A DNA stretch of 64,000 nucleotides from the NCBI GenBank assembly GCA_016860985.1, contig BOKM01000001.1, positions 317,716 through 381,715 of the forward strand. Direction: 5' to 3'. Position 1 is the first letter of the stretch; the number at the start of each line of letters is the position of its first letter. Shown one piece after another: positions 1 through 64,000 of this stretch. The notes under the pieces were generated by a model that was given only the letters and a program-made list of their open reading frames with translations, did not search any database and had not been told where the DNA came from. The position numbers and the translations under genes are program-made. Source of the stretch: Patescibacteria group bacterium. GTDB taxonomy: Bacteria > Patescibacteriota > Dojkabacteria > GCA-002793355.

Positions 1-1
1 A

Positions 2-484
2 ATACGCTTGCGCTTTTGAAAGCGATGCTTGATTCTTCTCTAGAACTTGCAACACAGGATGATTAGCCGAAATGCCAACACCGATCATTACATCATAGGT
101 TTTACCATGAGTCACTGTTTTCATGTGCGTCATGTCCAGAGTTTCTTTGACTGGGACTACGGTTATCTGTAAATTTCCCTCAACAATGTCGTATGACACA
201 TCACCGATAGTTTCGCTTTTGTGAGTAATTGGAACCGAGATAACCTGACGCAGTTGCTCCAAAGAAACAACCATATCAGTTGGATACACTTCATCAACAC
301 GTTTTGGCCATCCTAGTACTTCTTGTGACACTAGTACCGTAATATCTTTGCCTTGCTTTTTTAGCAGAGAAACGACTGAAGGGACCCATAGTGCCAGTGG
401 CAACGGAAGATACTCGTGCATCAAAAACAGCACCTGTTTTGACTCTTTTAGTGTTTTGGCTACCTGTTTTGACAGTTCGAGCAT
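2..484 (-). CDS. hypothetical protein, C-terminally truncated by window edge (start codon at 482-484, no stop reached before position 1)
   Basis: Hand-translated minus-strand frame gives more than 160 aa without a stop (MLELSKQVAKTLKESKQVLFLMHEYLPL...). It is absent from the ORF track because it runs off the window edge. It follows the 515..1726 gene on the same strand. Confidence 0.4.
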   Translation of the reverse strand, partial: MLELSKQVAKTLKESKQVLFLMHEYLPLPLALWVPSVVSLLKKQGKDITVLVSQEVLGWPKRVDEVYPTDMVVSLEQLRQVISVPITHKSETIGDVSYDIVEGNLQITVVPVKETLDMTHMKTVTHGKTYDVMIGVGISANHPVLQVLEKNQASLSKAQAY

Positions 485-514
485 GCCGTATTATAGGACA
501 AATTGAGACAAAAA

Positions 515-1726
515 TCAAACCAGTTGTTCTATTCTCTTTGCCAACATCCCCCTGAATTCAAGGTAAGTCATCGTCACACCGTTATGGGTAAACTCAGCGC
601 CATCTCTAAAAAGAAATTTTGAATACATCTCTGGATTATAGTTCATCGTAGTAAAAAACTTATTCCAAAACTCTCTCCCATAAGTTTTAACCATCTGTTC
701 GGCGGCATAATACCCCAGTACAGACATTTCTCCGTAATTTTGAGGCTCGTTTTTACTCATTTTACTCGCATTACTCTCCAAGAGCACCTCTACAACACGT
801 TCCATACCAACCTCTTCCGCCCACTGTTTCATAAGTTTTAATACTTTTGGTTGAAATACTCGAGCATCGTAGCTCTCCCCCACTTCACCGACTGCAATAT
901 GCGCATCACCTTCAACGAAAAATAAATTACTCTGTTTTTCTGTGCTTTTATCATGGAATACATGTGCAAACTCATGTGCGAGCACTTTAGGTTTCAGTGA
1001 CTCATATATACAAACGACATTTGCACTATAGTGCTCGTGCTCAGTGCCAAACAACGAATTATCGTGAGGCGACACTGTGCGCATCGCGTATGAAGGATGC
1101 AAACCCTGGAACACAACGATTGGTTTATTTGGGTCTTTAGTTAATTGCTTTCTCTCTAAAGAAACCTTTCCATAAACTTCTGCAACTGTTTCTGGAGAAA
1201 GAAATCTTTCTTGCGTTACATATCCTAACCTCTTTCGTTGCTCTGGAGTAAATTCCATTGCCACAATTTCACCAATACGCTCAAAATCATTCTTTTTATG
1301 ATTACCAAACAACAGATCTCCTGTAGCATTAGCTCCCCTAGGAGCGCAAGTACAGAGCAATATATCTCTTTCTTTTGTTGGAACCCTTTGCACATAAAGT
1401 TTATAATGTCTATACAGTTCTTCTGGCGTTTTCTTAGTTGATCCAAACAACGCTGCAACTGCACCTTGAGCGTCCTCAATAGTTGCAGGAGGTATGACAT
1501 CAATTCTTCCTTGCCGACTTATACCAAGCTCAAGAATGGAGTTTAATAATCGGTTTGCTCCTTTGAAAGCTGCAAGTTCAATCTTTTCTGGAATTGTCGG
1601 GCGTGTGCGTGTTTCTAGGTTATAAATTGTATGACGAAATTGCTCTGATAATGTTGCGAGGCTTAAAGAAAGATCAGCATTCTTGTGCGCTATTGTAACT
1701 GGTATACCTTCTTGCTCAAATGGCAT
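515..1726 (-). CDS. putative HExxH zinc metallopeptidase (family not identified)
   Basis: 403-aa ORF with a HEFAH motif (AHEFAHVFHD) and a downstream acidic residue (FFVEGDAH). No confident family match by eye. Confidence 0.4.
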   Translation of the reverse strand: MPFEQEGIPVTIAHKNADLSLSLATLSEQFRHTIYNLETRTRPTIPEKIELAAFKGANRLLNSILELGISRQGRIDVIPPATIEDAQGAVAALFGSTKKTPEELYRHYKLYVQRVPTKERDILLCTCAPRGANATGDLLFGNHKKNDFERIGEIVAMEFTPEQRKRLGYVTQERFLSPETVAEVYGKVSLERKQLTKDPNKPIVVFQGLHPSYAMRTVSPHDNSLFGTEHEHYSANVVCIYESLKPKVLAHEFAHVFHDKSTEKQSNLFFVEGDAHIAVGEVGESYDARVFQPKVLKLMKQWAEEVGMERVVEVLLESNASKMSKNEPQNYGEMSVLGYYAAEQMVKTYGREFWNKFFTTMNYNPEMYSKFLFRDGAEFTHNGVTMTYLEFRGMLAKRIEQLV

Positions 1727-1750
1727 AAACGATTATAGCGCACGGTGTTG

Positions 1751-3307
1751 CTACTTTGCGATAAAGGTGACAATGTCCTCTTCTTTCAACTCTGCACCCT
1801 TACCAATATTGATTCCACACTCGGAACCCTTTTTAACAATATTCTTCTCGTCTTTAAGAATTTTTAGTGACTGGATTGGAAATTCTCCAATTACTTCGCC
1901 ATCTCTAGTAAATCGTGCGATTGAGCTTCTTCGTGCCTCACCATCTGTAATCACCGTACCTGCAACAACCTCTCCATCGGAGAGTACAAATACTTTTTTG
2001 ATTTTTCCAGTTCCTAACACAACCTCTTCTACTTCGCCACCACCAGAAAGTTTCTTAATGTAATTCTGAATCAAATCATAAAGGTGGTACACAATATCAA
2101 AAGTTGAGACGGTCACACCCTGCTGCTTTGCATATTCAACAACGTCGTTTGGTGCCTTAACTCGAAAGCCGATTAATAATGCCTTAAAAGTTTTTGCACT
2201 TTCAACATCATTGATTGATAACGCACCAACACCGCTTGAGATAACTTTAACCAATACTTTTTCGTTATTGAATTTCTCGAACGTAGGGAGAATTGAATAA
2301 AGTGAAGCATTTACATCTGTTTTAAGTACAACCGGAATCACAAATTCATGCGCATCGCCGAACAAGTCATCCATAAGCTCTTGTGAACTCTTCTTTTCTG
2401 AGGTTTGAACTATCGTGAACTTCTTTTCGACTGTTGCAACGACCTCTGGGGAATCCATATCTACGATATCAACTCCGGTCATTGGCAATTCGTTTAAGCT
2501 GGTTACTATAAATGCCATTCCTGGTGTTACTTCGTTAATTGGCTTTTTGTTTGAGTCAAAGAGTAAACCAACACGCTCTTTTGTTGGACCAAAAAGTAAC
2601 TGGTCACCTTTTTTAATGGTACCCATTCGTAATACACAAAAGGCTTGCTTACCAAGCGCCTTATCTACAGAACTATCCAATACAACACCGTGAACCTTTA
2701 CTGCCGAACTTGCCTCTCCAAATGCCTCAATTAACTTTACGCGTTCATGATCTTCGTCGAGCAATTTTTCGACATCTGCGTAAAGATATACAAGATCAAG
2801 GAGAGTGTCGAGCCCAACTTTGGTTACGGCAGATACCTCAACAAACGGAACATCACCGCCAAAACCTTCCAGGTACACACCTCTGGTCATAAGCTCAGTT
2901 TTCACCTTTTCTGGATTTGCATCTTCTTTGTCACATTTCGTAATAACCACAATATATTTCATGTGGTTTGATTGGATGATATCGATAGATTCTAGTGTTT
3001 GAGGTTTTACGCCCTCGTCTGCTGCAACGATAAGAAAAGCAATATCGGCGACCTTTCCACCATTCACACGCATCAAACTAAAAACTTCGTGCCCTGGGGT
3101 ATCGACAAAGGTAATTGTATCTTGCTTCCATTGAACGTTGGAGATGTAGATATTCTGTGTAATCCCACCTGGTTCACCCTTTTGCACCGTCGTGTTTCGA
3201 ATTGCATCAAGCAAGGAGGTCTTTCCATGGTCAACATGGCCCAACACAACAACGATTGGGTTTCTTGGTAATTTTTGTGTTTCTGCCATGGTATCCTTGA
3301 TTCGCAA
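1751..3307 (-). CDS. infB: translation initiation factor IF-2 (short form lacking N-terminal domains)
   Basis: G-domain P-loop VVVLGHVDHGKTSLLDAIR, DTPGHEVF, NKCD-like TKCD, and beta-barrel domains. Lies immediately downstream of nusA on the same strand. Confidence 0.9.
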   Translation of the reverse strand: MRIKDTMAETQKLPRNPIVVVLGHVDHGKTSLLDAIRNTTVQKGEPGGITQNIYISNVQWKQDTITFVDTPGHEVFSLMRVNGGKVADIAFLIVAADEGVKPQTLESIDIIQSNHMKYIVVITKCDKEDANPEKVKTELMTRGVYLEGFGGDVPFVEVSAVTKVGLDTLLDLVYLYADVEKLLDEDHERVKLIEAFGEASSAVKVHGVVLDSSVDKALGKQAFCVLRMGTIKKGDQLLFGPTKERVGLLFDSNKKPINEVTPGMAFIVTSLNELPMTGVDIVDMDSPEVVATVEKKFTIVQTSEKKSSQELMDDLFGDAHEFVIPVVLKTDVNASLYSILPTFEKFNNEKVLVKVISSGVGALSINDVESAKTFKALLIGFRVKAPNDVVEYAKQQGVTVSTFDIVYHLYDLIQNYIKKLSGGGEVEEVVLGTGKIKKVFVLSDGEVVAGTVITDGEARRSSIARFTRDGEVIGEFPIQSLKILKDEKNIVKKGSECGINIGKGAELKEEDIVTFIAK

Positions 3308-3309
3308 AT

Positions 3310-4473
3310 TTATTTCTTTACTGCCTTTTTAACTGCAGCTTTTTTAACTGTAGTTTTTTTTACTGTAGCCTTTTTAGCTACAACTTTTTTTTCTGCTTTA
3401 ACTTCTTTTTCTTTCGCAGGTTTTAATTCTGCTTTTTCTTTAGGTTCTTCGCCTTCTTGCACAACACTAATTTCGACACCCGTAAGAAGTGATGCAAGTC
3501 TGACGTTTGTACCCTCTCGGCCGATTGCCAACGAGAGCTGATCTTCTGGCACAACAACTACTGCTGAACTTCGAGCATGGTTGTATAAGACTTTTAAGAC
3601 AGATGCTGGAGACAATGCATTCTTAATATATTCGATGATATCCAAATCCCATTTTACGATGTCAACTTTTTCTTCGCCTAATTCATTCATAATTGCGTTG
3701 ATTCGCATTCCTCTTTGTCCAATACAGGCACCTTGTGGATCAAGCCCATCTTGATTTGAGGATACTGCAACCTTTGAGCGCATTCCTGCAAATCGAGCAA
3801 TGCCCTTAATCTCTACTTGATCGTTGGAGATTTCTGGAACTTCCATTGCAAAGAGTGCTTTTACAAAGCCCTCGTCGCTTCGTGAAAGAATGACGTGTCT
3901 GTTATTTTCTTCGTTAATCAACTCCTTAACAAGGAAGCGGTATCTTTTACCAATTTCATAAAACTCTGCCTTGATTTGTTCGTTCTCTGGCATTTCACCA
4001 ACACCCTTTTCAAGTTCGACGAGTACTAAACCAGCTCGAACACCTTGGATTTTGCCGGTAACAATTTCGCCAAGTCTTTGTGAGTAGAACTCTACAACTG
4101 CCTCTCGTTCTGCGTCTCGAATTTTACCCATAACTGTGTATTTAGCTGCCTGAGCTGCAATTCTTCCGAGAGACCCCACAGGAATTTCGATTTCAAGTTC
4201 GTCGCCGACTTTGACTTCTTTTGAGAACTTCTTCGCGTCTGCAAGGGACAATTCATTTTTGTCATCCGAAACGGTTTTAACGACTTCTTTAACGATATAC
4301 ATGTGAAAAGCACCTGTTAATCGGTCAATTTCTACTTTAACTTTTGTTTCCTCTCCGTTTTCTTTTTTATAAGCATCGGCAACTGCGGTTTGTAAGGCGG
4401 TAAAAACGATATCTGGATTCACTCCGTGTTCAGCGCAAATTTGATTGACGGCAGAAATGAGTTCATTTCCCAT
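3310..4473 (-). CDS. nusA: transcription termination/antitermination factor NusA with Lys/Ala-rich C-terminal tail
   Basis: N-terminal NusA domain (ISAVNQICAEHGV...), S1 and KH regions (GxxG: AIGREGTNVR). Conserved nusA-infB order. Confidence 0.9.
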   Translation of the reverse strand: MGNELISAVNQICAEHGVNPDIVFTALQTAVADAYKKENGEETKVKVEIDRLTGAFHMYIVKEVVKTVSDDKNELSLADAKKFSKEVKVGDELEIEIPVGSLGRIAAQAAKYTVMGKIRDAEREAVVEFYSQRLGEIVTGKIQGVRAGLVLVELEKGVGEMPENEQIKAEFYEIGKRYRFLVKELINEENNRHVILSRSDEGFVKALFAMEVPEISNDQVEIKGIARFAGMRSKVAVSSNQDGLDPQGACIGQRGMRINAIMNELGEEKVDIVKWDLDIIEYIKNALSPASVLKVLYNHARSSAVVVVPEDQLSLAIGREGTNVRLASLLTGVEISVVQEGEEPKEKAELKPAKEKEVKAEKKVVAKKATVKKTTVKKAAVKKAVKK

Positions 4474-4537
4474 GAGGTAATGGCGTGATGTTAGTTACTG
4501 TGGAATTATATCACAATAGTGTGCTGTAACTAAAAAG

Positions 4538-4948
4538 TTACCCCTTTCTCCTGTCTTCGGGAACGATCTCGCTCAAACCAGAGTTTTTGTTCATTTCTCG
4601 CGCGACTTGATGCAGGAATACATGAACATCGTTATCAAGTGCTACTTTTCTATCTGCTTCGAGGCTTCTTGCTGCTTCAACCATATTTAATCCGAGCTCC
4701 CTGCCGTGAAGGGCGGAGCAAATATCGCAGAGCACCGTTTTCCAAACTGCCGGCCTCCCTCTTCGTTCTTCCGACGACTTGTTTTCTAGATCATTAACAA
4801 CAAACTCTAGTGCCTTGCGCGCATCTTGTTCTTCTAGGTATGCAACAGCAGCGTTGTAAAAGTTATCCTTACCAGTAAAATTTGCCGGTGCTCTTTTCGT
4901 CATCAAATTGTAAACAACATCAAGTGTTTGTGATACAGAACCGGCCAT
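4538..4948 (-). CDS. hypothetical protein (occupies the position where rimP is usually found, but not RimP-like)
   Basis: 136-aa ORF upstream of nusA on the same strand. No recognisable motif. Confidence 0.4.
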   Translation of the reverse strand: MAGSVSQTLDVVYNLMTKRAPANFTGKDNFYNAAVAYLEEQDARKALEFVVNDLENKSSEERRGRPAVWKTVLCDICSALHGRELGLNMVEAARSLEADRKVALDNDVHVFLHQVAREMNKNSGLSEIVPEDRRKG

Positions 4949-4968
4949 TGATTATAATACGACAAAAA

Positions 4969-5385
4969 TTATTCAACTTCTACTCCGCGGTACTTTTTTC
5001 TTGCTTCGATAATCCCTCTGTCAGCTGCACCCCCAAGCAATCCCCCAAAGGTTTCGATATGATCTTCTGTTTGGATTTCAAATGCTGGGTTTGGTTCTTC
5101 TGCATATTTTTTCCACATTGTTTTTGCTCCGAGTAAGAACGACTCTCTTAACGAAAGTCTTGCTCTCTCGTCTTCTGAAAGCCGTAGCGCTGTCAAAAAA
5201 GCCTCTCTCTGATAAAGTTCCTTTAGTTCGTTTGCTGCCTCGGTAAAATCATGAGCCTGAAGAGCCATTACCGCAGAAGCAGCCATTGCACCAGAAAAGG
5301 CAATGTAGTGTGTTGCTCCATGAGCTATTCCATCTCTGAGTGCCTGAATCGAAAGTTCTATTGAGTCCCTATTGTACGTCGCCAC
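4969..5385 (-). CDS. hypothetical protein
   Basis: 138-aa ORF between dnaJ and nusA, same orientation. Helical, Ala-rich. Confidence 0.4.
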   Translation of the reverse strand: MATYNRDSIELSIQALRDGIAHGATHYIAFSGAMAASAVMALQAHDFTEAANELKELYQREAFLTALRLSEDERARLSLRESFLLGAKTMWKKYAEEPNPAFEIQTEDHIETFGGLLGGAADRGIIEARKKYRGVEVE

Positions 5386-5397
5386 CTCAATACCTGT

Positions 5398-6525
5398 TTA
5401 TTTAATATCGCTCGCAAGCGCCTCCCATGATTTTCTTTCTTCTTTGGACACCTTTTTTGGTATCACAATCTTGACTGCCAACTTTATATCTCCTTTTGTA
5501 GAGGAACCTAGTTTATAAGCTCCCATCCCTTTAGCAGTAAGGGTATCCCCCGGTTGAGTTCCTGCCGGAATCTTTAAATCATATTCTCCGTATGGTGTTT
5601 TAAGTGTAACAATTCCACCGAGTACTGCCTTAGCAGGATGCAGCTCTAGTTCGCTAAAAAGCGTTTCTTTATCTCTTCGATACTGCAAAAACTGCGACAC
5701 ATTTAACGTCATATATAAATCACCTGCTGGTCCGTTATGACGACCGACATTGCCTCCACCTCTGAATTTGAGTGTTAGTCCATCGTATGAACCTTGTGGG
5801 ATTTTAACATCGAGATGAACTTTTTCTGCGACTCTTCCAGTCGTTTTACACTGCGTGCAGGGATCGGAAATAGTTCGCCCTGTGCCTTGACATGTAGGAC
5901 AAGGAGATTGATACATAAAGTTTCCAAGTAGGGTTGCCTGCTGATATTGCACCATGCCAGACCCACCACATTTTACACAGCTAGTTGTCTTCTGCGACAA
6001 ACTGCCGCTCCCTTTACAAGACTTACACGTTCCGTAACGCTCATATTCAACGGTTACTTCACCACCCTTGTTGGCTGTATCAAATTGTATTTTTATTGTT
6101 ACTTCGCGGTCTTCTCCCTGTTCAGCTTCAACTGACTTTCGAGTGTTGCGCCTTGAAGCACCACCCATGCCTGCTCCAAAAAAATCACCGAACACACTAC
6201 CAAAAAGGTTTGACATATCGCCCATATCAAAAACCTGCGAATACTGAGACCAATCTCCACCCATGGGACTTCCGCCTTGAGTCCCTCCAAAGCCGCCTTT
6301 TACGCCGGCTTCTCCGTACTGGTCGTACATCTGGCGTTTTTGCGTATCCGACAAAATTTCGTATGCCTCACCTACTTCCTTAAATCTCTCTTCCGCATCC
6401 TTTTCTTTGTTGCGATCCGGATGATATTTAGCTGCGAGTTTTCGGTAGGCACGTTTAATTTCATCTTGGGTTGCGTTTTTTTCGACACCCAATACCTCAT
6501 AATAGCTTTTTCCTGATTTTGACAT
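5398..6525 (-). CDS. dnaJ: molecular chaperone DnaJ
   Basis: J-domain [34 protein letters not shown]-rich region, four CxxCxGxG zinc-finger repeats ([32 protein letters not shown]). Confidence 0.9.
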
Positions 6526-6552
6526 AGTTTCTTCCTTTCTTTATACTAGACA

Positions 6553-7356
6553 ATGCTCCCGATTCTACCAAAAATCGACACCTCACTACAAGAAACAGTA
6601 CCGCAACTGCCCAAACGACGTGTAAAAGCTCCACAAAAGCAGAAAAAGAGCACCGAATCTTCGACAAAGACTATCGCTCCATTTCTTCCAAAATTGTTTT
6701 TAATTATTGGGGTTGTACTTATATTTTCGCAAATCATCCCACTCGCCTTATCGGTTTACAATGGTTATTCACTTTCAGCAAACAGCTCAACCTTTCTACC
6801 TGTTTCGGAATCTTTCATACAAAAATTAACCAATGTTACTTATATTGATCCCGGAGCTGCGTGGTTTGAAGCAGTAGTCGCACAAAATCATGCGCCTCAG
6901 ATAGACCTCAACTACAGCAAGACTATGAAAATTTCGATTGACAACGCGAACATCTCACGTGTAAACCTTGCAGCGAATATCCCCGGTAATAACCCCGCTA
7001 TTTATGACGAAGCGTTAAAGCATGGTGTTGCTCACTTGAAAGGTACCTCTGTACCCGGTGACCCTGGATTAAGCGTGATTTATGGGCACAGTGGTGTAGC
7101 AGGTTTTTTTACTGGTAGAGGCAGCCCCCAGATAATTTTTTCTCGCCTTGATACCGTATCCATTGGTGATACAATGTCCATAGATAGGGACGGCAAAGAA
7201 CTACGTTACGTCGTTTCAGGAAAGAAAATTGTCGAGCCCCAGGACCTGACATTTATGAGCGAGCAAACAGATAAGGAGCGAGCGATTCTCCTCACTTGTT
7301 GGCCACTCGGTATCGGGACTAAAAGATTAATTATTATTGCTGATCGACTACAATGA
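6553..7356 (+). CDS. sortase family transpeptidase (N-terminal membrane anchor)
   Basis: TM segment LFLIIGVVLIFSQIIPLAL; catalytic His in IYGHSG; TLxTC-type cysteine motif AILLTCWP; conserved Arg near C-terminus. Its TGA stop overlaps the start of the next gene (ATGA). Confidence 0.7.
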   Translation: MLPILPKIDTSLQETVPQLPKRRVKAPQKQKKSTESSTKTIAPFLPKLFLIIGVVLIFSQIIPLALSVYNGYSLSANSSTFLPVSESFIQKLTNVTYIDPGAAWFEAVVAQNHAPQIDLNYSKTMKISIDNANISRVNLAANIPGNNPAIYDEALKHGVAHLKGTSVPGDPGLSVIYGHSGVAGFFTGRGSPQIIFSRLDTVSIGDTMSIDRDGKELRYVVSGKKIVEPQDLTFMSEQTDKERAILLTCWPLGIGTKRLIIIADRLQ

Positions 7357-8720
7357 ATAAAAAAGGACCAGTTATCGCATTATTATTTATAGGTATTGTT
7401 GGCATCGTTGTTGTAATTGCCATTTTGGTATCACGAGTACTCAATAACGGGGGAAATAATAATACAGGAACTATTGAACTCAACTACATGGGCTTGTGGG
7501 ATGTTCCAGAAGTTTATGAACCACTCATCCAAGAATATCAAGAAAAACACCCTAATATAAAGATTACCTATACAAAGGCAAGCTTTATCAATCAAAACAA
7601 TTTTTCTTATAAAGGTGTTTACCAAACCAATGCAGAAGAAAGAATAACTAGTGGTGCCGTCGATATTGTCCGTGTTCATCAAACATGGATTCCAAAATTA
7701 CTTCCACAGCTTTACGCCGCACCTTCAGACGTTATGACAGGGACTCAAGCAAAAGAGCTTTACTACCCAGCTGTCTACGAAGCAATAACGACCTCTAACA
7801 ACCTTGTTTACGGCGCGCCACAAATTGTTGACGGTCTTGTGCTCATTTACAACAAAGAATTATTTACGCAAGCACAACTTGACCCAAGAATATCAACAAA
7901 AGACTGGGATGTTACACTTCAAACTGCAAAAAAACTTACAAAGCGAAATGCAAACGGAACAATTGCGGTGGCAGGTATTAACATGGGGAGTGTTTCCAAT
8001 GTAAGAAGCTCACCAGAAATTCTCTTAACAATGCTCACCCAATCTGCAATTCCTGTAGTGAATGTCGATGCAGGAACAGGAAAAATTCAAGCAGATTTTG
8101 CAAGCCCAGAAGGAGCTGCAGCGATTAACCGCTTCTTTGAATTTGCTAATCAGAAGAATGATAAGAAAGAAGATATTGGTGCGTGGTCATCTCGAATGGA
8201 AGATGATTTACAAGCGTTTGCAAACGGCCGACTTGCCATGCTTATTGCCCCAAGCTGGAGAGTAATCGATCTTGTAGGAATGAACTCTGCATTACAGTTT
8301 GATACATTACCACTTCCTGTTCTTCCTGGAGCAAACCCCAATGTTCCGCAATACCTCTCTTCCTTCTGGATAGATGTTGTTTCTAAAAAATCAAAAAATC
8401 CAAAGGAAGCATGGGCTTTTCTTAAGTGGCTCGGTGAACCAGAACAACTTAGACGAGTCTACAAAGTGCAGACAGAAAAGCGACTCATTGGGAACCCCTA
8501 TCCTCGAAAAGACATGGCAACAGAACAAGCAAGTGCACCTTACATTAGCGCTGTATTAGAAATGGCGCCAAAGATGAAAAGTTGGCCCTTATATGACTAC
8601 GGTGTATGGGAAGAAACCTTTCGAAAAGGCTTGCTGGAATTTGAAGACCGTGGCGGTATTACAGAAGCAGATTTAAAGAAAATACAGGATCAGATAAACA
8701 ATTTAACTTTGAAACGCTAG
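7353..8720 (+). CDS. extracellular solute-binding protein (ABC-transporter family 1 type), orphan with no permease or ATPase nearby
   Basis: N-terminal TM anchor, about 450 aa. Family-1 SBP-like segments FANGRLAMLIAPSWR and SKNPKEAWAFLKWLGEPEQ. Confidence 0.65.
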   Translation: MNKKGPVIALLFIGIVGIVVVIAILVSRVLNNGGNNNTGTIELNYMGLWDVPEVYEPLIQEYQEKHPNIKITYTKASFINQNNFSYKGVYQTNAEERITSGAVDIVRVHQTWIPKLLPQLYAAPSDVMTGTQAKELYYPAVYEAITTSNNLVYGAPQIVDGLVLIYNKELFTQAQLDPRISTKDWDVTLQTAKKLTKRNANGTIAVAGINMGSVSNVRSSPEILLTMLTQSAIPVVNVDAGTGKIQADFASPEGAAAINRFFEFANQKNDKKEDIGAWSSRMEDDLQAFANGRLAMLIAPSWRVIDLVGMNSALQFDTLPLPVLPGANPNVPQYLSSFWIDVVSKKSKNPKEAWAFLKWLGEPEQLRRVYKVQTEKRLIGNPYPRKDMATEQASAPYISAVLEMAPKMKSWPLYDYGVWEETFRKGLLEFEDRGGITEADLKKIQDQINNLTLKR

Positions 8721-8723
8721 CCC

Positions 8724-11700
8724 GTGAGAAAAGAAAGAACAAGACAGTGGTTAACACTCTTCTCCTTATTTATGTTATTGGTACTGCCAACTGCGATTGT
8801 CGGTTTCAATAATTTCTCAACCTTTGTTAATCGTGCCTTTGCAAAGCCTTTCCAGAAACAAGAGGCAACCTTTTTAGTGCAATCAGAGAGTTCTGCTGGT
8901 ATTGCAACAGGCTCAAAATTCTCCTTAAAGCTTACAGCAGCCACACCAAAAACACTTCCGCTTAAACATTTTGCTGCTTTTATTGAGTTTGATAAATCAA
9001 AAGTTGATATCTCTTCGGTTCAACTTCAAAATACAAAACTACTTAAAGTAGTTGCCTACCAAAATGGCTATCTTGTGCTTCCAGTAAATGCTGCTGTACC
9101 CACAAACTTTAGAGAGCTTTACCCCGAGACCTGCGCAGCAAACGATTCTTGTGATTTTAGCCAGTTTTCCGCAGGAACTGTCGACCTCGTTATAAATGGA
9201 GTTCTTCTTTCCGCACTTACTGAACAACAGCGCCCAATTAAGGTTACAATGCTAGGAGCCTCAGAAACAAGTACCGTTGCAATTTGGAACGAAAAAATTA
9301 TTCTCCCTTCGCTTAATTTGGGAGAGTTTGTAAAAAACAACGCACCGAGTTTTACCTCAGAACCTCAACCGTATATTCACGAAGCAAAGCTATTTGAGTA
9401 CGATATCTCAATCGCAGACAAAGATAGTGACCCTGTCACTCTATCTCTCGAATGCCCAACAACTGCATTCTGTGACAAATTGCAAACAGCACCAGAAGGT
9501 ATCACACTCGAAGGTTCAACTCTGCGATGGGATACTCCTCTCTACGCTGAATCACCTTATACCATTACTGTTTATGCGAACGACGGAAAGAGTGTATCTA
9601 CACAAACCTTTTCTTTGAAAGTTCTCCAAACAGATACATCGTACTTCTCCTGCACGTTTACCCCAGCACTGTCGGTAAAAATCCTTGATTATAGAGTAGA
9701 AACGCCTTTAATCATATTTGCTCAAAGTTCTGCAGATTTATCGAAAGCCGTAGTAACACTTGAAAAAGATGGTGTCACAGAAAAAACCTTTACATACGAC
9801 TTTACTCCCAGCAAAAAAACAATTATTCTTGATCAATCAAGTAATCCCGCACTTACCTACAAGTTTAAAGAAGGTAACTACACTGGTACCGCTACCTTTA
9901 CCTCTACAAGTGGTGCTAACTTTACCTGCGAACTAACCAACCCAACCGTTTCCTTTACCTCTTTACTGCGCCAAGCATTTATTCACACTGTCGAAAATAT
10001 AGTAGAGGTTGTGCAAGCACAGGGGCTTACCGTTGGAACAAACACTGCGCCGACCTTTACGTCAGACCCAATGGCACCTGCAACAAGTGGAGGGTCGTCA
10101 CCATCAGTCTCTTTCGTATACGGAACGCCGTACAGTTTTACACTTAAAGCGCAAGATAGCGATGGTGACCCGTTGCAACATACAATTGTTGCAAAACCAG
10201 CATGGGCATCCGTTGCAGTTTCATCTAGCACAAGTACCACGGGGCCATCGAACTATAATATCCAATTTACTGGCACTCCGGCAGAAAAACACGCAGGCAG
10301 CAACCTTTTTTCAGTTAGTATCAATGATGGTTATGGTCACTATATTACACGCACATGGGTAATCAACGTGGATTATCCAGATAACGACATCCCGAGAGTA
10401 ACCATTATTGAACCCGTAAAAGCAGTAACGCGATATCAAGGCAGCCCTTTTCTTCTCAAGTGGGAGGTTGAAGACAGACACCAAGTAGTCTCCTTTAAGA
10501 TTCAATACACAAAGAATCTTTCTTCAGGATCAAAAACGACTTACAACAACAATGTTTCGTATAAGACACGTGGGCTAACGATTAACACCTCTTCCATGCC
10601 TCCTGGTGACTACTACTTCATTGTTTCTGCAGTTGACGGATTTTCTCCACCAGCAACAGGTGCCGGATATACAGCAATGGTTAGAATACTCCCACCTAAA
10701 CCGAAACCATCTCCAACACCAAAGCCAACCAGCACACCCTCACCAACCGCTACTCCGACGGCAACGTCAACGGTAACTGCTTCACCAACACCCACACCTA
10801 CCCCCACTGCAACAGAAGAACCAACTCCTGAACCAGACGAAATTACGATTCAAATAACAACACCAAAAAATCAAGCTCAAATTGCACCAAATGAGTTCCA
10901 AGCAGTCATAACACTCGCTGCCTCAAAAGAAGGTGAACTTCAAAAATCTGGAATAACCGTTCGATTAGATACAGAAGTTATTACTGATAAATTTACCTTT
11001 TCAGCAGAAAAAGGAAAAACCCTTACCGCGAGTTATAAACCCACAACTTTATTAGAACCGGGAATACACGAACTTATCGTTACAGCAAAAGACAGTAAAG
11101 GTAAAGAGAAAGAAGCCAAAGTCTCCTTTACTGTTCTTTCAGACACTCAACCTACAGATAATAACGTAAACTTTTTGGGGTTTGATATTCCAAAACACTT
11201 ATATACGCTCTTTGTAGCGGCGCTCATACTCATCATTATTCTTATTCTGCTTCCGCTTATACTTTACTTCGCTTTTAGAAACTCAGACAAAGAATCCCCC
11301 CCTCCAAACCGCCGATTACCCGCTGCTCCAACCGGTTCAAGTGCACCACCATCACTAAAAACTCCTGGTACTGCCTTTGCTCAACCAGTCATTACCAAAG
11401 CTAACGAAGGTCCAGCATTCCAGCCCGTAGTAATACCAAAAAATGATATTCCGACGGAAGCGCCAAAGATTACACCTCCAGAAACGTTACAAAGCTTTGT
11501 TGCACAAAGTTCAATGAACGAAGCACAACAAAAAGCAGAGGGTAATCGAGTACCACAACAAGTCGCAGGACCTACGTTTACACCTCCCCCACCGGTGCAA
11601 CCAACTAAACCTTTTGTTCCAATGGTAAAAGAACAAAGTATTAAGCCAGCGACTTCGATAAAGAATGATCCACCACCACAAATAAGACCAACTCCATTTA

Positions 11701-12095
11701 CTCCAAAAGAGCAGTCCTCTCAGGAAGCACCAAAATCACCAACCTCCGGAGTTAACGTACCGAGCGCTTCCCCCCAACCGACACAAGTACAAGCACCAGC
11801 TCCCGCACAAAAAGCGCAACCTGTCCAAATGCCTAGAGTTGAGCAACAAGTTATGAACCAGAAGCCTGAACTTACGCCAAAAACTACAGTTCAGCTCCCA
11901 CCAACAATCCCTGGAAAAGTTGCAAGCACGCAGCCATCGAACGTAAAAATACCAGAACCAAAAACAGTGCCACCTATTCCATCAACTGTTTCCCAGCCAC
12001 CACAGGTGACTGCTATGCCAAAGCAACCAGCTTCACTCCCGATTCAAGCAAGCAATCTGCCACCAGAGTCACCCTCTTTACCAATCGGGAAATAG
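8724..12095 (+). CDS. large surface protein: signal anchor, Ig-like (putative Ig / cadherin-like) domains, Pro/Thr linker, TM helix, about 290-aa Pro/Gln-rich C-terminal tail
   Basis: 1123-aa ORF starting 4 nt after the SBP gene. Repeated NxAPxFTSxP...DxDxD motifs; PT-rich linker PKPKPSPTPKPTSTPSPTATPTAT; strongly hydrophobic LFVAALILIIILILLPLILYFAF near residue 830, followed by a proline-rich low-complexity tail. Confidence 0.7.
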   Translation: MRKERTRQWLTLFSLFMLLVLPTAIVGFNNFSTFVNRAFAKPFQKQEATFLVQSESSAGIATGSKFSLKLTAATPKTLPLKHFAAFIEFDKSKVDISSVQLQNTKLLKVVAYQNGYLVLPVNAAVPTNFRELYPETCAANDSCDFSQFSAGTVDLVINGVLLSALTEQQRPIKVTMLGASETSTVAIWNEKIILPSLNLGEFVKNNAPSFTSEPQPYIHEAKLFEYDISIADKDSDPVTLSLECPTTAFCDKLQTAPEGITLEGSTLRWDTPLYAESPYTITVYANDGKSVSTQTFSLKVLQTDTSYFSCTFTPALSVKILDYRVETPLIIFAQSSADLSKAVVTLEKDGVTEKTFTYDFTPSKKTIILDQSSNPALTYKFKEGNYTGTATFTSTSGANFTCELTNPTVSFTSLLRQAFIHTVENIVEVVQAQGLTVGTNTAPTFTSDPMAPATSGGSSPSVSFVYGTPYSFTLKAQDSDGDPLQHTIVAKPAWASVAVSSSTSTTGPSNYNIQFTGTPAEKHAGSNLFSVSINDGYGHYITRTWVINVDYPDNDIPRVTIIEPVKAVTRYQGSPFLLKWEVEDRHQVVSFKIQYTKNLSSGSKTTYNNNVSYKTRGLTINTSSMPPGDYYFIVSAVDGFSPPATGAGYTAMVRILPPKPKPSPTPKPTSTPSPTATPTATSTVTASPTPTPTPTATEEPTPEPDEITIQITTPKNQAQIAPNEFQAVITLAASKEGELQKSGITVRLDTEVITDKFTFSAEKGKTLTASYKPTTLLEPGIHELIVTAKDSKGKEKEAKVSFTVLSDTQPTDNNVNFLGFDIPKHLYTLFVAALILIIILILLPLILYFAFRNSDKESPPPNRRLPAAPTGSSAPPSLKTPGTAFAQPVITKANEGPAFQPVVIPKNDIPTEAPKITPPETLQSFVAQSSMNEAQQKAEGNRVPQQVAGPTFTPPPPVQPTKPFVPMVKEQSIKPATSIKNDPPPQIRPTPFTPKEQSSQEAPKSPTSGVNVPSASPQPTQVQAPAPAQKAQPVQMPRVEQQVMNQKPELTPKTTVQLPPTIPGKVASTQPSNVKIPEPKTVPPIPSTVSQPPQVTAMPKQPASLPIQASNLPPESPSLPIGK
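10686..10839 (+). repeat. low-complexity CCA/ACN-rich tract encoding the Pro/Thr linker of the surface protein
   Basis: Visible ccaaca/ccgac-type reiteration. It generates a mirror GVGVG ORF on the opposite strand. Confidence 0.5.
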
Positions 12096-12164
12096 TACCA
12101 ATACAGGTCAGAGACTCGTACCCTCGACTCGACAAACGTAAGGTCATAAGTGCTATAATTACCG

Positions 12165-13976
12165 ATGAAACAGATGACATATCTTGAGGTTAGAAATGCG
12201 TACTTAGACTTTATGAAAAGTAAAGGTCACCAAGAGGTGCCAAACGCTTCTCTCGTTCCAGAAAATGACCCAACTCTTTTGTTTGTAAATTCGGGAATGT
12301 TTCCACTTGTTCCGTTTCTACTTGGCGAGACACACCCTCTCGGCACACGCCTTGTTAATGTACAGCGTTGTGTAAGAACAGAAGATTTGGAAGAAGTTGG
12401 CGATATATCTCACGCCACTGCCTTTGAAATGATTGGCAACTGGTCTTTAGGTGACTATTTTAAAGAACAAGCATTGCAACAGACCTACGAGTTCTTTATT
12501 GAACGTCTTGGCATTCCTGTAGAACAAATATATGGTTCTGTATTTGAAGGAGACGAAGATGCGCCACAAGATACAACTTCAATTGAACTGCTAAAAGCAA
12601 TATTCAAAAAATATGGAATAGATGCAAAGGCCGGAAAGAATGAACGTATTCAGCTCTATGGTAAAAAGAAAAACTGGTGGGGGCTCGCCGGTGGTGGACC
12701 TTGCGGTACAACATCAGAAATTTTTTACGACACCGGAAAAGAACCTTGTGGCCCAGATTGTCACATAAACTGTGATTGCGGTAAGTATATCGAAATTGGA
12801 AACAACGTCTTCATGGAGTTTCTTAATAAAGACGGAAAGTACACTCCACTCGCGAAGCAAAACGTAGATTTTGGAGGCGGATTAGATCGTATTGTCATAT
12901 TACTTCAAGGAGTAACCAGCTACCACGAAACCGATATTTACAAACCGATTGGTGATTATGTCCGAAGCATTGCAAAGGTACAAAACACAAAATCAGAGAG
13001 AATTATCATTGATCACGTTAAATCAGCTACCTGGATAATAATGGATGGCGTACTTCCTGGAAAAACCGAAAAAGAGTATGTTCTTCGCAGATTAATCAGA
13101 AGGGCAATCCGTCACGGAAAAATACTTGGAATCGAAAAGCCCTTCTTGCGCGAGGTTGGAGAAGTAGCAGTTGATCAGTTTGCTCCTGTTTACTCTCAAC
13201 TGGCTGAACAAAAGGACCACATTCTCGAAGTTCTTGCCCAAGAAGAAACAAAATTCCTCAATACACTAAAAGGTGGCATGACTCAAGTAGCAAAACTGGT
13301 CGAGCAGCACAAAAATAGCGAATTTACCAATGCACAGGGAGAAAGTTTTTCGTTATACGAAAGTTTTGGATTTCCTCCCGAAATGTTCCTTGAAGAGTTA
13401 ACAAATGCGGGTATTTCTGTTTCTCAAGACCTCTTTTGGCAAAACCACAAAGCAAAGGCAATGGAACATCAAGAAAAATCACGTACTGCAACTCAAGGAT
13501 TGTTTAAAGGTGGACTCGCAGATACATCTGAAAAATCAACTCATTATCACACGACTACACACTTACTCTTAGCTGCACTGCGAAAGATTGTTGGAACTCA
13601 TATTTACCAAAAAGGGAGCAATATTACTCCCGAAAGGCTACGCTTTGACATTCCAAATCCAGAAAAACTCACACCAGAACAGATTAAAGAAGTAGAGCTA
13701 CTTATAAATCAAAAGATACAAGAAGGCTTACCCGTTGATTTTGAAGAAATGCCAAAAGATAAAGCACTTGAGCTAGTACCTTTTGCCGCTTTCGAAGGGA
13801 AATACGCCGATGTTGTCAAAGTTTATACGGTAGGAACAAAAGAAGCACCATTTTCTCAAGAACTTTGTAATGGACCACATGTAAAAAATACTTCTGAAAT
13901 ATCTGGCACCTTTCGCATCACGCAGCAGGAAAAGATAGGTAATGGAATCTTAAGAATAAAAGGAGTATTACAATAA
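12165..13976 (+). CDS. alaS: alanine--tRNA ligase, short form (603 aa) lacking the C-Ala domain
   Basis: N-terminal AlaRS signature EVRNAYLDFMKSKGH...LFVNSGM; editing-domain zinc motifs HTTTHLL and CNGPH. Followed by ruvX-mltG, as in Firmicutes. Confidence 0.85.
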   Translation: MKQMTYLEVRNAYLDFMKSKGHQEVPNASLVPENDPTLLFVNSGMFPLVPFLLGETHPLGTRLVNVQRCVRTEDLEEVGDISHATAFEMIGNWSLGDYFKEQALQQTYEFFIERLGIPVEQIYGSVFEGDEDAPQDTTSIELLKAIFKKYGIDAKAGKNERIQLYGKKKNWWGLAGGGPCGTTSEIFYDTGKEPCGPDCHINCDCGKYIEIGNNVFMEFLNKDGKYTPLAKQNVDFGGGLDRIVILLQGVTSYHETDIYKPIGDYVRSIAKVQNTKSERIIIDHVKSATWIIMDGVLPGKTEKEYVLRRLIRRAIRHGKILGIEKPFLREVGEVAVDQFAPVYSQLAEQKDHILEVLAQEETKFLNTLKGGMTQVAKLVEQHKNSEFTNAQGESFSLYESFGFPPEMFLEELTNAGISVSQDLFWQNHKAKAMEHQEKSRTATQGLFKGGLADTSEKSTHYHTTTHLLLAALRKIVGTHIYQKGSNITPERLRFDIPNPEKLTPEQIKEVELLINQKIQEGLPVDFEEMPKDKALELVPFAAFEGKYADVVKVYTVGTKEAPFSQELCNGPHVKNTSEISGTFRITQQEKIGNGILRIKGVLQ

Positions 13977-13979
13977 CGT

Positions 13980-14357
13980 ATGTACATTTTAGGTATTGAT
14001 TTTGGAACAAAGAAGCTAGGGCTTGCAATCCTTGAATCTACTACGCAGATTTGCAGTCCGCTTCCTTTGCTTCAGAACGATAAAGAGATGTGGGAGAACC
14101 TACAAAAGGTTATTTCCGAGTATCGAGTCACACATATTATTCTTGGGCTCCCCTCTTACGAAGAAACGGCAAAAAAAGTTGAGCGTTTTAAACAAAACCT
14201 TCTCAGTAAATTTGCGGTTAATGTCGATTATTCCCCCGAAGATCTCACTTCGTTAACAGTAAAAAAGCAATTGACTTCTAAAAAACAGAAGCAGAATCTA
14301 GACTCGTATAGCGCTGTCGCGATCCTCGAACAATGGGCGAGCAGCAATATTAATTAA
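13980..14357 (+). CDS. ruvX: Holliday junction resolvase-like protein RuvX/YqgF
   Basis: N-terminus MYILGIDFGTKKLGLAILE is typical of YqgF/RuvX. 125 aa. Conserved position after alaS. Confidence 0.8.
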   Translation: MYILGIDFGTKKLGLAILESTTQICSPLPLLQNDKEMWENLQKVISEYRVTHIILGLPSYEETAKKVERFKQNLLSKFAVNVDYSPEDLTSLTVKKQLTSKKQKQNLDSYSAVAILEQWASSNIN

Positions 14358-14368
14358 TACAGCAAAAA

Positions 14369-15481
14369 ATGGCATTTTACTCTGGAAAAATGGTAAAAGA
14401 ACAATCAAAAAAGCGTTCACCACTTGGAATCATACTTGCAGCATTATTTCTTATCGGAGTAGCAGCTATTGGCGTTGCGCTCAATACTCCTTCTATTAAG
14501 ACCAAGATTGACACGTACAAGTGCTATTGGGACGGAACACTAATCACAAAGAATCAAAGCGACAGAACTGACATTCAACCAATAACCATTGTTTCAGGGC
14601 AAGATCCACTTTCTGTAGGTCGTCTTCTTCAAGAAAAAGGTGTTATAAAAAATGCTAGCGACTTCCTTTGTTATGTTCATAAAATTAATGCTGGAGATAA
14701 AATACAGGCGGGCTATTACGAAATTCAACTTCCAATTTCAATCGAACAACTTGTACCATACCTTCAGAGCTCAAGAATTCCAACGGCTCGAATGACAATT
14801 CCAGAAGGACTCAGATACGACGAAGTTGCGGACAGGATAGATACAGCACTTGGGAAAGAAAACGCAATAAAGAAGTTTAATAAAGATGAGTTTCTTACCC
14901 TTGCAACTAATAGTGAAATACTTGCAGAACTCCCCTATCTTAAAGGCAAACCCTCAGCCGAAGGGTTTTTATTCCCTGATACGTATGAAGTCGCCAAAAA
15001 TGCAACAAGCAGAGAGGTTTTTGACTTGCTTATAGGCACATTCAAGAGAAAAGTAATTGACGGAAGTGAACTTTCCTCCTCTAAAGAGTTAACCCCTTAT
15101 CAGGTAATTACTCTTGCGTCGATTATCGAAAAAGAAGCTGGTAAATCCTACGAAGAAAAAAGAATAGTTGCCGGTATCTTATTGAAACGTATGAAAAATG
15201 ATTGGCTTCTTCAGGTTGATGCAACCTTTTTATACGAGAAAAAAGATTGGAAGGCAGTTATCTATCAGCAGGATAAACTAAGCAACTCTGCCTACAACAC
15301 ATACAAACGCATGGGGCTACCGCCTACTCCTATTTCAAATCCAGGCTTAGACAGTATCAACGCAGTACTTGACCCGCAAGAGAGTAAATATTGGTACTAT
15401 CTTCATGGCACAGACGGGGGCATCAGATATGCGCAAACAAACGAAGAACATATACGAAACATAGACTTGTATTTGCGTTAA
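14369..15481 (+). CDS. mltG: endolytic murein transglycosylase MltG (YceG family)
   Basis: N-terminal TM, then a YceG-like domain with a conserved GLPPTPISNPG-type motif and LYSM-like fold. Conserved alaS-yqgF-yceG order. Confidence 0.8.
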   Translation: MAFYSGKMVKEQSKKRSPLGIILAALFLIGVAAIGVALNTPSIKTKIDTYKCYWDGTLITKNQSDRTDIQPITIVSGQDPLSVGRLLQEKGVIKNASDFLCYVHKINAGDKIQAGYYEIQLPISIEQLVPYLQSSRIPTARMTIPEGLRYDEVADRIDTALGKENAIKKFNKDEFLTLATNSEILAELPYLKGKPSAEGFLFPDTYEVAKNATSREVFDLLIGTFKRKVIDGSELSSSKELTPYQVITLASIIEKEAGKSYEEKRIVAGILLKRMKNDWLLQVDATFLYEKKDWKAVIYQQDKLSNSAYNTYKRMGLPPTPISNPGLDSINAVLDPQESKYWYYLHGTDGGIRYAQTNEEHIRNIDLYLR

Positions 15482-15502
15482 CTTCTGTGCGACAATGACC
15501 TC

Positions 15503-16936
15503 ATGAACCTACGATTTAAACGAACAAAAAAGACGGACCCAACTCACCTTGATCCTGAGACGAGCGACCAACCAGCGATTTCAAAGGTAGCCAAAAAGAA
15601 CAACCCTGGAATGAGATTTATTGGATTAGTCCTCCGCATATTTGCTTTTCTGATTCCGCTTGCGTTAATCGGCGCTGCAGTACCGTATGCAATAATGCAA
15701 AGTTCAAACGTTTTACAACCATTTTTCAAAGCAGCAAATTTTACTGTTAATGGAAGTTCAACAGCATTTTCAACGTTGAAAAAAGAACCTACACTAAGAA
15801 AGGATGCTAATAACATGACTAACGTGCTGATTGTTGGTATCGATACCAGAGCGAAAGGCAGCAAGTTACTAAATACAGATACAATCATTCTTGCATCTTA
15901 CAATCACCGAACAAATGAGGTCGCAATGATCTCTTTTCCAAGAGACTTAAATGTAAACTATCCAAACACACCAAGTATCGGAAAGATTAACGCAACCTAC
16001 GCTTACGGAGAGATGAGAAAAGATGGTGGCGGGATTGAATATCTCAGACAGCTTATCGAATCAATTTCAGGTCAGAAAATTCAGTATCATGTTATGGTAG
16101 ATCTAAAAGGGTTTACTACAATCATAGATTTGCTAGGTGGGGTCGATGTTAATGTAGACACTGCATTTACTGGTGACTATCCGACCGAAACATATGGATG
16201 GACAACTGTCACTTTCAAGAAGGGTGTCGTGCATATGAATGGAAACAAAGCACTCCAATACGCCCGAATACGACATGCTTACCCTTACTCAGAAGCTTCT
16301 GACTTTGCTCGTGCAAAAAGACAGCAAAAAGTTATTCAAGCTGTAATTGATAAAGCCACTAAAGTAGACACGCTTCAAAATACAAAGAAGATTTTTGAAA
16401 TCCTTGGTGCGGTAGCACAAAATATCAAGATAAACCGAGTGACTCCAGAAGACATTGAAGCAGGACTTATGATCTTAAAAGACAAAGGCAAGCCAGTATC
16501 GTACTCAATGGTTCTTGACCCTGCTGCCGGTGGTTATGGCCGCTTAATTAAGCGTGGCGCAGGTTATCTTTACACACTTGAACCAACCGCAGGCAAAAAC
16601 AACTGGAGCCAAGTAAAATCGTTTATAAAAGATTATGCTGCCGCTCCTGGGCTTGTTACTCTGAAATCTCCAATTTATGTTTATAACAACGGAAAAGATA
16701 ACTATAACTCTGCCTTTAGCAACATGAGCAATCGCTATTATTATGCCGACTTCCGCAACGGCGGTTCTCAAAAGAATTTACCGAAAACAGGAGTTTACAA
16801 TATTGGTGGAAGTAAGTCGGCAACCGCGGCACAATATCTTGCCAACACATACAAAATTCCATTGCAAACTGTTGACGATACTGTTTCTGTTCCAAAACCA
16901 AAGGGAGCAGCAATTGTCATAGTGTTAGGAAAATAA
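15503..16936 (+). CDS. LytR-CpsA-Psr (LCP) family cell-wall polymer transferase
   Basis: TM anchor followed by LCP core NVLIVGIDTRA...RTDTIILASYN...SFPRD. Confidence 0.75.
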   Translation: MNLRFKRTKKTDPTHLDPETSDQPAISKVAKKNNPGMRFIGLVLRIFAFLIPLALIGAAVPYAIMQSSNVLQPFFKAANFTVNGSSTAFSTLKKEPTLRKDANNMTNVLIVGIDTRAKGSKLLNTDTIILASYNHRTNEVAMISFPRDLNVNYPNTPSIGKINATYAYGEMRKDGGGIEYLRQLIESISGQKIQYHVMVDLKGFTTIIDLLGGVDVNVDTAFTGDYPTETYGWTTVTFKKGVVHMNGNKALQYARIRHAYPYSEASDFARAKRQQKVIQAVIDKATKVDTLQNTKKIFEILGAVAQNIKINRVTPEDIEAGLMILKDKGKPVSYSMVLDPAAGGYGRLIKRGAGYLYTLEPTAGKNNWSQVKSFIKDYAAAPGLVTLKSPIYVYNNGKDNYNSAFSNMSNRYYYADFRNGGSQKNLPKTGVYNIGGSKSATAAQYLANTYKIPLQTVDDTVSVPKPKGAAIVIVLGK

Positions 16937-16939
16937 CGC

Positions 16940-17860
16940 ATGCTTACGTTAATAGCTACAGGAGACAGAGAATCTGACTTGTACCATTGGTACGAAGTAC
17001 GTGAAAAACATCCGGAGTTAAAAAGTATTCCAAGTATCGACGCCTCGACACCTCAAGGCGCAGCAGAGTTTGCACGTCGAGTTGAAACTATCTCATTTTT
17101 TGGTAACACAGATATCATTGTTGCTCATTCTGTTGAGATAACCCCGCAATTAGTTCACCTCATCCATGAATATACAGGCACTATTTACATTGTGACAACG
17201 GTAGGAAAAGTACCAAAAACACTACAAGCAAAAAGCGCTTTTGACAAATGCACCGACCAGATGCTAAAGAACCTCATTTCAACAAGACTTCGAACACTAT
17301 CCCTCTCGCCGACGAAAGAAGATATGGCAAAGCTCTATTTTACACTCTCAATTGAGGAGTATTCCGGTAAAGAAAGACTCTCACCACTTCGTTGCCGTAC
17401 GTTAGTAAGACAGCTTATGACTATAGAAGGAAGCACACCAGAAGATGCAAGAAAGTTATTCACAAATTTGATTGGCTTAGTGGAAGGCAAAGCTAGCCAA
17501 TGGGAACTTCTTGCTAACTTGTTTACAACGCAAAAAAGAAAACAAAAAGAGTACTTTCAGTCGCTGTCCGAACTCATGACACCCTACGAAATCATGTCTC
17601 ATGCGAAATCAACATTGCTCTTGGTATATGCCATCATGCTTGGACGCAAAGACCATCTCGATTCAGCATCAATTGCAACAAAACTTGGTAAGCACCCCTT
17701 TTATATAAGTTCCCTACTTAGGACTGTAGAAGAAAAAGGCATTACCATAGACAAGGTCAAGAAAATACTAAGCCGTCTTCTGAATTTAGAAATGGCTTTA
17801 AAGTCAGGAAAATTCGATGACGAGTATTTTGGTTTCGAAGTGCTGCTCGCAACAATGTAG
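16940..17860 (+). CDS. hypothetical protein (weakly reminiscent of DNA polymerase III delta subunit)
   Basis: 306 aa, helical. The N-terminal LIATGDRESDL loosely resembles the holA N-terminus. Not confirmed. Confidence 0.3.
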   Translation: MLTLIATGDRESDLYHWYEVREKHPELKSIPSIDASTPQGAAEFARRVETISFFGNTDIIVAHSVEITPQLVHLIHEYTGTIYIVTTVGKVPKTLQAKSAFDKCTDQMLKNLISTRLRTLSLSPTKEDMAKLYFTLSIEEYSGKERLSPLRCRTLVRQLMTIEGSTPEDARKLFTNLIGLVEGKASQWELLANLFTTQKRKQKEYFQSLSELMTPYEIMSHAKSTLLLVYAIMLGRKDHLDSASIATKLGKHPFYISSLLRTVEEKGITIDKVKKILSRLLNLEMALKSGKFDDEYFGFEVLLATM

Positions 17861-17861
17861 A

Positions 17862-18281
17862 CTACCTAAGTTGGAATGGATTCCCATTAATTCCATACCA
17901 CTCGCCCTCCGATACGACGATAACATACCGATAGGACAATTCATCTTGTTTTAGTAAAGAAACCGAATGAGATGTTGATGGTGATTCTCCATTCGCAGAA
18001 AGTACCTTATATGGCAATGATGAGAAATCTGCATATGATTTGCCCAGCAAAATAAACCCTGTGCAAGCTTCGCGTGTTTCCCAAGTTATCTTCATTCGTC
18101 CGACGTCATCTGTATCTATCGTGAATTGCGAGGGCTCACAAGGCTGTTTGACGGTATTGTCTGAACTTACTAAATACTCTTGTTCTCGTACGTATTTTAC
18201 CCACAAAAATGCCATTATTAAGGGAATTAGCAATGATAAGACTACGCCAATTAACGCAATTTTTCTTAGTAACTGCTTCAT
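17862..18281 (-). CDS. membrane-anchored/secreted small protein with FN3-like (purple-acid-phosphatase-N-like) motif
   Basis: N-terminal TM helix IALIGVVLSLLIPLIMAFLWV; motif MKITWETREACTGFILLGKSY. Confidence 0.4.
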   Translation of the reverse strand: MKQLLRKIALIGVVLSLLIPLIMAFLWVKYVREQEYLVSSDNTVKQPCEPSQFTIDTDDVGRMKITWETREACTGFILLGKSYADFSSLPYKVLSANGESPSTSHSVSLLKQDELSYRYVIVVSEGEWYGINGNPFQLR

Positions 18282-19006
18282 TATCTGTGACCGCGTTCAA
18301 TAACGATGCCCTTTGGTAATTTACTTCGGTTGCCCATCGCGTTTTTCATTATTTTTACCAAGATAGAACCTACGGTAAAAATCAGCACAATACCTACAAC
18401 TAAAAGAAGATATGTTTGTTGTCTATCAGACAAAAATGGTTGAGCTGTCGCTACTGTAGATTCTCCTAATACTTCTTCTAGCTCCGAAGTTGTTGCGTCT
18501 GGCAATACCTGAGCATTTCTTGTTGGAATTACTACACTATTAGGATGGAAGGGATCTTGCCAAATAGCGACTGTTTTTGCACCTTTAACATCTGCTTCTG
18601 GGGTATCAATCGTTACAGTGAACGTTTGATCTTGCACATCACCGGCAATAGTTGCTGCTCGAACGGTAATTGTGAATACTCCACCAACAGAAGGGACCGT
18701 GCCGGTTAACTGTTGTGTCTCAGGAATCCAACTGACCCAATCTGGCTTTGCGAGTACAGATAGTGTCACTTCACTACCTGAAAGTGAGGTCGCTAACACT
18801 TTATAGACAAAGGTTGAATCTGCAGAAACAAGGATTGGAGGGACTGAAATATATCGAATATCGTCGACCACAGCGACCTCAGTAGGTGTAGGTGTAACTG
18901 TTGCTGTATTTTTTGTGGGATTAAGCACTTGCTGAAGCAACATCGGTAAACCAAACGTTACCATAAGAATAAGTAAAACGACGAAAAACTTCAGACCTGA
19001 CCTCAT
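18281..19006 (-). CDS. cell-surface protein with Ig-like domain and C-terminal TM anchor
   Basis: Signal/TM at N-terminus and a Thr/Pro spacer. Motif LAKPDWVSW resembles AKPAWASV of the 1123-aa protein. C-terminal hydrophobic helix plus basic tail. Confidence 0.45.
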   Translation of the reverse strand: MRSGLKFFVVLLILMVTFGLPMLLQQVLNPTKNTATVTPTPTEVAVVDDIRYISVPPILVSADSTFVYKVLATSLSGSEVTLSVLAKPDWVSWIPETQQLTGTVPSVGGVFTITVRAATIAGDVQDQTFTVTIDTPEADVKGAKTVAIWQDPFHPNSVVIPTRNAQVLPDATTSELEEVLGESTVATAQPFLSDRQQTYLLLVVGIVLIFTVGSILVKIMKNAMGNRSKLPKGIVIERGHR

Positions 19007-19052
19007 AATGAATTAGTGTAGCACAGATGTTTCAAGTAAGGTATACTTTGTT

Positions 19053-19607
19053 ATGAATGATTTTTTGAAGCGCTTTATCGAACACTCACTGTTCGCAGCT
19101 ACCTTTATGGTGCTTCTAAAAATTGTTGGGGTATGGGTCGCTTTGCTGGCAACAAAAACAGATTTTGCCTTAGAAAGTGCTGCACAAGTTTTCACGTACA
19201 TTACAGTACAATCGACACAGCAAGTTACCCAAATAACAACCTTTGCCGACGCATTTTTTGTCGTTGCACTCATCCTTGCTGGAATAACAGTACTTGTAAA
19301 AACAACCTATTTTAACGACTTAACACGTCATCCAAGAGTGCTCGTAAAAGTAATTCACTACAACCTTACCGGCTGGTTAGAAGACGGACAAGGCATGTAC
19401 CCTAAACTTTTTGCATGGGGAACCTTTCTTTGGCTTGCAACTGTGCTCGTTATACGCGACTACATGACTGCGGGTATTCCTATTGCACTGCCATTTGGGA
19501 TGGGTACATTTGCAGTGCTCTACACTTATCAAGTATTCCGATTCTTAGATACACATATTTCAGATATGATAAGCTACCTATATGGCACAAAACGAAAAAT
19601 CACCTAA
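19053..19607 (+). CDS. integral membrane protein (4 predicted TM helices)
   Basis: Hydrophobic segments throughout the 184-aa ORF. Confidence 0.4.
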   Translation: MNDFLKRFIEHSLFAATFMVLLKIVGVWVALLATKTDFALESAAQVFTYITVQSTQQVTQITTFADAFFVVALILAGITVLVKTTYFNDLTRHPRVLVKVIHYNLTGWLEDGQGMYPKLFAWGTFLWLATVLVIRDYMTAGIPIALPFGMGTFAVLYTYQVFRFLDTHISDMISYLYGTKRKIT

Positions 19608-20160
19608 TGCCCCTCATATTTTTGGCGACCTCGCACTCACCGCGGTCGCAGTAAGTGTCGTTGCACTCACCTACTTTGGCGTTGCAGGACTTACTCCAAA
19701 GTCCACACAGCAAATAGCATTGAACAACAATGTACTTGGGGTGACTACAAAACAAAAAGTGCTCAACTATTTTCCCGCCACCACAACCAATCTCGCATTT
19801 GTAAGCAATTATACACTCTCTGGAAATACCACAATGTCGGGCGACGCTTCACTTGTAATTAGCTTTTCACCCCTTGAAGCAACCAACTACTCATTTACTG
19901 CGTTAACAATTAAAAACACCTCATCGGAATATCGAAAAGTTCAACTTACCCCAACCTTCTCGCTCGACGGTTCATATACTTCAATTCAAGTGACGTATGC
20001 AGGCGCAACAACTGAGATTATCACGCCACAGGGGGTAGTTAATCCTATCGATTTGGTTGTTCCTCCTTCTTCTGCAACAGACATTTCGCTGACACTTCAA
20101 CCAACTATTCGACTCGCAACACCTGTTTCGTTAACGTTGGACTTTACGGAAGCCCCTTAA
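19582..20160 (+). CDS. membrane-anchored secreted hypothetical protein (beta-rich)
   Basis: N-terminal TM LALTAVAVSVVALTYFGVAG, then a Thr/Ser-rich beta-like domain. Overlaps the upstream gene by 26 nt. Confidence 0.4.
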   Translation: MAQNEKSPNAPHIFGDLALTAVAVSVVALTYFGVAGLTPKSTQQIALNNNVLGVTTKQKVLNYFPATTTNLAFVSNYTLSGNTTMSGDASLVISFSPLEATNYSFTALTIKNTSSEYRKVQLTPTFSLDGSYTSIQVTYAGATTEIITPQGVVNPIDLVVPPSSATDISLTLQPTIRLATPVSLTLDFTEAP

Positions 20161-20178
20161 TTTGGCATAATTCGCCTA

Positions 20179-21981
20179 ATGACAGAGTTAGACAAGATTC
20201 GTAATTTTTGTATTATCGCGCATATTGATCACGGCAAGACGACCTTAACCGATAGAATACTTGAGTTAACATCAACCCATCACAAGCGGCAACTTGAACA
20301 ACAAGACCGTCTTACCGATGTTTTAGAAATAGAACAAGAAAGAGGAATTACAATTAAACTGCAGCCAGCAACGATGCCATGGAAAGGGCATCTCCTGAAC
20401 TTAATCGATACCCCAGGACATATTGACTTTACTTACGAAGTATCGCGATCGATGAAAGCCTGTGAAGGTGCACTCCTTTTAATTGATGTGACTCAAGGGG
20501 TTCAGGCACAAACCATTTCGAACATGTTGCTCGCAATGGAGGCAAATTTGGAAATAATCCCCGTGCTCAACAAAATAGACATTGGGGAACATCTTATAGA
20601 AGAGCGCCTAGAGGAGATTGAGCAAATACTCGGATTTAAACGCCACGAGGTCATTTTGGCATCGGGTAAATCTGGGCAAGGCGTTGCCGAAATGTTGGAC
20701 GAAGTAGTTTCGAAAGTTAAGCCTCCTACCGCCTCAGCAATACCTACTACACAAGCCCTTGTATTTGATTCAATATTCGATGAGCACAAGGGTATTATTG
20801 CCGCTATAAGGCTTTTTTCGGGAACAATCAAAAAGGGTGAACCGTACACCTTGATTAATACACAGACAAAGTTTATTGCAAAGAGTGTCGGCACCTTCTC
20901 CCCCAAAATGGTAGAAACTGAAGAGCTTACCGAAGGCATGGTTGGCTATATAGCAACAGGAATAAAAGATGTTAAGCAGGTACGTATTGGCGACACAATT
21001 GCACTCAAAGCGACAGACACTGCAATCTCAGGCTTTGATAAGCCAGCCCCAAAAGTATTTGCTTCACTTTACCCTGAAAATAAAGAAGATTATATTTTGC
21101 TTAAAGAGAGTATCCAAAAACTCTCCCTTAACGACGCTTCGTTGAGCATTCAAGAAGATTATTCCCCACTCCTTGGGCAAGGATACCGTGTTGGGTATTT
21201 AGGGCTGCTGCATCTTGAAATCACAAAAGAAAGATTAGAAAGAGAATTTTTAGTTGATACTGTTGTTACCGTACCAAGCGTCGAATACCATGCAACGTTA
21301 CATAACGGTGAAAAGATTCAGATTAAGTCTGCCTTTGATTTACCACCGTTGCCCTCAATAAAACTACTGGAAGAACCCTTTATCAAAGCGGAAATCCTAA
21401 CTCCAAGTGACACGATGTCATCCATATACGACATCATTATGGAATATAGAGGAGTCATAATGAATACGAAAGATACCTTTACTTCGCACGTGAGTAACTT
21501 GAATTACGTAACACTGGAAATTGATATGCCATATGCAGAACTGCTTAAGGGGTTCTTTTCCGTTATGAAGAGTGCAAGTCACGGTTATGCCTCGTTACAA
21601 TATGGGAACTTTACATACAAGCCAACCCAACTTGTGAAGGTTGATGTTCACGTGAATCATGATATTGTTCCTCCACTTTCGTTTCTTGAGATTCCTGAGC
21701 GCGCTAGGGACCGAGCCGTTTCAATGCTCGAGACACTAAAGAAATCTATTCCCCCACATATCTTCTCTATTCCACTACAAGCAATGGTTGGAGGAAAAGT
21801 ACTGGCACGAGAAGATGTTGCCGCTTACAAGAAAGACGTGACTGCGAAACTTTATGGTGGTGATATTACACGAAAAATGAAGCTTAGAAACAATCAGCAA
21901 AAGAAGAAACGCGAAATGAAAATTACTGGCAAAGTAAGAATTCCGAGCGAAGCCTTTATCAAGATTATCAACTCGAATTAA
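20179..21981 (+). CDS. lepA: elongation factor 4 (LepA)
   Basis: NFCIIAHIDHGKTTLTDRIL, DTPGHIDF, NKID, and LepA C-terminal domain. 600 aa. Confidence 0.9.
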   Translation: MTELDKIRNFCIIAHIDHGKTTLTDRILELTSTHHKRQLEQQDRLTDVLEIEQERGITIKLQPATMPWKGHLLNLIDTPGHIDFTYEVSRSMKACEGALLLIDVTQGVQAQTISNMLLAMEANLEIIPVLNKIDIGEHLIEERLEEIEQILGFKRHEVILASGKSGQGVAEMLDEVVSKVKPPTASAIPTTQALVFDSIFDEHKGIIAAIRLFSGTIKKGEPYTLINTQTKFIAKSVGTFSPKMVETEELTEGMVGYIATGIKDVKQVRIGDTIALKATDTAISGFDKPAPKVFASLYPENKEDYILLKESIQKLSLNDASLSIQEDYSPLLGQGYRVGYLGLLHLEITKERLEREFLVDTVVTVPSVEYHATLHNGEKIQIKSAFDLPPLPSIKLLEEPFIKAEILTPSDTMSSIYDIIMEYRGVIMNTKDTFTSHVSNLNYVTLEIDMPYAELLKGFFSVMKSASHGYASLQYGNFTYKPTQLVKVDVHVNHDIVPPLSFLEIPERARDRAVSMLETLKKSIPPHIFSIPLQAMVGGKVLAREDVAAYKKDVTAKLYGGDITRKMKLRNNQQKKKREMKITGKVRIPSEAFIKIINSN

Positions 21982-22592
21982 TCGAGCGACGTGAGTGAGG
22001 CGTAAAAAGCAACGACCGCAAGTGCAACATGTACATTGATGGATCCGCCTTTTCCATACATTGGTATCACCACCGCTCGATCAACTGCTGAGATTGTCTT
22101 TTTCGAGAGTCCGAACATTTCACTGCCCACCACAAATGCAATTTTTGTTGGGTAAGATATTTCTGTATACAATTGTGACTCTTCGCACTGTTCAATGGCA
22201 ACTACTTCGTATCCTTCTTTTTTAATTTCAGCAATCGCTTCTAAAGTCGACTCTCTATATTCCCACGAAACAACTTTCTCCTTTCCTCTTGATACTTTTG
22301 ATAAGTCTTTTCCAAACGGTGGGCGGTGAGATTCTCCTGTTAGGAATATCTTTTTTGCTTTTAACGCGTCTGCAATTCGGAACAAGCTCCCTACATTTCG
22401 GGCATAAGACATATTTTCGGCAATCAAAACTATCTCTCGCTGCTGCTTATATTGCTTATTGGTCTTTTTGACCGCTTTTGGTGAAAGTTTCGTCATCATA
22501 TCGTGAGAGTATACGAGGTGTTCCCCATGTTGTAAACTCTGAACGAAAAACTTTCGCAGGAGAAAACGTAAGTTGACGCTCTGCCTTAGCAA
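21978..22592 (-). CDS. SpoU/TrmH-family RNA 2'-O-methyltransferase (true start likely at internal Met near 22499)
   Basis: SPOUT motifs: VLIAENMSYARNVGSLFRIADA, VVGSEMFGLS, VVIPMYGKGGSINVHVALAVV. The first 31 codons overlap the upstream gene. Confidence 0.7.
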   Translation of the reverse strand: MLRQSVNLRFLLRKFFVQSLQHGEHLVYSHDMMTKLSPKAVKKTNKQYKQQREIVLIAENMSYARNVGSLFRIADALKAKKIFLTGESHRPPFGKDLSKVSRGKEKVVSWEYRESTLEAIAEIKKEGYEVVAIEQCEESQLYTEISYPTKIAFVVGSEMFGLSKKTISAVDRAVVIPMYGKGGSINVHVALAVVAFYASLTSLD

Positions 22593-23277
22593 TCATCAAT
22601 ACACCAGCAATGTAATCGAGCGCATCAAAAAATACATCCCAAACAGACTTCTTATGAGAAGCTGAGGTTGCATTCTTTATCACCTCTAGATTTCGGGTAT
22701 ACCAGGTCGGAAAATATTTTTCTATCCATTGGTTCTGCTCAAGCAGTAACCGATACTCTCCAATATCTTTAATGTAAAGAGGGATTGCATCTACAAATTG
22801 CATCGCATAAGACGCCGTTTCTTTTTTCAGATGTAGGGAATCAAGCGTTGAGTAGAAATTAAAACAAAGCTTATCGTTTACCCGCGACTCTTCAACTCCA
22901 TCACGTGCCAAACGACGTTTTCCGATTAATGTATAAAGAAAAAAATCAATTGCTCTTGTTAGCCAAATTCTCCTAGGATTTACGATAATCCATACATCGA
23001 TATCATCCTGTGGTTCAGCGTTAAGTGAGGCAACAGAACCTGTAATAAAGAGCATTCGTACCCAAGGAAGGTAGGTTAACCATTTTAAAACTTTTCTTGC
23101 CGCGTCGATTTTGGCCAATGAATATCTGACTTTCTTTTGCAAGGACTCATCCAGCTCATTTGTGCTAGATTCATTACCAATATAGCGTGGGTATTCAATT
23201 CTCGTGTACCTCCAGCAATCAACTGGCCATCCAAAAGAATGTTTAACCTCTTGAAGTATTTCAAATTCTCTAGTCAT
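22456..23277 (-). CDS. Pol-beta-superfamily nucleotidyltransferase-like protein
   Basis: GS-x(n)-DxD signature ITGSVASLNAEPQDDIDVWIIV followed by a helical C-terminal region. 273 aa. Confidence 0.4.
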   Translation of the reverse strand: MTREFEILQEVKHSFGWPVDCWRYTRIEYPRYIGNESSTNELDESLQKKVRYSLAKIDAARKVLKWLTYLPWVRMLFITGSVASLNAEPQDDIDVWIIVNPRRIWLTRAIDFFLYTLIGKRRLARDGVEESRVNDKLCFNFYSTLDSLHLKKETASYAMQFVDAIPLYIKDIGEYRLLLEQNQWIEKYFPTWYTRNLEVIKNATSASHKKSVWDVFFDALDYIAGVLMIAKAERQLTFSPAKVFRSEFTTWGTPRILSRYDDETFTKSGQKDQ

Positions 23278-23317
23278 TACTCGCAGATTTCCAATATTTT
23301 TGCTACACTAGCGTAAC

Positions 23318-24136
23318 ATGTATGAACACGCAATTCCACAGAACATCATGGAGTATGAGTTTGAGCTTTTTGCAGGCTTAACTCTCAAGCAATTTATCTA
23401 CGTCGCAGTATCGGGCGGGTTTGCCTTTGGTTTATACGAATTAAACAGAGCTGGCCTTTTTCCCGCTTTCTTTGCATGGATTACTATTCCAATAATCCTT
23501 TTGGTTGGCGTCACACTTGGCTTAGGCTCGTATCAAAAACGAACAATGGAAGATTGGTTCAATGCATTTGCCAAAGCAAATGCGCTAACCCTTCGCCGAG
23601 TATGGAAAAAAGATACAAAAGCAGTTACTCACGATAATTTTCATGCGACAAAACCGCACTCGCTTCCTTCGTACCTTGCGGTGTATTTTATGAACCAAGA
23701 CGAGTTTACGCGATTAATGCGCAACAAAGGGGCAATAGAGGATTCTCATGAACCTACCACTATCGTACAGCCACTTCTTCACGCAGAGAATATCCCAACC
23801 ATTCAAGAGGTTATTCAACTTACTCAAGCTAATGCCTCAGATTTTGCGGAACCTGGTGTAACGCTTCCAGCAATACCAAACACGATTGCCTTCAAGTTAC
23901 AAGAAGATAATCTTCCAATGGAAGGTGTAGTCGCCTATGTAAAAGATGCCAATATGAGCGTCGTCGGTGCGCTTCGAAGTAACAAAGATGGCATTGTTTA
24001 TTTTAATCAAGGATTTCAGAACGGAGATTACGAAATCGAATTTCAATCGCCAGAAGCTGCAACGTTTCCGAAAGTGAGAGTGCAATTTCAAGGTCTCACT
24101 TACCCACTTATTAATATATCACCAACAGGTTCATAA
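23318..24136 (+). CDS. VirB3/PrgI-like membrane protein with C-terminal extracytoplasmic domain (T4SS-like module)
   Basis: Two adjacent N-terminal TM helices (FIYVAVSGGFAFGLY and FFAWITIPIILLVGVTLGLG). Lies immediately upstream of the VirB4-like genes. Confidence 0.4.
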   Translation: MYEHAIPQNIMEYEFELFAGLTLKQFIYVAVSGGFAFGLYELNRAGLFPAFFAWITIPIILLVGVTLGLGSYQKRTMEDWFNAFAKANALTLRRVWKKDTKAVTHDNFHATKPHSLPSYLAVYFMNQDEFTRLMRNKGAIEDSHEPTTIVQPLLHAENIPTIQEVIQLTQANASDFAEPGVTLPAIPNTIAFKLQEDNLPMEGVVAYVKDANMSVVGALRSNKDGIVYFNQGFQNGDYEIEFQSPEAATFPKVRVQFQGLTYPLINISPTGS

Positions 24137-24138
24137 TT

Positions 24139-24768
24139 ATGGCACTCGGTCCAGGGCAAAGCCCCATAACTCAAGGTACGCAAGATATTCTTGAAGTAGC
24201 GGACATCATGAATGATTTGCTCATTACTCGAAATGGAACCGTTTGTTTAATCTTAAAAACTTCTTCAGTAAACTTTGACCTTTTATCCGAAGACGAGCAA
24301 GACATTAAAATTGCATCCTTCGGTTCTATGGTTAACTCACTCGACTTTCCTCTACAAATTCTTATTGAAACAAAGAAAATTAACATCAGTAAATATGCTG
24401 ACTTTCTAGATACAATGGACACTCCAGACCTTAGCCCCGGACTAAAGCGCCAATTTACGGTTTATAAACAGTTTATAAGAAACCTTATTACAAATAAGGA
24501 AATCCTCGATAAACGTTTTATGATTGTGATTCCCTATAGAACAGGTACCTCTGTTGCGCCAAACGCAACAATCGAGCAAAAACAGAAGCTAATCGAGAGC
24601 GCGACAGGCTATTTGTATCCAAAAAAATATCACGTGATAAAAATGTTAAAAGGCATGTCGCTTGAAGCTGAGCAGATGTCGAACAGCGAAATTGCCAAGT
24701 ATCTTTATTCAGTTTACAACCCAGCGGACTCAATCCGTTTAGATGATTTACCTCAAATATACGTATAA
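24139..24768 (+). CDS. VirB4 N-terminal-domain-like protein (first part of a split VirB4, or separate accessory)
   Basis: LLITRNGTVCLILKTSSVNFDLLSEDEQD resembles the N-terminal region of VirB4/TrbE ATPases. Its stop TAA is followed 1 nt later by the ATG (24770) of the ATPase gene. Confidence 0.45.
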   Translation: MALGPGQSPITQGTQDILEVADIMNDLLITRNGTVCLILKTSSVNFDLLSEDEQDIKIASFGSMVNSLDFPLQILIETKKINISKYADFLDTMDTPDLSPGLKRQFTVYKQFIRNLITNKEILDKRFMIVIPYRTGTSVAPNATIEQKQKLIESATGYLYPKKYHVIKMLKGMSLEAEQMSNSEIAKYLYSVYNPADSIRLDDLPQIYV

Positions 24769-26638
24769 TATGGCACTCCTCGACTTATTCAATAAAAAAA
24801 AACCAACTCAAACTGCAGAACAAGGAGCACAACCTCAAGTTGAGCAGCAGCAATCAGATCCAAACCCTGACTTTAGTATTCAGGACCTGCTTGCTCCGCA
24901 ATATTACGAGATTGATTTTAATCACGTGCAGATTAACAAGCGTTATTACAGAATTCTCATGATTACGGACTTTCCTCGTGTAGTCCGTTCTACATGGCTT
25001 TCTCCACTAGTAAACTTTGAATCTTCACTTGCAATCAGTACGTTCTACTACATCGTTGATTCAGACGAAGTTATTGATAAGCTCAAGAAAAAAATTGCAG
25101 AACTCGAAGCAACTCTTTCGACACAATACGAAAAAGGTGTAGTTCTTGATCCTAAGAGTAAAGTCGCCTATCAAGATGCCCAAGAACTTATCGACAATGT
25201 TGCATCAGGCAAGGAAAAATTCTTTAACATGGGAATGTATATTCGTCTTAATGCAGACGATCTTACAACACTTGAGAATATTTCTAAGAATGTTATCTCG
25301 ACACTCAAGGCAATCGGACTTTCTGCAGTCCCACTTACGCTAAAAATGCACGACGGATTCGATACAACACTTCCATATGCACTCGACAAAATATATCGTG
25401 TTCGAAACATGGATACGACCTCTATTGCAATGACCTTTCCCTTTGTTACGTCGGACCTTACCATGGACAGAGGAATTCTTTACGGCGTCAACATGCACAA
25501 CAACAGTATGGTTATTTTCGATAGGTTTAGCATGCCTAACCTAAACGAAGTAGTTTTCGCGACTTCTGGTGCAGGAAAGAGCTATTTTGTAAAACTTGAA
25601 GCCTTGAGATATTTGCTTACAGGTACGCAAGTGATGATTATCGACCCTGAAAACGAGTATGAAAAACTTGCTAAATCGGTAGATGGCGAATACATTACCT
25701 TTACTCAAGACGAAGGCGCAAAAATTAATCCCTTTGAGTTCCTAAAGTCTTCAAAAGATGGCGTAAGAAACGTCCTTCGCGACAAAGTATTAAGCCTCCA
25801 CTCGTTTATTAAATTACTCCTTGGAGAACTAACAAATGTCGAAGTTTCAATTCTCGACCGCGCCTTTATCCTTACGTATAACGAAAAAGGCATCAACAAC
25901 GACCCTGAAACATGGAATAACAAGCCACCACTGCTCGAAGATTTGTATAAGATTCTCAAAGGTATGGCAGAACCTGAGGCGCGAGCACTTTCAGGCCGGT
26001 TAGAAAAGTATGTTTTTGGAAGTGCTGCCGGCGTCTTTAACCAAGAGACAAATATCGACATCAAGAACAAATTTACAGTATTTAGCATTCGTGACCTTCA
26101 AGATGATCTCCGTCCAATCGCCATGTATATGGTGCTCGATTTCATCTGGACTCGAGTACGTGAAGATATAAGACCAAGAATCCTTGTTGTCGACGAAGCC
26201 TGGACCATGATGCAATACGAAGATTCCGCACGCTTTATTTACGGTATCGCAAAGCGAGGCCGAAAATATTACCTTGGGCTAACGACTATCAGTCAAGATG
26301 TTGATGAATTCTTAACGTCAAAATATGGAAAAGCGGTAGTAACCAACTCAAGCTTGTCGCTTCTACTTAAACAGAGCCCTGCTGCGGTTGATTTAGTCGT
26401 AAAAACCTTTAACCTCTCTTCCGGAGAGCGATCATTCGTATTGAGCGCTAAAACAGGAGAAGGGCTATTCTTTGCCGGAAGAAGCCATGTAGGAGTTTCA
26501 ATTATTGCAAGTAGAGCCGAACATAGACTTATCACCTCAAATCCAAAAGAACTCGCAAAAATGAAATCACAGAGTACAGAATTTTCTGAGGACGATATTT
26601 CAGAGGGAGCCTTAGTTTTTGAGCAAGGAAGTGAATGA
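24743..26638 (+). CDS. VirB4/TraE-like type IV secretion ATPase (probable true start ATG at 24770)
   Basis: Central VirB4 segment RYYRILMITDFPRVVRSTWLSPL; Walker A FATSGAGKSYF; Walker B ILVVDEAWTMM; sensor LTTISQ. Confidence 0.8.
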   Translation: MIYLKYTYNMALLDLFNKKKPTQTAEQGAQPQVEQQQSDPNPDFSIQDLLAPQYYEIDFNHVQINKRYYRILMITDFPRVVRSTWLSPLVNFESSLAISTFYYIVDSDEVIDKLKKKIAELEATLSTQYEKGVVLDPKSKVAYQDAQELIDNVASGKEKFFNMGMYIRLNADDLTTLENISKNVISTLKAIGLSAVPLTLKMHDGFDTTLPYALDKIYRVRNMDTTSIAMTFPFVTSDLTMDRGILYGVNMHNNSMVIFDRFSMPNLNEVVFATSGAGKSYFVKLEALRYLLTGTQVMIIDPENEYEKLAKSVDGEYITFTQDEGAKINPFEFLKSSKDGVRNVLRDKVLSLHSFIKLLLGELTNVEVSILDRAFILTYNEKGINNDPETWNNKPPLLEDLYKILKGMAEPEARALSGRLEKYVFGSAAGVFNQETNIDIKNKFTVFSIRDLQDDLRPIAMYMVLDFIWTRVREDIRPRILVVDEAWTMMQYEDSARFIYGIAKRGRKYYLGLTTISQDVDEFLTSKYGKAVVTNSSLSLLLKQSPAAVDLVVKTFNLSSGERSFVLSAKTGEGLFFAGRSHVGVSIIASRAEHRLITSNPKELAKMKSQSTEFSEDDISEGALVFEQGSE

Positions 26639-27477
26639 CCCCGCGAATCAAATTACAAGAGTTTGTTTTTATCGGTAGTCTTATTTGCGTTTCTGTTATT
26701 GGGATTGTTCTGCTCTCTTCACAAAAAGATTTAAGCTCAAAAGACTCACAAGCTGCAAGCGGAAATATATTCGACGTAACAGTACCGGCCAATCAACCAA
26801 CCAATACTCCTACTCCCTCAGTTACCAAAAGCGCAAAGGCTCAAGACGTGCCACTTAAAGTACTAGGCCGAAAAGAGATTGGAGAACAATCGTACTTGTA
26901 CACAGAGCTCGCAAGCAAAGGACTAATCTCAAATGTTGCTGCAGACAACGTTACCATACACTGGTTAACAGAAGCTCCACAACAAACAAAATTATATTAC
27001 GGAAAAAAGGAAAACCTACTCATTAAACAGTTTTCCGACTCAGATTACAGCTATATTCATACCGCTAAATTGGAAACACTTACCCCAAATACACTCTATT
27101 ATTACTCTGGTCACGCGCCAATTACCGAAAGCTTTGTTTCAGCTCCGCAACTTCCCGTTGCCCCAGCACTCTTAACCTTGCAAGGCACAATTTCGAAACA
27201 GGCCGGCGAATGTCTGATTCGCGCCATAATAAGCAATGAAAACAAAGCTTCTTCTTCAATGACTGCTGCATTTAAAGGGAGTGAATGGAAACTTGATTTG
27301 AAAGGGATTAGGAGCGCCGATTATTCTGCATATTACACACCTAATAGCAACGACTCCGTTGAGTTTGACGTACTTTGTATCGATAATAATAAATCCGTAT
27401 CTAGCGCCAAAAAGAAAGTTTTATACCGCCAAGCAGTGTCACAAACTACCAGTATTGTGCTTGTTAATGAGGATTGA
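26635..27477 (+). CDS. membrane-anchored secreted protein with FN3-like (purple-acid-phosphatase N-terminal type) domain
   Basis: N-terminal TM; VTIHWLTEAPQQTKLYYGKK...LTPNTLYYY pattern. Its start overlaps the VirB4 stop (ATGA). Confidence 0.45.
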   Translation: MTPRIKLQEFVFIGSLICVSVIGIVLLSSQKDLSSKDSQAASGNIFDVTVPANQPTNTPTPSVTKSAKAQDVPLKVLGRKEIGEQSYLYTELASKGLISNVAADNVTIHWLTEAPQQTKLYYGKKENLLIKQFSDSDYSYIHTAKLETLTPNTLYYYSGHAPITESFVSAPQLPVAPALLTLQGTISKQAGECLIRAIISNENKASSSMTAAFKGSEWKLDLKGIRSADYSAYYTPNSNDSVEFDVLCIDNNKSVSSAKKKVLYRQAVSQTTSIVLVNED

Positions 27478-27510
27478 GCGCGAATCGCAAATTTGGTATA
27501 ATACGCAGTT

Positions 27511-27597
27511 GGAGGGGTGGCCGAGTGGTTGATGGCGTCAGTCTTGAAAACTGATGTAGGGTTTTCCCTACCGTGAGTTCGAATCTCTCCCCCTCCG
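27511..27597 (+). tRNA. tRNA-Ser (anticodon TGA), class II with long variable arm
   Basis: Hand-folded: acceptor GGAGGGG/CCCCTCC, 3-bp D stem, anticodon stem TCAGT/ACTGA with loop CTTGAAA, 19-nt variable arm, T loop TTCGAAT (one U-U mismatch in T stem). No encoded CCA. Followed by a T-run. Confidence 0.85.
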
Positions 27598-27731
27598 TTT
27601 TTTTCTTGCTGTGACCTGAGCAAATTATCCTCCTTCCATTTATTCTCGGGCACTTAAACACCTTGATTCACCTTCAATACTCTGCTATAAAGACCTTCCA
27701 AGTGAATAATCTATAAAAAAAGCCCTATAAC

Positions 27732-27995
27732 ATGACAAAAGATACCGTAACATACAATGAACATCCAGGACTAGAAGTCGTGAGAGAAAAGTTGAGTGCA
27801 TACGGAGAGGTTGTACTCACCCCAGATGAACGCAATTCTCTACGGCGAAATGGTCATATAATGGCAACGAGAACAGATTTGGATTGCGATGCGATGAAAG
27901 AAGAATTAGAAAAAAGCGAACACATCGAAAAATTCAAAATTAGATACGACGGGATGGTACCAATCTATTATTTTGACGTACAGCTATCAAAGTAA
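27732..27995 (+). CDS. hypothetical protein
   Basis: 87-aa ORF; no motif recognised. Confidence 0.3.
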   Translation: MTKDTVTYNEHPGLEVVREKLSAYGEVVLTPDERNSLRRNGHIMATRTDLDCDAMKEELEKSEHIEKFKIRYDGMVPIYYFDVQLSK

Positions 27996-28033
27996 AATAT
28001 AGCCGAGAATTTCTTCTACCGGTATAATCAGCA

Positions 28034-28792
28034 ATGATTGACGAAACACTTCGAATATCTACACCTTCTGGGCAGCAAGTACTCGGCAGAATAACAGGTA
28101 ACGAAGATGGTGATCAAATTATCGTTTTTTCTCACGGATTTGGCGTAAAAAGTGATTCGAGAGGAATGTTCAATCTTCTCGTCGATGTCATCAAAGAAAA
28201 ACACCTCACCGTACGCTTTCATTATGTAGTTGTTGATGATCTAACACAAGAAACAATCGCAAGTTCCTACACAGAGCAGGCCGAAAAACTTCAAACAGTC
28301 GTTGAACGGGTACGACAACGCTTCGGGAATAAAGAGATTGTGCTTATTGCTCACTCACAAGGTTGCTTTATCTCTAGCATGGCCCTCGTTCAAGGGCTAG
28401 CAAATGTTGCTTGGCACGTATTACTCGCACCTCCACCAACCGAAAACGTAAGTGAACGTACAAAAGCGAAATTCAAATCGAGAAAAGGTGCAATTTTGAA
28501 CGAAGCTGGCAGAAGCATATACCCTCGAACAGACGGCTCAAAAACAATTATTCTTCCAAGTTATTGGAAAGATGCTGAAAACATTCACCCACTAGAACTT
28601 TATCGCGACGCATTTCCACTTGTTCACACGACAGTTATTTGGGGAACACAAGATACAACGATTCAACAAGAAAATTTCGCTCGAATCCAAGAACTACATC
28701 CCTCCGAACTATATCAACTGCCTAATGGGCATGAGTTTATGGAAGACAAACTGAAAGGGGTTATTGATATTCTTTCCAAGAAAATTCTTTAG
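28034..28792 (+). CDS. alpha/beta-hydrolase fold protein
   Basis: Nucleophile elbow LIAHSQGCF (GxSxG-like), HGFG oxyanion region, 252 aa. Confidence 0.55.
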   Translation: MIDETLRISTPSGQQVLGRITGNEDGDQIIVFSHGFGVKSDSRGMFNLLVDVIKEKHLTVRFHYVVVDDLTQETIASSYTEQAEKLQTVVERVRQRFGNKEIVLIAHSQGCFISSMALVQGLANVAWHVLLAPPPTENVSERTKAKFKSRKGAILNEAGRSIYPRTDGSKTIILPSYWKDAENIHPLELYRDAFPLVHTTVIWGTQDTTIQQENFARIQELHPSELYQLPNGHEFMEDKLKGVIDILSKKIL

Positions 28793-29076
28793 CAATTTGC
28801 TTCAATGTCCGATCTACTTAGCATTAGAGATGCATGGCAATTCGCACAATGTCCAAAATAGCACTGGCACTGTGGAGTATTCCGCTCATCAAACACATCA
28901 ATTATAAACTGCTTTCCTCTTTTACGATCTTGTTCGGGTAATTCACAGGCAATTCCTTCCGGCGTGAGATGAGGCGTTAAAATATACATTTGTCCAACAC
29001 AATTTAGAAACGCTTTGCATTCTTGCGTTTCCGTTGGTACGTGTGAAGACTTACCCAACATTGATTCCATACACAA
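28789..29076 (-). CDS. small Cys/His-rich hypothetical protein (possible metal binding)
   Basis: 95 aa with 9 Cys, including CQCYFGHCANCH. Convergent with the hydrolase gene. Confidence 0.3.
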   Translation of the reverse strand: MCMESMLGKSSHVPTETQECKAFLNCVGQMYILTPHLTPEGIACELPEQDRKRGKQFIIDVFDERNTPQCQCYFGHCANCHASLMLSRSDIEANC

Positions 29077-29095
29077 TAATTATACTCTACTTACA

Positions 29096-29123
29096 AAAAG
29101 AAGGGGCAACCGCCCCTTCTTTT
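29096..29123. terminator. bidirectional rho-independent terminator hairpin
   Basis: aaaaaGAAGGGGCaaccGCCCCTTCttttt: 8-bp GC stem extended by A/T pairs, with T-runs on both strands. Lies directly downstream of the 29144..29698 minus-strand gene. Confidence 0.5.
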
Positions 29124-29143
29124 CCTAATCGAAAGGAATATAC

Positions 29144-29698
29144 CTACTCCATTCGGTCACAGACACCATCTTTGTCAGTATCGACAAATCCGGCACCGTT
29201 TCTTCCTTGTCCTTGTCCTTGACCTTGGCCTTTACCTGAGCCGCGTGTCCCTTGTCCAAGTCCAAGCTCTGCTCTTAATTTTGCTGCTTCTGCAGTTTTA
29301 CCTTCTTTTGAAAGAAGCCATGCTTGCGCAAATTTATCGAACTCAGACTGAGTGTCAATTTTGCTCAAGACACCTGGAGTTCTTCCATTTTCGGTCATTA
29401 ATTTTTTCCATCCTGCAAAATCCTTATTTTTCATGACCTTCTCTAAGGCAGCCTCTCGTTCTTCTGTATGATATGGTCCGACTTTGGTCATATCACCTCG
29501 ATATGCAGCTACGTGTGGCATCCCGAAATAAGTGACACCTGCGATTGCAGTAATTGCGACCGCACCAAGAAGTAGTGTTTTATTCATTTTCATAAGTAAA
29601 TCAATTATTTTATCTTTATGAGATGAGCTCTCTCTACCTATGTATACGCAATCTGTTACCGTTTCCTTGCATCCCCTTTCCTTTTCCTTCCCACTCAA
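29144..29698 (-). CDS. secreted protein with (GQ)n repeat and thrombospondin-type-3-like Ca-binding motif
   Basis: Internal Met MKMNKTLLLGAVAITAIAG signal-like. C-terminus GQGTRGSGKGQGQGQGQGRNGAGFVDTDKDGVCD. Confidence 0.45.
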   Translation of the reverse strand: MSGKEKERGCKETVTDCVYIGRESSSHKDKIIDLLMKMNKTLLLGAVAITAIAGVTYFGMPHVAAYRGDMTKVGPYHTEEREAALEKVMKNKDFAGWKKLMTENGRTPGVLSKIDTQSEFDKFAQAWLLSKEGKTAEAAKLRAELGLGQGTRGSGKGQGQGQGQGRNGAGFVDTDKDGVCDRME

Positions 29699-30359
29699 TT
29701 ACTTCTGAAGCAGTAAACTCCCCCTCTCGTTCCTTTTGTCCAAGTACTTTTACAAAGGTCCCCGATGTAACAGTTGGTGTAAGTGCTTCAGGGGCAGCAA
29801 GGTTCACATTCCATATTTCGCCATACATATCACTTAAAACAAAACTGCTTTCAGAGTGTATTTTGGTGATTCGCCCCGCAATCCTTCCATCTTCAACACT
29901 CATCCATCGGCGGCCACGAGTATCCCCAAATTGTGAATATCCTGGAACAGTCGACAATAAGCCAACATTAACGATTCGTCCTATGCCATAAACGAACAAC
30001 CCTACACCTGCGATTAAGGAAATAGTTATAGCAAGGAGGAGCATTTTTAAGGTCTTCCAACGATAGCCGCCTTCAGAATGAACAAAATTGTGATACGCAA
30101 CAAAAAGAAAGATCAGAATTACAGCAAACCATAGATAGGGAATATTTGATGCAGTTCCGAGGATCCCAACTGGTTGTGCTCCTTCAAAAGGCGAAAACCA
30201 TACATGCAACATAACCGCGATTGAAATTATTCCCAAAATCGCACTGATTAGGGAAAGACTAAAGACAACACGGTTTCGTAAAAGGATTTTCCATTTGGGG
30301 ACTGGAACAATCTTCTGCTCCTTAATGTTTTGTAAAATTTTGCTACTGAGTTCGCTCAT
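29634..30359 (-). CDS. 4-TM membrane protein co-transcribed with ECF sigma factor (possible non-canonical anti-sigma/regulator)
   Basis: Overlaps the sigma gene end by 17 nt. Four hydrophobic helices, then a soluble C-terminal domain. No classic HxxxCxxC anti-sigma motif. Confidence 0.45.
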   Translation of the reverse strand: MSELSSKILQNIKEQKIVPVPKWKILLRNRVVFSLSLISAILGIISIAVMLHVWFSPFEGAQPVGILGTASNIPYLWFAVILIFLFVAYHNFVHSEGGYRWKTLKMLLLAITISLIAGVGLFVYGIGRIVNVGLLSTVPGYSQFGDTRGRRWMSVEDGRIAGRITKIHSESSFVLSDMYGEIWNVNLAAPEALTPTVTSGTFVKVLGQKEREGEFTASEVIEWEGKGKGMQGNGNRLRIHR

Positions 30360-30909
30360 GATGTAGCCCCTTTTTTAGTTTATTTTTTGCTCTATGTAAC
30401 AGCGAAGCGATTGAACCTTCGGGCATTTTTAAGATATTTGAAATCTCTGAATATTCTTTTTCTTCGCAATATCGTAAGACCAAAACTTCTCTTTCAAGTA
30501 CAGAGAGAGACTCCATCTCTTTTTTTACGCTCTCTAGCTCTAGTAATTTCGCAACTTGTGCTTCTACATCAAAATCACTTTCAATGTTTTCCCATTGATT
30601 TTCTTCCTCCTCGTTGTTTTGAAGTTCTACCGAGAATTTCTTACGGTTTCGTCTCAAAAAAGACATTGCTTTGTTATGTGCGATGGCATAAAGCCACGTA
30701 GAAAGTGAGTACGCTGGATTGTAACTATTGAGATAGCGATATGCTGCAATAAAGATTTCTTGTAAAAGATCTTCTCTATCTTCTTTCACCGCAAAAATGA
30801 TTCGTTGCAAATATGCATCTAATTGATACTCGAACTTTACAACGATTGCTCCAAAAGCATCGGCCGAAGCTAGTGCATTCTTAACCAATTCTCTGTCTGA
30901 CGGATTCAT
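30343..30909 (-). CDS. RNA polymerase sigma-70 family (ECF-type) sigma factor
   Basis: Region 2 QEIFIAAYRYLNSYNPAYSLSTWLYAIAHNKAMSFLRR; region 4 HTH EREVLVLRYCEEKEYSEISNILKMPEGSIASLLHRAKNKL. Confidence 0.8.
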   Translation of the reverse strand: MNPSDRELVKNALASADAFGAIVVKFEYQLDAYLQRIIFAVKEDREDLLQEIFIAAYRYLNSYNPAYSLSTWLYAIAHNKAMSFLRRNRKKFSVELQNNEEEENQWENIESDFDVEAQVAKLLELESVKKEMESLSVLEREVLVLRYCEEKEYSEISNILKMPEGSIASLLHRAKNKLKKGLHHERTQ

Positions 30910-30941
30910 CGTTTTATTATACGCTTAAATGTAGCAAAAAA

Positions 30942-31532
30942 TTGCAACATGAAATGTACGGTATAATACATATGCAGCTCATTTTAGTGCGGCATTCAAA
31001 AACCTTACAAGAAAAATCAAAGTCGAACCTTTTGTGGCAGCTTTCTTCCGAAGGCATACAACTTGCCGACGCATTGTCCCAGAACCAACTTATCAAAAAC
31101 ATAGAGTGCTTATACACAAGTGATCAAACAAAGGCGCTGCAAACCGCACTTTTGCTCGCAAAGGATAATTACATTCCGATAAAAATCTTCCCTCAGCTTA
31201 CAGAAGCGACCTCAATTACAAACGGGTACTTTGAAAACTACGAATCGCGAGTTACACAATGGCACAACACAAAAGAAGACCGCATTAACAATGGCGAAAC
31301 TGCAAAAGAGGCACTCGCACGTTTTAACGAAACAATCAAAAATATTGTAGAATCGTCACAGAGTATTTATCCCTGTATTGGTATTGTGAGTCACGCGAAT
31401 GTTTTATCGCTTTATACTGCACAATTCGAAGATAGGACTTCTTCAGAAATTCATTCACACATTCGAATGCCTGACATTGCTGTTCTAGACTGGGATGAAC
31501 ATAGATTAATTAAAAGATTTGGTTATGATTAA
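30942..31532 (+). CDS. histidine phosphatase (phosphoglycerate mutase) family protein
   Basis: N-terminal LILVRHSKT (RHG-type catalytic His motif) and a later conserved His (GIVSHANV). Confidence 0.55.
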   Translation: MQHEMYGIIHMQLILVRHSKTLQEKSKSNLLWQLSSEGIQLADALSQNQLIKNIECLYTSDQTKALQTALLLAKDNYIPIKIFPQLTEATSITNGYFENYESRVTQWHNTKEDRINNGETAKEALARFNETIKNIVESSQSIYPCIGIVSHANVLSLYTAQFEDRTSSEIHSHIRMPDIAVLDWDEHRLIKRFGYD

Positions 31533-32130
31533 AGGAATATGCTTTGACCTTGATGGTGTATATTTCAAAAGCACTGGAATTAAAGGATTCGTTCAAGAAT
31601 TAACCAAGCTTTGCGGTGATGAGCAAAAAGCACTCCATGCAATGTTGTGGGATGAAGAAATTAATCAATTTAAGCAAGGAATATTATCCGAACAGGATTT
31701 TTGGAGCTACGTGAACACTTATCTTGGATTATCACTTACCGTTCCGGAATACGCTTCATTACTCGGTAAACATTACGAAATCGATTCGAATATTCAAAAA
31801 ATCGTGCAAAAAGTTAGAAAGCTCGGATACAAAACTCTAATTTGCTCAAACAACTACCCGACACGAATACGGATACTTCAAGAAAAGTTTGATTTTTTTA
31901 GCGACTTTGATGTTCGTATTTTCTCGTACGAAGTTGGCATTACAAAACCAGATATCAGAATTTTTAAAAAACTGATAGAAGCAAGCGGTTTGGAAGCAAA
32001 CGAGATAGTGTACGCAGATGACCAAGAAAACAAACTCACTGGAGCAAATGCGTTAGGCATCAACACAACACTCTATACGACTTTTGAGGCCTACCAGCAG
32101 TATCTTATCTCTCTAGGAGTGCTCTTATGA
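31519..32130 (+). CDS. HAD-superfamily hydrolase
   Basis: Motif I ICFDLDGVYF (DxDG); downstream motifs, including D near YADDQEN. Confidence 0.65.
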   Translation: MVMIKGICFDLDGVYFKSTGIKGFVQELTKLCGDEQKALHAMLWDEEINQFKQGILSEQDFWSYVNTYLGLSLTVPEYASLLGKHYEIDSNIQKIVQKVRKLGYKTLICSNNYPTRIRILQEKFDFFSDFDVRIFSYEVGITKPDIRIFKKLIEASGLEANEIVYADDQENKLTGANALGINTTLYTTFEAYQQYLISLGVLL

Positions 32131-32729
32131 AGCCGTTGTTAACTATCTTAACTCCTGGGTACGCACATCAGGGGAACGGCGATACTTACGTTGCTTCGCC
32201 GACCTGTTCACTTTTGCAATATAATGACAAGAATTACATTATCGACCCTGCTTGCAACCCCGAACTACTTCTCAGCGCACTTACTAAACATTCGCTGGCT
32301 ACAAACGATATTCACGCAATCTTTTTGACCCATTATCATCTTGATCACTTGCTCAACATCCGACTTTTCCCGCACACTCCGCTGTACGACGGCTCAATGA
32401 AATGGGATAGCGATAATGAAACTCCCTATACTGACTATTGGCTCACCCCCGAATTTAAGGTATTGCATACACCAGGTCATGCAAGTGAGCAATATTCATT
32501 GTTAGTCGATACTGAAAATTACGGATTAGTATGTATCGCACAAGATGTATTTTGGTGGGAAGATGGAAAACAGCGTTCAGATACGGTTTCCGACCTGCTT
32601 GACTTGGTAGACCCGTTTGCTGCAAATACCACCGAGTTAAGAGCCTCACGACAACTCGTTTTAGAAAGTGGCGCCACATGGATAATTCCCGGTCACGGAA
32701 CTATATTCAAAAATCCATATAATGGTTAG
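32127..32729 (+). CDS. MBL-fold metallo-hydrolase
   Basis: HxHxDH motif LTHYHLDH; additional His (HTPGH) and Asp ligands. Confidence 0.65.
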   Translation: MKPLLTILTPGYAHQGNGDTYVASPTCSLLQYNDKNYIIDPACNPELLLSALTKHSLATNDIHAIFLTHYHLDHLLNIRLFPHTPLYDGSMKWDSDNETPYTDYWLTPEFKVLHTPGHASEQYSLLVDTENYGLVCIAQDVFWWEDGKQRSDTVSDLLDLVDPFAANTTELRASRQLVLESGATWIIPGHGTIFKNPYNG

Positions 32730-33063
32730 TCGGTTTGGTGGCGAACTGAGGTTTGAAAGTGATTACTTTCCAGAAACTGTTGCTGCTGGAATAGAAAACG
32801 AGCTAAGAGATGCACTTGAATCAATTGCTGCTGAAGGAGCGAATGCGAGTGCTGCATACCAAGGGAAACAAAATTACCTGGCAATTGGCGAGGTTGGAAG
32901 ATTAAAAGATGAACATGTTGGAAAAGAAATGAAAGTCATTTCACAAGTTGTCGGAGAAGCCCTAGATTGCGCACCAAGCAGTGTACGAGTCTCTTTTACA
33001 GACGACGTTTGGGTATTATCCGTTCATCTCACGCGTTACACGATAGAACCTAAGACGGACTAG
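32722..33063 (+). CDS. hypothetical protein
   Basis: 113-aa ORF overlapping the MBL stop; no motif. Confidence 0.3.
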   Translation: MVSRFGGELRFESDYFPETVAAGIENELRDALESIAAEGANASAAYQGKQNYLAIGEVGRLKDEHVGKEMKVISQVVGEALDCAPSSVRVSFTDDVWVLSVHLTRYTIEPKTD

Positions 33064-33970
33064 ACATCAACAGCTTTATCCATTCTTTTCGAAGGCGCAA
33101 GGCTTGCAGTTTGTTTCCAGAAAGTCCAAATTGCTCTAAAATTTCCCGCGTTTTCATATTTTTAGCCTGAACAAAGGTTAGACCCTGCTTAATACTTGGA
33201 ACAGTGATAAAGGCATATTTTTGCTCGCACTCTCCTAACAGTTTTTGGAATTCAGCTTGATATTGTTGAAAGATTTCTGCCCCATTCCATAACTCGAGCT
33301 GACCAATTACCCATGACTCGCCCTCCACCTCGAGGATTTTCAAATCTCTTTTGACTGCCGAAATTGGGTCATTTAAAATGCCTTGCTGCAATGATTCAAA
33401 GTACGTTTCGTGCCAATTTTGATCGAGATTAGCAAGAGGAGACAGTAGCTCCAGCGCTTTAATATCTCTCTCAGTGGTAACCGAAGCTTTCAGATTAAGA
33501 GAATTTGCAAATATCGCAGTGTATAACAACCGAAGGCTCGACAATTCTATCGAAGCAAGAAGATTCTTTTGCACTGCCTCCTCTACAATAAAGGTCGCGC
33601 AAGCACCCATCTTTTCAACATGAGCATTTTCCCCCAACTTCTCATTCCAGTACTTTTCAAATCCAAAATGATGATCGTATACCGCAATCACCTTATCTTC
33701 ATTAACAAACTGTGCAAAATATTCTTTTTCAGAAATGTCTTGCAGAACAAACTTATCTTCTGGTTGTTCGGAATACTCGGTCTCAAACGCACCGCCCCAA
33801 GCTTTAACTTCGGGAATAATTGACTCATTTAATACACCAGGAAGAATGGCGACCGCTTCTTTTCCCTCTTTTCTCAATAAGTCTGCATACGCAATACAAC
33901 AGGCGTAGCCATCCAATTCAGTATAACTTTTGCCAGTAGTTACAATTATCCTCATGAACGATTGTAGCAC
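33050..33970 (-). CDS. DHH-family phosphoesterase (possibly family-II inorganic pyrophosphatase-like)
   Basis: 306 aa; DHH motif in AVYDHHFG; N-terminal Asp/His-rich region. Confidence 0.45.
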   Translation of the reverse strand: MLQSFMRIIVTTGKSYTELDGYACCIAYADLLRKEGKEAVAILPGVLNESIIPEVKAWGGAFETEYSEQPEDKFVLQDISEKEYFAQFVNEDKVIAVYDHHFGFEKYWNEKLGENAHVEKMGACATFIVEEAVQKNLLASIELSSLRLLYTAIFANSLNLKASVTTERDIKALELLSPLANLDQNWHETYFESLQQGILNDPISAVKRDLKILEVEGESWVIGQLELWNGAEIFQQYQAEFQKLLGECEQKYAFITVPSIKQGLTFVQAKNMKTREILEQFGLSGNKLQALRLRKEWIKLLMSSPS

Positions 33971-33978
33971 TTGGCGAA

Positions 33979-34215
33979 TTAGACTGTGATATCTACAGTC
34001 ATTGCCCTAAAGGGATTCCCAGTATAAATGCGAATACTCGAGTGGTCTGCTGGGAGCTTGTCTTCGGGCTGTACGTACATTCTTTTTACGATTTCGTCTC
34101 CCTCAACAATTATTGGCTCATCTTCGTTGAAAGTTTGACTCCCGGGGATGTAAGAAAACTGCCCATCTACCTGGGTTTCTCGTTTCTTTCGTTTGAATAA
34201 GTCAAACAACCACAT
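33979..34215 (-). CDS. hypothetical small protein
   Basis: 78-aa ORF between the DHH gene and the dnaK terminator. Confidence 0.25.
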   Translation of the reverse strand: MWLFDLFKRKKRETQVDGQFSYIPGSQTFNEDEPIIVEGDEIVKRMYVQPEDKLPADHSSIRIYTGNPFRAMTVDITV

Positions 34216-34248
34216 AGTAACATGATAGCAGAATTACAAATGGGTTTG

Positions 34249-34278
34249 GTAAGCGGCCCCCGTGCGGGGGCCGCTTAC
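34249..34278. terminator. GC-rich perfect 13-bp hairpin downstream of dnaK (probable terminator)
   Basis: GTAAGCGGCCCCC gtgc GGGGGCCGCTTAC. Strikingly GC-rich in an AT-leaning region. Lacks a strong U-tract. Confidence 0.45.
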
Positions 34279-34285
34279 TCTTAAA

Positions 34286-36184
34286 CTACTGAACGACTTC
34301 GCCTTCTACTGGACCTTGTTTTGGCTCTTCTGGCTTTGCTTCTTCAGTTGGTTGGCTTTCGGTTGGTGCGCTTGCTTTGTAAGCTCGTTCACCAATTTCT
34401 TGCAGTGTTTTGCTCAGGTCTTCAGCTTTAGTTTTTAGTTCTTCTTTGTCGAGCTGAGCAACGTCTTTTGCCAACAATTCCCGAACTTCTTTGACTTTCT
34501 CCTCGACCTTCTTTTTGTCGTCTTCCGTGACCTTATCTTTAAGGTCGTTCATCGTTTTTTCTGCAATGAAGGTAAGGGAGTCTGCGTTGTTGCGAATTTC
34601 AGCCACTTCTTTTCGCTGCTTATCATCTTCTGCATGCTTCTCTGCTTCTTCGACAAGCTTTGTTACTTCATCGTCTGAAAGACCGGTAGAAGCGGTAATT
34701 GTAACTTTCTGCTCTTTACCAGTAGCGGTATCTTTTGCGCTTACGTTCAAAATACCGTTTGCATCGATTTTATACATAATCTCAATCTGTGGTACTCCTC
34801 TAGGAGCAGGTGGAATACCATCAAGTATAAACTTTGCGAGTGTTTTGTTATCGGGTGCCATTGGGCGTTCACCTTGAAGAACATGCACTTCTGCCGATGG
34901 TTGATTGTCTGATGCTGTAGTAAAAGTTTGCTTCTTTTCCGTTGGAATTGTAGTGTTTCGCGGAATAAGTACCGTCATAACTCCACCCATTGTTTCAATT
35001 CCGAGGGAGAGCGGTGTGACATCAAGTAATGTAATGTCGGTTACTTCGCCCTTTAACACGCCAGCTTGAACTGCTGCTCCAAGAGCAACAACTTCGTCTG
35101 GGTTTACATCTTGCTTTGGTTCCTTACCAAAAATCTTGGTTACTTTTTCTCTGATTGCGGGCATTCGGGTCATACCACCAACAAGAATCACTTCGTCGAT
35201 ATCCGACGTACTTAACTTTGCGTCTGAAAGTGCTTTTTTACAAGGAGCTTCAACGCGTTCAATAAGCTCATTCGTTAATTTTTCTAACTCTGAACGAGTC
35301 ATTTTGCGCATGAGATGCTTTGGACCTTCTTTTGTAGCGGTTATGTATGGAATATTGATGTTGGTTTCTTGCGCTTGCGAAAGTTCAATCTTTGCTTTTT
35401 CGGCTGCTTCTTTAAGTCTTTGCAAGGCAGCGCTATCATCTTTCAAATCAATACCCTCTTTATCTTTAAACTCCTTTGCGAGCATATCGATGAGTAACTG
35501 ATCCCAGTCGTCTCCACCAAGATGAGTGTCACCATTAGTCGAAAGTACCTCAAATACGCCATCTCCGACTTCGAGAATAGACACGTCAAACGTTCCACCT
35601 CCAAGGTCAAATACAACTATTTTTCCATCTTTCTTTTTATCAATTCCATAGGCAAGTGCTGCAGCAGTTGGCTCATTTACAATTCGAAGGACGTTAAGCC
35701 CTGCAATCTTTCCTGCGTCTTTTGTTGCTTGTCGTTGTGAGTCGTCAAAGTATGCTGGAACGGTAATAACTGCTTCGGTCACTTTTTCTCCAAAATAGTT
35801 TTCGGCATCTTGTTTCATTTTCTGCAATACGCGTGCGGAGATTTCTTGTGGTTTGTACCACTTGTCATTCATTTTTAACTCTACTCCCCCGTGCTTGTCT
35901 TCTCGCATTTCGAATGGAAAGAGTTTGATATCTCGCTGAACTTCTTCATCCTTCCAACGTCGTCCAATAAGTCGCTTAATTGAATAAATTGTGTTCTTTG
36001 GGTTTAAAACTGCCTGGTTTTTTGCGGTAACTCCAACAATTGACTCATGGTCATTCCCTTCTGCTACAACCGAAGGAGTGAGGTTAGAGCCTTGTTGGTT
36101 TGGTATCACCCGAGGAGTACCACCCTGCATAACGGCCATTACGGAGTTTGTTGTTCCGAGGTCAATTCCTAATATTTTTCCCAT
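34286..36184 (-). CDS. dnaK: molecular chaperone DnaK (Hsp70)
   Basis: [41 protein letters not shown]; full-length 632 aa. Confidence 0.95.
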
Positions 36185-36201
36185 ATTTTTATAATAATAA
36201 A

Positions 36202-36726
36202 TTATGCTGTTTTTCTATAAATCATGACGCGTGCTGGTTTAATAAGCACATCGCCAATACGGTAGCCAGGCTGAATTGTCTGAGCCACTTTGTTGTCATA
36301 TGTTTCGTGATTAACAATACCAAGTACTTCGGCATGCTTTGCCTCATACTCACTCCCTTCTTCAAAGGAAATTTCTGTTACTCCATGATTTTTGAGTAAG
36401 TCTTTATACTTTGACATAATATGAAGAATCCCGTGAATATGACTTTCTTCCTTCAAATTTGTTGGTAATTGTTCAACTGCAAAGAACAAGTCAGAAAAAA
36501 TTTCGATAAGATCGTTAAAAACATGTTTTTTAAGCATTGATTCCCGTAAATCTTGCTGCTTTTCAATTTCTTTTCTTATATTTTGATAATCTGCCAAAGC
36601 AGTTTTGAGTTTTGTGTCGAGATCGGTTACTTGCTCGGAGAGCTGTTCCACTTTGATTTGCAGTTCTTCTTGTTGTTTTTTCATTTCTAGCAGTCGCAAT
36701 ATAAGACTGCTAATAGGATAGCACAA
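36202..36726 (-). CDS. grpE: nucleotide exchange factor GrpE
   Basis: Coiled-coil N-terminus, [11 protein letters not shown] (GrpE DFxNxRKR-like), C-terminal beta region [14 protein letters not shown]. Immediately upstream of dnaK. Confidence 0.8.
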
Positions 36727-36772
36727 AAAAAGATTGTGTCAAGATTTCGTGAGCTCTCAAATACAATTCTCT

Positions 36773-37315
36773 CTATTTTACCGAGCTCACTTTTGATGCT
36801 GGGATATTAAATCCACCAATTTCAAAAACGTCGACTCCAAGGACATACCCTTTGTTCAAGTCTCCGGTTGCACTATTAAACTCAAGGACCGTTCGGTCAA
36901 TAGCACGCTGAGCTTCACCTTCAGTAGCAAGACTGGCTACAGAAAGCGAAACATTTCCATCACTTTTTTCAAGAATGCCCACCTGAACTTCTTTACCGTC
37001 GATATCCTTTAGCACTGCAGTGGTAACTCGCGCTTGCAGTGTTGGACCATAAAGATTCTCACGAAGTGCACGAACTTGAATCTCACTTTCAATTTGCGGT
37101 GCTTTACCTAATTGACATAATTCTATTATTACTGCGTTAATCAATTTTAAGTCATGTTGCTGTTGAGAATCGAGCTCAAGCTCATTTGCCTTTTGTTGTT
37201 CAGCTATAGAAAGTTTATTCCACATTGAAAGAAATACACCTCGTACTTCTGCAATTTCAGCATTCCTAACCGCTGGCTCATACGACTCAATTCTTTTTGG
37301 TAGCGCTTTAATCAT
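36773..37315 (-). CDS. hypothetical protein (in hrcA position, not HrcA-like)
   Basis: 180 aa, co-oriented and tightly spaced with grpE. No motif. Confidence 0.4.
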   Translation of the reverse strand: MIKALPKRIESYEPAVRNAEIAEVRGVFLSMWNKLSIAEQQKANELELDSQQQHDLKLINAVIIELCQLGKAPQIESEIQVRALRENLYGPTLQARVTTAVLKDIDGKEVQVGILEKSDGNVSLSVASLATEGEAQRAIDRTVLEFNSATGDLNKGYVLGVDVFEIGGFNIPASKVSSVK

Positions 37316-37326
37316 TTGATTTCTAA

Positions 37327-38763
37327 TTAACTTAATTGAGAAAGTAATTTATTTTTTAAAAACAGTGATTTTTCTTCAAATCGCCCTGTGCCCGATTTCA
37401 ATTCAAATCTTATAGAAATTCGCTCAGCCACACCATCTCCTTTCTGGTCTAAAGTTGTTAGCACAACATCAACAGTGTTTCCCACTAATCCGTTGGGACC
37501 TGGGTTCTCAATAAACTCTACGCGATAACCAGGAATTTTATTTCTTCCTTTTTTCTTAGGTCCTCCAACATCCTTAAGCGAACAAATCTGTGCGTCTTCC
37601 TCAGGGTAATGCTCTACAACTGAAACTAAAGATTGAGTATCAGGCGAATTACTAACAATCTTTCGTGGAGTATGCGTAAAAAATGCACTTTTGCGATTTT
37701 CAGGAATCGTTGAGAGAAGTGCATGAAATGCGTCAAGAATATAGCCGTATGGAGTCTGGTCTTCAGCAACATTTCCTTTTTGTGCAACTTGATTACCGAT
37801 TTCGAGTATTCTTCCGTACATCTTGCCCACCTGTTCTTTGTGTGAGTCAACTTTTAATTTTCTAAGTGTATTTCCAGCAAGATATGGTTCGATAATTTTT
37901 CCAGTTTTTGACTTTAGGTCAAACTGAATACTGACCAAGCGAAGACTTGTTCTCTGATATTTCTCGTCCAATCTGTACGCATTTACTTGACACATTCCAT
38001 CGTTATTTCGTTCAATAACTTCATATTCGACAAAGTTATCACGAAATTTATTACGAGAAACACGAGTTTCGCCATCGACTTCATCAAAAGCATCAATAAA
38101 GTTACGCATTTTTACCATGTATCGCAACGCTTCTGCGATATCTGAATAAACAGATACATGCATTCCGGGGCCGTATTTTTTCAAAAACTCTTCTGATTCC
38201 TCTTCAATAGCTTTTCGGTCCAATATATTGGAGACAATACTCATAGTTTTTACATGCGTAGCATGTGGATCGACTTCCTCACTATGAGGTTCCGTTACAA
38301 AAACCACAAGATTGTCACTCGCCGTACTAACTGCATATGCAGTACCTGTTGAGGGAGCAGCTGTCAGCGAAAAGATTTTCACTCCAAATGAATCAACCCC
38401 TCGTTCTAATTCTTGTTCAAGTGATTGACCAGTAACATCATGTGCAACAACTGCATATTCCTTCTCGGTATCTTCGAATATATCAAACCTGTAGTCGTGC
38501 CCCTCAACGTGTGTAAAAAAAGTTGTTCTTCGATATCCCCTCCTTGGAACTTTCTTAGTTAACAGCACTTTTGGACTAATCTCATCGGGAGCAGCTAACA
38601 AGCGGTTAAATCCCTGCCTAAAGGATACGAGCGCAGTTTGAGTAATTGAATCTGTTGCACTTACATGGGTAACGGCCTCTTCTAATGCTAAAAACCTATG
38701 AACAGTCGCAATATCCAACATTGTTTCTCCATCCGAAACATTCGGCTGGGGCATATTTAGCAT
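37327..38763 (-). CDS. hypothetical protein (478 aa, soluble)
   Basis: Long ORF with good coding texture, 11 nt upstream of the 180-aa gene. No recognisable family. Confidence 0.45.
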   Translation of the reverse strand: MLNMPQPNVSDGETMLDIATVHRFLALEEAVTHVSATDSITQTALVSFRQGFNRLLAAPDEISPKVLLTKKVPRRGYRRTTFFTHVEGHDYRFDIFEDTEKEYAVVAHDVTGQSLEQELERGVDSFGVKIFSLTAAPSTGTAYAVSTASDNLVVFVTEPHSEEVDPHATHVKTMSIVSNILDRKAIEEESEEFLKKYGPGMHVSVYSDIAEALRYMVKMRNFIDAFDEVDGETRVSRNKFRDNFVEYEVIERNNDGMCQVNAYRLDEKYQRTSLRLVSIQFDLKSKTGKIIEPYLAGNTLRKLKVDSHKEQVGKMYGRILEIGNQVAQKGNVAEDQTPYGYILDAFHALLSTIPENRKSAFFTHTPRKIVSNSPDTQSLVSVVEHYPEEDAQICSLKDVGGPKKKGRNKIPGYRVEFIENPGPNGLVGNTVDVVLTTLDQKGDGVAERISIRFELKSGTGRFEEKSLFLKNKLLSQLS

Positions 38764-38794
38764 TCAGAATTATACCATTTTAGCCCTATAGCAA

Positions 38795-39889
38795 TCAACT
38801 TTTCTTCTCAAAACCCAGAATTGCTGCTAACTGCTTAACTAATTGAATAACAACGGCAGGTGGCAACAAACTGTAGAATTCTTGTGTTCCATCTTGTACA
38901 GTCCAAAGTTCCTTGTGTATTTCAACTTTCCCCTCTGCGTCATGCGTATAGCGACATCCGGACGTGCATTCATACTCATCTACGTACGAGAGAGCTTTTT
39001 CTTTTTCAAGAGAATTAAACAGCTCAATTTTTGGTATTCCGTATAACTTTCGCGCACGCTTCATTACTTCGATATCGGCAAGCACTCGTGATTTAATCGT
39101 TTCGATCCCTAAATGGTCGCCTTCTTTTGTTACCATACGCCCACCTTTACAATCAGGAAGATCACAAATCAGGTAGTATTCATCTTTTTCTGCATCGTAT
39201 CCAAGTTCTTTTGTTGGAAGGAGCGCAATATTTCGGGAGTTACCACATGTTAAGCAGGTGCGTCGCTGCTTCATTCGCTCGTCTAGTACCGTAATTGGAG
39301 CATTTATAAGAATAAAGACGTCGGGATCATTTCGATAATTAACGAGCTCTCTAAAATAAAGTGAATAAGAGACCTGATCCAGGTTTCGTGGAAAACCATC
39401 AATAAAAAGTGTCTTCTTCTCGTATTTTTCGATTGCTCTACGAAGCATAACCATAACTAACTCTGTAGGGACCAATTTCTCTGTAGTACGCCCGCTTAAG
39501 GCATCAAAAGCTTCATCTAAATGCATATCACCACGATAGTTAGCCTTTGCATATGCGTAAATTTCTGAATCTTTGCCACCTTCTCTATATTCGATATCTG
39601 CGGCACGAACTAAATCTCCCACACTTATATGTGTAAAAAGCTCAGTGCCGAAAATCTCTTTTAACCCATTCATGTACGTACCTTTGCCCGCTTGTTTTGG
39701 CGCAAGCCAGTAGCCAAGAAAAGTCTTTTCACGAAAATAATCACGTAAGTACTCGATTTCTGGGCCAACCTTTTCTTGATAGTATTCCCTTCTTCCCACA
39801 TATGAGTCTAAATCGTAAGTTTTCCCGTTCTTTGTTGAAGATTGCAACCAATCATAAGAGACTGAATATTCGTACCATGGTTCCTTCAT
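38795..39889 (-). CDS. nucleoside-monophosphate (adenylate) kinase-like protein with about 130-aa N-terminal extension and Zn-finger LID
   Basis: P-loop-like AGKGTY; NMP-kinase signature LFIDGFPRNLDQ; LID with four Cys (CLTCGN...CDLPDC). 364 aa, versus about 190-220 for adk. Confidence 0.5.
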   Translation of the reverse strand: MKEPWYEYSVSYDWLQSSTKNGKTYDLDSYVGRREYYQEKVGPEIEYLRDYFREKTFLGYWLAPKQAGKGTYMNGLKEIFGTELFTHISVGDLVRAADIEYREGGKDSEIYAYAKANYRGDMHLDEAFDALSGRTTEKLVPTELVMVMLRRAIEKYEKKTLFIDGFPRNLDQVSYSLYFRELVNYRNDPDVFILINAPITVLDERMKQRRTCLTCGNSRNIALLPTKELGYDAEKDEYYLICDLPDCKGGRMVTKEGDHLGIETIKSRVLADIEVMKRARKLYGIPKIELFNSLEKEKALSYVDEYECTSGCRYTHDAEGKVEIHKELWTVQDGTQEFYSLLPPAVVIQLVKQLAAILGFEKKS

Positions 39890-40033
39890 GTGAAAAAGTG
39901 TGAAATTAAAGGTATTGTAGCACGAGATTTGTGATTCAGAAAAAATGCGTTACAATAACCTCCCTAATAGCCTGTCCCGAGTATAAACTACTCTGGAGAG
40001 TCAATTCGGAAGGATAAAATTAATAGAAAAGGT

Positions 40034-40342
40034 ATGCCCCTACCGGGAGCTTCAGCTGATAGACTTTCACGCTTGCGCGAAATACAACGTAATCGACCGA
40101 TGTTACTTGAACCAATGTCAAATCGAGTACACGAAATACTCGAGGAATCAGAAAGAGTTGTGATTATCGACAATATCTGGATAAGCGCGGATAACACGCA
40201 CGTAATTGCTACAGGGCAAGCGGCACACGGCACAGACAAAGGACATCTACAAGCGATACTATTTGCAGCGGGTGACCCTAAAGATGTAAAAATGACAGCA
40301 GACTCTTTGTTTTTGGTAAGGGTGTACCCAAAGACGCTTTAG
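40034..40342 (+). CDS. hypothetical small protein
   Basis: 102-aa ORF. Competes with an antisense 83-aa ORF. Convergent 4-nt overlap with the receiver gene. Confidence 0.3.
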   Translation: MPLPGASADRLSRLREIQRNRPMLLEPMSNRVHEILEESERVVIIDNIWISADNTHVIATGQAAHGTDKGHLQAILFAAGDPKDVKMTADSLFLVRVYPKTL

Positions 40343-40779
40343 TGTGCAATTTCTTTGATAGCTGGAGGAGCAAAACGCTCAATAAACTCTCTTGTGACTT
40401 CTTCCAAACCACCTTCTTTTGTTGAACCTGCACGTGAGATACGAACTTCTAATACATCCTTCTCCATTAAATTGCGATACAAGTATTTTTCTACAAGAAT
40501 TCGCATTCGAGATTCCCAGTTTAGCTCATCATGTTGAGTATTCACCAATACGGGGATTTTATTCTCTACACAGACGGCTATTACACCAGCGACATGTTCT
40601 TCGTTCTCTAGGTCAAAATCAACGAGTGCCATATTAATAGCAATCGAATTTTCTGCAACCATTCGAGATGCATCATCAACCGTTTGAGGTAGAAAGACTG
40701 TATTACCAGCACTTAAAAGAAGTTTTGCCGCAAGCATTGCTTCTTGTTTATTTGTATCACACACTAATATCGTTGCCAT
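40339..40779 (-). CDS. stand-alone CheY-like receiver-domain protein
   Basis: 146 aa. Acidic pocket ILVCDTN, phospho-acceptor-like VDFDL, conserved Lys region. No output domain. Confidence 0.5.
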   Translation of the reverse strand: MATILVCDTNKQEAMLAAKLLLSAGNTVFLPQTVDDASRMVAENSIAINMALVDFDLENEEHVAGVIAVCVENKIPVLVNTQHDELNWESRMRILVEKYLYRNLMEKDVLEVRISRAGSTKEGGLEEVTREFIERFAPPAIKEIAH

Positions 40780-40839
40780 ACTCTTTATTTATGCAGGGCA
40801 GCATAATATTAGATTTTCGCCGAAGCAAAAAACAAAATA

Positions 40840-40913
40840 TGCACCCAGAGGGACTCGAACCCCCAACCCTCAGTTCCGAAGACTGATGCTCTATCCAATT
40901 GAGCTATGGATGC
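40840..40913 (-). tRNA. tRNA-Arg (anticodon TCG)
   Basis: Hand-folded from the reverse complement: acceptor GCATCCA/TGGGTGC (one G-U), D arm GCTC/GAGC, anticodon stem TCAGT/ACTGA with loop CTTCGGA, T loop TTCGAGT. 74 nt, no CCA. Confidence 0.85.
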
Positions 40914-41014
40914 AATACGGAATTATACTACAAAATCACTTTTTCTTGAATTTCCATAAAAACGCAGACTTCGGGATTGAAGACGAAATTACCTTGTTTG
41001 ATGTATACTGATAC

Positions 41015-42808
41015 ATGAAAATCACCTATCGAGTAAATAAAGACAAGGCGAGCAAGAAGCAGATACTTGAAGGTGTTCGCAAGGGTAACCAACCGACACA
41101 AGAACAAGTACAAAAGATTCGCACAGAAAAGCTTAAAAGATTTGACCCTACACGCGTTTTTCTTTCGGTTATATTGGTCTTTCTTGTCGAAATTCTTGTA
41201 CTCTACCTTGTCAACTTCCCTGTTGTTCGTTGGTCTTTAGACTATTTTAAAAATCCCGAAGGGCAGCTGCCTAAAGTCGTATATCAAACTATTAAACTTC
41301 AATTTGGCAATGAGATTTCAACCGAGACTCAAACAGAAGTTAAAAACAAACTCTCTGAACTTACATTCGAGGGTAAAAAACGTTTTGAATTTGTAACTGA
41401 AAATGCCGATGTAACACTAACCTACACGGCAGAAAAACCAGAGGGCACCTATTTGCTTGGGGAATATTACATCGTTCCTGTTGGGCATCTTTACTGGCTC
41501 AGAGACTCCATGACCAAAGGGAACTTACAGCAAGACGAAGTGTTAGTGCCTGCAGGTACCAAGACTTTATATGATGAGGTACTCAAGAAATTTGGCGAAA
41601 AAGCGCCTAAAACAAAAGAAGCTCCTGATTTACTTGCTGCCTTAAAGGGGCAAGAAAAATCGGTGGGATTCATTTCGGTAAACGACATCAATGCCCAGTA
41701 CAAGCTCCTTTCTTTGGAGGGTTCATATTTTTACGAAGATGCACCAAAAGGTGGCATTCCATACTACCTCACATTAACTGGTAATTCTGTAGTTGCTAAA
41801 AATCTTATCAAAACGAGAGCGAGTGCTGTTTTTCCTGAGTCTTTTAACGCAGACTCACTACTTTCGGTAAGAATGACTGGTGTAACTGCGATTACAAGAG
41901 GGCTTGGTATCAAAACAAATGCCTCGAAAGACCCTTCGTACGCTGCACGAAAAATTGGTGATTTTCTCAGTAAAGCAGATCTTACTCATGTATCAAACGA
42001 GATTTCAATGACAAATGGTTGTGTACCAACTGGTGGAGTTTCTTTCTGTATGGTTTCTTCTCACCTTGCTGCGCTAAAAAAGAGTGGCGTTGATATTGTC
42101 GAACTTACCGGAAATCACAATAACGACAAAGGTGCAATTTACAACGAATCTTCAATTAAAACATATAAAGGACTTGGTTGGGATTACTTTGGTGGGGGTT
42201 TAAACTCTACCGACGCAGCAAAGATTCTCTATAAAGAGTTAAAAGGTTCAAAGGTTGCGTTCGTTGGCTATAACTACTACGACACTGTATTAGGAACAGG
42301 AGCAATTGCCGGCAAAACCCGAGCAGGTGCAAACTCTTGGTCAGCCTCGAAGATAACTAAAGATGTTGATACTGCCAGAAAGAATGGTGCAGATACCGTA
42401 ATCGTTACTTTTCAGTATCAAGAGTGCTGGAGCTATACCTCCGACGGTTCAACGGTACAGCAATGCTACGGACCAATTTCATCACCAAATCAGAAAAAAG
42501 ATTTTAGGCAGGCAGTCGACGCAGGTGCTGACATTGTAATTGGTACGCAAGCGCATCAACCCCAAACCTACGAAATTTATAAAGGCAAGATTATCTTTTA
42601 TGGTTTAGGGAACCTTTATTTTGATCAAACCGAACAACTTGGTACAAGGCAAGGGCTCATCCTTACACATTACCTCTACAAAGGCGAATACTTGGGAACT
42701 CATATAACAACAACCATTTATGATGGTGACCTTCTCACATACGTCACCACAGGTTCACAACGAACTTCCCTTCTAAAATCGCTCCAAACTTGGAGACCAA
42801 AGAATTAA
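41015..42808 (+). CDS. CapA/PGA_cap-family metallophosphatase-like protein (poly-gamma-glutamate capsule-type), membrane anchored
   Basis: N-terminal TM. C-terminal half carries the PGA_cap-like pattern (GNHNNDKG, GTQAHQPQ, GLGNLYFDQ). Confidence 0.5.
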   Translation: MKITYRVNKDKASKKQILEGVRKGNQPTQEQVQKIRTEKLKRFDPTRVFLSVILVFLVEILVLYLVNFPVVRWSLDYFKNPEGQLPKVVYQTIKLQFGNEISTETQTEVKNKLSELTFEGKKRFEFVTENADVTLTYTAEKPEGTYLLGEYYIVPVGHLYWLRDSMTKGNLQQDEVLVPAGTKTLYDEVLKKFGEKAPKTKEAPDLLAALKGQEKSVGFISVNDINAQYKLLSLEGSYFYEDAPKGGIPYYLTLTGNSVVAKNLIKTRASAVFPESFNADSLLSVRMTGVTAITRGLGIKTNASKDPSYAARKIGDFLSKADLTHVSNEISMTNGCVPTGGVSFCMVSSHLAALKKSGVDIVELTGNHNNDKGAIYNESSIKTYKGLGWDYFGGGLNSTDAAKILYKELKGSKVAFVGYNYYDTVLGTGAIAGKTRAGANSWSASKITKDVDTARKNGADTVIVTFQYQECWSYTSDGSTVQQCYGPISSPNQKKDFRQAVDAGADIVIGTQAHQPQTYEIYKGKIIFYGLGNLYFDQTEQLGTRQGLILTHYLYKGEYLGTHITTTIYDGDLLTYVTTGSQRTSLLKSLQTWRPKN

Positions 42809-42824
42809 ATTAATACTCAGTCAT

Positions 42825-43424
42825 ATGAAATACAAACTTTTGCCACTCCCCTATGCTTACAATGCTCTTTCCCCGGTTATTTCGGAAGAAATCATGACAC
42901 TTCATCACGATAAGCATCACGCAGCCTACGTGACAGGAGCGAATGCAGCGCTAGAAAAGCTAGAGAAAAACCGCTTAGGAGAACTCCCCGAACTAGATAT
43001 AAAAGCAACACTCCGAGACTTAAGTTTCCACGTATCTGGACATCTACTTCATGAACTATTCTGGAAGTGCATGGTACCAGCTAGCGGAGCAGATATCCCT
43101 GATGTAGTAGTACAGCAACTTAACAACTCATTCGGAAGCGTGGACGCCTTTAAAAAACAATTTAGTGCCACAGCAAAAAGCGTAGAAGGATCTGGTTGGG
43201 TAGTTTTATATCAAACGCCACAAAACGAACTTCTCCTATCTAGTGTCGAAAAGCACAATCTCAACCACCTTCCTGGGTATACTCCTGTGCTCGCACTGGA
43301 TGTCTGGGAACATGCTTATTACCTTGACTACAAAAATGATCGCGGAGCATATGTCGAAAAATGGTGGGAAATTGTGAATTGGCAATATCTTGCGACCTTA
43401 CTTACCACTTCGTCACATGCTTGA
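42825..43424 (+). CDS. sodA: Fe/Mn superoxide dismutase
   Basis: LPYAYNALSPVISEEIMTLHHDKHH and metal-ligand signature DVWEHAYYLDYKN. Confidence 0.9.
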   Translation: MKYKLLPLPYAYNALSPVISEEIMTLHHDKHHAAYVTGANAALEKLEKNRLGELPELDIKATLRDLSFHVSGHLLHELFWKCMVPASGADIPDVVVQQLNNSFGSVDAFKKQFSATAKSVEGSGWVVLYQTPQNELLLSSVEKHNLNHLPGYTPVLALDVWEHAYYLDYKNDRGAYVEKWWEIVNWQYLATLLTTSSHA

Positions 43425-43920
43425 GGCAATCGAACTTCCCAAGAGTGTGACCTTGACATCGACTGAGCCAGGAAATACCCGTTACCTACGTGTAGAAGGC
43501 GATACACTGCAATCGTCCAGAACCCCAGATTTTGTGAAGCCACGAGCCATCGGGATTATGGTTTTCCTTGGAAAAGGTGAGCACCCAGAGTTAGTACAAT
43601 TGTTAAAAGAAAAACAGTACGACTCAGGAGTTGTACGTATTGTCGAAATGAGAGAGGGCCAACCAGTTATTATTTCATCGTATAGAGAAATCAAAGACCC
43701 TGACAATCTCTGTGTGGGTTTATATGACAAAGGAACGGAGCAGGTTACACAAACGTTTACTGCTCATATCGAACCCCAAGCCGGTGATTATGCTATTGGT
43801 ACAACCTACTATGTACCTGGCGCCACATGGAATATGCGAGAATACCGATATATTGTTAATGAAGTAACTGATATTTCTACAGCACGCGCTCAAATTCGCT
43901 TGGCAAAGGCATTTCAATAG
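43390..43920 (+). CDS. hypothetical protein
   Basis: 176-aa ORF overlapping the sodA end by 35 nt; no motif. Confidence 0.35.
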   Translation: MRPYLPLRHMLEAIELPKSVTLTSTEPGNTRYLRVEGDTLQSSRTPDFVKPRAIGIMVFLGKGEHPELVQLLKEKQYDSGVVRIVEMREGQPVIISSYREIKDPDNLCVGLYDKGTEQVTQTFTAHIEPQAGDYAIGTTYYVPGATWNMREYRYIVNEVTDISTARAQIRLAKAFQ

Positions 43921-43925
43921 CTTTT

Positions 43926-44600
43926 TTACGATACATTTTCGACTTTATACTGCCCTACCACTCCAGCCATAATGAACTGTGACACGACTGCCGCAGGCAA
44001 AATGCCAATGCAGCACGCGACAAAGCCCGCAAACGAAAGAGCTGAGCTTACTGCCATAAAGATAAAGTATCCAACAACAATGCTCCACGTATTCTGCTGC
44101 CAAACTTTTTTGTAATTTTCAATTTCAAATAAACTTGAGATAGTATTTGTTTTTGCATAGATCGCATATGCCATAAAGTAAACAAAGGGGAGCACTAAGG
44201 AGGTAAGAGTTTGGACAAGAAGAGACAAAAGTTGAATCCCCAAAGAGAACACCAATTGATACGATGAAGAGACCTCTGCAAGTATGCCCCCCAATATCGC
44301 GCCACCAAACATTACAATACTAAAGAGTAAACCAACAATCATAGAAAGCGCAAAAGTTAGCAATATCAAGGGGAGACCGTCTTTCCAGTAATTCCCTGTG
44401 ACATCTGGCAAAGTGTAATCCCCTTTTTGGATATTTCGAATCAAGGCGAGCAAATAGCCCGTCATATAAGGCACTACATAGAAAATAGGCAAGAATAAGA
44501 AGCAGGAGAGTATGTAAAGAGATAAGGTGAGCACCGTTGGCCAAAACTTTGCATCTTTGGTGTACCATGTGAGTGCTTTTGAGTAATCCATTGTTTCCAT
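43926..44600 (-). CDS. polytopic membrane protein (DUF4013-like)
   Basis: Five or six hydrophobic helices; no catalytic motif. Confidence 0.4.
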   Translation of the reverse strand: METMDYSKALTWYTKDAKFWPTVLTLSLYILSCFLFLPIFYVVPYMTGYLLALIRNIQKGDYTLPDVTGNYWKDGLPLILLTFALSMIVGLLFSIVMFGGAILGGILAEVSSSYQLVFSLGIQLLSLLVQTLTSLVLPFVYFMAYAIYAKTNTISSLFEIENYKKVWQQNTWSIVVGYFIFMAVSSALSFAGFVACCIGILPAAVVSQFIMAGVVGQYKVENVS

Positions 44601-44618
44601 TCTATGTTTTGTAAAAAT

Positions 44619-45188
44619 TTACACTGGTTCCAGTATTCTACCCGCTTTGTGTTGACAATCCAATAGTGACATTGCAGTTTTCGTACCACTTTGCGGACGA
44701 TAATAATACACAACTGCTCTAGGAGTATTCATATGGTTTTCTGCCACTCCTAAAATATGGAATACATCGTTACTGTCTACAACTTTTTGCGTTCCGCACG
44801 TTGCTGACTCCACTTGAATCGCACCACTTATATGCTCGTTTCTAAAATCAATACAGTGCGACAATCTTTTAGGATTCACATTGTAAGGAGCCACAAAGGA
44901 GTCAATATGAAATCGACACTCTCCCCCATTAATTGCTCCGACAGTAAATTTCGAAAGCCCCCTTGTAAATGTAATTCTCCCTAAAAAAGGAAGACCTTTG
45001 CTTACTGCGTAATTTACCATATTAAGGGCAGAAGCACCGGTTATGTGTATTCTTGCAGCCTCAACTACCGACGTAAGTGTAAGTTCGGGCAGAGAAGAAT
45101 ATTCAACCGACTCACCGAAAAGTGCAGCAACAACCTCACAATCAGTTGGGCAGCGATACTCAGGTGATGGTTCCGTTATCCGCGACAT
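44619..45188 (-). CDS. hypothetical protein
   Basis: 189 aa, Cys/His-containing; no family recognised. Confidence 0.35.
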   Translation of the reverse strand: MSRITEPSPEYRCPTDCEVVAALFGESVEYSSLPELTLTSVVEAARIHITGASALNMVNYAVSKGLPFLGRITFTRGLSKFTVGAINGGECRFHIDSFVAPYNVNPKRLSHCIDFRNEHISGAIQVESATCGTQKVVDSNDVFHILGVAENHMNTPRAVVYYYRPQSGTKTAMSLLDCQHKAGRILEPV

Positions 45189-45226
45189 GCTATTTTGAAT
45201 TAACAGTTCAGAGCGAGTTAAAGATC

Positions 45227-46543
45227 TTAATACTTATACTCTTCTCTCTTAAACGGTCCCTCTATTTGCACGCTCAAATATTTTGCCTGTTCCGGAGTTA
45301 GTGTCGTAAGTTTTTTTGTAATTTCAGGAAAAGAGTAACGAGCAACATCTTCATCTACCTTTCGTGGAATTTGATATATCCCCACCTTCTCAAACTCCTC
45401 CGGATGCTCTTCCACATAGAGTAAAGAAAGTATATGTGTTGTATAGGTTGTACCCATTACCGTTGGCGGATGTCCATACCCTGCATACAGGTTCAGAACA
45501 TAGCCATCACATAAAATATAGAACTGCTTGCCGTTGTAGGTATAACGCACGCAACTTTCGTTTAATCTTACCGCCTCTATACTCTTCTGATTTGAAACCC
45601 ATGCCGCGTTAACTTCTTGATTATGCTCACTCATATTCATAAGTACTGCATTATCCTTCACATCTAGGAAATCCTGCTGATCAATGGTATTGATACAACC
45701 AGTAGCAGTAACAACAATATCGCTATTTCGCAATGCAGTCTTTTTGTCTTCGATTCGATAACCTTCCATATGTGCTTGCATCGCCATTATTGGGTCAATT
45801 TCAACTATTGAAACGTGGGCCCCCATACCTCTTAACGCTTGTGCTGCGCCTTTTCCGACTTCTCCAAAGCCGAAGACAACGGCTTCGGTTCCTGCAATCT
45901 GAATATTAAGAGAACGTTGTATTCCTTCTAACATTGATTCTCTACTTCCATAAATATTGTCAAACTTTGATTTTGTAACACATCCATTGATATCAACAAC
46001 TCTGAAGTATAGTCCCGATTGATTGATAAACTCGCTAAAGTATTTATTTACACCACAGGTCGTTTGCTCAAATATTACCTTTATTTCAGGTAATATCTCT
46101 GGGTAGTTTTTATGGAGAAACATTGGGAGCTCAGCTCCATCGCTAATAATATAGCGCGGGGCAATAACTTTACCGTTACCGTCTCTAAACTGTGCTAGAT
46201 GATATGCTTCATCGTAATCTTCCTCAGTCATATGGCGATAGCCATACACAGAAATACCGTTACTCACAAGGTATGCCGCAGCCGCATCAATAGTGTAGTG
46301 TAAACTGTCAGTGACCCAACGCAAATCTGCACCAAGATCTTTTAGTAACATCGCGAAGTTTGCACATTCGTAGGTAATCACCCCTGCACCAAGGATTTTT
46401 ATCCCTTTTAATGGCTGTGTACCCATATACTTTTCGCGCACAACCCTTAATCCCGGCATTTGCTTTAAGGCTTCTTCACAATAAAGCTTTCCAGATGCTG
46501 CTAGAGAAATATCTTTAATCCAGTACCCTTCGGTCTTATCCAT
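45227..46543 (-). CDS. ahcY: adenosylhomocysteinase (S-adenosyl-L-homocysteine hydrolase)
   Basis: NAD-binding VVFGFGEVGKGAAQALRGMGAHVSIVEIDPIMAMQAHMEGY and downstream DIVVTATGC, closely matching SAHH. Confidence 0.9.
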   Translation of the reverse strand: MDKTEGYWIKDISLAASGKLYCEEALKQMPGLRVVREKYMGTQPLKGIKILGAGVITYECANFAMLLKDLGADLRWVTDSLHYTIDAAAAYLVSNGISVYGYRHMTEEDYDEAYHLAQFRDGNGKVIAPRYIISDGAELPMFLHKNYPEILPEIKVIFEQTTCGVNKYFSEFINQSGLYFRVVDINGCVTKSKFDNIYGSRESMLEGIQRSLNIQIAGTEAVVFGFGEVGKGAAQALRGMGAHVSIVEIDPIMAMQAHMEGYRIEDKKTALRNSDIVVTATGCINTIDQQDFLDVKDNAVLMNMSEHNQEVNAAWVSNQKSIEAVRLNESCVRYTYNGKQFYILCDGYVLNLYAGYGHPPTVMGTTYTTHILSLLYVEEHPEEFEKVGIYQIPRKVDEDVARYSFPEITKKLTTLTPEQAKYLSVQIEGPFKREEYKY

Positions 46544-46619
46544 AAGTAGGTATTTTAAAATAGTACGGGATTATCTTCGTTTTCATAAACATTGTAAAGA
46601 GGGAGAGTGAACTGTGAAA

Positions 46620-46693
46620 TGGACCTGAGGGGAGTCGAACCCCTGACCCCTTCAATGCGAATGAAGTGCTCTACCAAACTGAGCTACAGGCCC
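46620..46693 (-). tRNA. tRNA-Ala (anticodon CGC) with G3:U70 identity pair
   Basis: Hand-folded: acceptor GGGCCTG/CAGGTCC with G3-U70; D arm GCTC AGTTTGGTA GAGC; anticodon stem CTTCA/TGAAG with loop TTCGCAT; T loop TTCGACT. A TATAAT box lies about 18-23 nt upstream. Confidence 0.8.
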
Positions 46694-46769
46694 GTAAAAG
46701 ACATTTCGTAATTATACAGGAAACGCAGCGACCATAAAATGGCCGCTGCGAATACCCTGCACCCGTTTG

Positions 46770-48242
46770 TTATTTGAACAACTGGCCGTATACACTATCA
46801 AACCTGATAGTTGCTGCGGTCGTGGTTTTTGGACCACCATCGAGCCCAGTATACCCTGCACTAAGCATGAACTTACCGTTCTCACCTAAAGTTTCTTCTG
46901 CAGCATCGCCGAGATCAATCCATGCAGAATCATCGTTTGCCGCTCGGTACATTGCACGATACTTGGTGTCAGTTCTCGCTAATCGCACATACACTTTATT
47001 TAATGTAATCGGTGCGCTTACCTTTTCAACTGCCTCGCCCTTTCGGTTCTTTACCACAAATACCAGTTTGGATTCAGTACCAGTAACAACCCAACGAACG
47101 GAGGCAGATTCCTTGTTCTGCGCATCGGCAGATACAAATGAGAGAGCTGCCCAACCGGTGCCTCTACCTGATACAACTGGTTTGAACATCGAGGCAACAA
47201 TGCCAAAGTTCTGCTCAACTCCGACTGTTGGAGAGTTTCTTACTACACGTGCATAAGATGTTTCTTTTGCTGTGTTCGTATCTGGTAATTTCATAACCAA
47301 ATTGTCGGCTTTTGTTTCGGTAATCGTTGAATCTTTTGATACAGCTTTTGTCCACTTCTTGGAAACAACTCCATTTGCAAAGGCATCGCTAAAGCTTGTT
47401 GCGACGGGAGACTCGTACTTTCCATCTTCCCATCTGATTGATGCCATATCTACGCGGCTAACTGCTAATGGATACTTGTCTTTTTCAATGCCATTGTTGG
47501 TGTAGATAATCAAATTTCCAGATTTTCCGAGCCCTTTGTTACAATTATCTAACTTGTCACAGAGACCAAGTTGCTGCCAGGGAGTGTCTCCCGACGTGTC
47601 CGTACCATTCTTGAAATATGCATCGTAGGTATTATCAACGCGTCTTAGCTTTAAGACAGCTGCTTTGGTAGAAATCTTTTGTGTTTTGGTAATTCTTCGC
47701 TTACCCGTTGAGTCGTTTACAAAGAAAACAATTCTATCTTCTGTTGTTGAACCACCGGTAACTTCCCAGAATAAGCCTGCGGTTTCATCATTTTCTGTGC
47801 CAGCTGAGCGGAATTGAAGCCCTGTACGAGCGCTACCTTCTCCAGTTACTGTTGGACGATATAATACGATTTCAAAGGCAAAATCGGCAAGATTTGCAAG
47901 CGTGGGCTTATATTTTAGTCCTGCCCAAGAACTTTCTTTATCTTTTGGCAACGTAATTCGAAGATTATCTGTTGAAGTAGCGGCGAATACTATTTTTGCT
48001 GAATCTCCTTTTGTAACTTTCATCGTTTCCCAAATAGTTGAATCGATTTCTCCTTCATTAAAACGATCAAGCACTCGTCGTGTGATTTTTGGTGTAAGCG
48101 ACGCAGCTTGAGGGTTAATAATATTGAAACCAGAAACTGTCGCAATCATAGCGGAAAGCGCAACGACCGCAACAAGGCTTACTCCTAACAATACTGCATT
48201 CTTAGGAAGTAGCTTTACCTTAGAGGATTTTAAAGCTGACAC
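46770..48242 (-). CDS. membrane-anchored secreted protein with two tandem homologous beta-sandwich (lectin/LamG-like) domains
   Basis: N-terminal TM. Internal duplication: TGLQFRSAG...IVFFVNDSTGKRR...LKLRRVDNTYDAYFKNG versus WAALSFVSAD...LVFVVKNRKGEAV...VYVRLARTDTKYRAMYRAAND. Confidence 0.45.
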   Translation of the reverse strand: MSALKSSKVKLLPKNAVLLGVSLVAVVALSAMIATVSGFNIINPQAASLTPKITRRVLDRFNEGEIDSTIWETMKVTKGDSAKIVFAATSTDNLRITLPKDKESSWAGLKYKPTLANLADFAFEIVLYRPTVTGEGSARTGLQFRSAGTENDETAGLFWEVTGGSTTEDRIVFFVNDSTGKRRITKTQKISTKAAVLKLRRVDNTYDAYFKNGTDTSGDTPWQQLGLCDKLDNCNKGLGKSGNLIIYTNNGIEKDKYPLAVSRVDMASIRWEDGKYESPVATSFSDAFANGVVSKKWTKAVSKDSTITETKADNLVMKLPDTNTAKETSYARVVRNSPTVGVEQNFGIVASMFKPVVSGRGTGWAALSFVSADAQNKESASVRWVVTGTESKLVFVVKNRKGEAVEKVSAPITLNKVYVRLARTDTKYRAMYRAANDDSAWIDLGDAAEETLGENGKFMLSAGYTGLDGGPKTTTAATIRFDSVYGQLFK

Positions 48243-48307
48243 ATGGGCAAATGTGAAATTATTGTGAACAGCGTACTATTTTTTGAAACGGCAGTCAAGA
48301 ATTTTTT

Positions 48308-48904
48308 CTAAAGATAGTCAATAATCATCCTAGACCAATATGTGAGCTCATCTCGATGTTCCTTCAAATACTCTATCGTCATCCAACCAACAGTCTCTAA
48401 ACCTTCTTCCCTAACTTTGGCCGAATTATTACTAACTTCAAATACATACACGACACCGACATGAACACTGTTTACAGGATTATCATCGAGATAGATTACC
48501 CCTAGAAAGGTCTTTTTTATCACGTCAAAGTCTGTTGTCACCTCTTCACGCAATTCACGTTGCAGTGCTTGTTGGATACTGTCCTCTGTCGAATTTTTGT
48601 CGAGTTCAAACTCAGAAACATGACCCCCTAAAGGTAAAGGACATAATGAATTTAAGCGTTTTTCGTTTCTGTTCACTTGTTTGTGCAGGTAGTAAGTCTC
48701 GCCAAATTTTAATACGACTTGAGGGATGATTTGAAGGTATTCTCGGTTTTCTTCCAAATCTGCTCGCAGTTTGAATTCAGACTCAGTGAGCAACAACTTA
48801 TAAATCTCGTCAAGATTTTCCTGCTGAAAGCCTTCCCAAGAACCTGACCTAAAGAAAGTATCCTTTTTTATACACAAAATTTCTTTATCAAATTTTCCTG
48901 CCAT
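48308..48904 (-). CDS. NUDIX hydrolase
   Basis: Nudix box GGHVSEFELDKNSTEDSIQQALQRELREEV (Gx5Ex7REUxEE). Confidence 0.7.
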   Translation of the reverse strand: MAGKFDKEILCIKKDTFFRSGSWEGFQQENLDEIYKLLLTESEFKLRADLEENREYLQIIPQVVLKFGETYYLHKQVNRNEKRLNSLCPLPLGGHVSEFELDKNSTEDSIQQALQRELREEVTTDFDVIKKTFLGVIYLDDNPVNSVHVGVVYVFEVSNNSAKVREEGLETVGWMTIEYLKEHRDELTYWSRMIIDYL

Positions 48905-48943
48905 CAGGAAGTTTAAACAATATGTTACTTAATTGCAAAAGTT

Positions 48944-49381
48944 CTAACCTTTTAGATCTCCTCGTAATTCTGCAGTATCTTCAGACTCACCTTTATGACG
49001 TCTCGTAACACCAGTAACACGTATGGTGTCACCTGAACATTCTATATATGACCCCTCATCAACATTCAACTCTCTTTCAAACACCTCTTTTTGCTTATCT
49101 CTCCATGCCTCTAAAAAGGCATCTTCTGATTCAAACGTTTGCGGAAAGTTATAAGAATCGCGAAGGTGGAGCCACTGGTTATGTGGTGATATGGCAATAC
49201 AAAGTGGCCGAGTTCTTATCTGGCGGTTCACAAAATAGTTTCGGGACACTCTTGCATCACGCTTTAAATCAAACATCACAGAAGATTCGTCTTCAGCAGA
49301 AACTAAAATTTCCGTCAAAGTGAGATACTTTTCAACGGTACCAGTTTGTTCGTGTAATACAAGAACAGAAAATTTTGCCAT
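48944..49381 (-). CDS. hypothetical protein
   Basis: 145-aa ORF; no motif. Confidence 0.35.
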   Translation of the reverse strand: MAKFSVLVLHEQTGTVEKYLTLTEILVSAEDESSVMFDLKRDARVSRNYFVNRQIRTRPLCIAISPHNQWLHLRDSYNFPQTFESEDAFLEAWRDKQKEVFERELNVDEGSYIECSGDTIRVTGVTRRHKGESEDTAELRGDLKG

Positions 49382-49403
49382 ACAAATTTGAACTGTTAAT
49401 CAA

Positions 49404-50069
49404 CTAGGCTGCTGCTTCTGCACCTTCTGCTGGAGCTGCTTCTGCACCTTCTGCTGTTGCTGTAGTATCGGTTCTTAAGAATGCTTCAACCTTTTGGAGT
49501 GGTCTGATGGTTACAACAGTGAGTGTTCGGTCTTTCTCACTTGCGAGTTTGATTTTCTCAATTCCAGGAAGTTCAGAAACAAGTACGCGAGCACCAACAT
49601 CTGTAAGCTTCGAAATATCAATAACGATCTTTGAAACGATATTTTCACTGTTTGCAGTAATTCGAAGCTCTGGAAGGTTGGTAATAAGAACACCAAGGTT
49701 GTTCTTTACAGCTGGCGAGACACCTTCGGTTACAATTGGAACTCGTACGGTTACGTGGCTCTTTGGTGTAAGCTCTGTGAGTGAGAAGGCTTCTACTTTA
49801 TTGTTGAGTGGGTTCACATACAATTCTGAAACGACAGTTGTGTAAGAATCTTTCTCGTCAACAATAAGTTTGATTACTTCTGATCCAGGTGCTTTTACCA
49901 AAGCGAGCAATGCTGTTTGATCTGCCTGTACCAATACTGTGTCTGCACCACTTCTGCTAACACTACCTGGGGCAATACTCTGAGCGAGTAACCCTCTGTT
50001 GCTTTTTCCGAGTACAGTTCTTGTTTGTGCTTTAAGTTCAATCATAATGTTTCTTCGTAGGTTTACCAC
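49404..50069 (-). CDS. rplY: 50S ribosomal protein L25 / general stress protein Ctc, with Ala/Glu-rich C-terminal tail
   Basis: N-terminal LKAQTRTVLGKSNRGLL, central beta-barrel, VIDISKLTDVGARVLVSELPGIEKIK typical of L25/Ctc. Confidence 0.6.
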   Translation of the reverse strand: MVNLRRNIMIELKAQTRTVLGKSNRGLLAQSIAPGSVSRSGADTVLVQADQTALLALVKAPGSEVIKLIVDEKDSYTTVVSELYVNPLNNKVEAFSLTELTPKSHVTVRVPIVTEGVSPAVKNNLGVLITNLPELRITANSENIVSKIVIDISKLTDVGARVLVSELPGIEKIKLASEKDRTLTVVTIRPLQKVEAFLRTDTTATAEGAEAAPAEGAEAAA

Positions 50070-50533
50070 TTAAATTGTGCAAAGGCTTTGTTTGCTTCTG
50101 CCATCTTTTCTACCATTTCACGCTTCTTAACTGCTGCACCTTCATTCTTGTAGCCAGCAATAAGCTCTTCTGCCAAGAATTTGTGAACAGGCTTTCCCTG
50201 CTTTTCTCGAACAACAGTAACAATCCACTTCAATGCAAGTGCAAGACCTCTGTGTTCGGTTACTGGAACAGGTACCTGATAGTTTGCACCACCGATACGT
50301 CGTGTTCTGACTTCGAGCTTTGGCATTACGTTTGCAATAACTTGGTCAATAAGATCTTTTACTTCAATCTTTAATGTTCCAGCTGCTGATTCTAGCGCTT
50401 CATACACAATCTTTGTTGAAGTTGCCTTTTGACCATCTTGCATCATGTAATTGATGAATTTGGTAACAGTTGCAGAACCGTACTTTGGATCTGGTTGGGC
50501 TTTTCTTGCGAGTGATACTTTCTTTCCTCTCAT
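50063..50533 (-). CDS. rpsG: 30S ribosomal protein S7
   Basis: MRGKKVSLARKAQPDPKYGS...FINYMMQDGQKATS. Confidence 0.95.
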   Translation of the reverse strand: MRGKKVSLARKAQPDPKYGSATVTKFINYMMQDGQKATSTKIVYEALESAAGTLKIEVKDLIDQVIANVMPKLEVRTRRIGGANYQVPVPVTEHRGLALALKWIVTVVREKQGKPVHKFLAEELIAGYKNEGAAVKKREMVEKMAEANKAFAQFKW

Positions 50534-50548
50534 ATTCTCTTCAATAAA

Positions 50549-50971
50549 CTAAGATTCTGCTCTGTCTGATTTTTTACCGTAGAGTGATCGGCCTTGCTTT
50601 CGGTCCTTTACGCCTTGAGTATCAAAGGTACCACGTACGATTGTGTACTTAACACCTGGCAAGTCAGGCCTTCTTCCGCCTCTAATCATAACGACAGAGT
50701 GTTCCTGAAGGTTGTGACCTTCTCCCGGAATATAAGCAATGACACGCGCACCATTTGAAAGACGAATCTTTGCAACTTTTCGTTGCGCTGAGTTTGGCTT
50801 TCTTGGCGTCTGAATGTACACCTTAAGACAAACACCCTTTTTAAAAGGTGCCTTTGTTTTAACAACTTTATTTTCAAGTTTGTTAAACGAGAACGCCAGG
50901 GCTGGACGCTTAGATTTTTTAACGCGCTTCTGGGATCGACCCTTTCGCACGAGTTGGTTAATTGTTGGCAT
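50549..50971 (-). CDS. rpsL: 30S ribosomal protein S12
   Basis: [12 protein letters not shown]...PKKPNSA; start overlaps the rpoC stop by 1 nt (TAATG). Confidence 0.95.
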
Positions 50972-53900
50972 TAGACCGATAGTTCTTCAAGCTTATCTAT
51001 CTCGCTGATTATAGCCCTTTTTCCCACTGGAATCAAGCGACCGATAATGACATTCTCCTTCAAACCACGGAGGAAGTCAGTTCGACCGACAACTGCAGCT
51101 TCAGAAAGGACCTTTACCTGTTCCTGGAACGACATCGCAGCGAGGATACTTTCTGCGTTCAAGGAAATGACGGTAACACCGAGCAATCTGGTGACATACG
51201 TCATCGGTTTCTTCTCTTGCTTTTCTAATTGCTCATTATGGAAGTCAGCCAAGAATCGGTTTACAAAGGTACCTCTTGTGTACCCTGTGCCACCTGCATC
51301 CACAATCTTTGCAAGTTTTGTCATTTGACGGGTAATAATTTCAAGATGAATATCTCGAAGGTTTACTCCATAGTCAAGGAAGACTCTCTGACACTCGTCG
51401 AGCACATATTTTTGTGCTGCGTAGAGGCCTTTGTAGTCTGACAATACCTTTGGATCAACGCTTCCACTCGTCAATTGCTGACCTCTTTCGACCGTATCTC
51501 CGTCGTGTACTAACACTTCGCCGTAAGATGGGATTGTAAGTGTTTCTTGCGCTTTTGTTGACCCAACCACATAAATGGCATTACCATTGATTTGGATTTC
51601 TCCATCAAATGGCGATTTAACTTCTTTGCCATTACTCATGGTAAAGATAACATCACCAAGTGATACTTCTTTTTTATCTTCTACATGCACTGTGTCATTC
51701 TCTTGCACAACGTACCCTTTTTTCTGTTGACGTTCACCGGCGATAATAATGTTCTTTTCGGTTACTTGTACTTTTCCAGAGATTGAAGCAAGAAGTGCGG
51801 GGAACTTTGGTTCACGTGCTTCGATGAGCTCAACAATACGTGGAATACCCGACGTAATGTCAGAACCTACACCACCTGCGTGGAAGGTTCGGAGCGTCAT
51901 CTGTGTCATAGGCTCAGAAATTGACTGAGCTGCGATAACACCGACCGCTTTTCCGAGTTCAACTGTTTTATAAAGTCCGAAGTCGTAGCCGTAACATTTT
52001 GCACACATGCCGACTGGTGCTTTACAAAGCATTGGTGATCGAACCCACACCTCGTTAACCTTTGCATCTTCGATTTCTTTTGCAAGTTCAACAGTAATCA
52101 ATTCGCCTGTTTTTGCAAGTACAGTCTTCTTTTTATCATCTGCAACGACATCTTGTGTTAAGAATCGACCACTAATTCGCTTTTCAAACGACATGTCTCG
52201 AATATCTGAGCGGCTGATAACATGACCGTGCCCTTCGTAACCACAATCTTCCATTCTGACGATTACATCTTGCGATACATCGGTAAGCTTACGAGTCATA
52301 TACCCTGATTGTGCTGTTTTAAGCGCAGTATCGACTGCACCTTTACGAGCTCCACGTGCAGAAACAAAGTACTCATAGGAGTTCAAACCTTCTGCGTAGT
52401 TACCCAAAATTGGGAACTGAACATAGTTACCCATAGGATCAGTAACAACACCCTGCATGGCGAGGATCTGCGCTGCCTGAGATTTGTCTCCGTTTGCACC
52501 TGCAGTAACCTGCAACTTAAGTGGGTTTTCGTCTTTCAATTCTGACCACACCAAGTTGGAGAGTCTTTCTGTTACATCTTTCCAGAGTTTAACAACTGCT
52601 CTTCCCTTTTCTTTTGCATCCAACATACCCATAAGGTATTGTTCTTGAATTGCGAGTTCTTTGTCCTTTCCTTCATCGATGATTGCTTTCTTCTCTTTAG
52701 AGGTTACAAGGTCAGTTTTTGACATGGTAAAGCCGGAGAGAGTTGCGTATTTGAAGGCAAGTCGCTTTGCTTCGTCAAGGAATTCAATTGCCTCTTCGAG
52801 TGTGTGAGAGATAACAATTTCTTGCAAGATATTGTTTCCTGCTTTCTTTGTCATAATCTCGTTTACAAAGCGGAAGTCTTTTGGTAGCAATTCGTTGAAG
52901 ATCAATCGACCAGCGCTGGTTACAACGGTGCCAATCTTTTCGTCAATAAAGACTCTGACTGGTTGTCGTAACTCGAGTTCTCCCATGTAGTGAGCGCGGA
53001 TTGCATCGTATCGAGTTGCGTACACTGGGTAATCTGTCTCGTTTTCTTTTTCGAGTTCAACATCAAAGCTTGTAAGGTTGTACAACCCAAGTACCATGTC
53101 CTTAGCAAAGGAGATGATTGGTGTACCGTCTGCAACCTTAAGCAAGTTATAACGTGACAACATCTTGTCTTTTGTTTCTTCCAAGGCTTCATTGCTGAGT
53201 ACCAAGAAGACTGACATCTGGTCACCGTCGAAGTCTGCGTTATAGCCAGGGCCAACCAACTGGTTAATACGGATTGCGCTTCCTTCTACCAAGATTGGTT
53301 TAAAGGCTTGAATGTTGTATTTGTGAAGCGTTGGAGGTCGGTTCAAAAGTACTGTTCGAGTACTGATGACTTCTTCGAGAATATCCCACAAACGGCTGTC
53401 ATATGCCTCGATAAGGTCTTTTGCTTCTTTGATAGTTGCTGCAATACCCTTTGCAATCATTTTGTGAACAACAAATGGTTTGAACATCTCTAAAGCCAAA
53501 AGTTTCGGAAGACCACACTGCTCAAGCGACATGTTTGTATCTGGAATAATAACGGCACGACCAGAGTAGTCGACACGCTTTCCAAGCAAGTTTCTTCGGA
53601 ATCGACCTTTTTTACCACGAAGCCCTTCTGTAAGTGACTTATAAGGAATGCCCATTCGGTTAAGAACTGGCTTGTTAAAGCGGTGCTGGTTATCAATCAA
53701 CGCATCAAACGCTTCTTGAAGCATTCGCTTTTCGTTTCGGAGGATAATATCTGGTGCACCAATTTCCATCAATTCTTTCAAACGATTGTTTCGGTTAATG
53801 ACACGTCGGTACAAATCGTTTACGTCAGAGATTGCAAAACGACCACCGGCTAACGCGACGATTGGTCGAAGATCTGCAGGAAGAACGGGAACAACTTTAA

Positions 53901-54849
53901 GAACTAGCCACTGTGGGTTAAGACCGTTTCGAAGGAAGCCTTCGACAAGTTTTAGTCTTCGCTCAACCTGAATTCGTGCTGCACCTTTTGTGGTGTTGTA
54001 CAAATCTTCGAGTTGCTGCTTTAACGCGGCAAGGTCAAGGTCTCCGAGTAATTTCTCGATTGCTTCTGCACCCATTCCAACCGTAAAGAATTTGGTTCCG
54101 AGTTGGATAAGTTCTCGATAGCTCTCTTCAGACACTACTGATTTGTAGTGTAATTCTTGAACTGAAACTTTGAGCGCTTCGTATTTCTTGGTGATTTCAT
54201 CTTTTGCATCAACAACTTCCTTTTTGAGAAGTGCATTCTGCTTTGAAATCATGTCTGCATCTTTTTCGAGTTCTGCTCTATCTGCATCTGCGAGTTTTTT
54301 ACTCTCAAGTTTCTTACGTGCATCTGCAAGTTTTGCACCAAGCTCTTGAAGACGTGTTGCGTATTCGTTATCAACTCGCTCAAGTTCTGACTTAAGAATT
54401 TCTTCAACCTCTTTAAGGGCTGCTTCTTGCTTTTCTCGATCAATTTCGGTGACGACATAACGAATGTAGTAAATGACAGAAACAAGCTTCTTTGAAGGAA
54501 TGTTCAAGAGGATTGCAAGTTTTGCTGGAACACCGTAGGCATACCACACGTGAACGACTGGAACGGCGAGCTTAATATGCCCCATTCTTTCTCGGCGGAC
54601 TTTCGCTGGTGCGATTTCAACACCACACTTGTCACATACAATACCCTTATACTTCTTCTTTCTGTACTTTCCACAGTAACACTCGTAATCTTTGATTGGA
54701 CCAAAGATTCTTTCACACATTAACCCACCTGGTTCTGCTTTTAAACTTCGGTAGTTAATTGTTTCTGCGGTTTGGACTTCACCGTATGACCAGGAGAGCA
54801 TATCTTCTGGTGACGCAAGAAGCAATTTAATTGCTGAAAAGTCTTGCAT
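50971..54849 (-). CDS. rpoC: DNA-directed RNA polymerase subunit beta'
   Basis: Zn-finger [20 protein letters not shown], catalytic NADFDGDQM, trigger-loop and jaw regions. 1292 aa. GGAGGAGGAG Shine-Dalgarno-like run upstream. Confidence 0.97.
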
Positions 54850-54851
54850 GT

Positions 54852-57800
54852 TTACTCCTCCTCCTTCATGTTAACTTCTTCTTCAGGCAACTCGTCTGCT
54901 ACGAGTACTTCCTTGTTTTCTGACATTGGAACATCATCGTCGTCTGCTTGCGCATCTTCTCGAATCAATTCTTCTGCAGCTTCTTCTCGTTCTCCTTTTA
55001 AGAGTTCGACTTTAATACCAAGAGAATTCAATTCTTTAACCAAGACATGGAACGACTCAGGAATATTGACCATCTTGATTGGATCTCCTTGAATGATGGA
55101 CTTGTAAGCTTGGGTTCTTCCTCGAATATCGTCTGACTTAATAGTCAAGATTTCTTGCAAGGTATAAGGAACTCCGTGTGCTTGCAATGCCCATACTTCC
55201 ATTTCTCCGAATCGCATACCACCGAGTTGAGCTTTACCACCAACTGGTTGTTGTGTGACAACAGAGTAAGGTCCTGTAGATCGTGCGTGCATCTTGTCTG
55301 CTGCAATGTGCTTTAAGCGGATGAAGTATCGCCAACCGACTGCAACTTTGTTTTGCAATGGTTCGCCAGTTCGTCCGTCGTAAAGAACCTGCTTTTCTAA
55401 TTTTTCGACACCAACCTTTTCGAGCAATTTTTCAAATTGCTCTTCGTCTAAATCTTCAAAGTTTGGAACTTCGAGCATTTCGCCTGCTTCCTTTGCAAGT
55501 GTTGAGTAGTACATTTGGTACAAAATACCCATGTTCATACGCTTAACCAACAACGGAGTCATAACGACATCTACAGGTGTACCATCGGCCAAGTACGGCA
55601 TATCTTCGACTGGAAGAATTGCAGATACTGTACCTTTGTCTCCATAGAATCCGGAGAATTTATCACCGTAGTCTACTCGCTTAAGCTCAGAAACCCATAC
55701 TTTAACTCTTCTCAATACGCCAGCTGGAAGTTTATACCCATCTTCTCGTGAGAGAATCTGTGTTTTTACGACAATACCTTCTGAGCCGTATGGCATTCGA
55801 AGTGAGTTATTCTTAACTTCTTTTGCTGATTCACCGAAGACAGCGTGTAAGAGTGCTTCTTCTGGAGAAAGCTGCTTTTCCGCTTTTTGCGAGATAATAC
55901 CTGCCAAAATGTCTCCACCTCGAGCAACGCTACCCGTTCGAACAATACCATCTGCGGTAAGGTTTCGAAGGAGTTTGTAGTTCAAACCTGGAATGTCTGA
56001 GGTAAGAATTTCTGGACCGGTTTTTGTCTCTCGAAGATCTTGCGTGTAAAGTTTCAATTGCACTGTGCTGAACATATCGTTTTGGATCATTCGCTCAGAT
56101 ACGACGAAACCGTCATCGTAGTTATAACCTTCGTAGGAGAGAACTGCGACCAATACGTTTCTACCAAGAGAAAGTTCACCTTGATCCATGCTTGGACCAT
56201 CGACCAGAAGGTCACCTTTTGTTACTTTTTCTCCAGGGCTTACCAATACTTTTTGAGTCATGACCGTGTTATCGTTGGTTCTAAAGAAGTTCTGTAATCG
56301 ATACTCCTTCTTTTCACCGTCTTTGTACTTCACAATCACATAGTTCGCGTCTGCATATTCAACAACACCATCGTGCTCTGCATATAATGCCATACCACTT
56401 TGTCGAGCAATTTCTTTTTCGACACCGGTTGCGACATATGGCGCCTCTGGGAATACCAATGGAAGCGCCTGCCTCTGCATGTTGCTACCCATCATTGTAC
56501 GGTATGAGTTGGTTCTATCTGCGAATGGAATAAGTGCCAAACCAAGTGAACCAATCTGCCAACCGTGAACATCTACATACTGAATTTTTTCTGAAGACTC
56601 TAAATGATAATCACCATCGTGTCGCGCAGTGATGATACCTGGCAAGTAGTTGCCGTACTCATCGTGTGGCGCACTATACATTGCGATGTATTTACCCTTT
56701 TCGTCGTGATAGCTAAAGTATTCAACTTCGTCGGTAAGGAATGGATACACTGCGATTACTTCATTCTTTGCCTTTGCAATTTCTTTTGCTATTTTTTCAT
56801 CGATAAAGGTACCTTTTGCAATTGTTTTCTTTCCGATTTCTAGATCTTCTCTCAAAATCTTATTGATCAATGCTTTTTCGGTGTTCTTTACTTCACTCTG
56901 TACTTTTCTAAACGGAGCTTCGATAAAACCATATTTGTTTAATCGTGCATATACAGAGAAGTGAGTGACCAAACCTGCGTTAATACCTTCTGGTGATGTA
57001 ACAGGACAAATTCGTGAATAGTGTGAAAAGTGAACGTCACGAACTGAAAAGCCTGCGTTCTTTGTTTGAAGACCACCTGGACCCTTTGCGGTTAATCGTC
57101 GGAGTTCTTCGATTTGACCGAAGATATTTTGCTGTTCCATGAATTTTGACAACTGAGACATGCTGAAGAAAGACTCCAACTGTGCAGAGATTGTCTTTGT
57201 ATTCATAAGGCTCGCCGGCATGACACCCTTTTCGTTTCCTAGTCGGCTCATACGATCCTTCACATTTCTTTCAAAACGAGTCATTGCATCGTTTGCAACC
57301 TCGAAAAGAATTTCACCAACACTCTTTACGCGTCGGTTCATCAAGCTATCGACATCGTCTACTGATGCCTTTCCTTCGTTTACTAATACAAGTTGTCGAA
57401 GAATTGCAATAAGGTCTTTCGTGTAGAGTTTTGGCTTCTTAAAGCTTGAGCCGAGTTTTTGATTCAATTGATAACGACCGACTGGACCGAGCGAGAATCG
57501 TCGTGAATCAAAGAAGAATCCTCTAACGTAACGGTTTGCGCGATCATAGGTTGCAACTTCGTTTGGACGAAGTTTTGCATAAATATCCATGACTGCTTCT
57601 TCTTTTGTTGTCGTGCGATCGTGTTCGAGCGTTTGTTTAATATACTTACCATTTGGATCAACATTCTTGAACAAATCGATAATTTGCTGATTGCTATAAC
57701 CCTTTAAGGCTCGAAGTAAGGTGGTTACTAGAATCTTTACACGCTGTCGGATAAGTCGAATAGTGACAACATTCTTCTTGTTAACGTCGAATAAATACCA

Positions 57801-58301
57801 TGCACCGCGTGCTGGGATTAATCGTGCAACGACTTTATTAACTTCACCTGCGGAGACCAATAATGGATTTTTCTCTTCTTGGAAAATGACACCTTCTGAT
57901 CGGACCATTTGATGTCGAACTGTACGAACAACACCGTTAATAACAAAGTGCCCTTGGTCGGTAAGAACAGGAACATCCATGAAGTAAACATCTTGGGTTT
58001 TGACTTCGTTGTCTTTAAGGTTGGTAAGTTTTGCCTTAACAAACATTGGTTTGCTATACGTAAGATCATATTCCAATGCCTCATTAAGTGTGACTTCTGG
58101 TTCTTTAAAATAGTAATCAAGAAGTTCCAGGCTCCACATCTTTTCAAGGCTATCCTTAATAGGACTTACCCCTGTAAGAAGTTGCTTAATACCTTCTTCT
58201 AAAAACCAATTGTAGGAGCGGTGATGTGCTTCGAAAAAGTCCGGGAATGAAAACTCGAACTTATTCTTTGCAAGGCTGAGTCTTTGTCGTACTTTTGCCA
58301 T
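54852..58301 (-). CDS. rpoB: DNA-directed RNA polymerase subunit beta
   Basis: Rifampicin-cluster region (GPGGL...), fork loop, C-terminal GQRFGEMEVWAL-type motif. 1149 aa. Confidence 0.97.
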   Translation of the reverse strand: MAKVRQRLSLAKNKFEFSFPDFFEAHHRSYNWFLEEGIKQLLTGVSPIKDSLEKMWSLELLDYYFKEPEVTLNEALEYDLTYSKPMFVKAKLTNLKDNEVKTQDVYFMDVPVLTDQGHFVINGVVRTVRHQMVRSEGVIFQEEKNPLLVSAGEVNKVVARLIPARGAWYLFDVNKKNVVTIRLIRQRVKILVTTLLRALKGYSNQQIIDLFKNVDPNGKYIKQTLEHDRTTTKEEAVMDIYAKLRPNEVATYDRANRYVRGFFFDSRRFSLGPVGRYQLNQKLGSSFKKPKLYTKDLIAILRQLVLVNEGKASVDDVDSLMNRRVKSVGEILFEVANDAMTRFERNVKDRMSRLGNEKGVMPASLMNTKTISAQLESFFSMSQLSKFMEQQNIFGQIEELRRLTAKGPGGLQTKNAGFSVRDVHFSHYSRICPVTSPEGINAGLVTHFSVYARLNKYGFIEAPFRKVQSEVKNTEKALINKILREDLEIGKKTIAKGTFIDEKIAKEIAKAKNEVIAVYPFLTDEVEYFSYHDEKGKYIAMYSAPHDEYGNYLPGIITARHDGDYHLESSEKIQYVDVHGWQIGSLGLALIPFADRTNSYRTMMGSNMQRQALPLVFPEAPYVATGVEKEIARQSGMALYAEHDGVVEYADANYVIVKYKDGEKKEYRLQNFFRTNDNTVMTQKVLVSPGEKVTKGDLLVDGPSMDQGELSLGRNVLVAVLSYEGYNYDDGFVVSERMIQNDMFSTVQLKLYTQDLRETKTGPEILTSDIPGLNYKLLRNLTADGIVRTGSVARGGDILAGIISQKAEKQLSPEEALLHAVFGESAKEVKNNSLRMPYGSEGIVVKTQILSREDGYKLPAGVLRRVKVWVSELKRVDYGDKFSGFYGDKGTVSAILPVEDMPYLADGTPVDVVMTPLLVKRMNMGILYQMYYSTLAKEAGEMLEVPNFEDLDEEQFEKLLEKVGVEKLEKQVLYDGRTGEPLQNKVAVGWRYFIRLKHIAADKMHARSTGPYSVVTQQPVGGKAQLGGMRFGEMEVWALQAHGVPYTLQEILTIKSDDIRGRTQAYKSIIQGDPIKMVNIPESFHVLVKELNSLGIKVELLKGEREEAAEELIREDAQADDDDVPMSENKEVLVADELPEEEVNMKEEE

Positions 58302-58320
58302 GACTTATTCTTGCGTCAAG

Positions 58321-59268
58321 TTAATTTGCTTTAGGCGCGTCTGTGCCCAAATAATTATCAATAACCTTCTCCATATCTGCATAAGGCCAAGCACCAACAT
58401 AGGCCTTCCCAACACAAGTAGTTGGATTATCTGCAGCGAGTTTACACACCGCGAATGCCGGAGTCCCAAAATTTTGAGCTCCGAACTTATCACCCCACGG
58501 TGTTTTGATTTCTTTGTTAATTTGCTCCTGAACACGATCTATTGCTACAAAATCACGTTTTTGCAAGCAAGTAGTAAAATCAGAAGTGTTAAGCCCTAAG
58601 TCTTTTGCAATATTTATTAATGATGATTCTTCAGAACCTTTATTATCTATTCCGAGTCCATTACCGCTTGTTAATTCAAAAATCTTTTTGTGGTAATCAA
58701 ATCCTCTGCCTTGTTCTGCTGCACAATAAAACGCAAGCGTTTCGTTTGTTGCTGCCGGTTTATGGCTTGCAACAGCGATGTATGGGGCATATGCAAACTG
58801 CATGATGCCAGAATCAATATACTTTTTCTTAATCTGATCAAAGCTTGATGGCTTTCCATCTCCGTAACCGCTTGTAAAAAGTTTACAGTAAGGGCATTCA
58901 AAATCGCTAAACTCTACAAACATATACTTGGCACCCTCTTTCTTTTCTATAGTAAGGTATGAGGTCGAAACGGTTACATCAACCAAACCTTGCTCTAACG
59001 TATCTGGAGGTGTTTTAGGCGTGTTGTCTGAACTTTTCTTACCGAAAAAGGTGAATAAACCATACCCAACAATACCTACTGCGAGTACAAGAAGTACAAG
59101 CATGGGAAGACTAAGCTCAAGTTCTACTGCATCCATTGACTTTTGGGGAGGTGTCACATCTGTCGGACGCAATTTACTTTGTTCCCGAAATTTCGAGGTT
59201 TCTGGTAATGCGTTGGTGTGAATAGACATGGCTGAGGGGATTATACACTGCGATTGTGACGAAGTCAA
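58321..59268 (-). CDS. DsbA-like thioredoxin-fold thiol:disulfide oxidoreductase, membrane anchored
   Basis: TM LVLLVLAVGIVGYGLFTFF, then CPYC active site (EFSDFECPYCKLF). Confidence 0.7.
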   Translation of the reverse strand: MTSSQSQCIIPSAMSIHTNALPETSKFREQSKLRPTDVTPPQKSMDAVELELSLPMLVLLVLAVGIVGYGLFTFFGKKSSDNTPKTPPDTLEQGLVDVTVSTSYLTIEKKEGAKYMFVEFSDFECPYCKLFTSGYGDGKPSSFDQIKKKYIDSGIMQFAYAPYIAVASHKPAATNETLAFYCAAEQGRGFDYHKKIFELTSGNGLGIDNKGSEESSLINIAKDLGLNTSDFTTCLQKRDFVAIDRVQEQINKEIKTPWGDKFGAQNFGTPAFAVCKLAADNPTTCVGKAYVGAWPYADMEKVIDNYLGTDAPKAN

Positions 59269-59284
59269 CAGGCCAAAACAACTA

Positions 59285-59749
59285 CTAGTCCATTCCTAAC
59301 AATTCGCGGACACCACTTGAAACATTAGAGAGTACATTACCGCCATTTCTGTATAATTCAGAAACAATCGCCACACTCAACAAGTCATTATCTTTTGGTG
59401 ATTGATAACCAACCTTTCTTTTTAGATTAGTCATCAATTGTTCTTCGTCTACACCATCACCAAATATACTGTTACGTCGAAGAGGTTCAGCACATACACT
59501 ATCCGCAGCTACACTATCCTGAACTGCGATTTTTAGCATATTCAATTTCCCAACATGCTTTAGTGCCTCTTGTACTTCCAAGGTTTGCAAACCAAATATC
59601 GCCCCCGAATCACGCTCTTTGAGTTTGGCAATTCGCTCAAGTTCAACTCCAAGAGCTCCTAAAGAAGCCACACCTTCTCTAAATTTTACTTCTCCAAGCG
59701 CTCTAAACGAGCTTTCCTCTGTGGGTTCACTTAAATGTGGTGTTGTCAT
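59285..59749 (-). CDS. hypothetical protein
   Basis: 154 aa, helical; no motif. Confidence 0.35.
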   Translation of the reverse strand: MTTPHLSEPTEESSFRALGEVKFREGVASLGALGVELERIAKLKERDSGAIFGLQTLEVQEALKHVGKLNMLKIAVQDSVAADSVCAEPLRRNSIFGDGVDEEQLMTNLKRKVGYQSPKDNDLLSVAIVSELYRNGGNVLSNVSSGVRELLGMD

Positions 59750-59773
59750 ATCGAATTATACAATACCGAACCA

Positions 59774-60478
59774 TTACACTTCTACCTGTATACCTATAAC
59801 CGACGCCTCAACTGCCTGCTTAAAGGCTTCTCCCATAGTTGCATCACCAACAACTGAACCGTAATGCATAGGCACGACTACAAGTGGTGAAAGCGTCTGC
59901 GTTACACCAACGGCCTCCTCAAGGTTCATTACATATACGCCAGAAACAGGAACAAAGAGGACCTCTACCATTCCTGTAAGTGCCTCCATTTCTGGAATTG
60001 GATCAGAATCGCCAACAAAGTAAACTCCTACCCCACCAATATCAACCACATATCCTACAAATTCCTTTTCTTTTGGATGATATAAATTGCCCTGAGGCGA
60101 TTTTTTATCGATATTGTACGCTGGTACAGCCATTGCCGTAACTTGAGTGTTTTTTGTTGTTATTTTGTATTCTTCAAGTGGCACAACAGGAATCAATCTC
60201 TCTTGGTTTACATCTAAAAATGTTTGCACTTTGTCTAATATCGAGGCCGGAAAAACAAATACTGTCTCCCGTGAAGCAATCGATTGCAAATCTTTTGGTG
60301 AAAAATGATCGAAATGGTCATGGGTAATAAACACAATATCTGCCTTAATTTGAGATCGAAACGCGCCTTGCGCCTGAAACGGGTCAAAGACAACAGTAAC
60401 CGAGGGACTTTCAGCAGAAACCACTACTGTATCATGCTCATGCTTGGTAATTGAAAGATTTTTATAGGTAAAGTTCAT
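59774..60478 (-). CDS. MBL-fold metal-dependent hydrolase
   Basis: DIVFITHDHFDHF (HxHxDH) plus a downstream His. Confidence 0.65.
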   Translation of the reverse strand: MNFTYKNLSITKHEHDTVVVSAESPSVTVVFDPFQAQGAFRSQIKADIVFITHDHFDHFSPKDLQSIASRETVFVFPASILDKVQTFLDVNQERLIPVVPLEEYKITTKNTQVTAMAVPAYNIDKKSPQGNLYHPKEKEFVGYVVDIGGVGVYFVGDSDPIPEMEALTGMVEVLFVPVSGVYVMNLEEAVGVTQTLSPLVVVPMHYGSVVGDATMGEAFKQAVEASVIGIQVEV

Positions 60479-61119
60479 TCCTTTTCAGTTGTTTCCACTT
60501 TAGCCGGTCGTACACCGCGTGGGGCTTCTAGCTCACCAAAAAATACAGTTGGCTCAATATATGTACCTTCTAAAAGTTTATCCATACTTGTTTGTGGAGA
60601 ACGCAAATATCGGTACTCAATTTTTTCTGACAAAAGCATAGCAATTCGGTATGCTTCTTGATAACTTTCAACCAAGAAAATAAGCCGTGAAGGAAAGTTT
60701 AACCTTGAGTCAATATACAGCATGATTGTACCGTCTTTTTCGGCCATCCAATAGGTTTTCAAATCATCCCAACTGTACAAAACATCAAGTGTTCTAATGC
60801 CGATTTTCTCAATATTATGAACCACTCTCTGTGGCGGGATACTAATAAACACAAAAAGAATAAAGAAGACTGCAGCAGCAACAAGCGTGAGAACCGGCTG
60901 GCCTATCCAAAAGAAATATAAACCGAAGATAACGACCGCACTTGTAAACACGGCCTTTTGCGTTCCGTTGAAAATATAGGTTGGTCGGTCGTTTGCTTCC
61001 CAAGAAAAAAGTACCTTGTTGTAGTCGTATTTAGTAGCAGTTTTACTTCTCTCTTGCTCCACTACTTGCCTCAAGGTATTTTTTGTATCTGTTTCTTGCT
61101 TTGTACTTGCCATACTCAA
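60475..61119 (-). CDS. membrane protein with bacterial PH-like C-terminal domain (hypothetical)
   Basis: Two TM helices (FTSAVVIFGLYFFWIG, LTLVAAAVFFILFVFISI), then a soluble domain. Confidence 0.4.
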   Translation of the reverse strand: MSMASTKQETDTKNTLRQVVEQERSKTATKYDYNKVLFSWEANDRPTYIFNGTQKAVFTSAVVIFGLYFFWIGQPVLTLVAAAVFFILFVFISIPPQRVVHNIEKIGIRTLDVLYSWDDLKTYWMAEKDGTIMLYIDSRLNFPSRLIFLVESYQEAYRIAMLLSEKIEYRYLRSPQTSMDKLLEGTYIEPTVFFGELEAPRGVRPAKVETTEKE

Positions 61120-61492
61120 CTATACCCCAAATCAGGCAGTAACTCAATAAAGTTACCCAATAGCTTACAAGTGTAAATACATGCAAGACGAGCAAAAGTA
61201 TTGCCGCAACAGTTACTGTAAAAAAAGTAGTCCATACCCACGTTCCACTTTCTTCGCGCGATTCCTTTTTAACCCAAGAGACAATTGAACGAAAAAGTGA
61301 AGCAACAATAGCAAAAATAGCAGCTACGAGTAAGCTGACCAAGGAAATAACAATAAATATATTACCAATTTGGGGGACGCTATTTTGTGAATATGGAAGA
61401 AAATTGCCTGTTGCGAGCAGTGACCAGAAAAAATAACCGACTATCCCACCAACCGCACCAATAGAAGCAGTTGCCTGCTGCTGTGTAATCAT
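61043..61492 (-). CDS. small polytopic membrane protein
   Basis: Three or four hydrophobic helices. 3' end overlaps the next gene by 77 nt. Confidence 0.35.
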   Translation of the reverse strand: MITQQQATASIGAVGGIVGYFFWSLLATGNFLPYSQNSVPQIGNIFIVISLVSLLVAAIFAIVASLFRSIVSWVKKESREESGTWVWTTFFTVTVAAILLLVLHVFTLVSYWVTLLSYCLIWGIVEYGKYKARNRYKKYLEASSGAREK

Positions 61493-61968
61493 TAACGATT
61501 AAACAAGCTTATAAACTCTAGCCATGCAGCCTTCATGCCACCATGGCGCCTAATTTCGACGAGCGAAATGATCATAAGGAAAATGGTCAAAAAGGTTGAC
61601 ACGGTACACCATGAACAAAAAGCCTTAATAGGTACTATCTCTAGATATAAGAAATAAAGACTCGCAAGAATTCCAATCCCCGACATTTTCCATGTCGCAA
61701 TTCGCAAAATTGGGCGGTCATCAATCAACCGAAAAACAGTAATAAGCGCGTTCACACCATAAAAAGCGAGCCCATAGGCAGCAATTGGTACTGCAAAAAT
61801 CTTTGAGTATGGACTATGTAACACAATTTCACAGCCGCCGCCCGTAAGGCAACCAATAACTTTTTGGGTAATTGCGGTATGCCACATAAAAATTGACAGT
61901 GCCATTCCGGCAATATTAACGAATAGCATCCATTGCGTAAGTGTAGGCGTAACAAGCTTTATCTTCAT
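61492..61968 (-). CDS. vitamin K epoxide reductase (VKOR)-family membrane oxidoreductase
   Basis: Loop Cys pair CLTGGGC and TM-embedded CxxC (AFCSWCTVS), in a 4-5 TM scaffold of 158 aa. Adjacent to DsbA-like genes. Confidence 0.6.
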   Translation of the reverse strand: MKIKLVTPTLTQWMLFVNIAGMALSIFMWHTAITQKVIGCLTGGGCEIVLHSPYSKIFAVPIAAYGLAFYGVNALITVFRLIDDRPILRIATWKMSGIGILASLYFLYLEIVPIKAFCSWCTVSTFLTIFLMIISLVEIRRHGGMKAAWLEFISLFNR

Positions 61969-62007
61969 ACTCTATTATAATTGCTTAGTTAAAAATAGCA
62001 ACGAACG

Positions 62008-62904
62008 CTATTTGCCTAATTGCTCTTCAATAATGTTCTTGAACGCAACAATTGGGTACGCTCCTTCTACCAATCTGCCCTGCAAAACTCCGTCTTTTAC
62101 CACACCAATCACAAAGGTTGGTGTACCAAGCCCTTGGGTTACACCTTTTTGTACAATATCTTGCTCGAATGTAGAAAGTTCTGCGCTGTCATCTTTAACG
62201 CGATTTGCAGCCTCGGTAGTCTTTATACAATTCTTAATTTTGTTTGAATCGACTCCCAATTCACCAAATAGTGCATAAAATTGTTTGTCTTTGATGTTTA
62301 CCACAGGTTGATTATTATCGTCGTAAGCATTTTGCGTAATCGTGCTGCTTTTGGCAAAGAAAAGATTGTTAAAGCTATACATTTTTTCTGCACTGTAGAG
62401 TGTTTCTACACAATAGGCCGCTTGTGCAGAAATAGTTGCTGCAGGGTTGTGGAAGGCAAGAGGATAGTGTTTGTATACGAATTGAACCTTCCCAGTCTCG
62501 ATATAATCTTTATTGATAGTTGCAAAACTTTCATCATGGAACTTCTTACAGTAAGGGCAGACCAAATCGCTAAATTCCAAGACAACGACCTTTGCACTTT
62601 TATCGCCAAGTGTTGGGCCACCCTTAAATGGAATACTCACTTCTGCAAATTCATTAGCAGCAAACGTTTGAACGGTTGGAGTTGGTGTTGCACCGGCGCC
62701 TGTAGGGGTTACTGGTCGAGCCTTTAATCCGAAATAGAGTGCTGATCCTATTCCTGCAGTAAAAATGATTACACTCAACAAAATTGCCCATGGAAGAGAC
62801 AATCCTTTAAGATTTAACGTTACATATTCTGAAGAATCATTTTTTTCTACTGACTTTACTTCTCTTTTCTCATCTACTACTTTGGTCATGCCACGAGATA
62901 TCAA
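62008..62904 (-). CDS. DsbA-like thioredoxin-fold thiol:disulfide oxidoreductase, membrane anchored
   Basis: TM AILLSVIIFTAGIGSALYFGL and CPYC active site (EFSDLVCPYCKKFH). Confidence 0.7.
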   Translation of the reverse strand: MISRGMTKVVDEKREVKSVEKNDSSEYVTLNLKGLSLPWAILLSVIIFTAGIGSALYFGLKARPVTPTGAGATPTPTVQTFAANEFAEVSIPFKGGPTLGDKSAKVVVLEFSDLVCPYCKKFHDESFATINKDYIETGKVQFVYKHYPLAFHNPAATISAQAAYCVETLYSAEKMYSFNNLFFAKSSTITQNAYDDNNQPVVNIKDKQFYALFGELGVDSNKIKNCIKTTEAANRVKDDSAELSTFEQDIVQKGVTQGLGTPTFVIGVVKDGVLQGRLVEGAYPIVAFKNIIEEQLGK

Positions 62905-62969
62905 CTTATGAAGGCTACTGTATCAGATACCCTATATCACTGTCAAAGAAAAGCAGGTATAATCACCGC

Positions 62970-63704
62970 ATGCAACGTAATTATTCGTTATTTCTTGGAG
63001 GTATCGCGCTGCTGATTGTTGTTGCGATTCTTTCCCTAAACCGAGGAACAACTGGTGCGCTCAAACTTTCATCAAGCGAGGGAATTCCAACCTCTGGGAT
63101 CCTTGGAGCCACTGCGATTCCAACAAACGACATTCAAAACACACCTATTCCAACGACTTTTCCGACAGTATCAATTACGGTAACCATAACACCAACCCCA
63201 ACAAAAACTGTCGAACCCTCACCTTCGCTCAGAACACCAAGCCCGACTCAAACTCCAATGGTACCCACTTGCAGTGCTTATACCTCAAAACTCAAAATTC
63301 GAGCAACCGAATTTATGAATACACACAAGGCAAAAGACGCTTACGATGTGCTTGCCCTTATCTCTGATCCATACGACTCCGAAGAGCAAGAAGAATTAGA
63401 TTTTTGGCTCGGCACCGGTGATGAAAATGCAGGAGGGCTCTACCAAACCGCAAGCACTAGCTATACGACCACAAAATTCACCATCGGAACGTTATCTGAC
63501 AGAGGTGATGATCCACGAGAACGCGGAAACAAATCGTGCCAAATGACGATCTCCGAAGAACGAAAACAAATAGAGCCTGACCAAACAGCGACCACGGACA
63601 GCTACGCACGATATATTGATTTTTCACTCTCCCCAGACGGAACATTTACTTTGACTGGATTTAAATCTTCAAAAGACGGTAGTAAATATTCAGGATTTAA
63701 CTAA
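62970..63704 (+). CDS. secreted hypothetical protein with Thr/Pro-rich linker
   Basis: N-terminal TM/signal, PT-rich stretch, TATAAT box just upstream (aggtataatcaccgc ATG). Confidence 0.4.
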   Translation: MQRNYSLFLGGIALLIVVAILSLNRGTTGALKLSSSEGIPTSGILGATAIPTNDIQNTPIPTTFPTVSITVTITPTPTKTVEPSPSLRTPSPTQTPMVPTCSAYTSKLKIRATEFMNTHKAKDAYDVLALISDPYDSEEQEELDFWLGTGDENAGGLYQTASTSYTTTKFTIGTLSDRGDDPRERGNKSCQMTISEERKQIEPDQTATTDSYARYIDFSLSPDGTFTLTGFKSSKDGSKYSGFN

Positions 63705-63999
63705 ACCGTTTTAAGAAAACGTTCGCCGCAAAGTAGAACGTCACCTTTATCACAGCAATAGCCACGACCAATACCTTTAAGACCGTCAAAAGGGGAATAT
63801 TGGTAGCAATAACCAATAAAACCATTCCGCCGAGTAGCATCCGGGCGAGCGTATACACGAATTCCTGATACACATTAAGTTCAACACTCATTTCGCTTTT
63901 TGCGTCAATTTTATTGGTCATGTTTACTGCTAAGTCATATTCGACTGGTGTAACAACTGCTGCAGCAATAGTTAAAAGGACGGAATTCACGTACAACAT
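63697..63999 (-). CDS. membrane protein, partial (runs toward the window edge)
   Basis: 100-aa hydrophobic ORF at the window end. Confidence 0.3.
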   Translation of the reverse strand: MLYVNSVLLTIAAAVVTPVEYDLAVNMTNKIDAKSEMSVELNVYQEFVYTLARMLLGGMVLLVIATNIPLLTVLKVLVVAIAVIKVTFYFAANVFLKRFS

Positions 64000-64000
64000 A

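What the first reader, a model, noticed from the sequence alone, without database searches (positions are those of the whole stretch)
24139..26638. VirB4 ATPase appears to be encoded as two genes (209 aa N-domain plus about 620 aa ATPase) joined by TAAtATG
The 209-aa ORF carries the characteristic VirB4 N-terminal segment (LITRNGTVCLILKTSSVNFDLLSEDEQD). The 631-aa ORF carries the mid-domain and ATPase motifs. Summed, they match a canonical full-length VirB4 of about 830 aa. The junction is a stop codon followed one nucleotide later by ATG (24770). This looks like a natural split with translational coupling rather than a frameshift. Both genes begin with the same context TAAT(T)ATGGCACTC, encoding MAL. 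A genuine split VirB4 is uncommon. Alternatively it is a recent gene fission or pseudogenisation.
Basis: partly seen in the sequence, partly recalled or inferred. Interest (0 to 1): 0.55.

Follow-up and report, generated by a model that had tools for sequence, protein, structure and literature searches.

The report
Two-gene VirB4 ATPase (TrsD-like + ATPase)
The secretion-system motor VirB4 really is encoded here as two adjacent genes, but this is the normal, already published arrangement in this group of ultra-small bacteria (Patescibacteria) and in some Gram-positive plasmids, not a rarity or a broken gene.

Summary
ORF1 (24139-24768, 209 aa) ends in TAA, and one base later ATG 24770 opens ORF2 (622 aa, to 26638). 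ORF2 is a VirB4 ATPase that lacks its first ~180 residues. ORF1 is homologous to exactly that missing N-terminal segment. Family members map to positions 9-175 of the CD1110-type VirB4 model, and ORF2 maps to 183-733. Both ORFs align colinearly to single-chain VirB4 proteins: 787 aa from a patescibacterium and 834 aa from a S. aureus plasmid. The predicted fold of ORF1 matches TrwK/VirB4 first.

The split is not a frameshift, pseudogene or assembly error. All 110 close homologues of ORF1 are stand-alone proteins. Six complete related loci show PrgI(VirB3)-ORF1-like-ATPase, a seventh shows PrgI-ORF1-like up to its contig end, and the junctions differ between loci.

The organism is a Candidatus Dojkabacteria (Patescibacteria). 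A 2025 paper already reports TrsD, a remote homologue of the VirB4 N-terminus, as the most abundant T4SS component in Patescibacteria, usually next to virB4. The same layout occurs in pGO1-type plasmids and in Bacillus and Paenibacillus plasmids.

Verdict: real, natural and ancient, but already known. Interest is low.

The parts
23318..24136 (+). PrgI/VirB3-like membrane protein (272 aa). The PrgI domain covers residues 6-91 and is followed by a ~180-aa C-terminal extension. First gene of the mini-operon.
   Evidence: Pfam PF12666 PrgI, E 4.6e-11, 43.5 bits against a cut-off of 27. A PrgI gene lies directly upstream of the ORF1 homologue in all related loci read.
24139..24768 (+). ORF1: TrsD-like / TraC-like protein (209 aa), the detached N-terminal segment of VirB4.
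24766..24772 (+). Junction TAA-T-ATG: the ORF1 stop codon, one base, then the ORF2 start codon (ORF2 is in the +1 frame).
   Evidence: Sequence read directly. No Shine-Dalgarno-like motif in the 22 nt upstream. Junction geometry differs in relatives: 8-nt overlap, or called gaps of 2, 11 and 493 nt.
24770..26638 (+). ORF2: VirB4-type T4SS ATPase lacking the first ~180 residues (622 aa). It has an N-terminal LLDLFNKKK peptide, a Q/P-rich linker (residues ~1-40), the middle domain and the P-loop ATPase domain.
   Evidence: NCBIfam conju_CD1110, 363.9 bits against a cut-off of 325, model positions 183-733/752. Pfam P-loop_TraG, AAA_10, CagE_TrbE_VirB and DUF87, all above their cut-offs.
25568..25582 (+). 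Walker A motif GAGKS (ORF2 residues 267-271).
   Evidence: Read from the translation and the alignment.
26186..26203 (+). Walker B motif VVDEAW (ORF2 residues 473-478).
   Evidence: Read from the translation and the alignment.
26635..27477 (+). Downstream 280-aa gene whose ATG overlaps the ORF2 stop (ATGA). It encodes a membrane-anchored protein with an FN3-like domain. Probably the last gene of the operon; tRNA-Ser follows.
   Evidence: Sequence. Pfam Pur_ac_phosph_N, 30.8 bits against a cut-off of 30. The same gene is at the same place in the closed genome CP129470. tRNA-Ser lies at 27510-27598.

Best explanation
This is the chromosomal type IV secretion mini-operon of a Candidatus Dojkabacteria (Patescibacteria). 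Its gene order is PrgI/VirB3-like, TrsD-like, VirB4 ATPase, then a 280-aa membrane protein. VirB4 is encoded as two polypeptides. ORF1 (209 aa) is the equivalent of the first ~180 residues of a single-chain VirB4. ORF2 (622 aa) is everything else: the middle domain plus the Walker A/B ATPase domain. The split is old, is inherited across the phylum and is under selection. It is the pGO1-type TrsD/TrsE layout of monoderm (MPF-FATA) systems.

Inferred mechanism. The genes are co-transcribed. ORF1 and ORF2 have no Shine-Dalgarno motif and start 2 nt and 1 nt after the preceding stop codon, so they are probably translated by termination-reinitiation, which would yield roughly equimolar products. 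The TrsD-like subunit would then bind the ATPase non-covalently and, like the N-terminal domain of single-chain VirB4, dock the ATPase hexamer onto the VirB3/PrgI membrane subunit. This would energise a T4SS that has been co-opted for the epibiotic lifestyle rather than for conjugation.

Shown here: homology, colinearity, conservation and synteny. Inferred: coupling, complex formation and cellular role.
For: Complementary coverage of full-length VirB4 models:
- ORF1 family at conju_CD1110 9-175/752, ORF2 at 183-733.
- VirB4_plasma 99-286 for the ORF1 family, 292-879 for ORF2.
- TIGR00929 4-176 for one family member, 237-724 for ORF2.

Colinear alignment to fused proteins:
- P0351 (787 aa, found on 3 contigs from at least 2 samples, PrgI upstream): ORF1 10-194 aligns to 6-199 (E 1e-38) and ORF2 41-604 aligns to 213-776 at 51% identity.
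- S. aureus plasmid CP030544 CDS (834 aa): ORF1 aligns to 48-246 (4e-12) and ORF2 to 262-807 (5e-39).

Conservation:
- 110 of 110 homologues found are stand-alone proteins; all but four, which look like fragments (114-160 aa), are 188-267 aa. They come from Dojkabacteria, WWE3, Parcubacteria, Portnoybacteria and others.
- A profile search of 1.84 billion representatives gives 4,667 hits. 148 of the best 150 are 200-488 aa with the domain at or near the N-terminus, and only one is fused.
- The order PrgI, TrsD-like, ATPase holds in six of six complete loci, including the closed genome CP129470, and the junctions differ.

The same split occurs in Paenibacillus and B. thuringiensis plasmids.

Literature: PMC12102498 reports TrsD as a remote homologue of the VirB4 N-terminus, with 2,272 homologues in Patescibacteria, 1,664 associated with VirB4, and the copy in Ca. 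S. epibionticum ML1 listed as essential.

The ORF2 start lacks a Shine-Dalgarno motif and sits 1 nt after the stop.
Against: ORF1 alone scores far below the curated cut-offs (24.7 bits against 200 for TrsD, 25.8 against 590 for VirB4_plasma), so the homology is remote and rests on family-level and fused-protein evidence.

No physical interaction, expression or coupling data exist for this locus. No VirB6, VirB8, VirD4 or pilin gene was found among the window ORFs scanned, so the rest of the machine must be encoded elsewhere.
Confidence: 0.9

Rival explanations
1. Recent gene fission or pseudogenisation: a frameshift or nonsense mutation broke a single virB4 gene in this lineage.
For: ORF2 is in the +1 frame relative to ORF1 and starts 1 nt after its stop, which taken alone looks like a single-base indel. 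Fused relatives do exist.
Against: Every one of 110 close homologues is a stand-alone protein. The split is present in six of six complete related loci, down to 27-42% identity, with different junction geometries. ORF1 shows strong purifying conservation, with 10 invariant columns across 31 sequences. ORF2 has its own conserved N-terminal peptide and linker. The only patescibacterial fused form nests among split forms in a rough NJ tree.
Confidence: 0.02
2. Assembly or sequencing error at the junction created an artificial stop codon.
For: None specific. The A/T-rich junction could in principle hide an indel.
Against: Independent assemblies from NCBI, ENA, JGI and Logan all show two genes, including a closed 888-kb genome.
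Confidence: 0.01
3. Programmed frameshifting or readthrough at TAA-T-ATG produces a full-length fused VirB4 in addition to, or instead of, the two separate proteins.
For: The frames differ by +1 and the gap is 1 nt.
Against: There is no conserved junction. Relatives have an 8-nt overlap, or called gaps of 2, 11 or 493 nt, which leaves no conserved slippery site. ORF2 keeps a conserved start-proximal peptide immediately after its ATG.
Confidence: 0.02
4. The TrsD-like protein descends from the VirB4 N-terminus but now acts independently, for example as a regulator, assembly chaperone or adaptor with a different stoichiometry, rather than simply rebuilding a two-chain VirB4.
For: Many family members carry long, variable C-terminal tails (lengths up to 488 aa). 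[quoted passage not shown] One 597-aa member has the domain but no ATPase part.
Against: Adjacency to the ATPase is tight and conserved in every locus read here. Fused forms with the same domain order exist in two phyla, which is the classic sign of physically interacting partners.
Confidence: 0.12

Closest known systems
TrsD plus VirB4 pairs of the patescibacterial T4SS (Quinonero-Coronel et al. 2025, PMC12102498)
   Same: Same phylum. Same order PrgI/VirB3, TrsD-like, VirB4. Chromosomal, with no relaxase or coupling protein nearby. TrsD is described there as a remote homologue of the VirB4 N-terminal portion. Homologues of ORF1 come from Dojkabacteria, WWE3, Parcubacteria and others.
   Different: Nothing essential; this locus is one more instance. 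Added here: explicit complementary model coordinates, fused "Rosetta-stone" proteins, and a fold match to TrwK.
TrsD/TrsE of staphylococcal pGO1/pSK41 and TraD/TraE of pIP501 (MPF-FATA, pGO1 subclass)
   Same: A ~200-aa protein encoded directly upstream of a ~650-700-aa VirB4-like ATPase and downstream of a VirB3-like gene. ORF1 aligns to almost the whole TrsD model (15-200/201), and all 31 family members hit it. The gene order traC-traD-traE in pIP501 is taken from PMC4981023 and from my own knowledge.
   Different: ORF1 scores 24.7 bits against the curated cut-off of 200, so it is a distant relative and not a member of that NCBIfam subfamily. The plasmid systems are conjugative and have a relaxase and a coupling protein. 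I could not fetch the pGO1 or pSK41 records.
Single-chain VirB4 ATPases (TrwK of R388, CD1110 family, TraC of F, Mycoplasma ICE VirB4)
   Same: ORF1 plus ORF2 together cover the full models colinearly. The ATPase motifs are present. The ORF1 fold matches TrwK first.
   Different: Two polypeptides instead of one. ORF2 has an extra N-terminal lysine-rich peptide and a flexible linker that are absent from the patescibacterial fused form P0351.
Split VirB4 in Bacillus cereus-group and Paenibacillus plasmids
   Same: PrgI, then a ~290-300-aa protein matching ORF1, then a ~680-700-aa ATPase. The ATPase starts with the same kind of peptide (MKLFGKKKK.., MFKRLKKK..).
   Different: Plasmid-borne. About 25-28% identity to ORF1. 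The records annotate these genes only as hypothetical proteins.
VirB3-VirB4 fusions, and the two-part coupling protein TraI/TraJ of pIP501
   Same: Both show that T4SS ATPase modules are repeatedly fused and split at domain borders (PMC12102498; PMC4981023).
   Different: Different borders and different partners are involved.

Membership tests
VirB4-type T4SS ATPase (ORF2) | Scores above the curated threshold of a VirB4 family model | tested here: met
   NCBIfam conju_CD1110, 363.9 bits against a cut-off of 325, E 1.7e-108. Pfam P-loop_TraG 86.4 against 25.8, AAA_10 39 against 27.5, CagE_TrbE_VirB 34.6 against 21.
VirB4-type T4SS ATPase (ORF2) | Walker A and Walker B nucleotide-binding motifs | tested here: met
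   GAGKS at residues 267-271 and VVDEAW at 473-478, conserved in the alignment to P0217 and P0351.
VirB4-type T4SS ATPase (ORF2) | Full-length architecture including the first ~180 residues | tested here: not met
   ORF2 starts at model position 183/752 (CD1110), 292/894 (VirB4_plasma) and 237/792 (TIGR00929). The missing part is supplied by ORF1.
VirB4 N-terminal segment (ORF1) | Significant sequence similarity to the N-terminus of single-chain VirB4, colinear with ORF2 | tested here: met
   E 1e-38 to P0351 residues 6-199. E 4e-12 to the S. aureus 834-aa protein, residues 48-246. Family members map to CD1110 9-175, VirB4_plasma 99-286 and TIGR00929 4-176.
VirB4 N-terminal segment (ORF1) | Same fold as the N-terminal domain of a solved VirB4 | tested here: inconclusive
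TrsD/TraD family (NCBIfam NF041427) | Scores above the curated cut-off of 200 bits | tested here: not met
   24.7 bits, E 1.7e-5, covering model positions 15-200/201. The best family member reaches E 3.9e-13 and 49.7 bits. ORF1 is a remote homologue, not a member of this subfamily.
TrsD/TraD family (NCBIfam NF041427) | Stand-alone ~200-aa protein encoded between a VirB3-like gene and a VirB4-like ATPase gene | tested here: met
   Window gene order, and the same order in six related complete loci.
Pfam PF26593 TraC-like | Match to the Pfam model | not testable with these tools
   The local Pfam copy returned nothing for ORF1 or for its relatives under this accession. Precomputed annotation lists PF26593 for 108 of 110 homologues, marked weak for the closest orthologue. 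7 of 31 members hit PF11130 TraC_F_IV.
Patescibacterial T4SS (Quinonero-Coronel 2025) | Chromosomal virB4 of the Patescibacteria clade with TrsD and PrgI/VirB3 adjacent and no relaxase nearby | tested here: met
   Housekeeping neighbours lepA, a SpoU methylase and tRNA-Ser. No relaxase or VirD4 was found among the ORFs scanned. The nearest homologues are Dojkabacteria. Clade membership of ORF2 was not tested with the authors' own phylogeny; only a rough NJ tree was made.
Patescibacterial T4SS (Quinonero-Coronel 2025) | Location near the replication origin (dnaA) | tested here: inconclusive
   No dnaA or dnaN was seen among the window ORFs scanned. dnaN lies next to the cluster in three other loci (L004, L005, L012).

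The most novel reading that the evidence does not exclude
The split may be functionally exploited rather than neutral. Split VirB4 ATPases in two phyla begin with a short hydrophobic, lysine-rich peptide followed by a flexible charged or Q-rich linker: Patescibacteria MALLDLFNKKK and MKLLNFFNKDKKK, Bacillota MKLFGKKKK and MFKRLKKK. The re-fused patescibacterial form P0351 lacks this peptide. This could be an undescribed tether that docks the ATPase onto the TrsD-like subunit, PrgI or the membrane. Such a tether would allow regulated or sub-stoichiometric attachment of the N-terminal module.
Probability: 0.12. Interest if true: 0.4.

Novelty: already known. Interest (0 to 1): 0.15.

Why it matters
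The patescibacterial T4SS is of current interest because its genes, including the TrsD homologue, are listed as essential for epibiotic growth in the one genetically tractable species (cited in PMC12102498 and PMC12857230). Knowing that VirB4 there is a two-chain enzyme matters for annotation, because ORF1-type genes are mostly labelled hypothetical. It also matters for structural work on the monoderm T4SS. This particular locus adds nothing new in principle. It is a clean example, and the fused relatives found here give a simple argument that the two products work together.

Tried and rejected
- A profile search of PDB sequences with the ORF1 family found no VirB4, only a chance hit at E 0.098.
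- I first took the ~807-aa Dojkabacteria ATPases (for example P0217) for fused forms. They are not. The extra length is N- and C-terminal extension, and a TraC-like gene sits upstream.
- Fetching pSK41 (AF051917) and pGO1 (FM207042) failed because neither record is in the plasmid collection. No direct comparison with the prototype TrsD was therefore made; only the NCBIfam TrsD model was used.
- Guglielmini 2014 (PMC4027160), the source cited for the TrsD/VirB4 N-terminus homology, does not mention TrsD in its main text. The statement is presumably in its figures or supplements.
- The search for the phrase "split VirB4" found no paper.
- The promoter and terminator scan inside the operon gave nothing beyond chance.
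- The 597-aa family member P0350 has no ATPase part.
- The shared ATGGCACTC start context was rejected as coincidence.
Full report
**What is there.** ORF1 runs from 24139 to 24768 (209 aa) and ends in TAA at 24766-24768. After a single T, ATG 24770 opens ORF2, which runs to 26638 (622 aa). The mechanical ORF list starts ORF2 at an upstream ATG (24743, 631 aa). Three observations favour 24770 instead. The 97%-identical homologue P0111 begins MALLDLF. The orthologue in a closed Dojkabacteria genome begins MKLLNFFNKDKKK two bases after the upstream stop. That genome has no earlier in-frame ATG.

**The neighbourhood is a four-gene, tightly packed unit.**
- A PrgI/VirB3-like gene lies at 23318-24136 (Pfam PrgI, E 4.6e-11).
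- ORF1 starts 2 nt after the PrgI stop.
- ORF2 starts 1 nt after the ORF1 stop.
- A 280-aa membrane protein gene has its ATG overlapping the ORF2 stop (ATGA).
- tRNA-Ser follows.

The flanks are housekeeping genes: lepA, a SpoU methylase, and rpoB/rpoC further away (rpoB/rpoC inferred from the 1,149- and 1,292-aa ORF sizes alone, not scanned). The closest homologues are all from Candidatus Dojkabacteria (WS6), a class of Patescibacteria/CPR.

**What the two ORFs are.** ORF2 is a VirB4-type ATPase by curated thresholds: NCBIfam conju_CD1110 at 363.9 bits against a cut-off of 325, and Pfam P-loop_TraG, AAA_10 and CagE_TrbE_VirB all above cut-off. It has Walker A GAGKS (residues 267-271) and Walker B VVDEAW (473-478). 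However, it begins at position 183 of the 752-position CD1110 model, 292 of 894 in the Mycoplasma ICE VirB4 model, and 237 of 792 in TIGR00929.

ORF1 alone gives only weak hits, to VirB4_plasma positions 106-279 (2e-6) and to the TrsD/TraD model positions 15-200 of 201 (1.7e-5). At family level the signal is robust:
- All 31 aligned homologues hit both models.
- 24 hit conju_CD1110.
- 6 hit the canonical VirB4_CagE model.
- 7 hit Pfam TraC_F_IV.

In the ten members scanned individually the hits lie in the N-terminal part of each model: CD1110 9-175, VirB4_plasma 99-286, TIGR00929 4-176. The two ORFs thus tile the full-length models without overlap.

**Rosetta-stone test.** Two single-chain proteins contain both parts in the same order.
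- P0351 is a 787-aa patescibacterial protein seen on three contigs from at least two samples, with PrgI upstream. It aligns to ORF1 residues 10-194 at its positions 6-199 (E 1e-38, 34% identity). It aligns to ORF2 residues 41-604 at positions 213-776 (51% identity).
- An 834-aa CDS on S. aureus plasmid CP030544 aligns to ORF1 at 48-246 (4e-12) and to ORF2 at 262-807 (5e-39).

**Is the split real and old?** Yes.
- All 110 homologues of ORF1 in the 5.8-billion-protein collection are stand-alone proteins; all but four short entries (114-160 aa), which look like fragments, are 188-267 aa.
- A profile search of 1.84 billion cluster representatives gives 4,667 hits at E <= 1e-3 and 2,606 at E <= 1e-10. 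Among the best 150, 148 are 200-488 aa with the domain at or near the N-terminus, one is the fused P0351, and one is a 597-aa protein without an ATPase part.
- Six complete related loci show PrgI, TrsD-like, ATPase. These include the closed genome CP129470 (76% identity), a WWE3 contig and loci at 27-42% identity. A seventh contig ends after the TrsD-like gene.
- The junction differs between loci: an 8-nt overlap, or called gaps of 2, 11 and 493 nt. No conserved frameshift site exists.
- The ~807-aa Dojkabacteria ATPases that I first took for fused forms are also split. Their extra length is terminal extension.
- In a rough NJ tree of the ATPase cores, P0351 nests among split patescibacterial sequences, next to the WWE3 locus. 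It is most simply a secondary re-fusion (no bootstrap support was computed).

Pseudogenisation, recent fission, assembly error and programmed frameshifting are therefore all very unlikely.

**Is it known?** Yes. Quinonero-Coronel et al. 2025 (PMC12102498) make four relevant points:
- They found 2,272 homologues in 2,221 assemblies, of which 1,664 were associated with VirB4.
- TrsD occurs otherwise only in the pGO1 subclass of MPF-FATA.
- The copy in Ca. Southlakia epibionticum ML1 is listed as essential.

My plasmid search adds that the same layout is common in Bacillota plasmids. There were 410 matching records, 324 of them from Bacillus. In Paenibacillus pY5S7-1 and a B. thuringiensis plasmid the order is PrgI, a ~300-aa ORF1-like protein, then a ~690-aa ATPase. 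The locus is an ordinary member of a described arrangement.

**How it most likely works.**
- Shown: the two genes encode complementary parts of VirB4, are always adjacent, and follow a VirB3-like gene.
- Inferred from the arrangement: they are co-transcribed, since no promoter or terminator signal beyond chance lies inside the unit.
- Inferred from sequence context: ORF1 and ORF2 have no usable Shine-Dalgarno motif and start 2 nt and 1 nt after the preceding stop codon. This fits termination-reinitiation coupling, which would give matched amounts of the two chains.
- Inferred from established knowledge of R388 TrwK, where the VirB4 N-terminal domain contacts VirB3 at the membrane (PDB entries 8RTB and 7O41, by their titles, and my own knowledge): the TrsD-like chain probably bridges PrgI and the ATPase hexamer.

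An independent regulatory or adaptor role for the TrsD-like protein cannot be excluded. Many relatives have long variable tails, and the paper notes Gracilibacteria TrsD homologues as the exception to the association with VirB4.

**Minor points of the finding.** The identical start context (TAAT(T)ATGGCACTC, MAL) is real in this window. In the closest complete genome the two starts read ATGGCAGTC and ATGAAATTG, so I treat the shared context as coincidence.

**Verdict.** The interpretation as a natural split is supported, but the rarity claim is not. The feature is already known, so interest is low (0.15). One small loose end may be worth a look: split ATPases in two phyla carry a conserved hydrophobic, lysine-rich N-terminal peptide plus a linker, and the re-fused patescibacterial form lacks them.

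Noticed in passing
whole window; examples 12165, 28034, 37327-38763(-), 59285-59749(-), 61492-61968(-): A -10-like hexamer (TATAAT with at most one mismatch) ends exactly 5 nt before the start codon in 11 of 56 genes, and within 3-9 nt in 16 of 56 (about 1.5 expected). Only 12 of 56 genes have any Shine-Dalgarno-like motif of 4 nt or more. This suggests widespread leaderless mRNAs in this Dojkabacteria genome. The PrgI-like gene has TGcTACACT ending 8 nt upstream of its ATG.
   Followed up: partly
window 24770-24890 (ORF2 residues 1-40); L001 6633-; L009 4677-; L010 4753-; L008 2399-: Split VirB4 ATPases start with a short hydrophobic, lysine-rich peptide followed by a charged or Q-rich linker: MALLDLFNKKK.., MKLLNFFNKDKKK.., MFKRLKKK.., MKLFGKKKKEKKK... 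The fused S. aureus protein has MKKLFKKEKQ.. at its own N-terminus, ahead of the TrsD-like domain. The fused patescibacterial P0351 has none. This could be a tether or membrane-binding peptide.
   Followed up: partly
window 22456-23277 (-): A divergently transcribed 272-aa gene with a nucleotidyltransferase-like motif (GSVASLNAEPQDDIDVWII) sits directly upstream of the PrgI gene here and in Dojkabacteria loci L001, L003 (30% identity, 3e-25) and L011 (27% identity, 2e-15), although the other flanks differ. Pfam gives only a sub-threshold Adenyl_cycl_N hit. It may be a lineage-specific partner of the T4SS mini-operon.
   Followed up: partly
window 23318-24136: The PrgI/VirB3-like protein has its PrgI domain only at residues 6-91, followed by a ~180-aa extension with a sub-threshold SdrD_B/Ig-like hit. 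PrgI-family proteins upstream of TrsD-like genes range from 134 to 691 aa in relatives, and one carries a CarboxypepD_reg domain.
   Followed up: no
window 26635-27477: A 280-aa gene overlaps the VirB4 stop (ATGA) and has a good AAGGA Shine-Dalgarno motif. It has an N-terminal hydrophobic segment and an FN3-like Pur_ac_phosph_N domain at threshold. It is conserved at the same place in CP129470 but not in more distant loci.
   Followed up: no
L012 4001-6364 and L013 877-3240 (protein P0351): A single-chain 787-aa VirB4 (TrsD-like domain joined directly to the ATPase core, no linker) occurs in a patescibacterium related to the WWE3-type loci. It was seen in independent samples. In a rough NJ tree it nests among split forms, which suggests re-fusion.
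   Followed up: partly
window 21978-22592 (-) and 22456-23277 (-): The listed TTG start of the SpoU methylase ORF overlaps the upstream gene by 137 nt. The orthologue in CP129470 is called at 180 aa, so the true start is probably an internal ATG.
   Followed up: no
L007 (GCA_038998185.1, labelled Candidatus Aenigmatarchaeota): A PrgI plus TraC-like pair very similar to patescibacterial ones lies on a 5-kb contig binned as a DPANN archaeon. This could be a binning error or a transfer between episymbiont lineages.
   Followed up: no

Follow-up and report, generated by a model that had tools for sequence, protein, structure and literature searches.

An adenylate-kinase-fold protein family of the Patescibacteria with a probable role in nucleotide salvage

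The window, a stretch of DNA of 64 kb from a Dojkabacteria-like genome of the Patescibacteria (CPR), carries a gene for a protein of 364 aa with the motifs of an adenylate kinase (Adk), compared with a length of ~180–225 aa for the housekeeping enzyme. The question raised by this locus is whether the protein is an enlarged housekeeping Adk or a kinase with a role of its own. The ultra-small Patescibacteria account for much of bacterial diversity. Most of them have no nucleotide synthesis and are believed to subsist on DNA or RNA that they scavenge; the enzymes returning released nucleotides to (d)NTPs are assigned in this group by automatic annotation only. The open reading frame is a genuine gene, and its features are collected in Table 1. 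It lies outside the secY/ribosomal-protein operon, as had been stated from the sequence alone: upstream are a receiver-like ORF and a tRNA-Arg gene, and downstream are two ORFs without known identity, followed by grpE–dnaK. This arrangement—the kinase gene preceding variable ORFs and grpE–dnaK—is shared by the Dojkabacteria-like lineage (the window and loci L001–L006). The two downstream ORFs, of 478 and 180 aa, were considered as conserved partners and rejected because they have no homologues even where the kinase is 57–79% identical. A promoter and terminator scan of positions 36000–41000 yielded sites no more numerous than those in shuffled sequence.

Table 1. Features of the 364-aa kinase gene and its product, in coordinates of the window
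Feature	Residues	Position	Strand	Remarks
Complete adenylate-kinase-fold gene	1–364	38795..39889	minus	single ATG-initiated ORF; stop codon 38795–38797
N-terminal extension	1–57	39719..39889	minus	no counterpart in the aligned Adk of E. coli and B. subtilis
Atypical P-loop APKQAGKGT	63–71	39677..39703	minus	K65, G68, and K69 invariant (118/118)
NMP-binding motif ISVGDLVRAA	88–97	39599..39628	minus	aligns to ISTGDMLRAA of E. coli
22-aa insertion of the NMP-binding domain	112–133	39491..39556	minus	Adk of E. coli and of B. subtilis show a gap here
DGFPRNLDQ	164–172	39374..39400	minus	D164, G165, F166, R168, D171, and Q172 invariant
Enlarged LID	205–268	39086..39277	minus	aligns to the Zn-LID of B. 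subtilis, with ~13 extra residues
β-rich insert	293–341	38867..39013	minus	follows the last core strand and precedes the C-terminal helix
C-terminal core helix	343–357	38819..38863	minus	helix in the model; Q353 and SLLP..VV.QL.KQL conserved

The protein belongs to the adenylate kinase fold. With 46.8 bits (E = 4.4e-12), the Pfam profile ADK (PF00406) exceeds its gathering cut-off of 26.8, and the three-domain architecture of CORE, NMP-binding domain, and LID is present. Together with the motifs GKGT (68–71) and DGFPRNLDQ and the four Cys residues C212, C215, C242, and C247, this score bears out the placement in the NMP-kinase family that the sequence-only reading had proposed. Family conservation was read from two alignments of 118 and 56 sequences, and these motifs are invariant in the aligned homologues—with T71 being near-invariant. 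The P-loop A63-P-K-Q-A-G-K-G-T71-Y72 is indeed atypical, and this is a trait of the whole family, which follows the pattern [GA][PK]Kx[AS]GKGT[YF] across the 118 sequences. K65 stands in place of the canonical Pro and Q66 in place of the canonical Gly; the catalytic Lys is K69. The canonical pattern GxPGxGKGT is not matched, whereas the generic Walker A pattern [AG]x4GK still is.

The catalytic residues of Adk are, in E. coli numbering, K13, R36, R88, R123, R156, D158/D159, and R167. By alignment, R95 of the NMP-binding motif corresponds to R36 of E. coli; D164, R168, and Q172 correspond to D84, R88, and Q92; and in the LID, R205 and R209 correspond to R119 and R123, K255 to R156, D258 to D159, and R268 to R167. 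At the equivalents of K13, D33, R36, D84, R88, Q92, R119, R123, D159, and R167, conservation is complete or reaches at least 98%: G91 and D92 occur in every sequence, R95 is found in 116 of 118 sequences, and R205, R209, K255, D258, and R268 are family-invariant, as are the four Cys of the LID motif C212-x2-C215-x26-C242-x4-C247. E. coli R156 is replaced by the invariant Lys K255 and D158 by G257. Since the catalytic residues are kept save for the exchange of R156 to Lys, the protein is most likely an active phosphotransferase. The Cys4 LID may bind a metal. An assignment of the substrate from AMP-site residues was tried and dropped: T31 of E. coli is replaced by Val and Q92 is kept, a pattern that does not discriminate between acceptors. 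Q172 and R95 are AMP-site residues of true adenylate kinases, and a plain AMP/dAMP kinase activity would hence be possible.

The surplus over canonical Adk amounts to ~150 aa, as had been noticed, but is spread over five additions. An N-terminal extension of 130–150 aa is not borne out; the P-loop begins at residue 63, and the extension therefore comprises only 57 aa. The remaining ~90 aa are distributed over four internal insertions, as judged by the alignment and the structure model: 22 aa in the NMP-binding domain, ~6 aa after DGFPR, ~13 aa in the LID, and ~49 aa in the β-rich insert. In the predicted structure, the N-terminal extension features an ordered coil and then a long helix (residues 30–54) leading into β1, with a pLDDT of 90–97. 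Its residues R33, Y36, G42, E44, and F57 each reach a conservation of 95% or more among 118 sequences, and this conservation, together with the pLDDT, marks the extension as true coding sequence and not as a mis-called start. Within the insertion of the NMP-binding domain, Y118-R119-G120 is invariant in 118 of 118 sequences. The β-rich insert is located at the site where canonical Adk carries the loop contacting the ATP base.

A word-indexed search retrieved 1054 homologues at E ≤ 1e-3; the family comprises more than 1000 clusters at 90% identity and is present in at least 555 GTDB species. The best 120 of the 1054 homologues have lengths of 276–404 aa, 118 of them falling between 340 and 380 aa. 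In a neighbour-joining (NJ) tree, the family is monophyletic in 299 of 300 bootstraps, the CPR short Adk in 296, and the long Adk in 285, and the family groups weakly with the long Adk (187 of 300). Among the NMP kinases, it is placed as a clade apart from both the CPR short Adk and the long Zn-LID Adk. In a search with the family profile, the best canonical-length Adk reached 64.5 bits compared with ~92–589 bits for full-length members. The family is a deep, Patescibacteria-only clade of the adenylate kinase fold, with a length of ~360 aa and without prior characterisation; no published description was found in the literature searched. Where neighbouring genes have diverged to 63% identity, the kinase is still 73–78% identical. 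Three apparent fusions (P0166, P0210, and P0219) were recognised as chimeric assemblies, not true domain fusions. A phage or defence origin was rejected, there being no PHROG match and a PADLOC score of only 15.7 bits at the level of the P-loop; IMG/VR contained one partial match with 26% identity.

The curated profiles for housekeeping Adk score far below their cut-offs: TIGR01351 reaches 63.4 bits against 168, and the best equivalog of the PRK00279 type reaches 52.4 against 256. In five relatives (L044, L056, L057, L062, and L074), the family gene is not the only adk homologue, for a canonical adk of ~195 aa lies on the same contig at a distance of less than 10 kb. This different, short adk holds the spc-operon position in the order secY–adk–map. 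The proposal of a specialised kinase in place of a housekeeping Adk stands for the family—by its separate clade, its scores below cut-off, and the canonical adk of the five relatives—and extends to the window's own genome only by way of these relatives.

The protein is probably a catalytically competent nucleotide phosphotransferase of the adenylate kinase fold, an old Patescibacteria-specific paralogue beside the canonical short Adk, with a role in salvage; activity, substrates, and role are read from conserved residues and gene context. In the mechanism that we infer from these residues, the NTP donor would be bound by the P-loop (K69) under the presumably metal-stabilised Cys4 LID (R205, R209, K255, D258, and R268) and the acceptor nucleotide by the NMP-binding domain (R95, R168, and Q172), and the terminal phosphate would be moved in line, as in Adk. 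The periphery of the active site is remodelled by the residue K65, the YRG insertion, the larger LID, and, at the donor-base site, the β insert, and these changes presumably alter the set of accepted nucleotides. The gene context points to a salvage kinase that would re-phosphorylate nucleotides from scavenged nucleic acids; its specificity is likely broad and may cover the step from NDP to NTP where ndk is missing. This context consists of a gene for a ComEC-type MBL nuclease directly upstream in 40 of 74 loci, a β-CASP nuclease gene 2–5 genes downstream of the kinase in nine loci, a slot of the Paceibacteria that holds either the kinase or ndk, and the neighbours of divergent tier-2 members. 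A cultivated Minisyncoccota strain reportedly lives on the RNA of its host (bioRxiv 10.64898/2026.06.21.733656).

This explanation can be sharpened to a functional analogue of NDK, which would act mainly from (d)NDP to (d)NTP, with ndk and the family gene displacing each other—a version that we regard as possible while leaning against it. It is suggested by a conserved block of the Paceibacteria, secY–adk–pyrH–map–DUF8128…β-CASP, in which the slot following DUF8128 holds the family kinase in four loci (L044, L057, L062, and L074) and ndk in six genomes (L094, L095, L096, L098, L100, and L102; L101 is the same organism as L100 and was counted once). The two genes never occur together in the slot between DUF8128 and β-CASP in these 10 genomes, although the comparison covers local stretches of ~10 kb and the four kinase-type loci were found by the kinase search and are hence a biased sample. 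The flanks of the slot are 62–88% identical across kinase and ndk genomes; the order DUF8128–kinase–CYTH in L044 parallels DUF8128–NDK–CYTH in L098, with an identity of 86% for DUF8128 and 68% for CYTH. The slot is filled in different genomes by two unrelated types of ndk with a mutual identity of 31–33%. In addition, K65 and R119, two supernumerary basic residues that do not vary in the family, could bind a further phosphate. Adk itself reportedly has a side NDK activity and can compensate for the loss of ndk in E. coli. In reduced genomes, ndk is dispensable and can be absent, with other kinases covering the NDK activity (PMC6609329). No ndk was found within 10 kb of any of 80 family loci or of the window, but at ~15 kb for each locus, this zero is close to the chance expectation of ~1.5. 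The divergent tier-2 members adjoin a split PPDK-like enzyme or a sugar-nucleotidyltransferase or lie near ndk, and one of them, P0156 (L092), is only two genes away from an ndk. Conservation at the AMP site is that of monophosphate kinases, which also argues against an NDK analogue. The slot is part of a general nucleotide-metabolism cluster (adk, adk2, pyrH, NUDIX, CYTH, and HIT), and two different kinases could therefore fill it without being equivalent. If the NDK-like version were true, it would correct metabolic reconstructions that now count the family as a second 'adenylate kinase'.

A wider and rather doubtful extension takes the family as the ancestral end-step of salvage in the Patescibacteria: a broad kinase of the adenylate kinase fold raising (d)NMP and (d)NDP from ComEC-type and β-CASP nucleases to triphosphates, interchangeable with NDK, and displaced in some Paceibacteria at least twice, by two different types of ndk. 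If true, NDK would here have taken the place of an enzyme of the adenylate kinase fold by non-orthologous gene displacement.

It appears unlikely that the family is a dedicated (d)NMP kinase tied to DNA uptake by ComEC, phosphorylating deoxynucleotides from degraded imported or extracellular DNA. This idea arises from a stand-alone gene for a ComEC-type MBL nuclease, which lies directly upstream in the same orientation at 40 of 74 loci, with gaps of −38 to 260 bp and often a 4-bp overlap. Among these 40 loci, the kinase is 47–94% identical and the next gene upstream varies, and the two genes stay together also at loci where the gene for the ComEC channel is no direct neighbour. The comE operon of B. 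subtilis also holds a nucleotide enzyme, the dCMP deaminase ComEB. Against this reading, the MBL domain of canonical ComEC is thought to act outside the membrane, and the MBL protein of CPR carries an N-terminal hydrophobic anchor in its sequence; its products would thus not directly reach a cytoplasmic kinase. The adjacency is also absent from the Dojkabacteria-like lineage of the window, from loci of the Nomurabacteria type, and from tier-2 members, and the pair lies in addition inside a syntenic run (M50–rpsL–rpsG) with which it may simply have been inherited. Within CPR classes, the order of genes changes little, so that part of the adjacency signal may reflect inherited synteny rather than function. 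The ComEC, β-CASP, and DUF8128 contexts are all absent from the Dojkabacteria-like lineage (the window and L001–L006), and for the window the context argument is hence borrowed from other classes. Most CPR have no de novo pathway for nucleotides, which they are believed to obtain from scavenged DNA, and ComEC is present in 86% of CPR genomes without a fused MBL domain (PMC6744442).

That the 364-aa protein is the housekeeping adenylate kinase of the window's Dojkabacteria-like genome, in an enlarged lineage-specific form, is improbable. A tblastn search of the 64-kb window with Adk of E. coli and B. subtilis matched only the 364-aa gene itself, and gene calls for the ~10 kb past each window end include neither secY nor adk; this search covered ~84 kb of the 1,051 kb of the genome (~8%). 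A profile of five CPR short Adk gave matches of the Paceibacteria type only, with no canonical adk of Dojkabacteria among them, and P0265, the best canonical match to the family profile, returned an Aquificae-like Adk when used as a query and no adk of Dojkabacteria. None of these matches lay on the window's own contig of 1,051,512 bp, and both results are read as a limitation of the search and not as evidence of absence. The conserved catalytic residues and the AMP-specificity residue Q172 would also fit a housekeeping enzyme. However, orthologues at 44–50% identity coexist with the canonical spc-operon adk in the five genomes named above, and the scores under every curated adk cut-off and the separate clade argue in the same direction.

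Least likely of all is that the family makes up for an absent monophosphate kinase, for example GMP kinase: the cultivated Minisyncoccota strain named above is reported to be without Gmk and to carry several unassigned NMP-kinase-like genes (bioRxiv 10.64898/2026.06.21.733656), and one tier-2 member overlaps a gene similar to mannose-1-phosphate guanylyltransferase, an expected user of GTP, but no feature of the acceptor site points specifically to guanine.

With the salvage paralogue as the preferred reading, the alternation with ndk and the pairing with the split ComEC nuclease gene, which resembles an operon, make the family a testable candidate for a missing nucleotide step of CPR. For the enzymology of adenylate kinases, the exchange of the P-loop Pro for an invariant Lys, that of Arg156 for Lys, and the 49 additional residues at the donor-base loop are natural experiments.

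The long Zn-LID Adk of B. subtilis and of D. gigas (3l0p/2xb4) is the best sequence match to the family protein in the PDB. Both have in common the Cys4 LID, the motif DGFPR…Q, the arginines of the LID and the NMP site, and the Lys of the P-loop. The family protein is ~150 aa longer because of its five additions, and the core identity is ~25%. Its P-loop lacks the canonical Pro and the second Gly and bears an invariant Lys instead; R156 is changed to Lys and D158 to Gly; and the Cys spacing is C-x2-C-x26-C-x4-C compared with C-x2-C-x16-C-x2-C. The family gene is located outside the spc operon, and five relatives have a canonical adk in addition on the same contig.

The CPR short Adk of the order secY–adk–map (in L044 at 4777..5379) belongs to the same superfamily and occurs in the same organisms. 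It has a length of ~195 aa and features a short LID (RGRxDD), a GxxGxGKGTQ P-loop, and the motif DGYPR—the family differs in all of these. Compared profile to profile, the two share 18% identity over 131 columns; they fall into separate clades and, in the five relatives, are paralogues within the same genome. NCBI names both 'nucleoside monophosphate kinase'.

The UMP/CMP kinases of the eukaryotic type, such as yeast Ura6 (1ukz), have a short LID without the Cys4 motif and none of the insertions of the family; the profile TIGR01359 (UMP-CMP kinase) scores 42.6 bits on the 364-aa protein against a cut-off of 207.6. NDK (PF00334) is the alternative occupant of the same slot in closely related Paceibacteria and likewise transfers phosphate between nucleotides. 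However, it has an unrelated fold and mechanism (a phospho-histidine ping-pong) and no sequence similarity to the family, and an equivalence of the two would be a proposal based on synteny.

The kinase is encoded in the window by a single ORF of 364 aa with an ATG start (38795..39889, minus strand). It matches the Pfam models ADK (46.8 bits; gathering cut-off 26.8; E = 4.4e-12) and AAA_17 (41.7 bits). The curated NCBIfam adenylate-kinase models are all missed by a wide margin: the score is only 63.4 for TIGR01351 (cut-off 168) and 52.4 for the best adk equivalog (cut-off 256); the UMP/CMP kinase family model yields 42.6 (cut-off 207.6). The closest PDB sequences are long-type Zn-LID adenylate kinases (Adk), at an E-value of only 9e-9. 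AlphaFold2, given 56 homologues, yields a confident model (pLDDT 89.4, pTM 0.88), whose 50 best Foldseek matches in the PDB are Adk without exception. Together, these results show that the kinase truly has the adenylate-kinase fold, though in a very divergent form.

The sequence-only reading was right about the gene and its motifs, but it mis-described the anatomy as an N-terminal extension of 130–150 aa. In an alignment that sets 118 homologues against the Adk of E. coli and of B. subtilis, with verified coordinates, the P-loop occupies residues 63–71; hence, the extension measures 57 aa, and the rest of the extra length consists of internal inserts. The extension is real coding sequence, since R33, Y36, G42, E44, and F57 are conserved to at least 95% and the structure prediction that had been proposed for this part gives a pLDDT of 90–97 there.

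With residue roles taken from the Adk literature in E. coli numbering, ten equivalents of the catalytic set (K69 to R268) are either invariant in the family or conserved to at least 98%. An invariant Lys (K255) stands at the position of E. coli R156, and the kinase has Gly (G257) at that of D158. The LID carries four invariant cysteines spaced C-x2-C-x26-C-x4-C. Because the whole conserved residue set is retained, the kinase is most likely enzymatically active. The additional invariant basic residues K65, R119, R180, and R186 and the insertions near both nucleotide sites hint at an altered specificity.

Features of the kinase and of the window
Feature	Position	Strand	Remark
NMP-binding-domain insert	residues 112-133 (22 aa)		carries invariant Y118-R119-G120
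Insert after DGFPRNLDQ	~6 aa		
LID insert	~13 aa		
Beta-rich insert	residues 293-341 (~49 aa)		last core strand to C-terminal helix
Catalytic set, E. coli Adk = kinase	K13=K69, D33=D92, R36=R95, D84=D164, R88=R168		
Catalytic set, E. coli Adk = kinase	Q92=Q172, R119=R205, R123=R209, D159=D258, R167=R268		
PrgI-family protein and VirB4/TraG-like ATPase	23318..26638	+	type IV secretion components known from Patescibacteria
180-aa ORF	36773..37315	-	between kinase gene and grpE-dnaK
478-aa ORF	37327..38763	-	between kinase gene and grpE-dnaK
146-aa ORF and tRNA-Arg(TCG)	40339..40914	-	upstream of kinase gene
AdoHcy hydrolase gene	45227..46543		after rpoB-rpsG cluster
NUDIX gene	48308..48904		after rpoB-rpsG cluster
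rpoB-rpoC-rpsL-rpsG, then L25/Ctc	49404..58301	-	
Two DsbA/thioredoxin-like proteins and VKOR homologue	58321..62904	-	directly upstream of rpoB

A word-indexed search returned 1054 proteins at E ≤ 1e-3. The best 120 are 276–404 aa long (118 of them 340–380 aa) and 44–95% identical to the kinase; those with a name come from Dojkabacteria, Paceibacteria, Minisyncoccia, or "Patescibacteria group" and are called nucleoside monophosphate kinase or adenylate kinase family enzyme. Relatives are encoded by at least 555 stretches of the GTDB representative genomes; nearly all of the best 80 are labelled as Patescibacteria MAGs, and the few labelled Gammaproteobacteria or Pacearchaeota look like mislabels. 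When 1.84 billion representatives were searched exhaustively with a profile, 69 matches reached E ≤ 1e-30, and the search revealed, beside the ~360-aa members, a second tier of 320–346 aa, again from Patescibacteria where named; the best canonical-length Adk reached 64.5 bits. The proposed phylogenetic placement sets the family, both tiers included, apart: in a neighbour-joining tree (215 shared columns, 300 bootstraps), it forms a separate clade in 299/300 replicates, as do the short Adk of Patescibacteria in 296/300 and the long Adk in 285/300, and its grouping with long Adk is weak (187/300). A profile–profile comparison of the family with the short Adk gives 96% probability at only 18% identity. 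PHROG and PADLOC hold no match to the family, and neither a convincing viral copy nor a description in the literature searched was found. The family is already auto-annotated generically, yet it is uncharacterised and architecturally distinct. Three library matches joining a family fragment to unrelated sequence, such as a DNA methylase/HNH-like N-terminus (P0166, P0210, P0219), look like chimeric assemblies, not genuine fusions.

In the window and its close relatives (L001–L006), the gene order is conserved: the kinase gene is followed by one or more variable ORFs and then by grpE and dnaK. The 478-aa and 180-aa ORFs of the window are tightly packed (gaps of 31, 11, 46, and 17 bp), without significant match in Pfam, NCBIfam, PHROG, or PADLOC and without homologues even in loci whose kinase is 57–79% identical; they look like fast-evolving lineage-specific genes. 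The upstream 146-aa ORF bears only weak receiver-domain similarity, and true response-regulator receiver genes occupy this position in several relatives (L039, L045, L049, L054, and L078). The rpoB–L25/Ctc cluster of the window lacks fusA and tuf.

The kinase is probably an active phosphotransferase, a paralogue specific to Patescibacteria that works in nucleotide salvage alongside canonical Adk; readings as an NDK analogue, a ComEC-coupled dNMP kinase, or a GMP kinase are less certain. The salvage role is suggested by both gene neighbourhoods described below, that with the ComEC-type nuclease gene and that with the slot otherwise taken by ndk. In five relatives (L044, L056, L057, L062, L074), the family is a paralogue and not the housekeeping Adk, as a canonical ~195-aa adk lies on the same contig between secY and map, <10 kb from the family gene. 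The proposed specialised enzyme of the NMP-kinase family is partly supported.

That the kinase is an NDK analogue is a tentative alternative. Adk itself can reportedly cover NDK activity in E. coli, as Lu and Inouye are said to have found in 1996. The Nomurabacteria-type block runs secY–adk2(−)–adk–pyrH–map–DUF8128 (TraG-like, ~922 aa) and, further on, includes a beta-CASP MBL nuclease (454 aa). In ~20 kb per genome, ndk lies between DUF8128 and the nuclease in all six genomes followed up from canonical adk matches, chosen solely for long contigs (L094, L095, L096, L098, L100/L101, L102), and the family gene takes its place between the same flanks in four loci found via the kinase search (L044, L057, L062, L074); no locus has both in this region. 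The order is DUF8128–kinase–CYTH–HAD–TM protein–beta-CASP in L044 and DUF8128–NDK–CYTH–HIT–beta-CASP in L098, at identities of 86% (DUF8128), 82% (SecY), and 68% (CYTH). L044 is nearer to the ndk-type genomes than to the other kinase-type loci. Where DUF8128 has drifted to 63% between kinase-type loci, the kinases are 73–78% identical. The slot ndk genes themselves fall into two types of 31–33% mutual identity, although the genomes are closely related (one type in L094 and L095, the other in L096, L098, L100, and L102); the slot has apparently been refilled more than once. The pattern resembles in-place displacement between functionally related genes; the family may therefore cover an NDK-like step. 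Reduced genomes without ndk have precedents (PMC6609329). However, the slot lies within a general nucleotide-metabolism cluster, and a tier-2 member sits two genes away from ndk (L092). Elsewhere, tier-2 members neighbour a sugar-nucleotidyltransferase or a split PPDK-like enzyme of the AMP-forming kind, contexts that fit nucleotide metabolism but no one particular step. In L088 (7034..9347), the tier-2 gene overlaps the split enzyme by 8 bp; the PEP-utilizers mobile domain lies in one gene and PPDK_N in the next, and a PEP/pyruvate-binding domain was detected in neither.

A dNMP kinase coupled to ComEC is a more doubtful alternative. Clustering of the ORFs of 80 loci and the window showed a ~289-aa protein gene directly upstream of the kinase gene on the same strand in 40 of the 74 loci with an upstream ORF. 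Its product features an N-terminal hydrophobic anchor and the ComEC metallo-beta-lactamase (MBL) domain (TIGR00361 positions 438–663, 132.9 bits). Intergenic gaps range from −38 to 260 bp, with 4-bp overlaps in several loci, and the kinases of the 40 loci are 47–94% identical. The ComEC channel gene (DUF4131 and Competence) directly precedes the MBL gene in only ~11 loci; elsewhere this position is taken by thiI, mnmA, or an SDR gene. The MBL and kinase genes thus stay together despite rearrangements. The adjacency is absent from the window and L001–L006. ComEC is split in these Patescibacteria genomes into a DUF4131–Competence gene and the separate ~289-aa gene, often apart (L050 9002..9871; L025 7601..9076).

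It is improbable that the kinase is simply the housekeeping Adk of the window genome. The window lies on a 1,051,512-bp contig of a Dojkabacteria-like genome. No second adk-like sequence occurs in the 64-kb window, and no secY or ADK-family gene was called within 10 kb beyond either end; the proposed check for a canonical adk elsewhere gave one in each of the five relatives and none in these inspected parts. Two protein searches aimed at Dojkabacteria adk returned matches from other lineages. A further divergent ADK-fold gene of Paceibacteria, adk2 (~200 aa; L044 4092..4694, minus strand; also L094, L096, L098, L100, L102), sits between secY and adk but on the other strand, with the P-loop GMIASGKET and without the DGFPR Asp; L095 has a Cytidylate_kin2-type gene there. 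Least probable of all is replacement of a missing GMP kinase, an idea resting on a cultivated Minisyncoccota strain reported without Gmk (bioRxiv 10.64898/2026.06.21.733656).

The linkage to the ComEC nuclease and the alternation with ndk make the family worth experimental study. The canonical adk of the five relatives features a GxxGxGKGTQ P-loop, DGYPR, and a short RGRxDD LID. The atypical P-loop seen in the sequence-only reading holds as a family trait, [GA][PK]Kx[AS]GKGT[YF]: compared with canonical Adk, an invariant Lys stands in place of Pro, and the second Gly is absent.

Follow-up and report, generated by a model that had tools for sequence, protein, structure and literature searches.

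Among the closest described systems are the MdbA-VKOR pathway of Actinomyces oris and the DsbA-VKOR pathway of M. tuberculosis. A 2019 publication described MdbA/DsbA-like oxidoreductases adjoining VKOR in CPR genomes, and a link of the actinobacterial pathway to CPR has been made before (PMC6744442). For CPR bacteria, including the Dojkabacteria analyzed, the absence of both quinones and an electron transport chain has been reported (PMC5113843). We analyzed a 64-kb stretch of DNA, referred to as the window, from Candidatus Dojkabacteria, a Gram-positive-type CPR bacterium with a tiny genome. On the minus strand, the order of genes is DsbA-like #1, VKOR, tm4, p200, MBL, a 154-aa ORF, and DsbA-like #2, followed by rpoB/rpoC. 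All ORFs of the original prediction were recovered on this strand at their assigned positions; the 154-aa ORF between the MBL gene and DsbA #2 was missing from it. We consider it likely that the locus encodes an oxidative protein-folding (disulfide-forming) pathway in which VKOR re-oxidizes DsbA. Close relatives of the proteins carry the NCBI names "VKOR family" and "DsbA family", and, taken together with the 2019 publication, this core finding represents an already recognized kind of system.

The 158-aa protein encoded at 61492..61968 (minus strand) matched the Pfam VKOR family with an E-value of 3e-22 (79.6 bits versus a cutoff of 27.5). Hydropathy analysis yielded four TM helices with positive-inside topology, placing both Cys pairs, C40/C46 of the loop motif CLTGGGC and C118/C121 of the CSWC motif at the outer end of TM4, on the outer side that is low in K/R. 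The protein stands alone without a fused Trx domain. In a residue-level alignment to 4nv6, C40, C46, the loop residue S52, C118, and C121 mapped onto C50, C56, S62, C130, and C133 of Synechococcus VKOR, so that the catalytic residues, four Cys plus the Ser of the loop, are in register. The same five residues are common to all nine aligned orthologues, down to 20% alignment identity, with the aligner placing the first loop Cys of the most divergent one (L014) in another column. An AF2 model (pLDDT 72) was compared with the PDB by Foldseek, and the top 14 matches were VKOR in all 14 cases. The predicted VKOR membership was therefore borne out by the Pfam match, the four TM helices, the Cys/Ser residues, and the fold matches. 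No DsbB-family match occurred among the 58 ORFs scanned within the window, which partly supports, to the extent of these 64 kb, the idea that VKOR replaces DsbB.

The ORF of DsbA-like #1 (62008-62904, minus strand) comprises 298 aa when started from the TTG at 62904. The true start is likely the ATG at 62889, which is conserved in orthologues and yields a protein of 293 aa (62008..62889). The protein matched Pfam Thioredoxin_4 (E 5e-21) and DSBA (E 1e-7) and, among PDB sequences, Wolbachia alpha-DsbA1 (3f4r, 1e-12), BdbD (3eu3, 4e-11), S. aureus DsbA (3bci), and 4pwo, annotated as 'DsbA' (E 4e-6). An N-terminal TM anchor (residues 25-43) is followed by an extracytoplasmic Trx/DsbA domain, in which CPYC (C111/C114) is the active site, T256-P257 lies in the Thr-cisPro loop, and C160/C221 is a second Cys pair. 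For DsbA-like #2, the ORF extends from 58321 to 59268 on the minus strand with a TTG at 59268, while the conserved start at 59229 gives 302 aa (58321..59229). This protein matched Thioredoxin_4 (E 2e-8), BdbD (3eu3, 5e-5), and 4pwo (1e-3). It has a conserved cytoplasmic tail of 40 aa, a TM anchor at 44-62, CPYC (C112/C115), the second Cys pair shared with #1 (here C169/C221), and, directly following the Thr-cisPro loop, an additional pair, C262/C272. The CxxC, Thr-cisPro, second Cys pair, and N-terminal anchor were invariant in alignment and hydropathy in 12/12 DsbA-like orthologues and paralogues. Among solved structures, the nearest relatives comprise established oxidases (BdbD, S. aureus DsbA) as well as proteins of the DsbA type (Wolbachia alpha-DsbA1, 4pwo), and 'DsbA family protein' is the name of one member of the 90% cluster of #1 and of the representative of that of #2. 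As predicted, membrane-anchored thioredoxin-fold proteins with CPYC flank VKOR, both having Thioredoxin_4 matches, anchors, and the motif. The Pfam E-values of both, like those of VKOR and the MBL protein, lie well outside chance expectation.

Two sigma-70-like promoter matches were located on the minus strand, TTGACA-18-TACAGT with a TG upstream of DsbA #1 (62917..62946) and TTGACT-17-TATAAT (11/12) just upstream of the DsbA #2 ATG (59240..59268), both of which are weak evidence as the region contains 15 promoter-like sites versus 20.3 expected from its shuffles. The latter match fits the 302-aa start and would also fit DsbA2-rpoBC having its own promoter; rpoB lies 19 nt downstream of DsbA-like #2. 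The 154-aa ORF (59285..59749, minus strand), a variable, non-conserved insert, probably does not belong to the system. It had no matches in Pfam or NCBIfam, is absent in one related locus (L013), is replaced by an unrelated ORF of 100 aa in another (L002), and is present in a third (L003).

In the proposed pathway, unfolded proteins exported by Sec would receive disulfide bonds from the two membrane-anchored DsbA/MdbA/BdbD-like oxidases, and the neighboring four-helix VKOR would return reduced DsbA to its oxidized state. The electrons would move from DsbA onto C40/C46 of VKOR, on to C118/C121 of CSWC at the outer end of TM4, and finally to a membrane quinone. We infer this path and the direction of oxidation from M. 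tuberculosis and Synechococcus VKOR and from Actinomyces MdbA-VKOR. Since CPR genomes are reported to encode neither quinone synthesis nor respiration, scavenging from the host or community is the probable source of the quinone, as the literature proposes for clostridial VKORs. The predicted ability of the adjacent VKOR to recharge DsbA-like partners, the core of the earlier reading, was upheld by family membership, catalytic motifs, topology, fold, and conservation; the genes are, in addition, co-directional and tightly packed. DsbA #1 is more likely than DsbA #2 to be the direct partner of VKOR. Its gene is separated from that of VKOR by 39 nt and lies upstream of VKOR in 9/10 VKOR-bearing loci, the tenth (L009) beginning at VKOR. 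DsbA #2 is probably a second, more specialized oxidase.

Downstream of VKOR, tm4 (61043..61492, minus strand, 149 aa) encodes an orphan membrane protein with no family in Pfam, NCBIfam, or PDB. Four TM helices were assigned by reading, while a fixed hydropathy threshold gave three. The protein is devoid of conserved Cys and has a conserved extracytoplasmic loop motif, G-x-F-L-P-Y. The gene occurs in every related locus with the block, including those where gene callers missed it, and its ATG and the stop codon of VKOR have one base in common (TAATG). The p200 gene (60475..61113, minus strand) encodes a membrane protein of 212 aa (214 aa if started at 61119), a distant relative of Pfam DUF5673, with a cytoplasmic N-terminus, a TM hairpin (56-94), a C-terminal PH-like domain, and zero Cys. 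The predicted overlap of the two reading frames is real, spanning 71 nt out of frame, and is kept in relatives (71-95 nt across the loci measured). By 4 nt (ATGA), p200 also overlaps the start of the MBL gene (59774..60478, minus strand, 234 aa). The encoded MBL-fold metal-dependent hydrolase is UPF0173-like, and its original annotation was confirmed by matches to Lactamase_B_3 (9e-23) and Lactamase_B_2 (5e-18). PDB matches included 3kl7 (3e-24) and the UPF0173 proteins TM_1162 and Igni_1254, while the score against NCBIfam PRK00685 was under the cutoff of that model. The HxHxDH motif is intact (THDHFDH). The hydrolase, which has zero Cys, no N-terminal hydrophobic segment, and an internal segment (166-184) barely over the hydropathy threshold, is probably cytoplasmic. 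From this arrangement, tm4, p200, and MBL are predicted to be co-transcribed and translationally coupled with VKOR.

The block DsbA1-VKOR-tm4-p200-MBL is conserved and translationally coupled across Dojkabacteria. One related locus, L010, has DsbA1-tm4-p200-MBL without VKOR, indicating that DsbA re-oxidation may not strictly need an adjacent VKOR. In L014, from a very divergent Dojkabacterium, a p200-like gene (25% identical) directly follows VKOR without tm4 and MBL, and a separate small TM-anchored Trx-like protein (WCSFC) is encoded upstream of VKOR.

Potential substrates are encoded nearby. A TM-anchored 244-aa protein is transcribed divergently from DsbA #1 (62970..63704, plus strand). 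It has a Pro/Thr-rich linker and two Cys, C101 and C190, invariant in 6 orthologues, and adjoins DsbA #1 also in L002, L004, L006, L007, and L013; we infer it to be a candidate substrate. The window also encodes a sortase, a protein of the LytR family, and large surface proteins, which are plausible substrates as well. The claim that many surface proteins contain Cys was not supported, as predicted exported proteins in the window have 0.64% Cys versus 0.70% for cytoplasmic ones. Cys numbers were even in 8 and odd in 2 exported proteins versus 13 and 18 cytoplasmic proteins, a difference that was not significant (Fisher p = 0.067; p = 0.13 minus the two DsbAs). Thus, the even-Cys bias in exported proteins is only suggestive.

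The five-gene block might also be regarded as one functional unit, with tm4, p200, and MBL as accessories to the VKOR pathway of a bacterium unable to make quinones; the three might capture, process, or present a lipophilic electron acceptor taken from the host, or they might serve as a scaffold for VKOR. The block is kept at identities down to 48% for VKOR and 34% for DsbA1 while the downstream flank varies (some loci have DsbA2-rpoB there, others an ECF sigma factor). VKOR, tm4, p200, and MBL are joined by stop/start overlaps, p200 and MBL are the best-conserved genes, and L014 again has VKOR followed by a p200-like gene. However, synteny extends to a plainly unrelated MFS transporter and to rpoB/rpoC, so that gene order is weak evidence. 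The predicted functional link of MBL and the two membrane proteins to the DsbA-VKOR genes was partly supported, only by the conserved, coupled gene order within Dojkabacteria; with unrelated neighbors syntenic too, the link is putative. In addition, p200-like genes on other metagenomic contigs (L016, L018, L020) adjoin no VKOR, DsbA, or MBL, and the block is incomplete in L014 (tm4, MBL) and L010 (VKOR). The three proteins have neither conserved Cys nor a recognizable redox or lipid-binding family in Pfam, NCBIfam, or PDB, and the cytoplasm is the predicted location of their soluble parts; we therefore did not count them as redox components. We consider a single unit unlikely.

A division of labor in which VKOR serves DsbA #1 only, with #2 being a substrate-specific oxidase or an isomerase/reductase-type enzyme, appears rather unlikely. 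The two proteins are only 27% identical, and #2 differs by its C262/C272 pair, a highly conserved cytoplasmic tail, and its own strong promoter-like site; the blocks of L005, L007, and L010 do not include #2 and have a sigma factor after the MBL gene instead. In contrast, CPYC and Thr-cisPro are identical in both, with a DsbA-type insertion between CxxC and cis-Pro, no DsbC/DsbG-type dimerization domain was detected in #2, and the ORFs scanned in the window included no reductant supplier of the CcdA/DsbD type. It is very unlikely that VKOR operates without quinone, using another acceptor (a low-molecular-weight disulfide, or oxygen via an unknown carrier), or is a low-activity relic gene, even though quinones and respiratory complexes are reported absent from CPR genomes (PMC5113843) and the same puzzle was raised for clostridial VKORs (PMC12453122). 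Diverged orthologues strictly retain the four-helix bundle together with its four catalytic Cys and the Ser of the loop, an argument for a functional enzyme of the usual kind. CPR episymbionts probably depend on their hosts for lipids, which also counts against a quinone-free VKOR. The authors of the clostridial study likewise prefer scavenged quinones (PMC12453122). The reported absence of quinones (PMC5113843) and the lack of VKOR in the L010 block weigh against the preferred reading, the DsbA-VKOR pathway.

Compared to known systems, VKOR was matched best, in sequence (E 9e-11) as well as in fold, by Synechococcus VKOR (PDB 3kp9, 4nv2, 4nv5, 4nv6). The cyanobacterial enzyme includes a fifth TM helix and is fused to a Trx-like domain, whereas the protein described here has four helices in 158 aa and separate DsbA-type partners. 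For both DsbA-like proteins, the closest solved structures come from the DsbA class found in Gram-positives and alpha-proteobacteria (Bacillus BdbD, S. aureus DsbA, Wolbachia alpha-DsbA1). CPYC is the active site of S. aureus DsbA, matching both proteins, and their second Cys pair resembles the second disulfide of Wolbachia alpha-DsbA1. BdbD is recharged by the DsbB-type BdbC, while the adjacent partner here is VKOR; for S. aureus DsbA, no membrane partner is known. With the actinobacterial pathway, the locus shares an anchored DsbA-like oxidase with CxxC and Thr-cisPro, a stand-alone VKOR, encoded separately, with CxxC in TM4 and a Cys pair in the loop, and a Gram-positive-type envelope with a sortase encoded in the same window. 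It differs in the low sequence identity of its DsbA-like proteins to solved structures of the DsbA type such as 4pwo, in the two paralogous oxidases flanking the cluster, in the coupling of VKOR to three uncharacterized genes, and in belonging to a lineage reported to be without quinone synthesis (PMC5113843). Clostridial DsbA-VKOR is found in another phylum, with no tm4/p200/MBL neighbors reported, but similarly places VKOR in organisms without quinone synthesis, for which scavenged quinones were proposed (PMC12453122). The coupled five-gene block and the out-of-frame tm4/p200 overlap go slightly beyond the published DsbA-VKOR adjacency in CPR.

Seven co-directional open reading frames (ORFs) lie on the minus strand in the interval 58321-62904, directly upstream of rpoB (54852-58301, minus strand) and rpoC (50971-54849, minus strand). 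In order of transcription, they encode a thioredoxin-fold protein of the Thioredoxin_4/DSBA families (DsbA1; 62008-62889, 293 aa from a conserved ATG), a protein matching Pfam VKOR (61492-61968, 158 aa), a protein with four transmembrane (TM) segments (tm4; 61043-61492, 149 aa), a PH-like membrane protein (p200; 60475-61113, 212 aa), an MBL-fold hydrolase of the Lactamase_B_3 family (MBL; 59774-60478, 234 aa), a 154-aa protein (59285-59749), and a second Thioredoxin_4 protein (DsbA2; 58321-59229, 302 aa). No family was assigned to tm4, p200, or the 154-aa ORF by Pfam or NCBIfam. DsbA1 and VKOR are separated by 39 nt, the VKOR stop and the tm4 start have one base in common (TAATG), tm4 and p200 share 71 nt in different frames (61043-61113, minus strand), the p200 stop overlaps the MBL start (ATGA), and 19 nt separate the end of DsbA2 from rpoB. 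The cluster layout of the original prediction was thus borne out in all details. A promoter and terminator scan of the region gave nothing above chance, and the operon boundaries are therefore putative. The only item of the interval that the prediction had left unmentioned, the 154-aa ORF, is present in the related locus L003 and absent in L013, and L002 carries an unrelated ORF of 100 aa in its place. It accordingly marks a variable spot within an otherwise conserved row and, not being conserved, was rejected as a member of the system.

The VKOR protein matched Pfam PF07884 with 79.6 bits (cutoff 27.5; E = 3e-22) over profile positions 2-133 of 134, while the archaeal VKOR equivalogs of NCBIfam matched below their cutoffs only. 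The sole PDB match obtained by phmmer was the VKOR of Synechococcus (E = 9e-11). In this alignment, C40, C46, S52, C118, and C121 correspond to C50, C56, S62, C130, and C133 of the Synechococcus protein, placing all four cysteines and the loop serine in register. Hydropathy analysis yielded TM helices at residues 15-33, 57-75, 96-114, and 121-139, and an AF2 model (pLDDT 72) consisted of four long helices. The best 14 PDB matches of this model by Foldseek were VKOR structures without exception (Synechococcus, human, Takifugu), with a probability of 1.00 and TM-scores (query) of 0.55-0.68. When nine orthologues from related contigs, ranging from 84% down to 20% identity, were aligned, the columns of C46, S52 (the loop Ser/Thr following the loop cysteine pair), C118, and C121 were invariant in all nine. 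The cysteine pair in the loop between TM1 and TM2 also occurs in all nine orthologues, the first loop cysteine of the most divergent one (L014) being put into another column by the aligner. The spacing of this pair drifts from Cx5C in the window to Cx4C in most relatives and Cx8C in L014. C118 and C121 form the CxxC (CSWC) at the outer end of TM4. The loop carrying the other cysteine pair is poor in K/R and adjoins K/R-rich cytoplasmic loops; the location of the K/R-rich stretches at the N-terminus, in loop 2, and on the C-terminal side indicates that both cysteine pairs face outwards. Hence, VKOR family membership and conservation of the cysteine motifs, on which the predicted role of this protein depended, were both confirmed. 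The protein is a minimal stand-alone form that has neither a fifth helix nor a fused Trx domain.

The two thioredoxin-fold proteins predicted to flank VKOR both exceeded the Thioredoxin_4 cutoff of 23.2 bits (DsbA1, 75.9; DsbA2, 35.2), and both possess a membrane anchor and a CPYC motif. For the DSBA family (cutoff 25.6), DsbA1 scored 32.2 and DsbA2 remained below the cutoff at 22.2 bits. The two proteins are 27% identical in the alignment. Each contains, by hydropathy, a single N-terminal hydrophobic segment (DsbA1, 25-43; DsbA2, 44-62) with the catalytic domain located entirely behind it, and the catalytic domains are therefore predicted to be extracytoplasmic. Among 12 aligned sequences (eight DsbA1 and four DsbA2 orthologues), the cysteines of the CxxC motif and T256-P257 of the Thr-cisPro loop, about 140 residues further on, are invariant. 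According to the family profiles, the insertion between the CxxC and the cis-Pro is probably helical. A second cysteine pair (C160/C221, DsbA1 numbering) is likewise invariant across the 12 sequences, and a third (C262/C272), right behind the cis-Pro loop, is conserved in DsbA2. Among solved structures, the two are closest to Wolbachia alpha-DsbA1, Bacillus BdbD, S. aureus DsbA, and the 4pwo 'DsbA' chain, and they accordingly fall into the DsbA class and not among the ResA/CcmG-type reductases. Residues 1-40 of DsbA2 (59110-59229, minus strand) form a predicted cytoplasmic tail, MSIHTNAxPETSKxRxQSKLRPTDVTPP, with a mean pairwise identity of 80%, compared to 74% for the catalytic domain and 57% for the TM segment and linker. 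For a simple membrane anchor, a tail whose conservation matches or exceeds that of the catalytic domain is unexpected.

The reading of the locus as a DsbA-VKOR system is supported by family, motifs, topology, and fold, the latter three of which were established here. By analogy with characterized homologues, Sec-exported proteins would be oxidized by the anchored DsbA-like proteins, and reduced DsbA, most likely DsbA1, would be re-oxidized by the loop pair C40/C46 of VKOR. From there, electrons would pass to C118/C121 and on to a quinone. A Pfam scan of 58 ORFs of the 64-kb window gave no match to the DsbB family. This scheme raises the question of what re-oxidizes VKOR in a lineage reported to be devoid of quinone synthesis and respiration, as the genomes of CPR, among them the analysed Dojkabacteria, are described as having neither quinones nor respiratory complexes (PMC5113843). 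The same puzzle has been encountered for clostridial VKORs, for which scavenging of quinones from neighbouring organisms was proposed (PMC12453122). By the same analogy, quinone would most likely be scavenged in an episymbiont. Were this quinone of host origin, the symbiont would rely on its host for the oxidative folding of its surface proteins.

With regard to the three genes following VKOR, tm4 gave no consistent family in Pfam searches at E≤1 with nine orthologues, in NCBIfam, or in a PDB profile search; the matches were weak and scattered among transmembrane families. A DsbB-, MauE-, or DoxX-like redox protein was rejected for tm4 because it contains no conserved cysteine. For p200, the fold is PH-like, a beta-sandwich with a C-terminal helix cap. 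The window protein had no match to DUF5673 (PF18923) at E≤0.01 and 21 of 66 aligned p200 sequences did match (best E = 1.3e-6), and p200 is thus a distant relative of DUF5673 and not a demonstrated member. A weak match of p200 to AAC(6') was under the cutoff and was dismissed as noise. NCBIfam matches to 'Rcas_1661 selenolipoprotein', far under the cutoff, were set aside. An exhaustive sequence search identified 378 relatives of p200, and a profile search of a word-indexed database at least 19 proteins; scans of genome contigs and of metagenome contigs yielded two and three loci, respectively. MBL matched Lactamase_B_3 with 81.5 bits (cutoff 24), and its THDHFDH, GDSD, and PMHYG motifs align with PDB 3kl7, the metal motifs including HxHxDH being intact. 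It is nearest to the uncharacterized 3kl7 and to UPF0173 proteins and stayed below the NCBIfam equivalog PRK00685 (63.7 bits; cutoff 144). A second, unrelated MBL-fold protein is encoded elsewhere in the window (32127-32729, plus strand).

The related loci belong to metagenome-assembled genomes of Candidatus Dojkabacteria (WS6); the window proteins themselves are found, in identical form, on an NCBI contig of 1.05 Mb. Most of the related loci have the block from DsbA1 through VKOR, tm4, and p200 to MBL. It is complete in L002-L008 and L013, except that DsbA1 is truncated in L005, whose contig ends there; L009 starts at VKOR. The tm4 gene was found even where gene callers had missed it. Gene callers differ for this pair, p200 being called with 195 or 212 aa and tm4 remaining uncalled in several contigs. 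Within the tm4/p200 overlap, which spans 89-95 nt in L002, L004, L005, L010, and L013, the p200 N-terminus K[NS]TLQQVxEQE[RK]AK is conserved and the tm4 tail after KKYL is variable. This suggests that the long p200 start is probably real and that the tm4 tail is probably little constrained. The downstream flank varies: some loci continue with DsbA2-rpoB, and L005, L007, and L010 encode an ECF sigma factor there. The most conserved members of the block are p200 and MBL; in L006 and L007, identities were 59-62% for p200, 64-69% for MBL, and 48-52% for VKOR. In L010 (4544-7393 of a 253-kb contig), a DsbA1 with a CIFC motif is directly followed by tm4-p200-MBL, and the block contains no VKOR; genes for an ECF sigma factor and a surface protein of 1443 aa come next. 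The very divergent Dojkabacterium L014 (GCA_016931155, 6932-8657) encodes, in this order, a 137-aa TM-anchored Trx-like protein (WCSFC), a VKOR of 164 aa (loop Cx8C, CINC), and a p200-like protein (25% identity), and has neither tm4 nor MBL alongside. Two apparent tRNA genes, recognized by eye, follow the p200-like gene, and a restriction-modification pair and a PycTM-domain gene are located just upstream.

The original prediction had also proposed that the hydrolase and the small membrane proteins may be functionally linked to DsbA-VKOR. The trio is conserved and translationally coupled, and a possible tie to the electron acceptor of VKOR is the second point of interest of this locus. However, conserved cysteines are absent from tm4, p200, and MBL, the soluble parts of which are predicted to lie on the cytoplasmic side. 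Synteny also extends to the MFS transporter, the 244-aa neighbour upstream of DsbA1, and rpoBC, and the three distant p200-like genes located on the metagenomic contigs L016, L018, and L020 are not near VKOR. Taken together, we regard a true functional link as unlikely. Still less likely is the specific version in which tm4, the DUF5673-like p200, and the UPF0173 hydrolase, within a dedicated five-gene operon, take up or process a lipophilic electron acceptor from the host or are needed for VKOR/DsbA function in some other way. If this were true, the trio would represent new accessory components of the disulfide-forming pathway.

Possible substrates were considered among the proteins of the window. 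Of 14 predicted exported or anchored proteins, eight have an even number of cysteines, two, including the sortase, an odd number, and four none, compared to 13 even and 18 odd numbers among the cytoplasmic proteins. This even-cysteine bias is suggestive only (Fisher p = 0.067; 0.13 when both DsbAs are omitted). The assumption of many cysteine-containing surface proteins was not supported by the window, since the cysteine content of its exported proteins was not raised. A candidate DsbA substrate is the divergently encoded 244-aa TM-anchored neighbour of DsbA1 (62970-63704, plus strand), which has a Pro/Thr-rich linker, keeps its position in L002, L004, L006, L007, and L013, and in which C101 and C190 are invariant in six orthologues. 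No family was found for this protein; a weak AbiEii match under the cutoff was dismissed as noise. Little metabolism is encoded in the window, which, as is typical for CPR, contains a sortase, a LytR-family protein, PrgI/VirB4-like type IV components, and large surface proteins. The intervals 6553-12095 and 23318-26638 hold the sortase next to a solute-binding protein and a surface protein of 1123 aa containing an Ig-like domain, and, apart from these, the PrgI/VirB4-like type IV secretion segment. This cell-surface equipment possibly comprises clients of the disulfide system. An Fe/Mn superoxide dismutase (42825-43424, plus strand) hints at oxygen exposure.

The features of remaining interest are the electron acceptor, the coupled and conserved trio, and the conserved overlap between tm4 and p200, which are read in different frames over 71-95 nt. 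Enrichment in CPR of an MdbA-like thiol-disulfide oxidoreductase family was already reported (Méheust et al. 2019; PMC6744442), and NCBI assigns the names 'vitamin K epoxide reductase family protein', 'DsbA family protein', and 'MBL fold metallo-hydrolase' to proteins that share 90%-identity clusters with those of the window. At its core, the finding therefore correctly identifies a system of a known kind. In CPR, this pathway is presumed to fold the pilins, sortase substrates, and large surface proteins of episymbiosis. The locus thus adds one more well-supported example of DsbA/MdbA-VKOR in CPR, a pairing that is already in the literature and that standard annotation recognizes by name.
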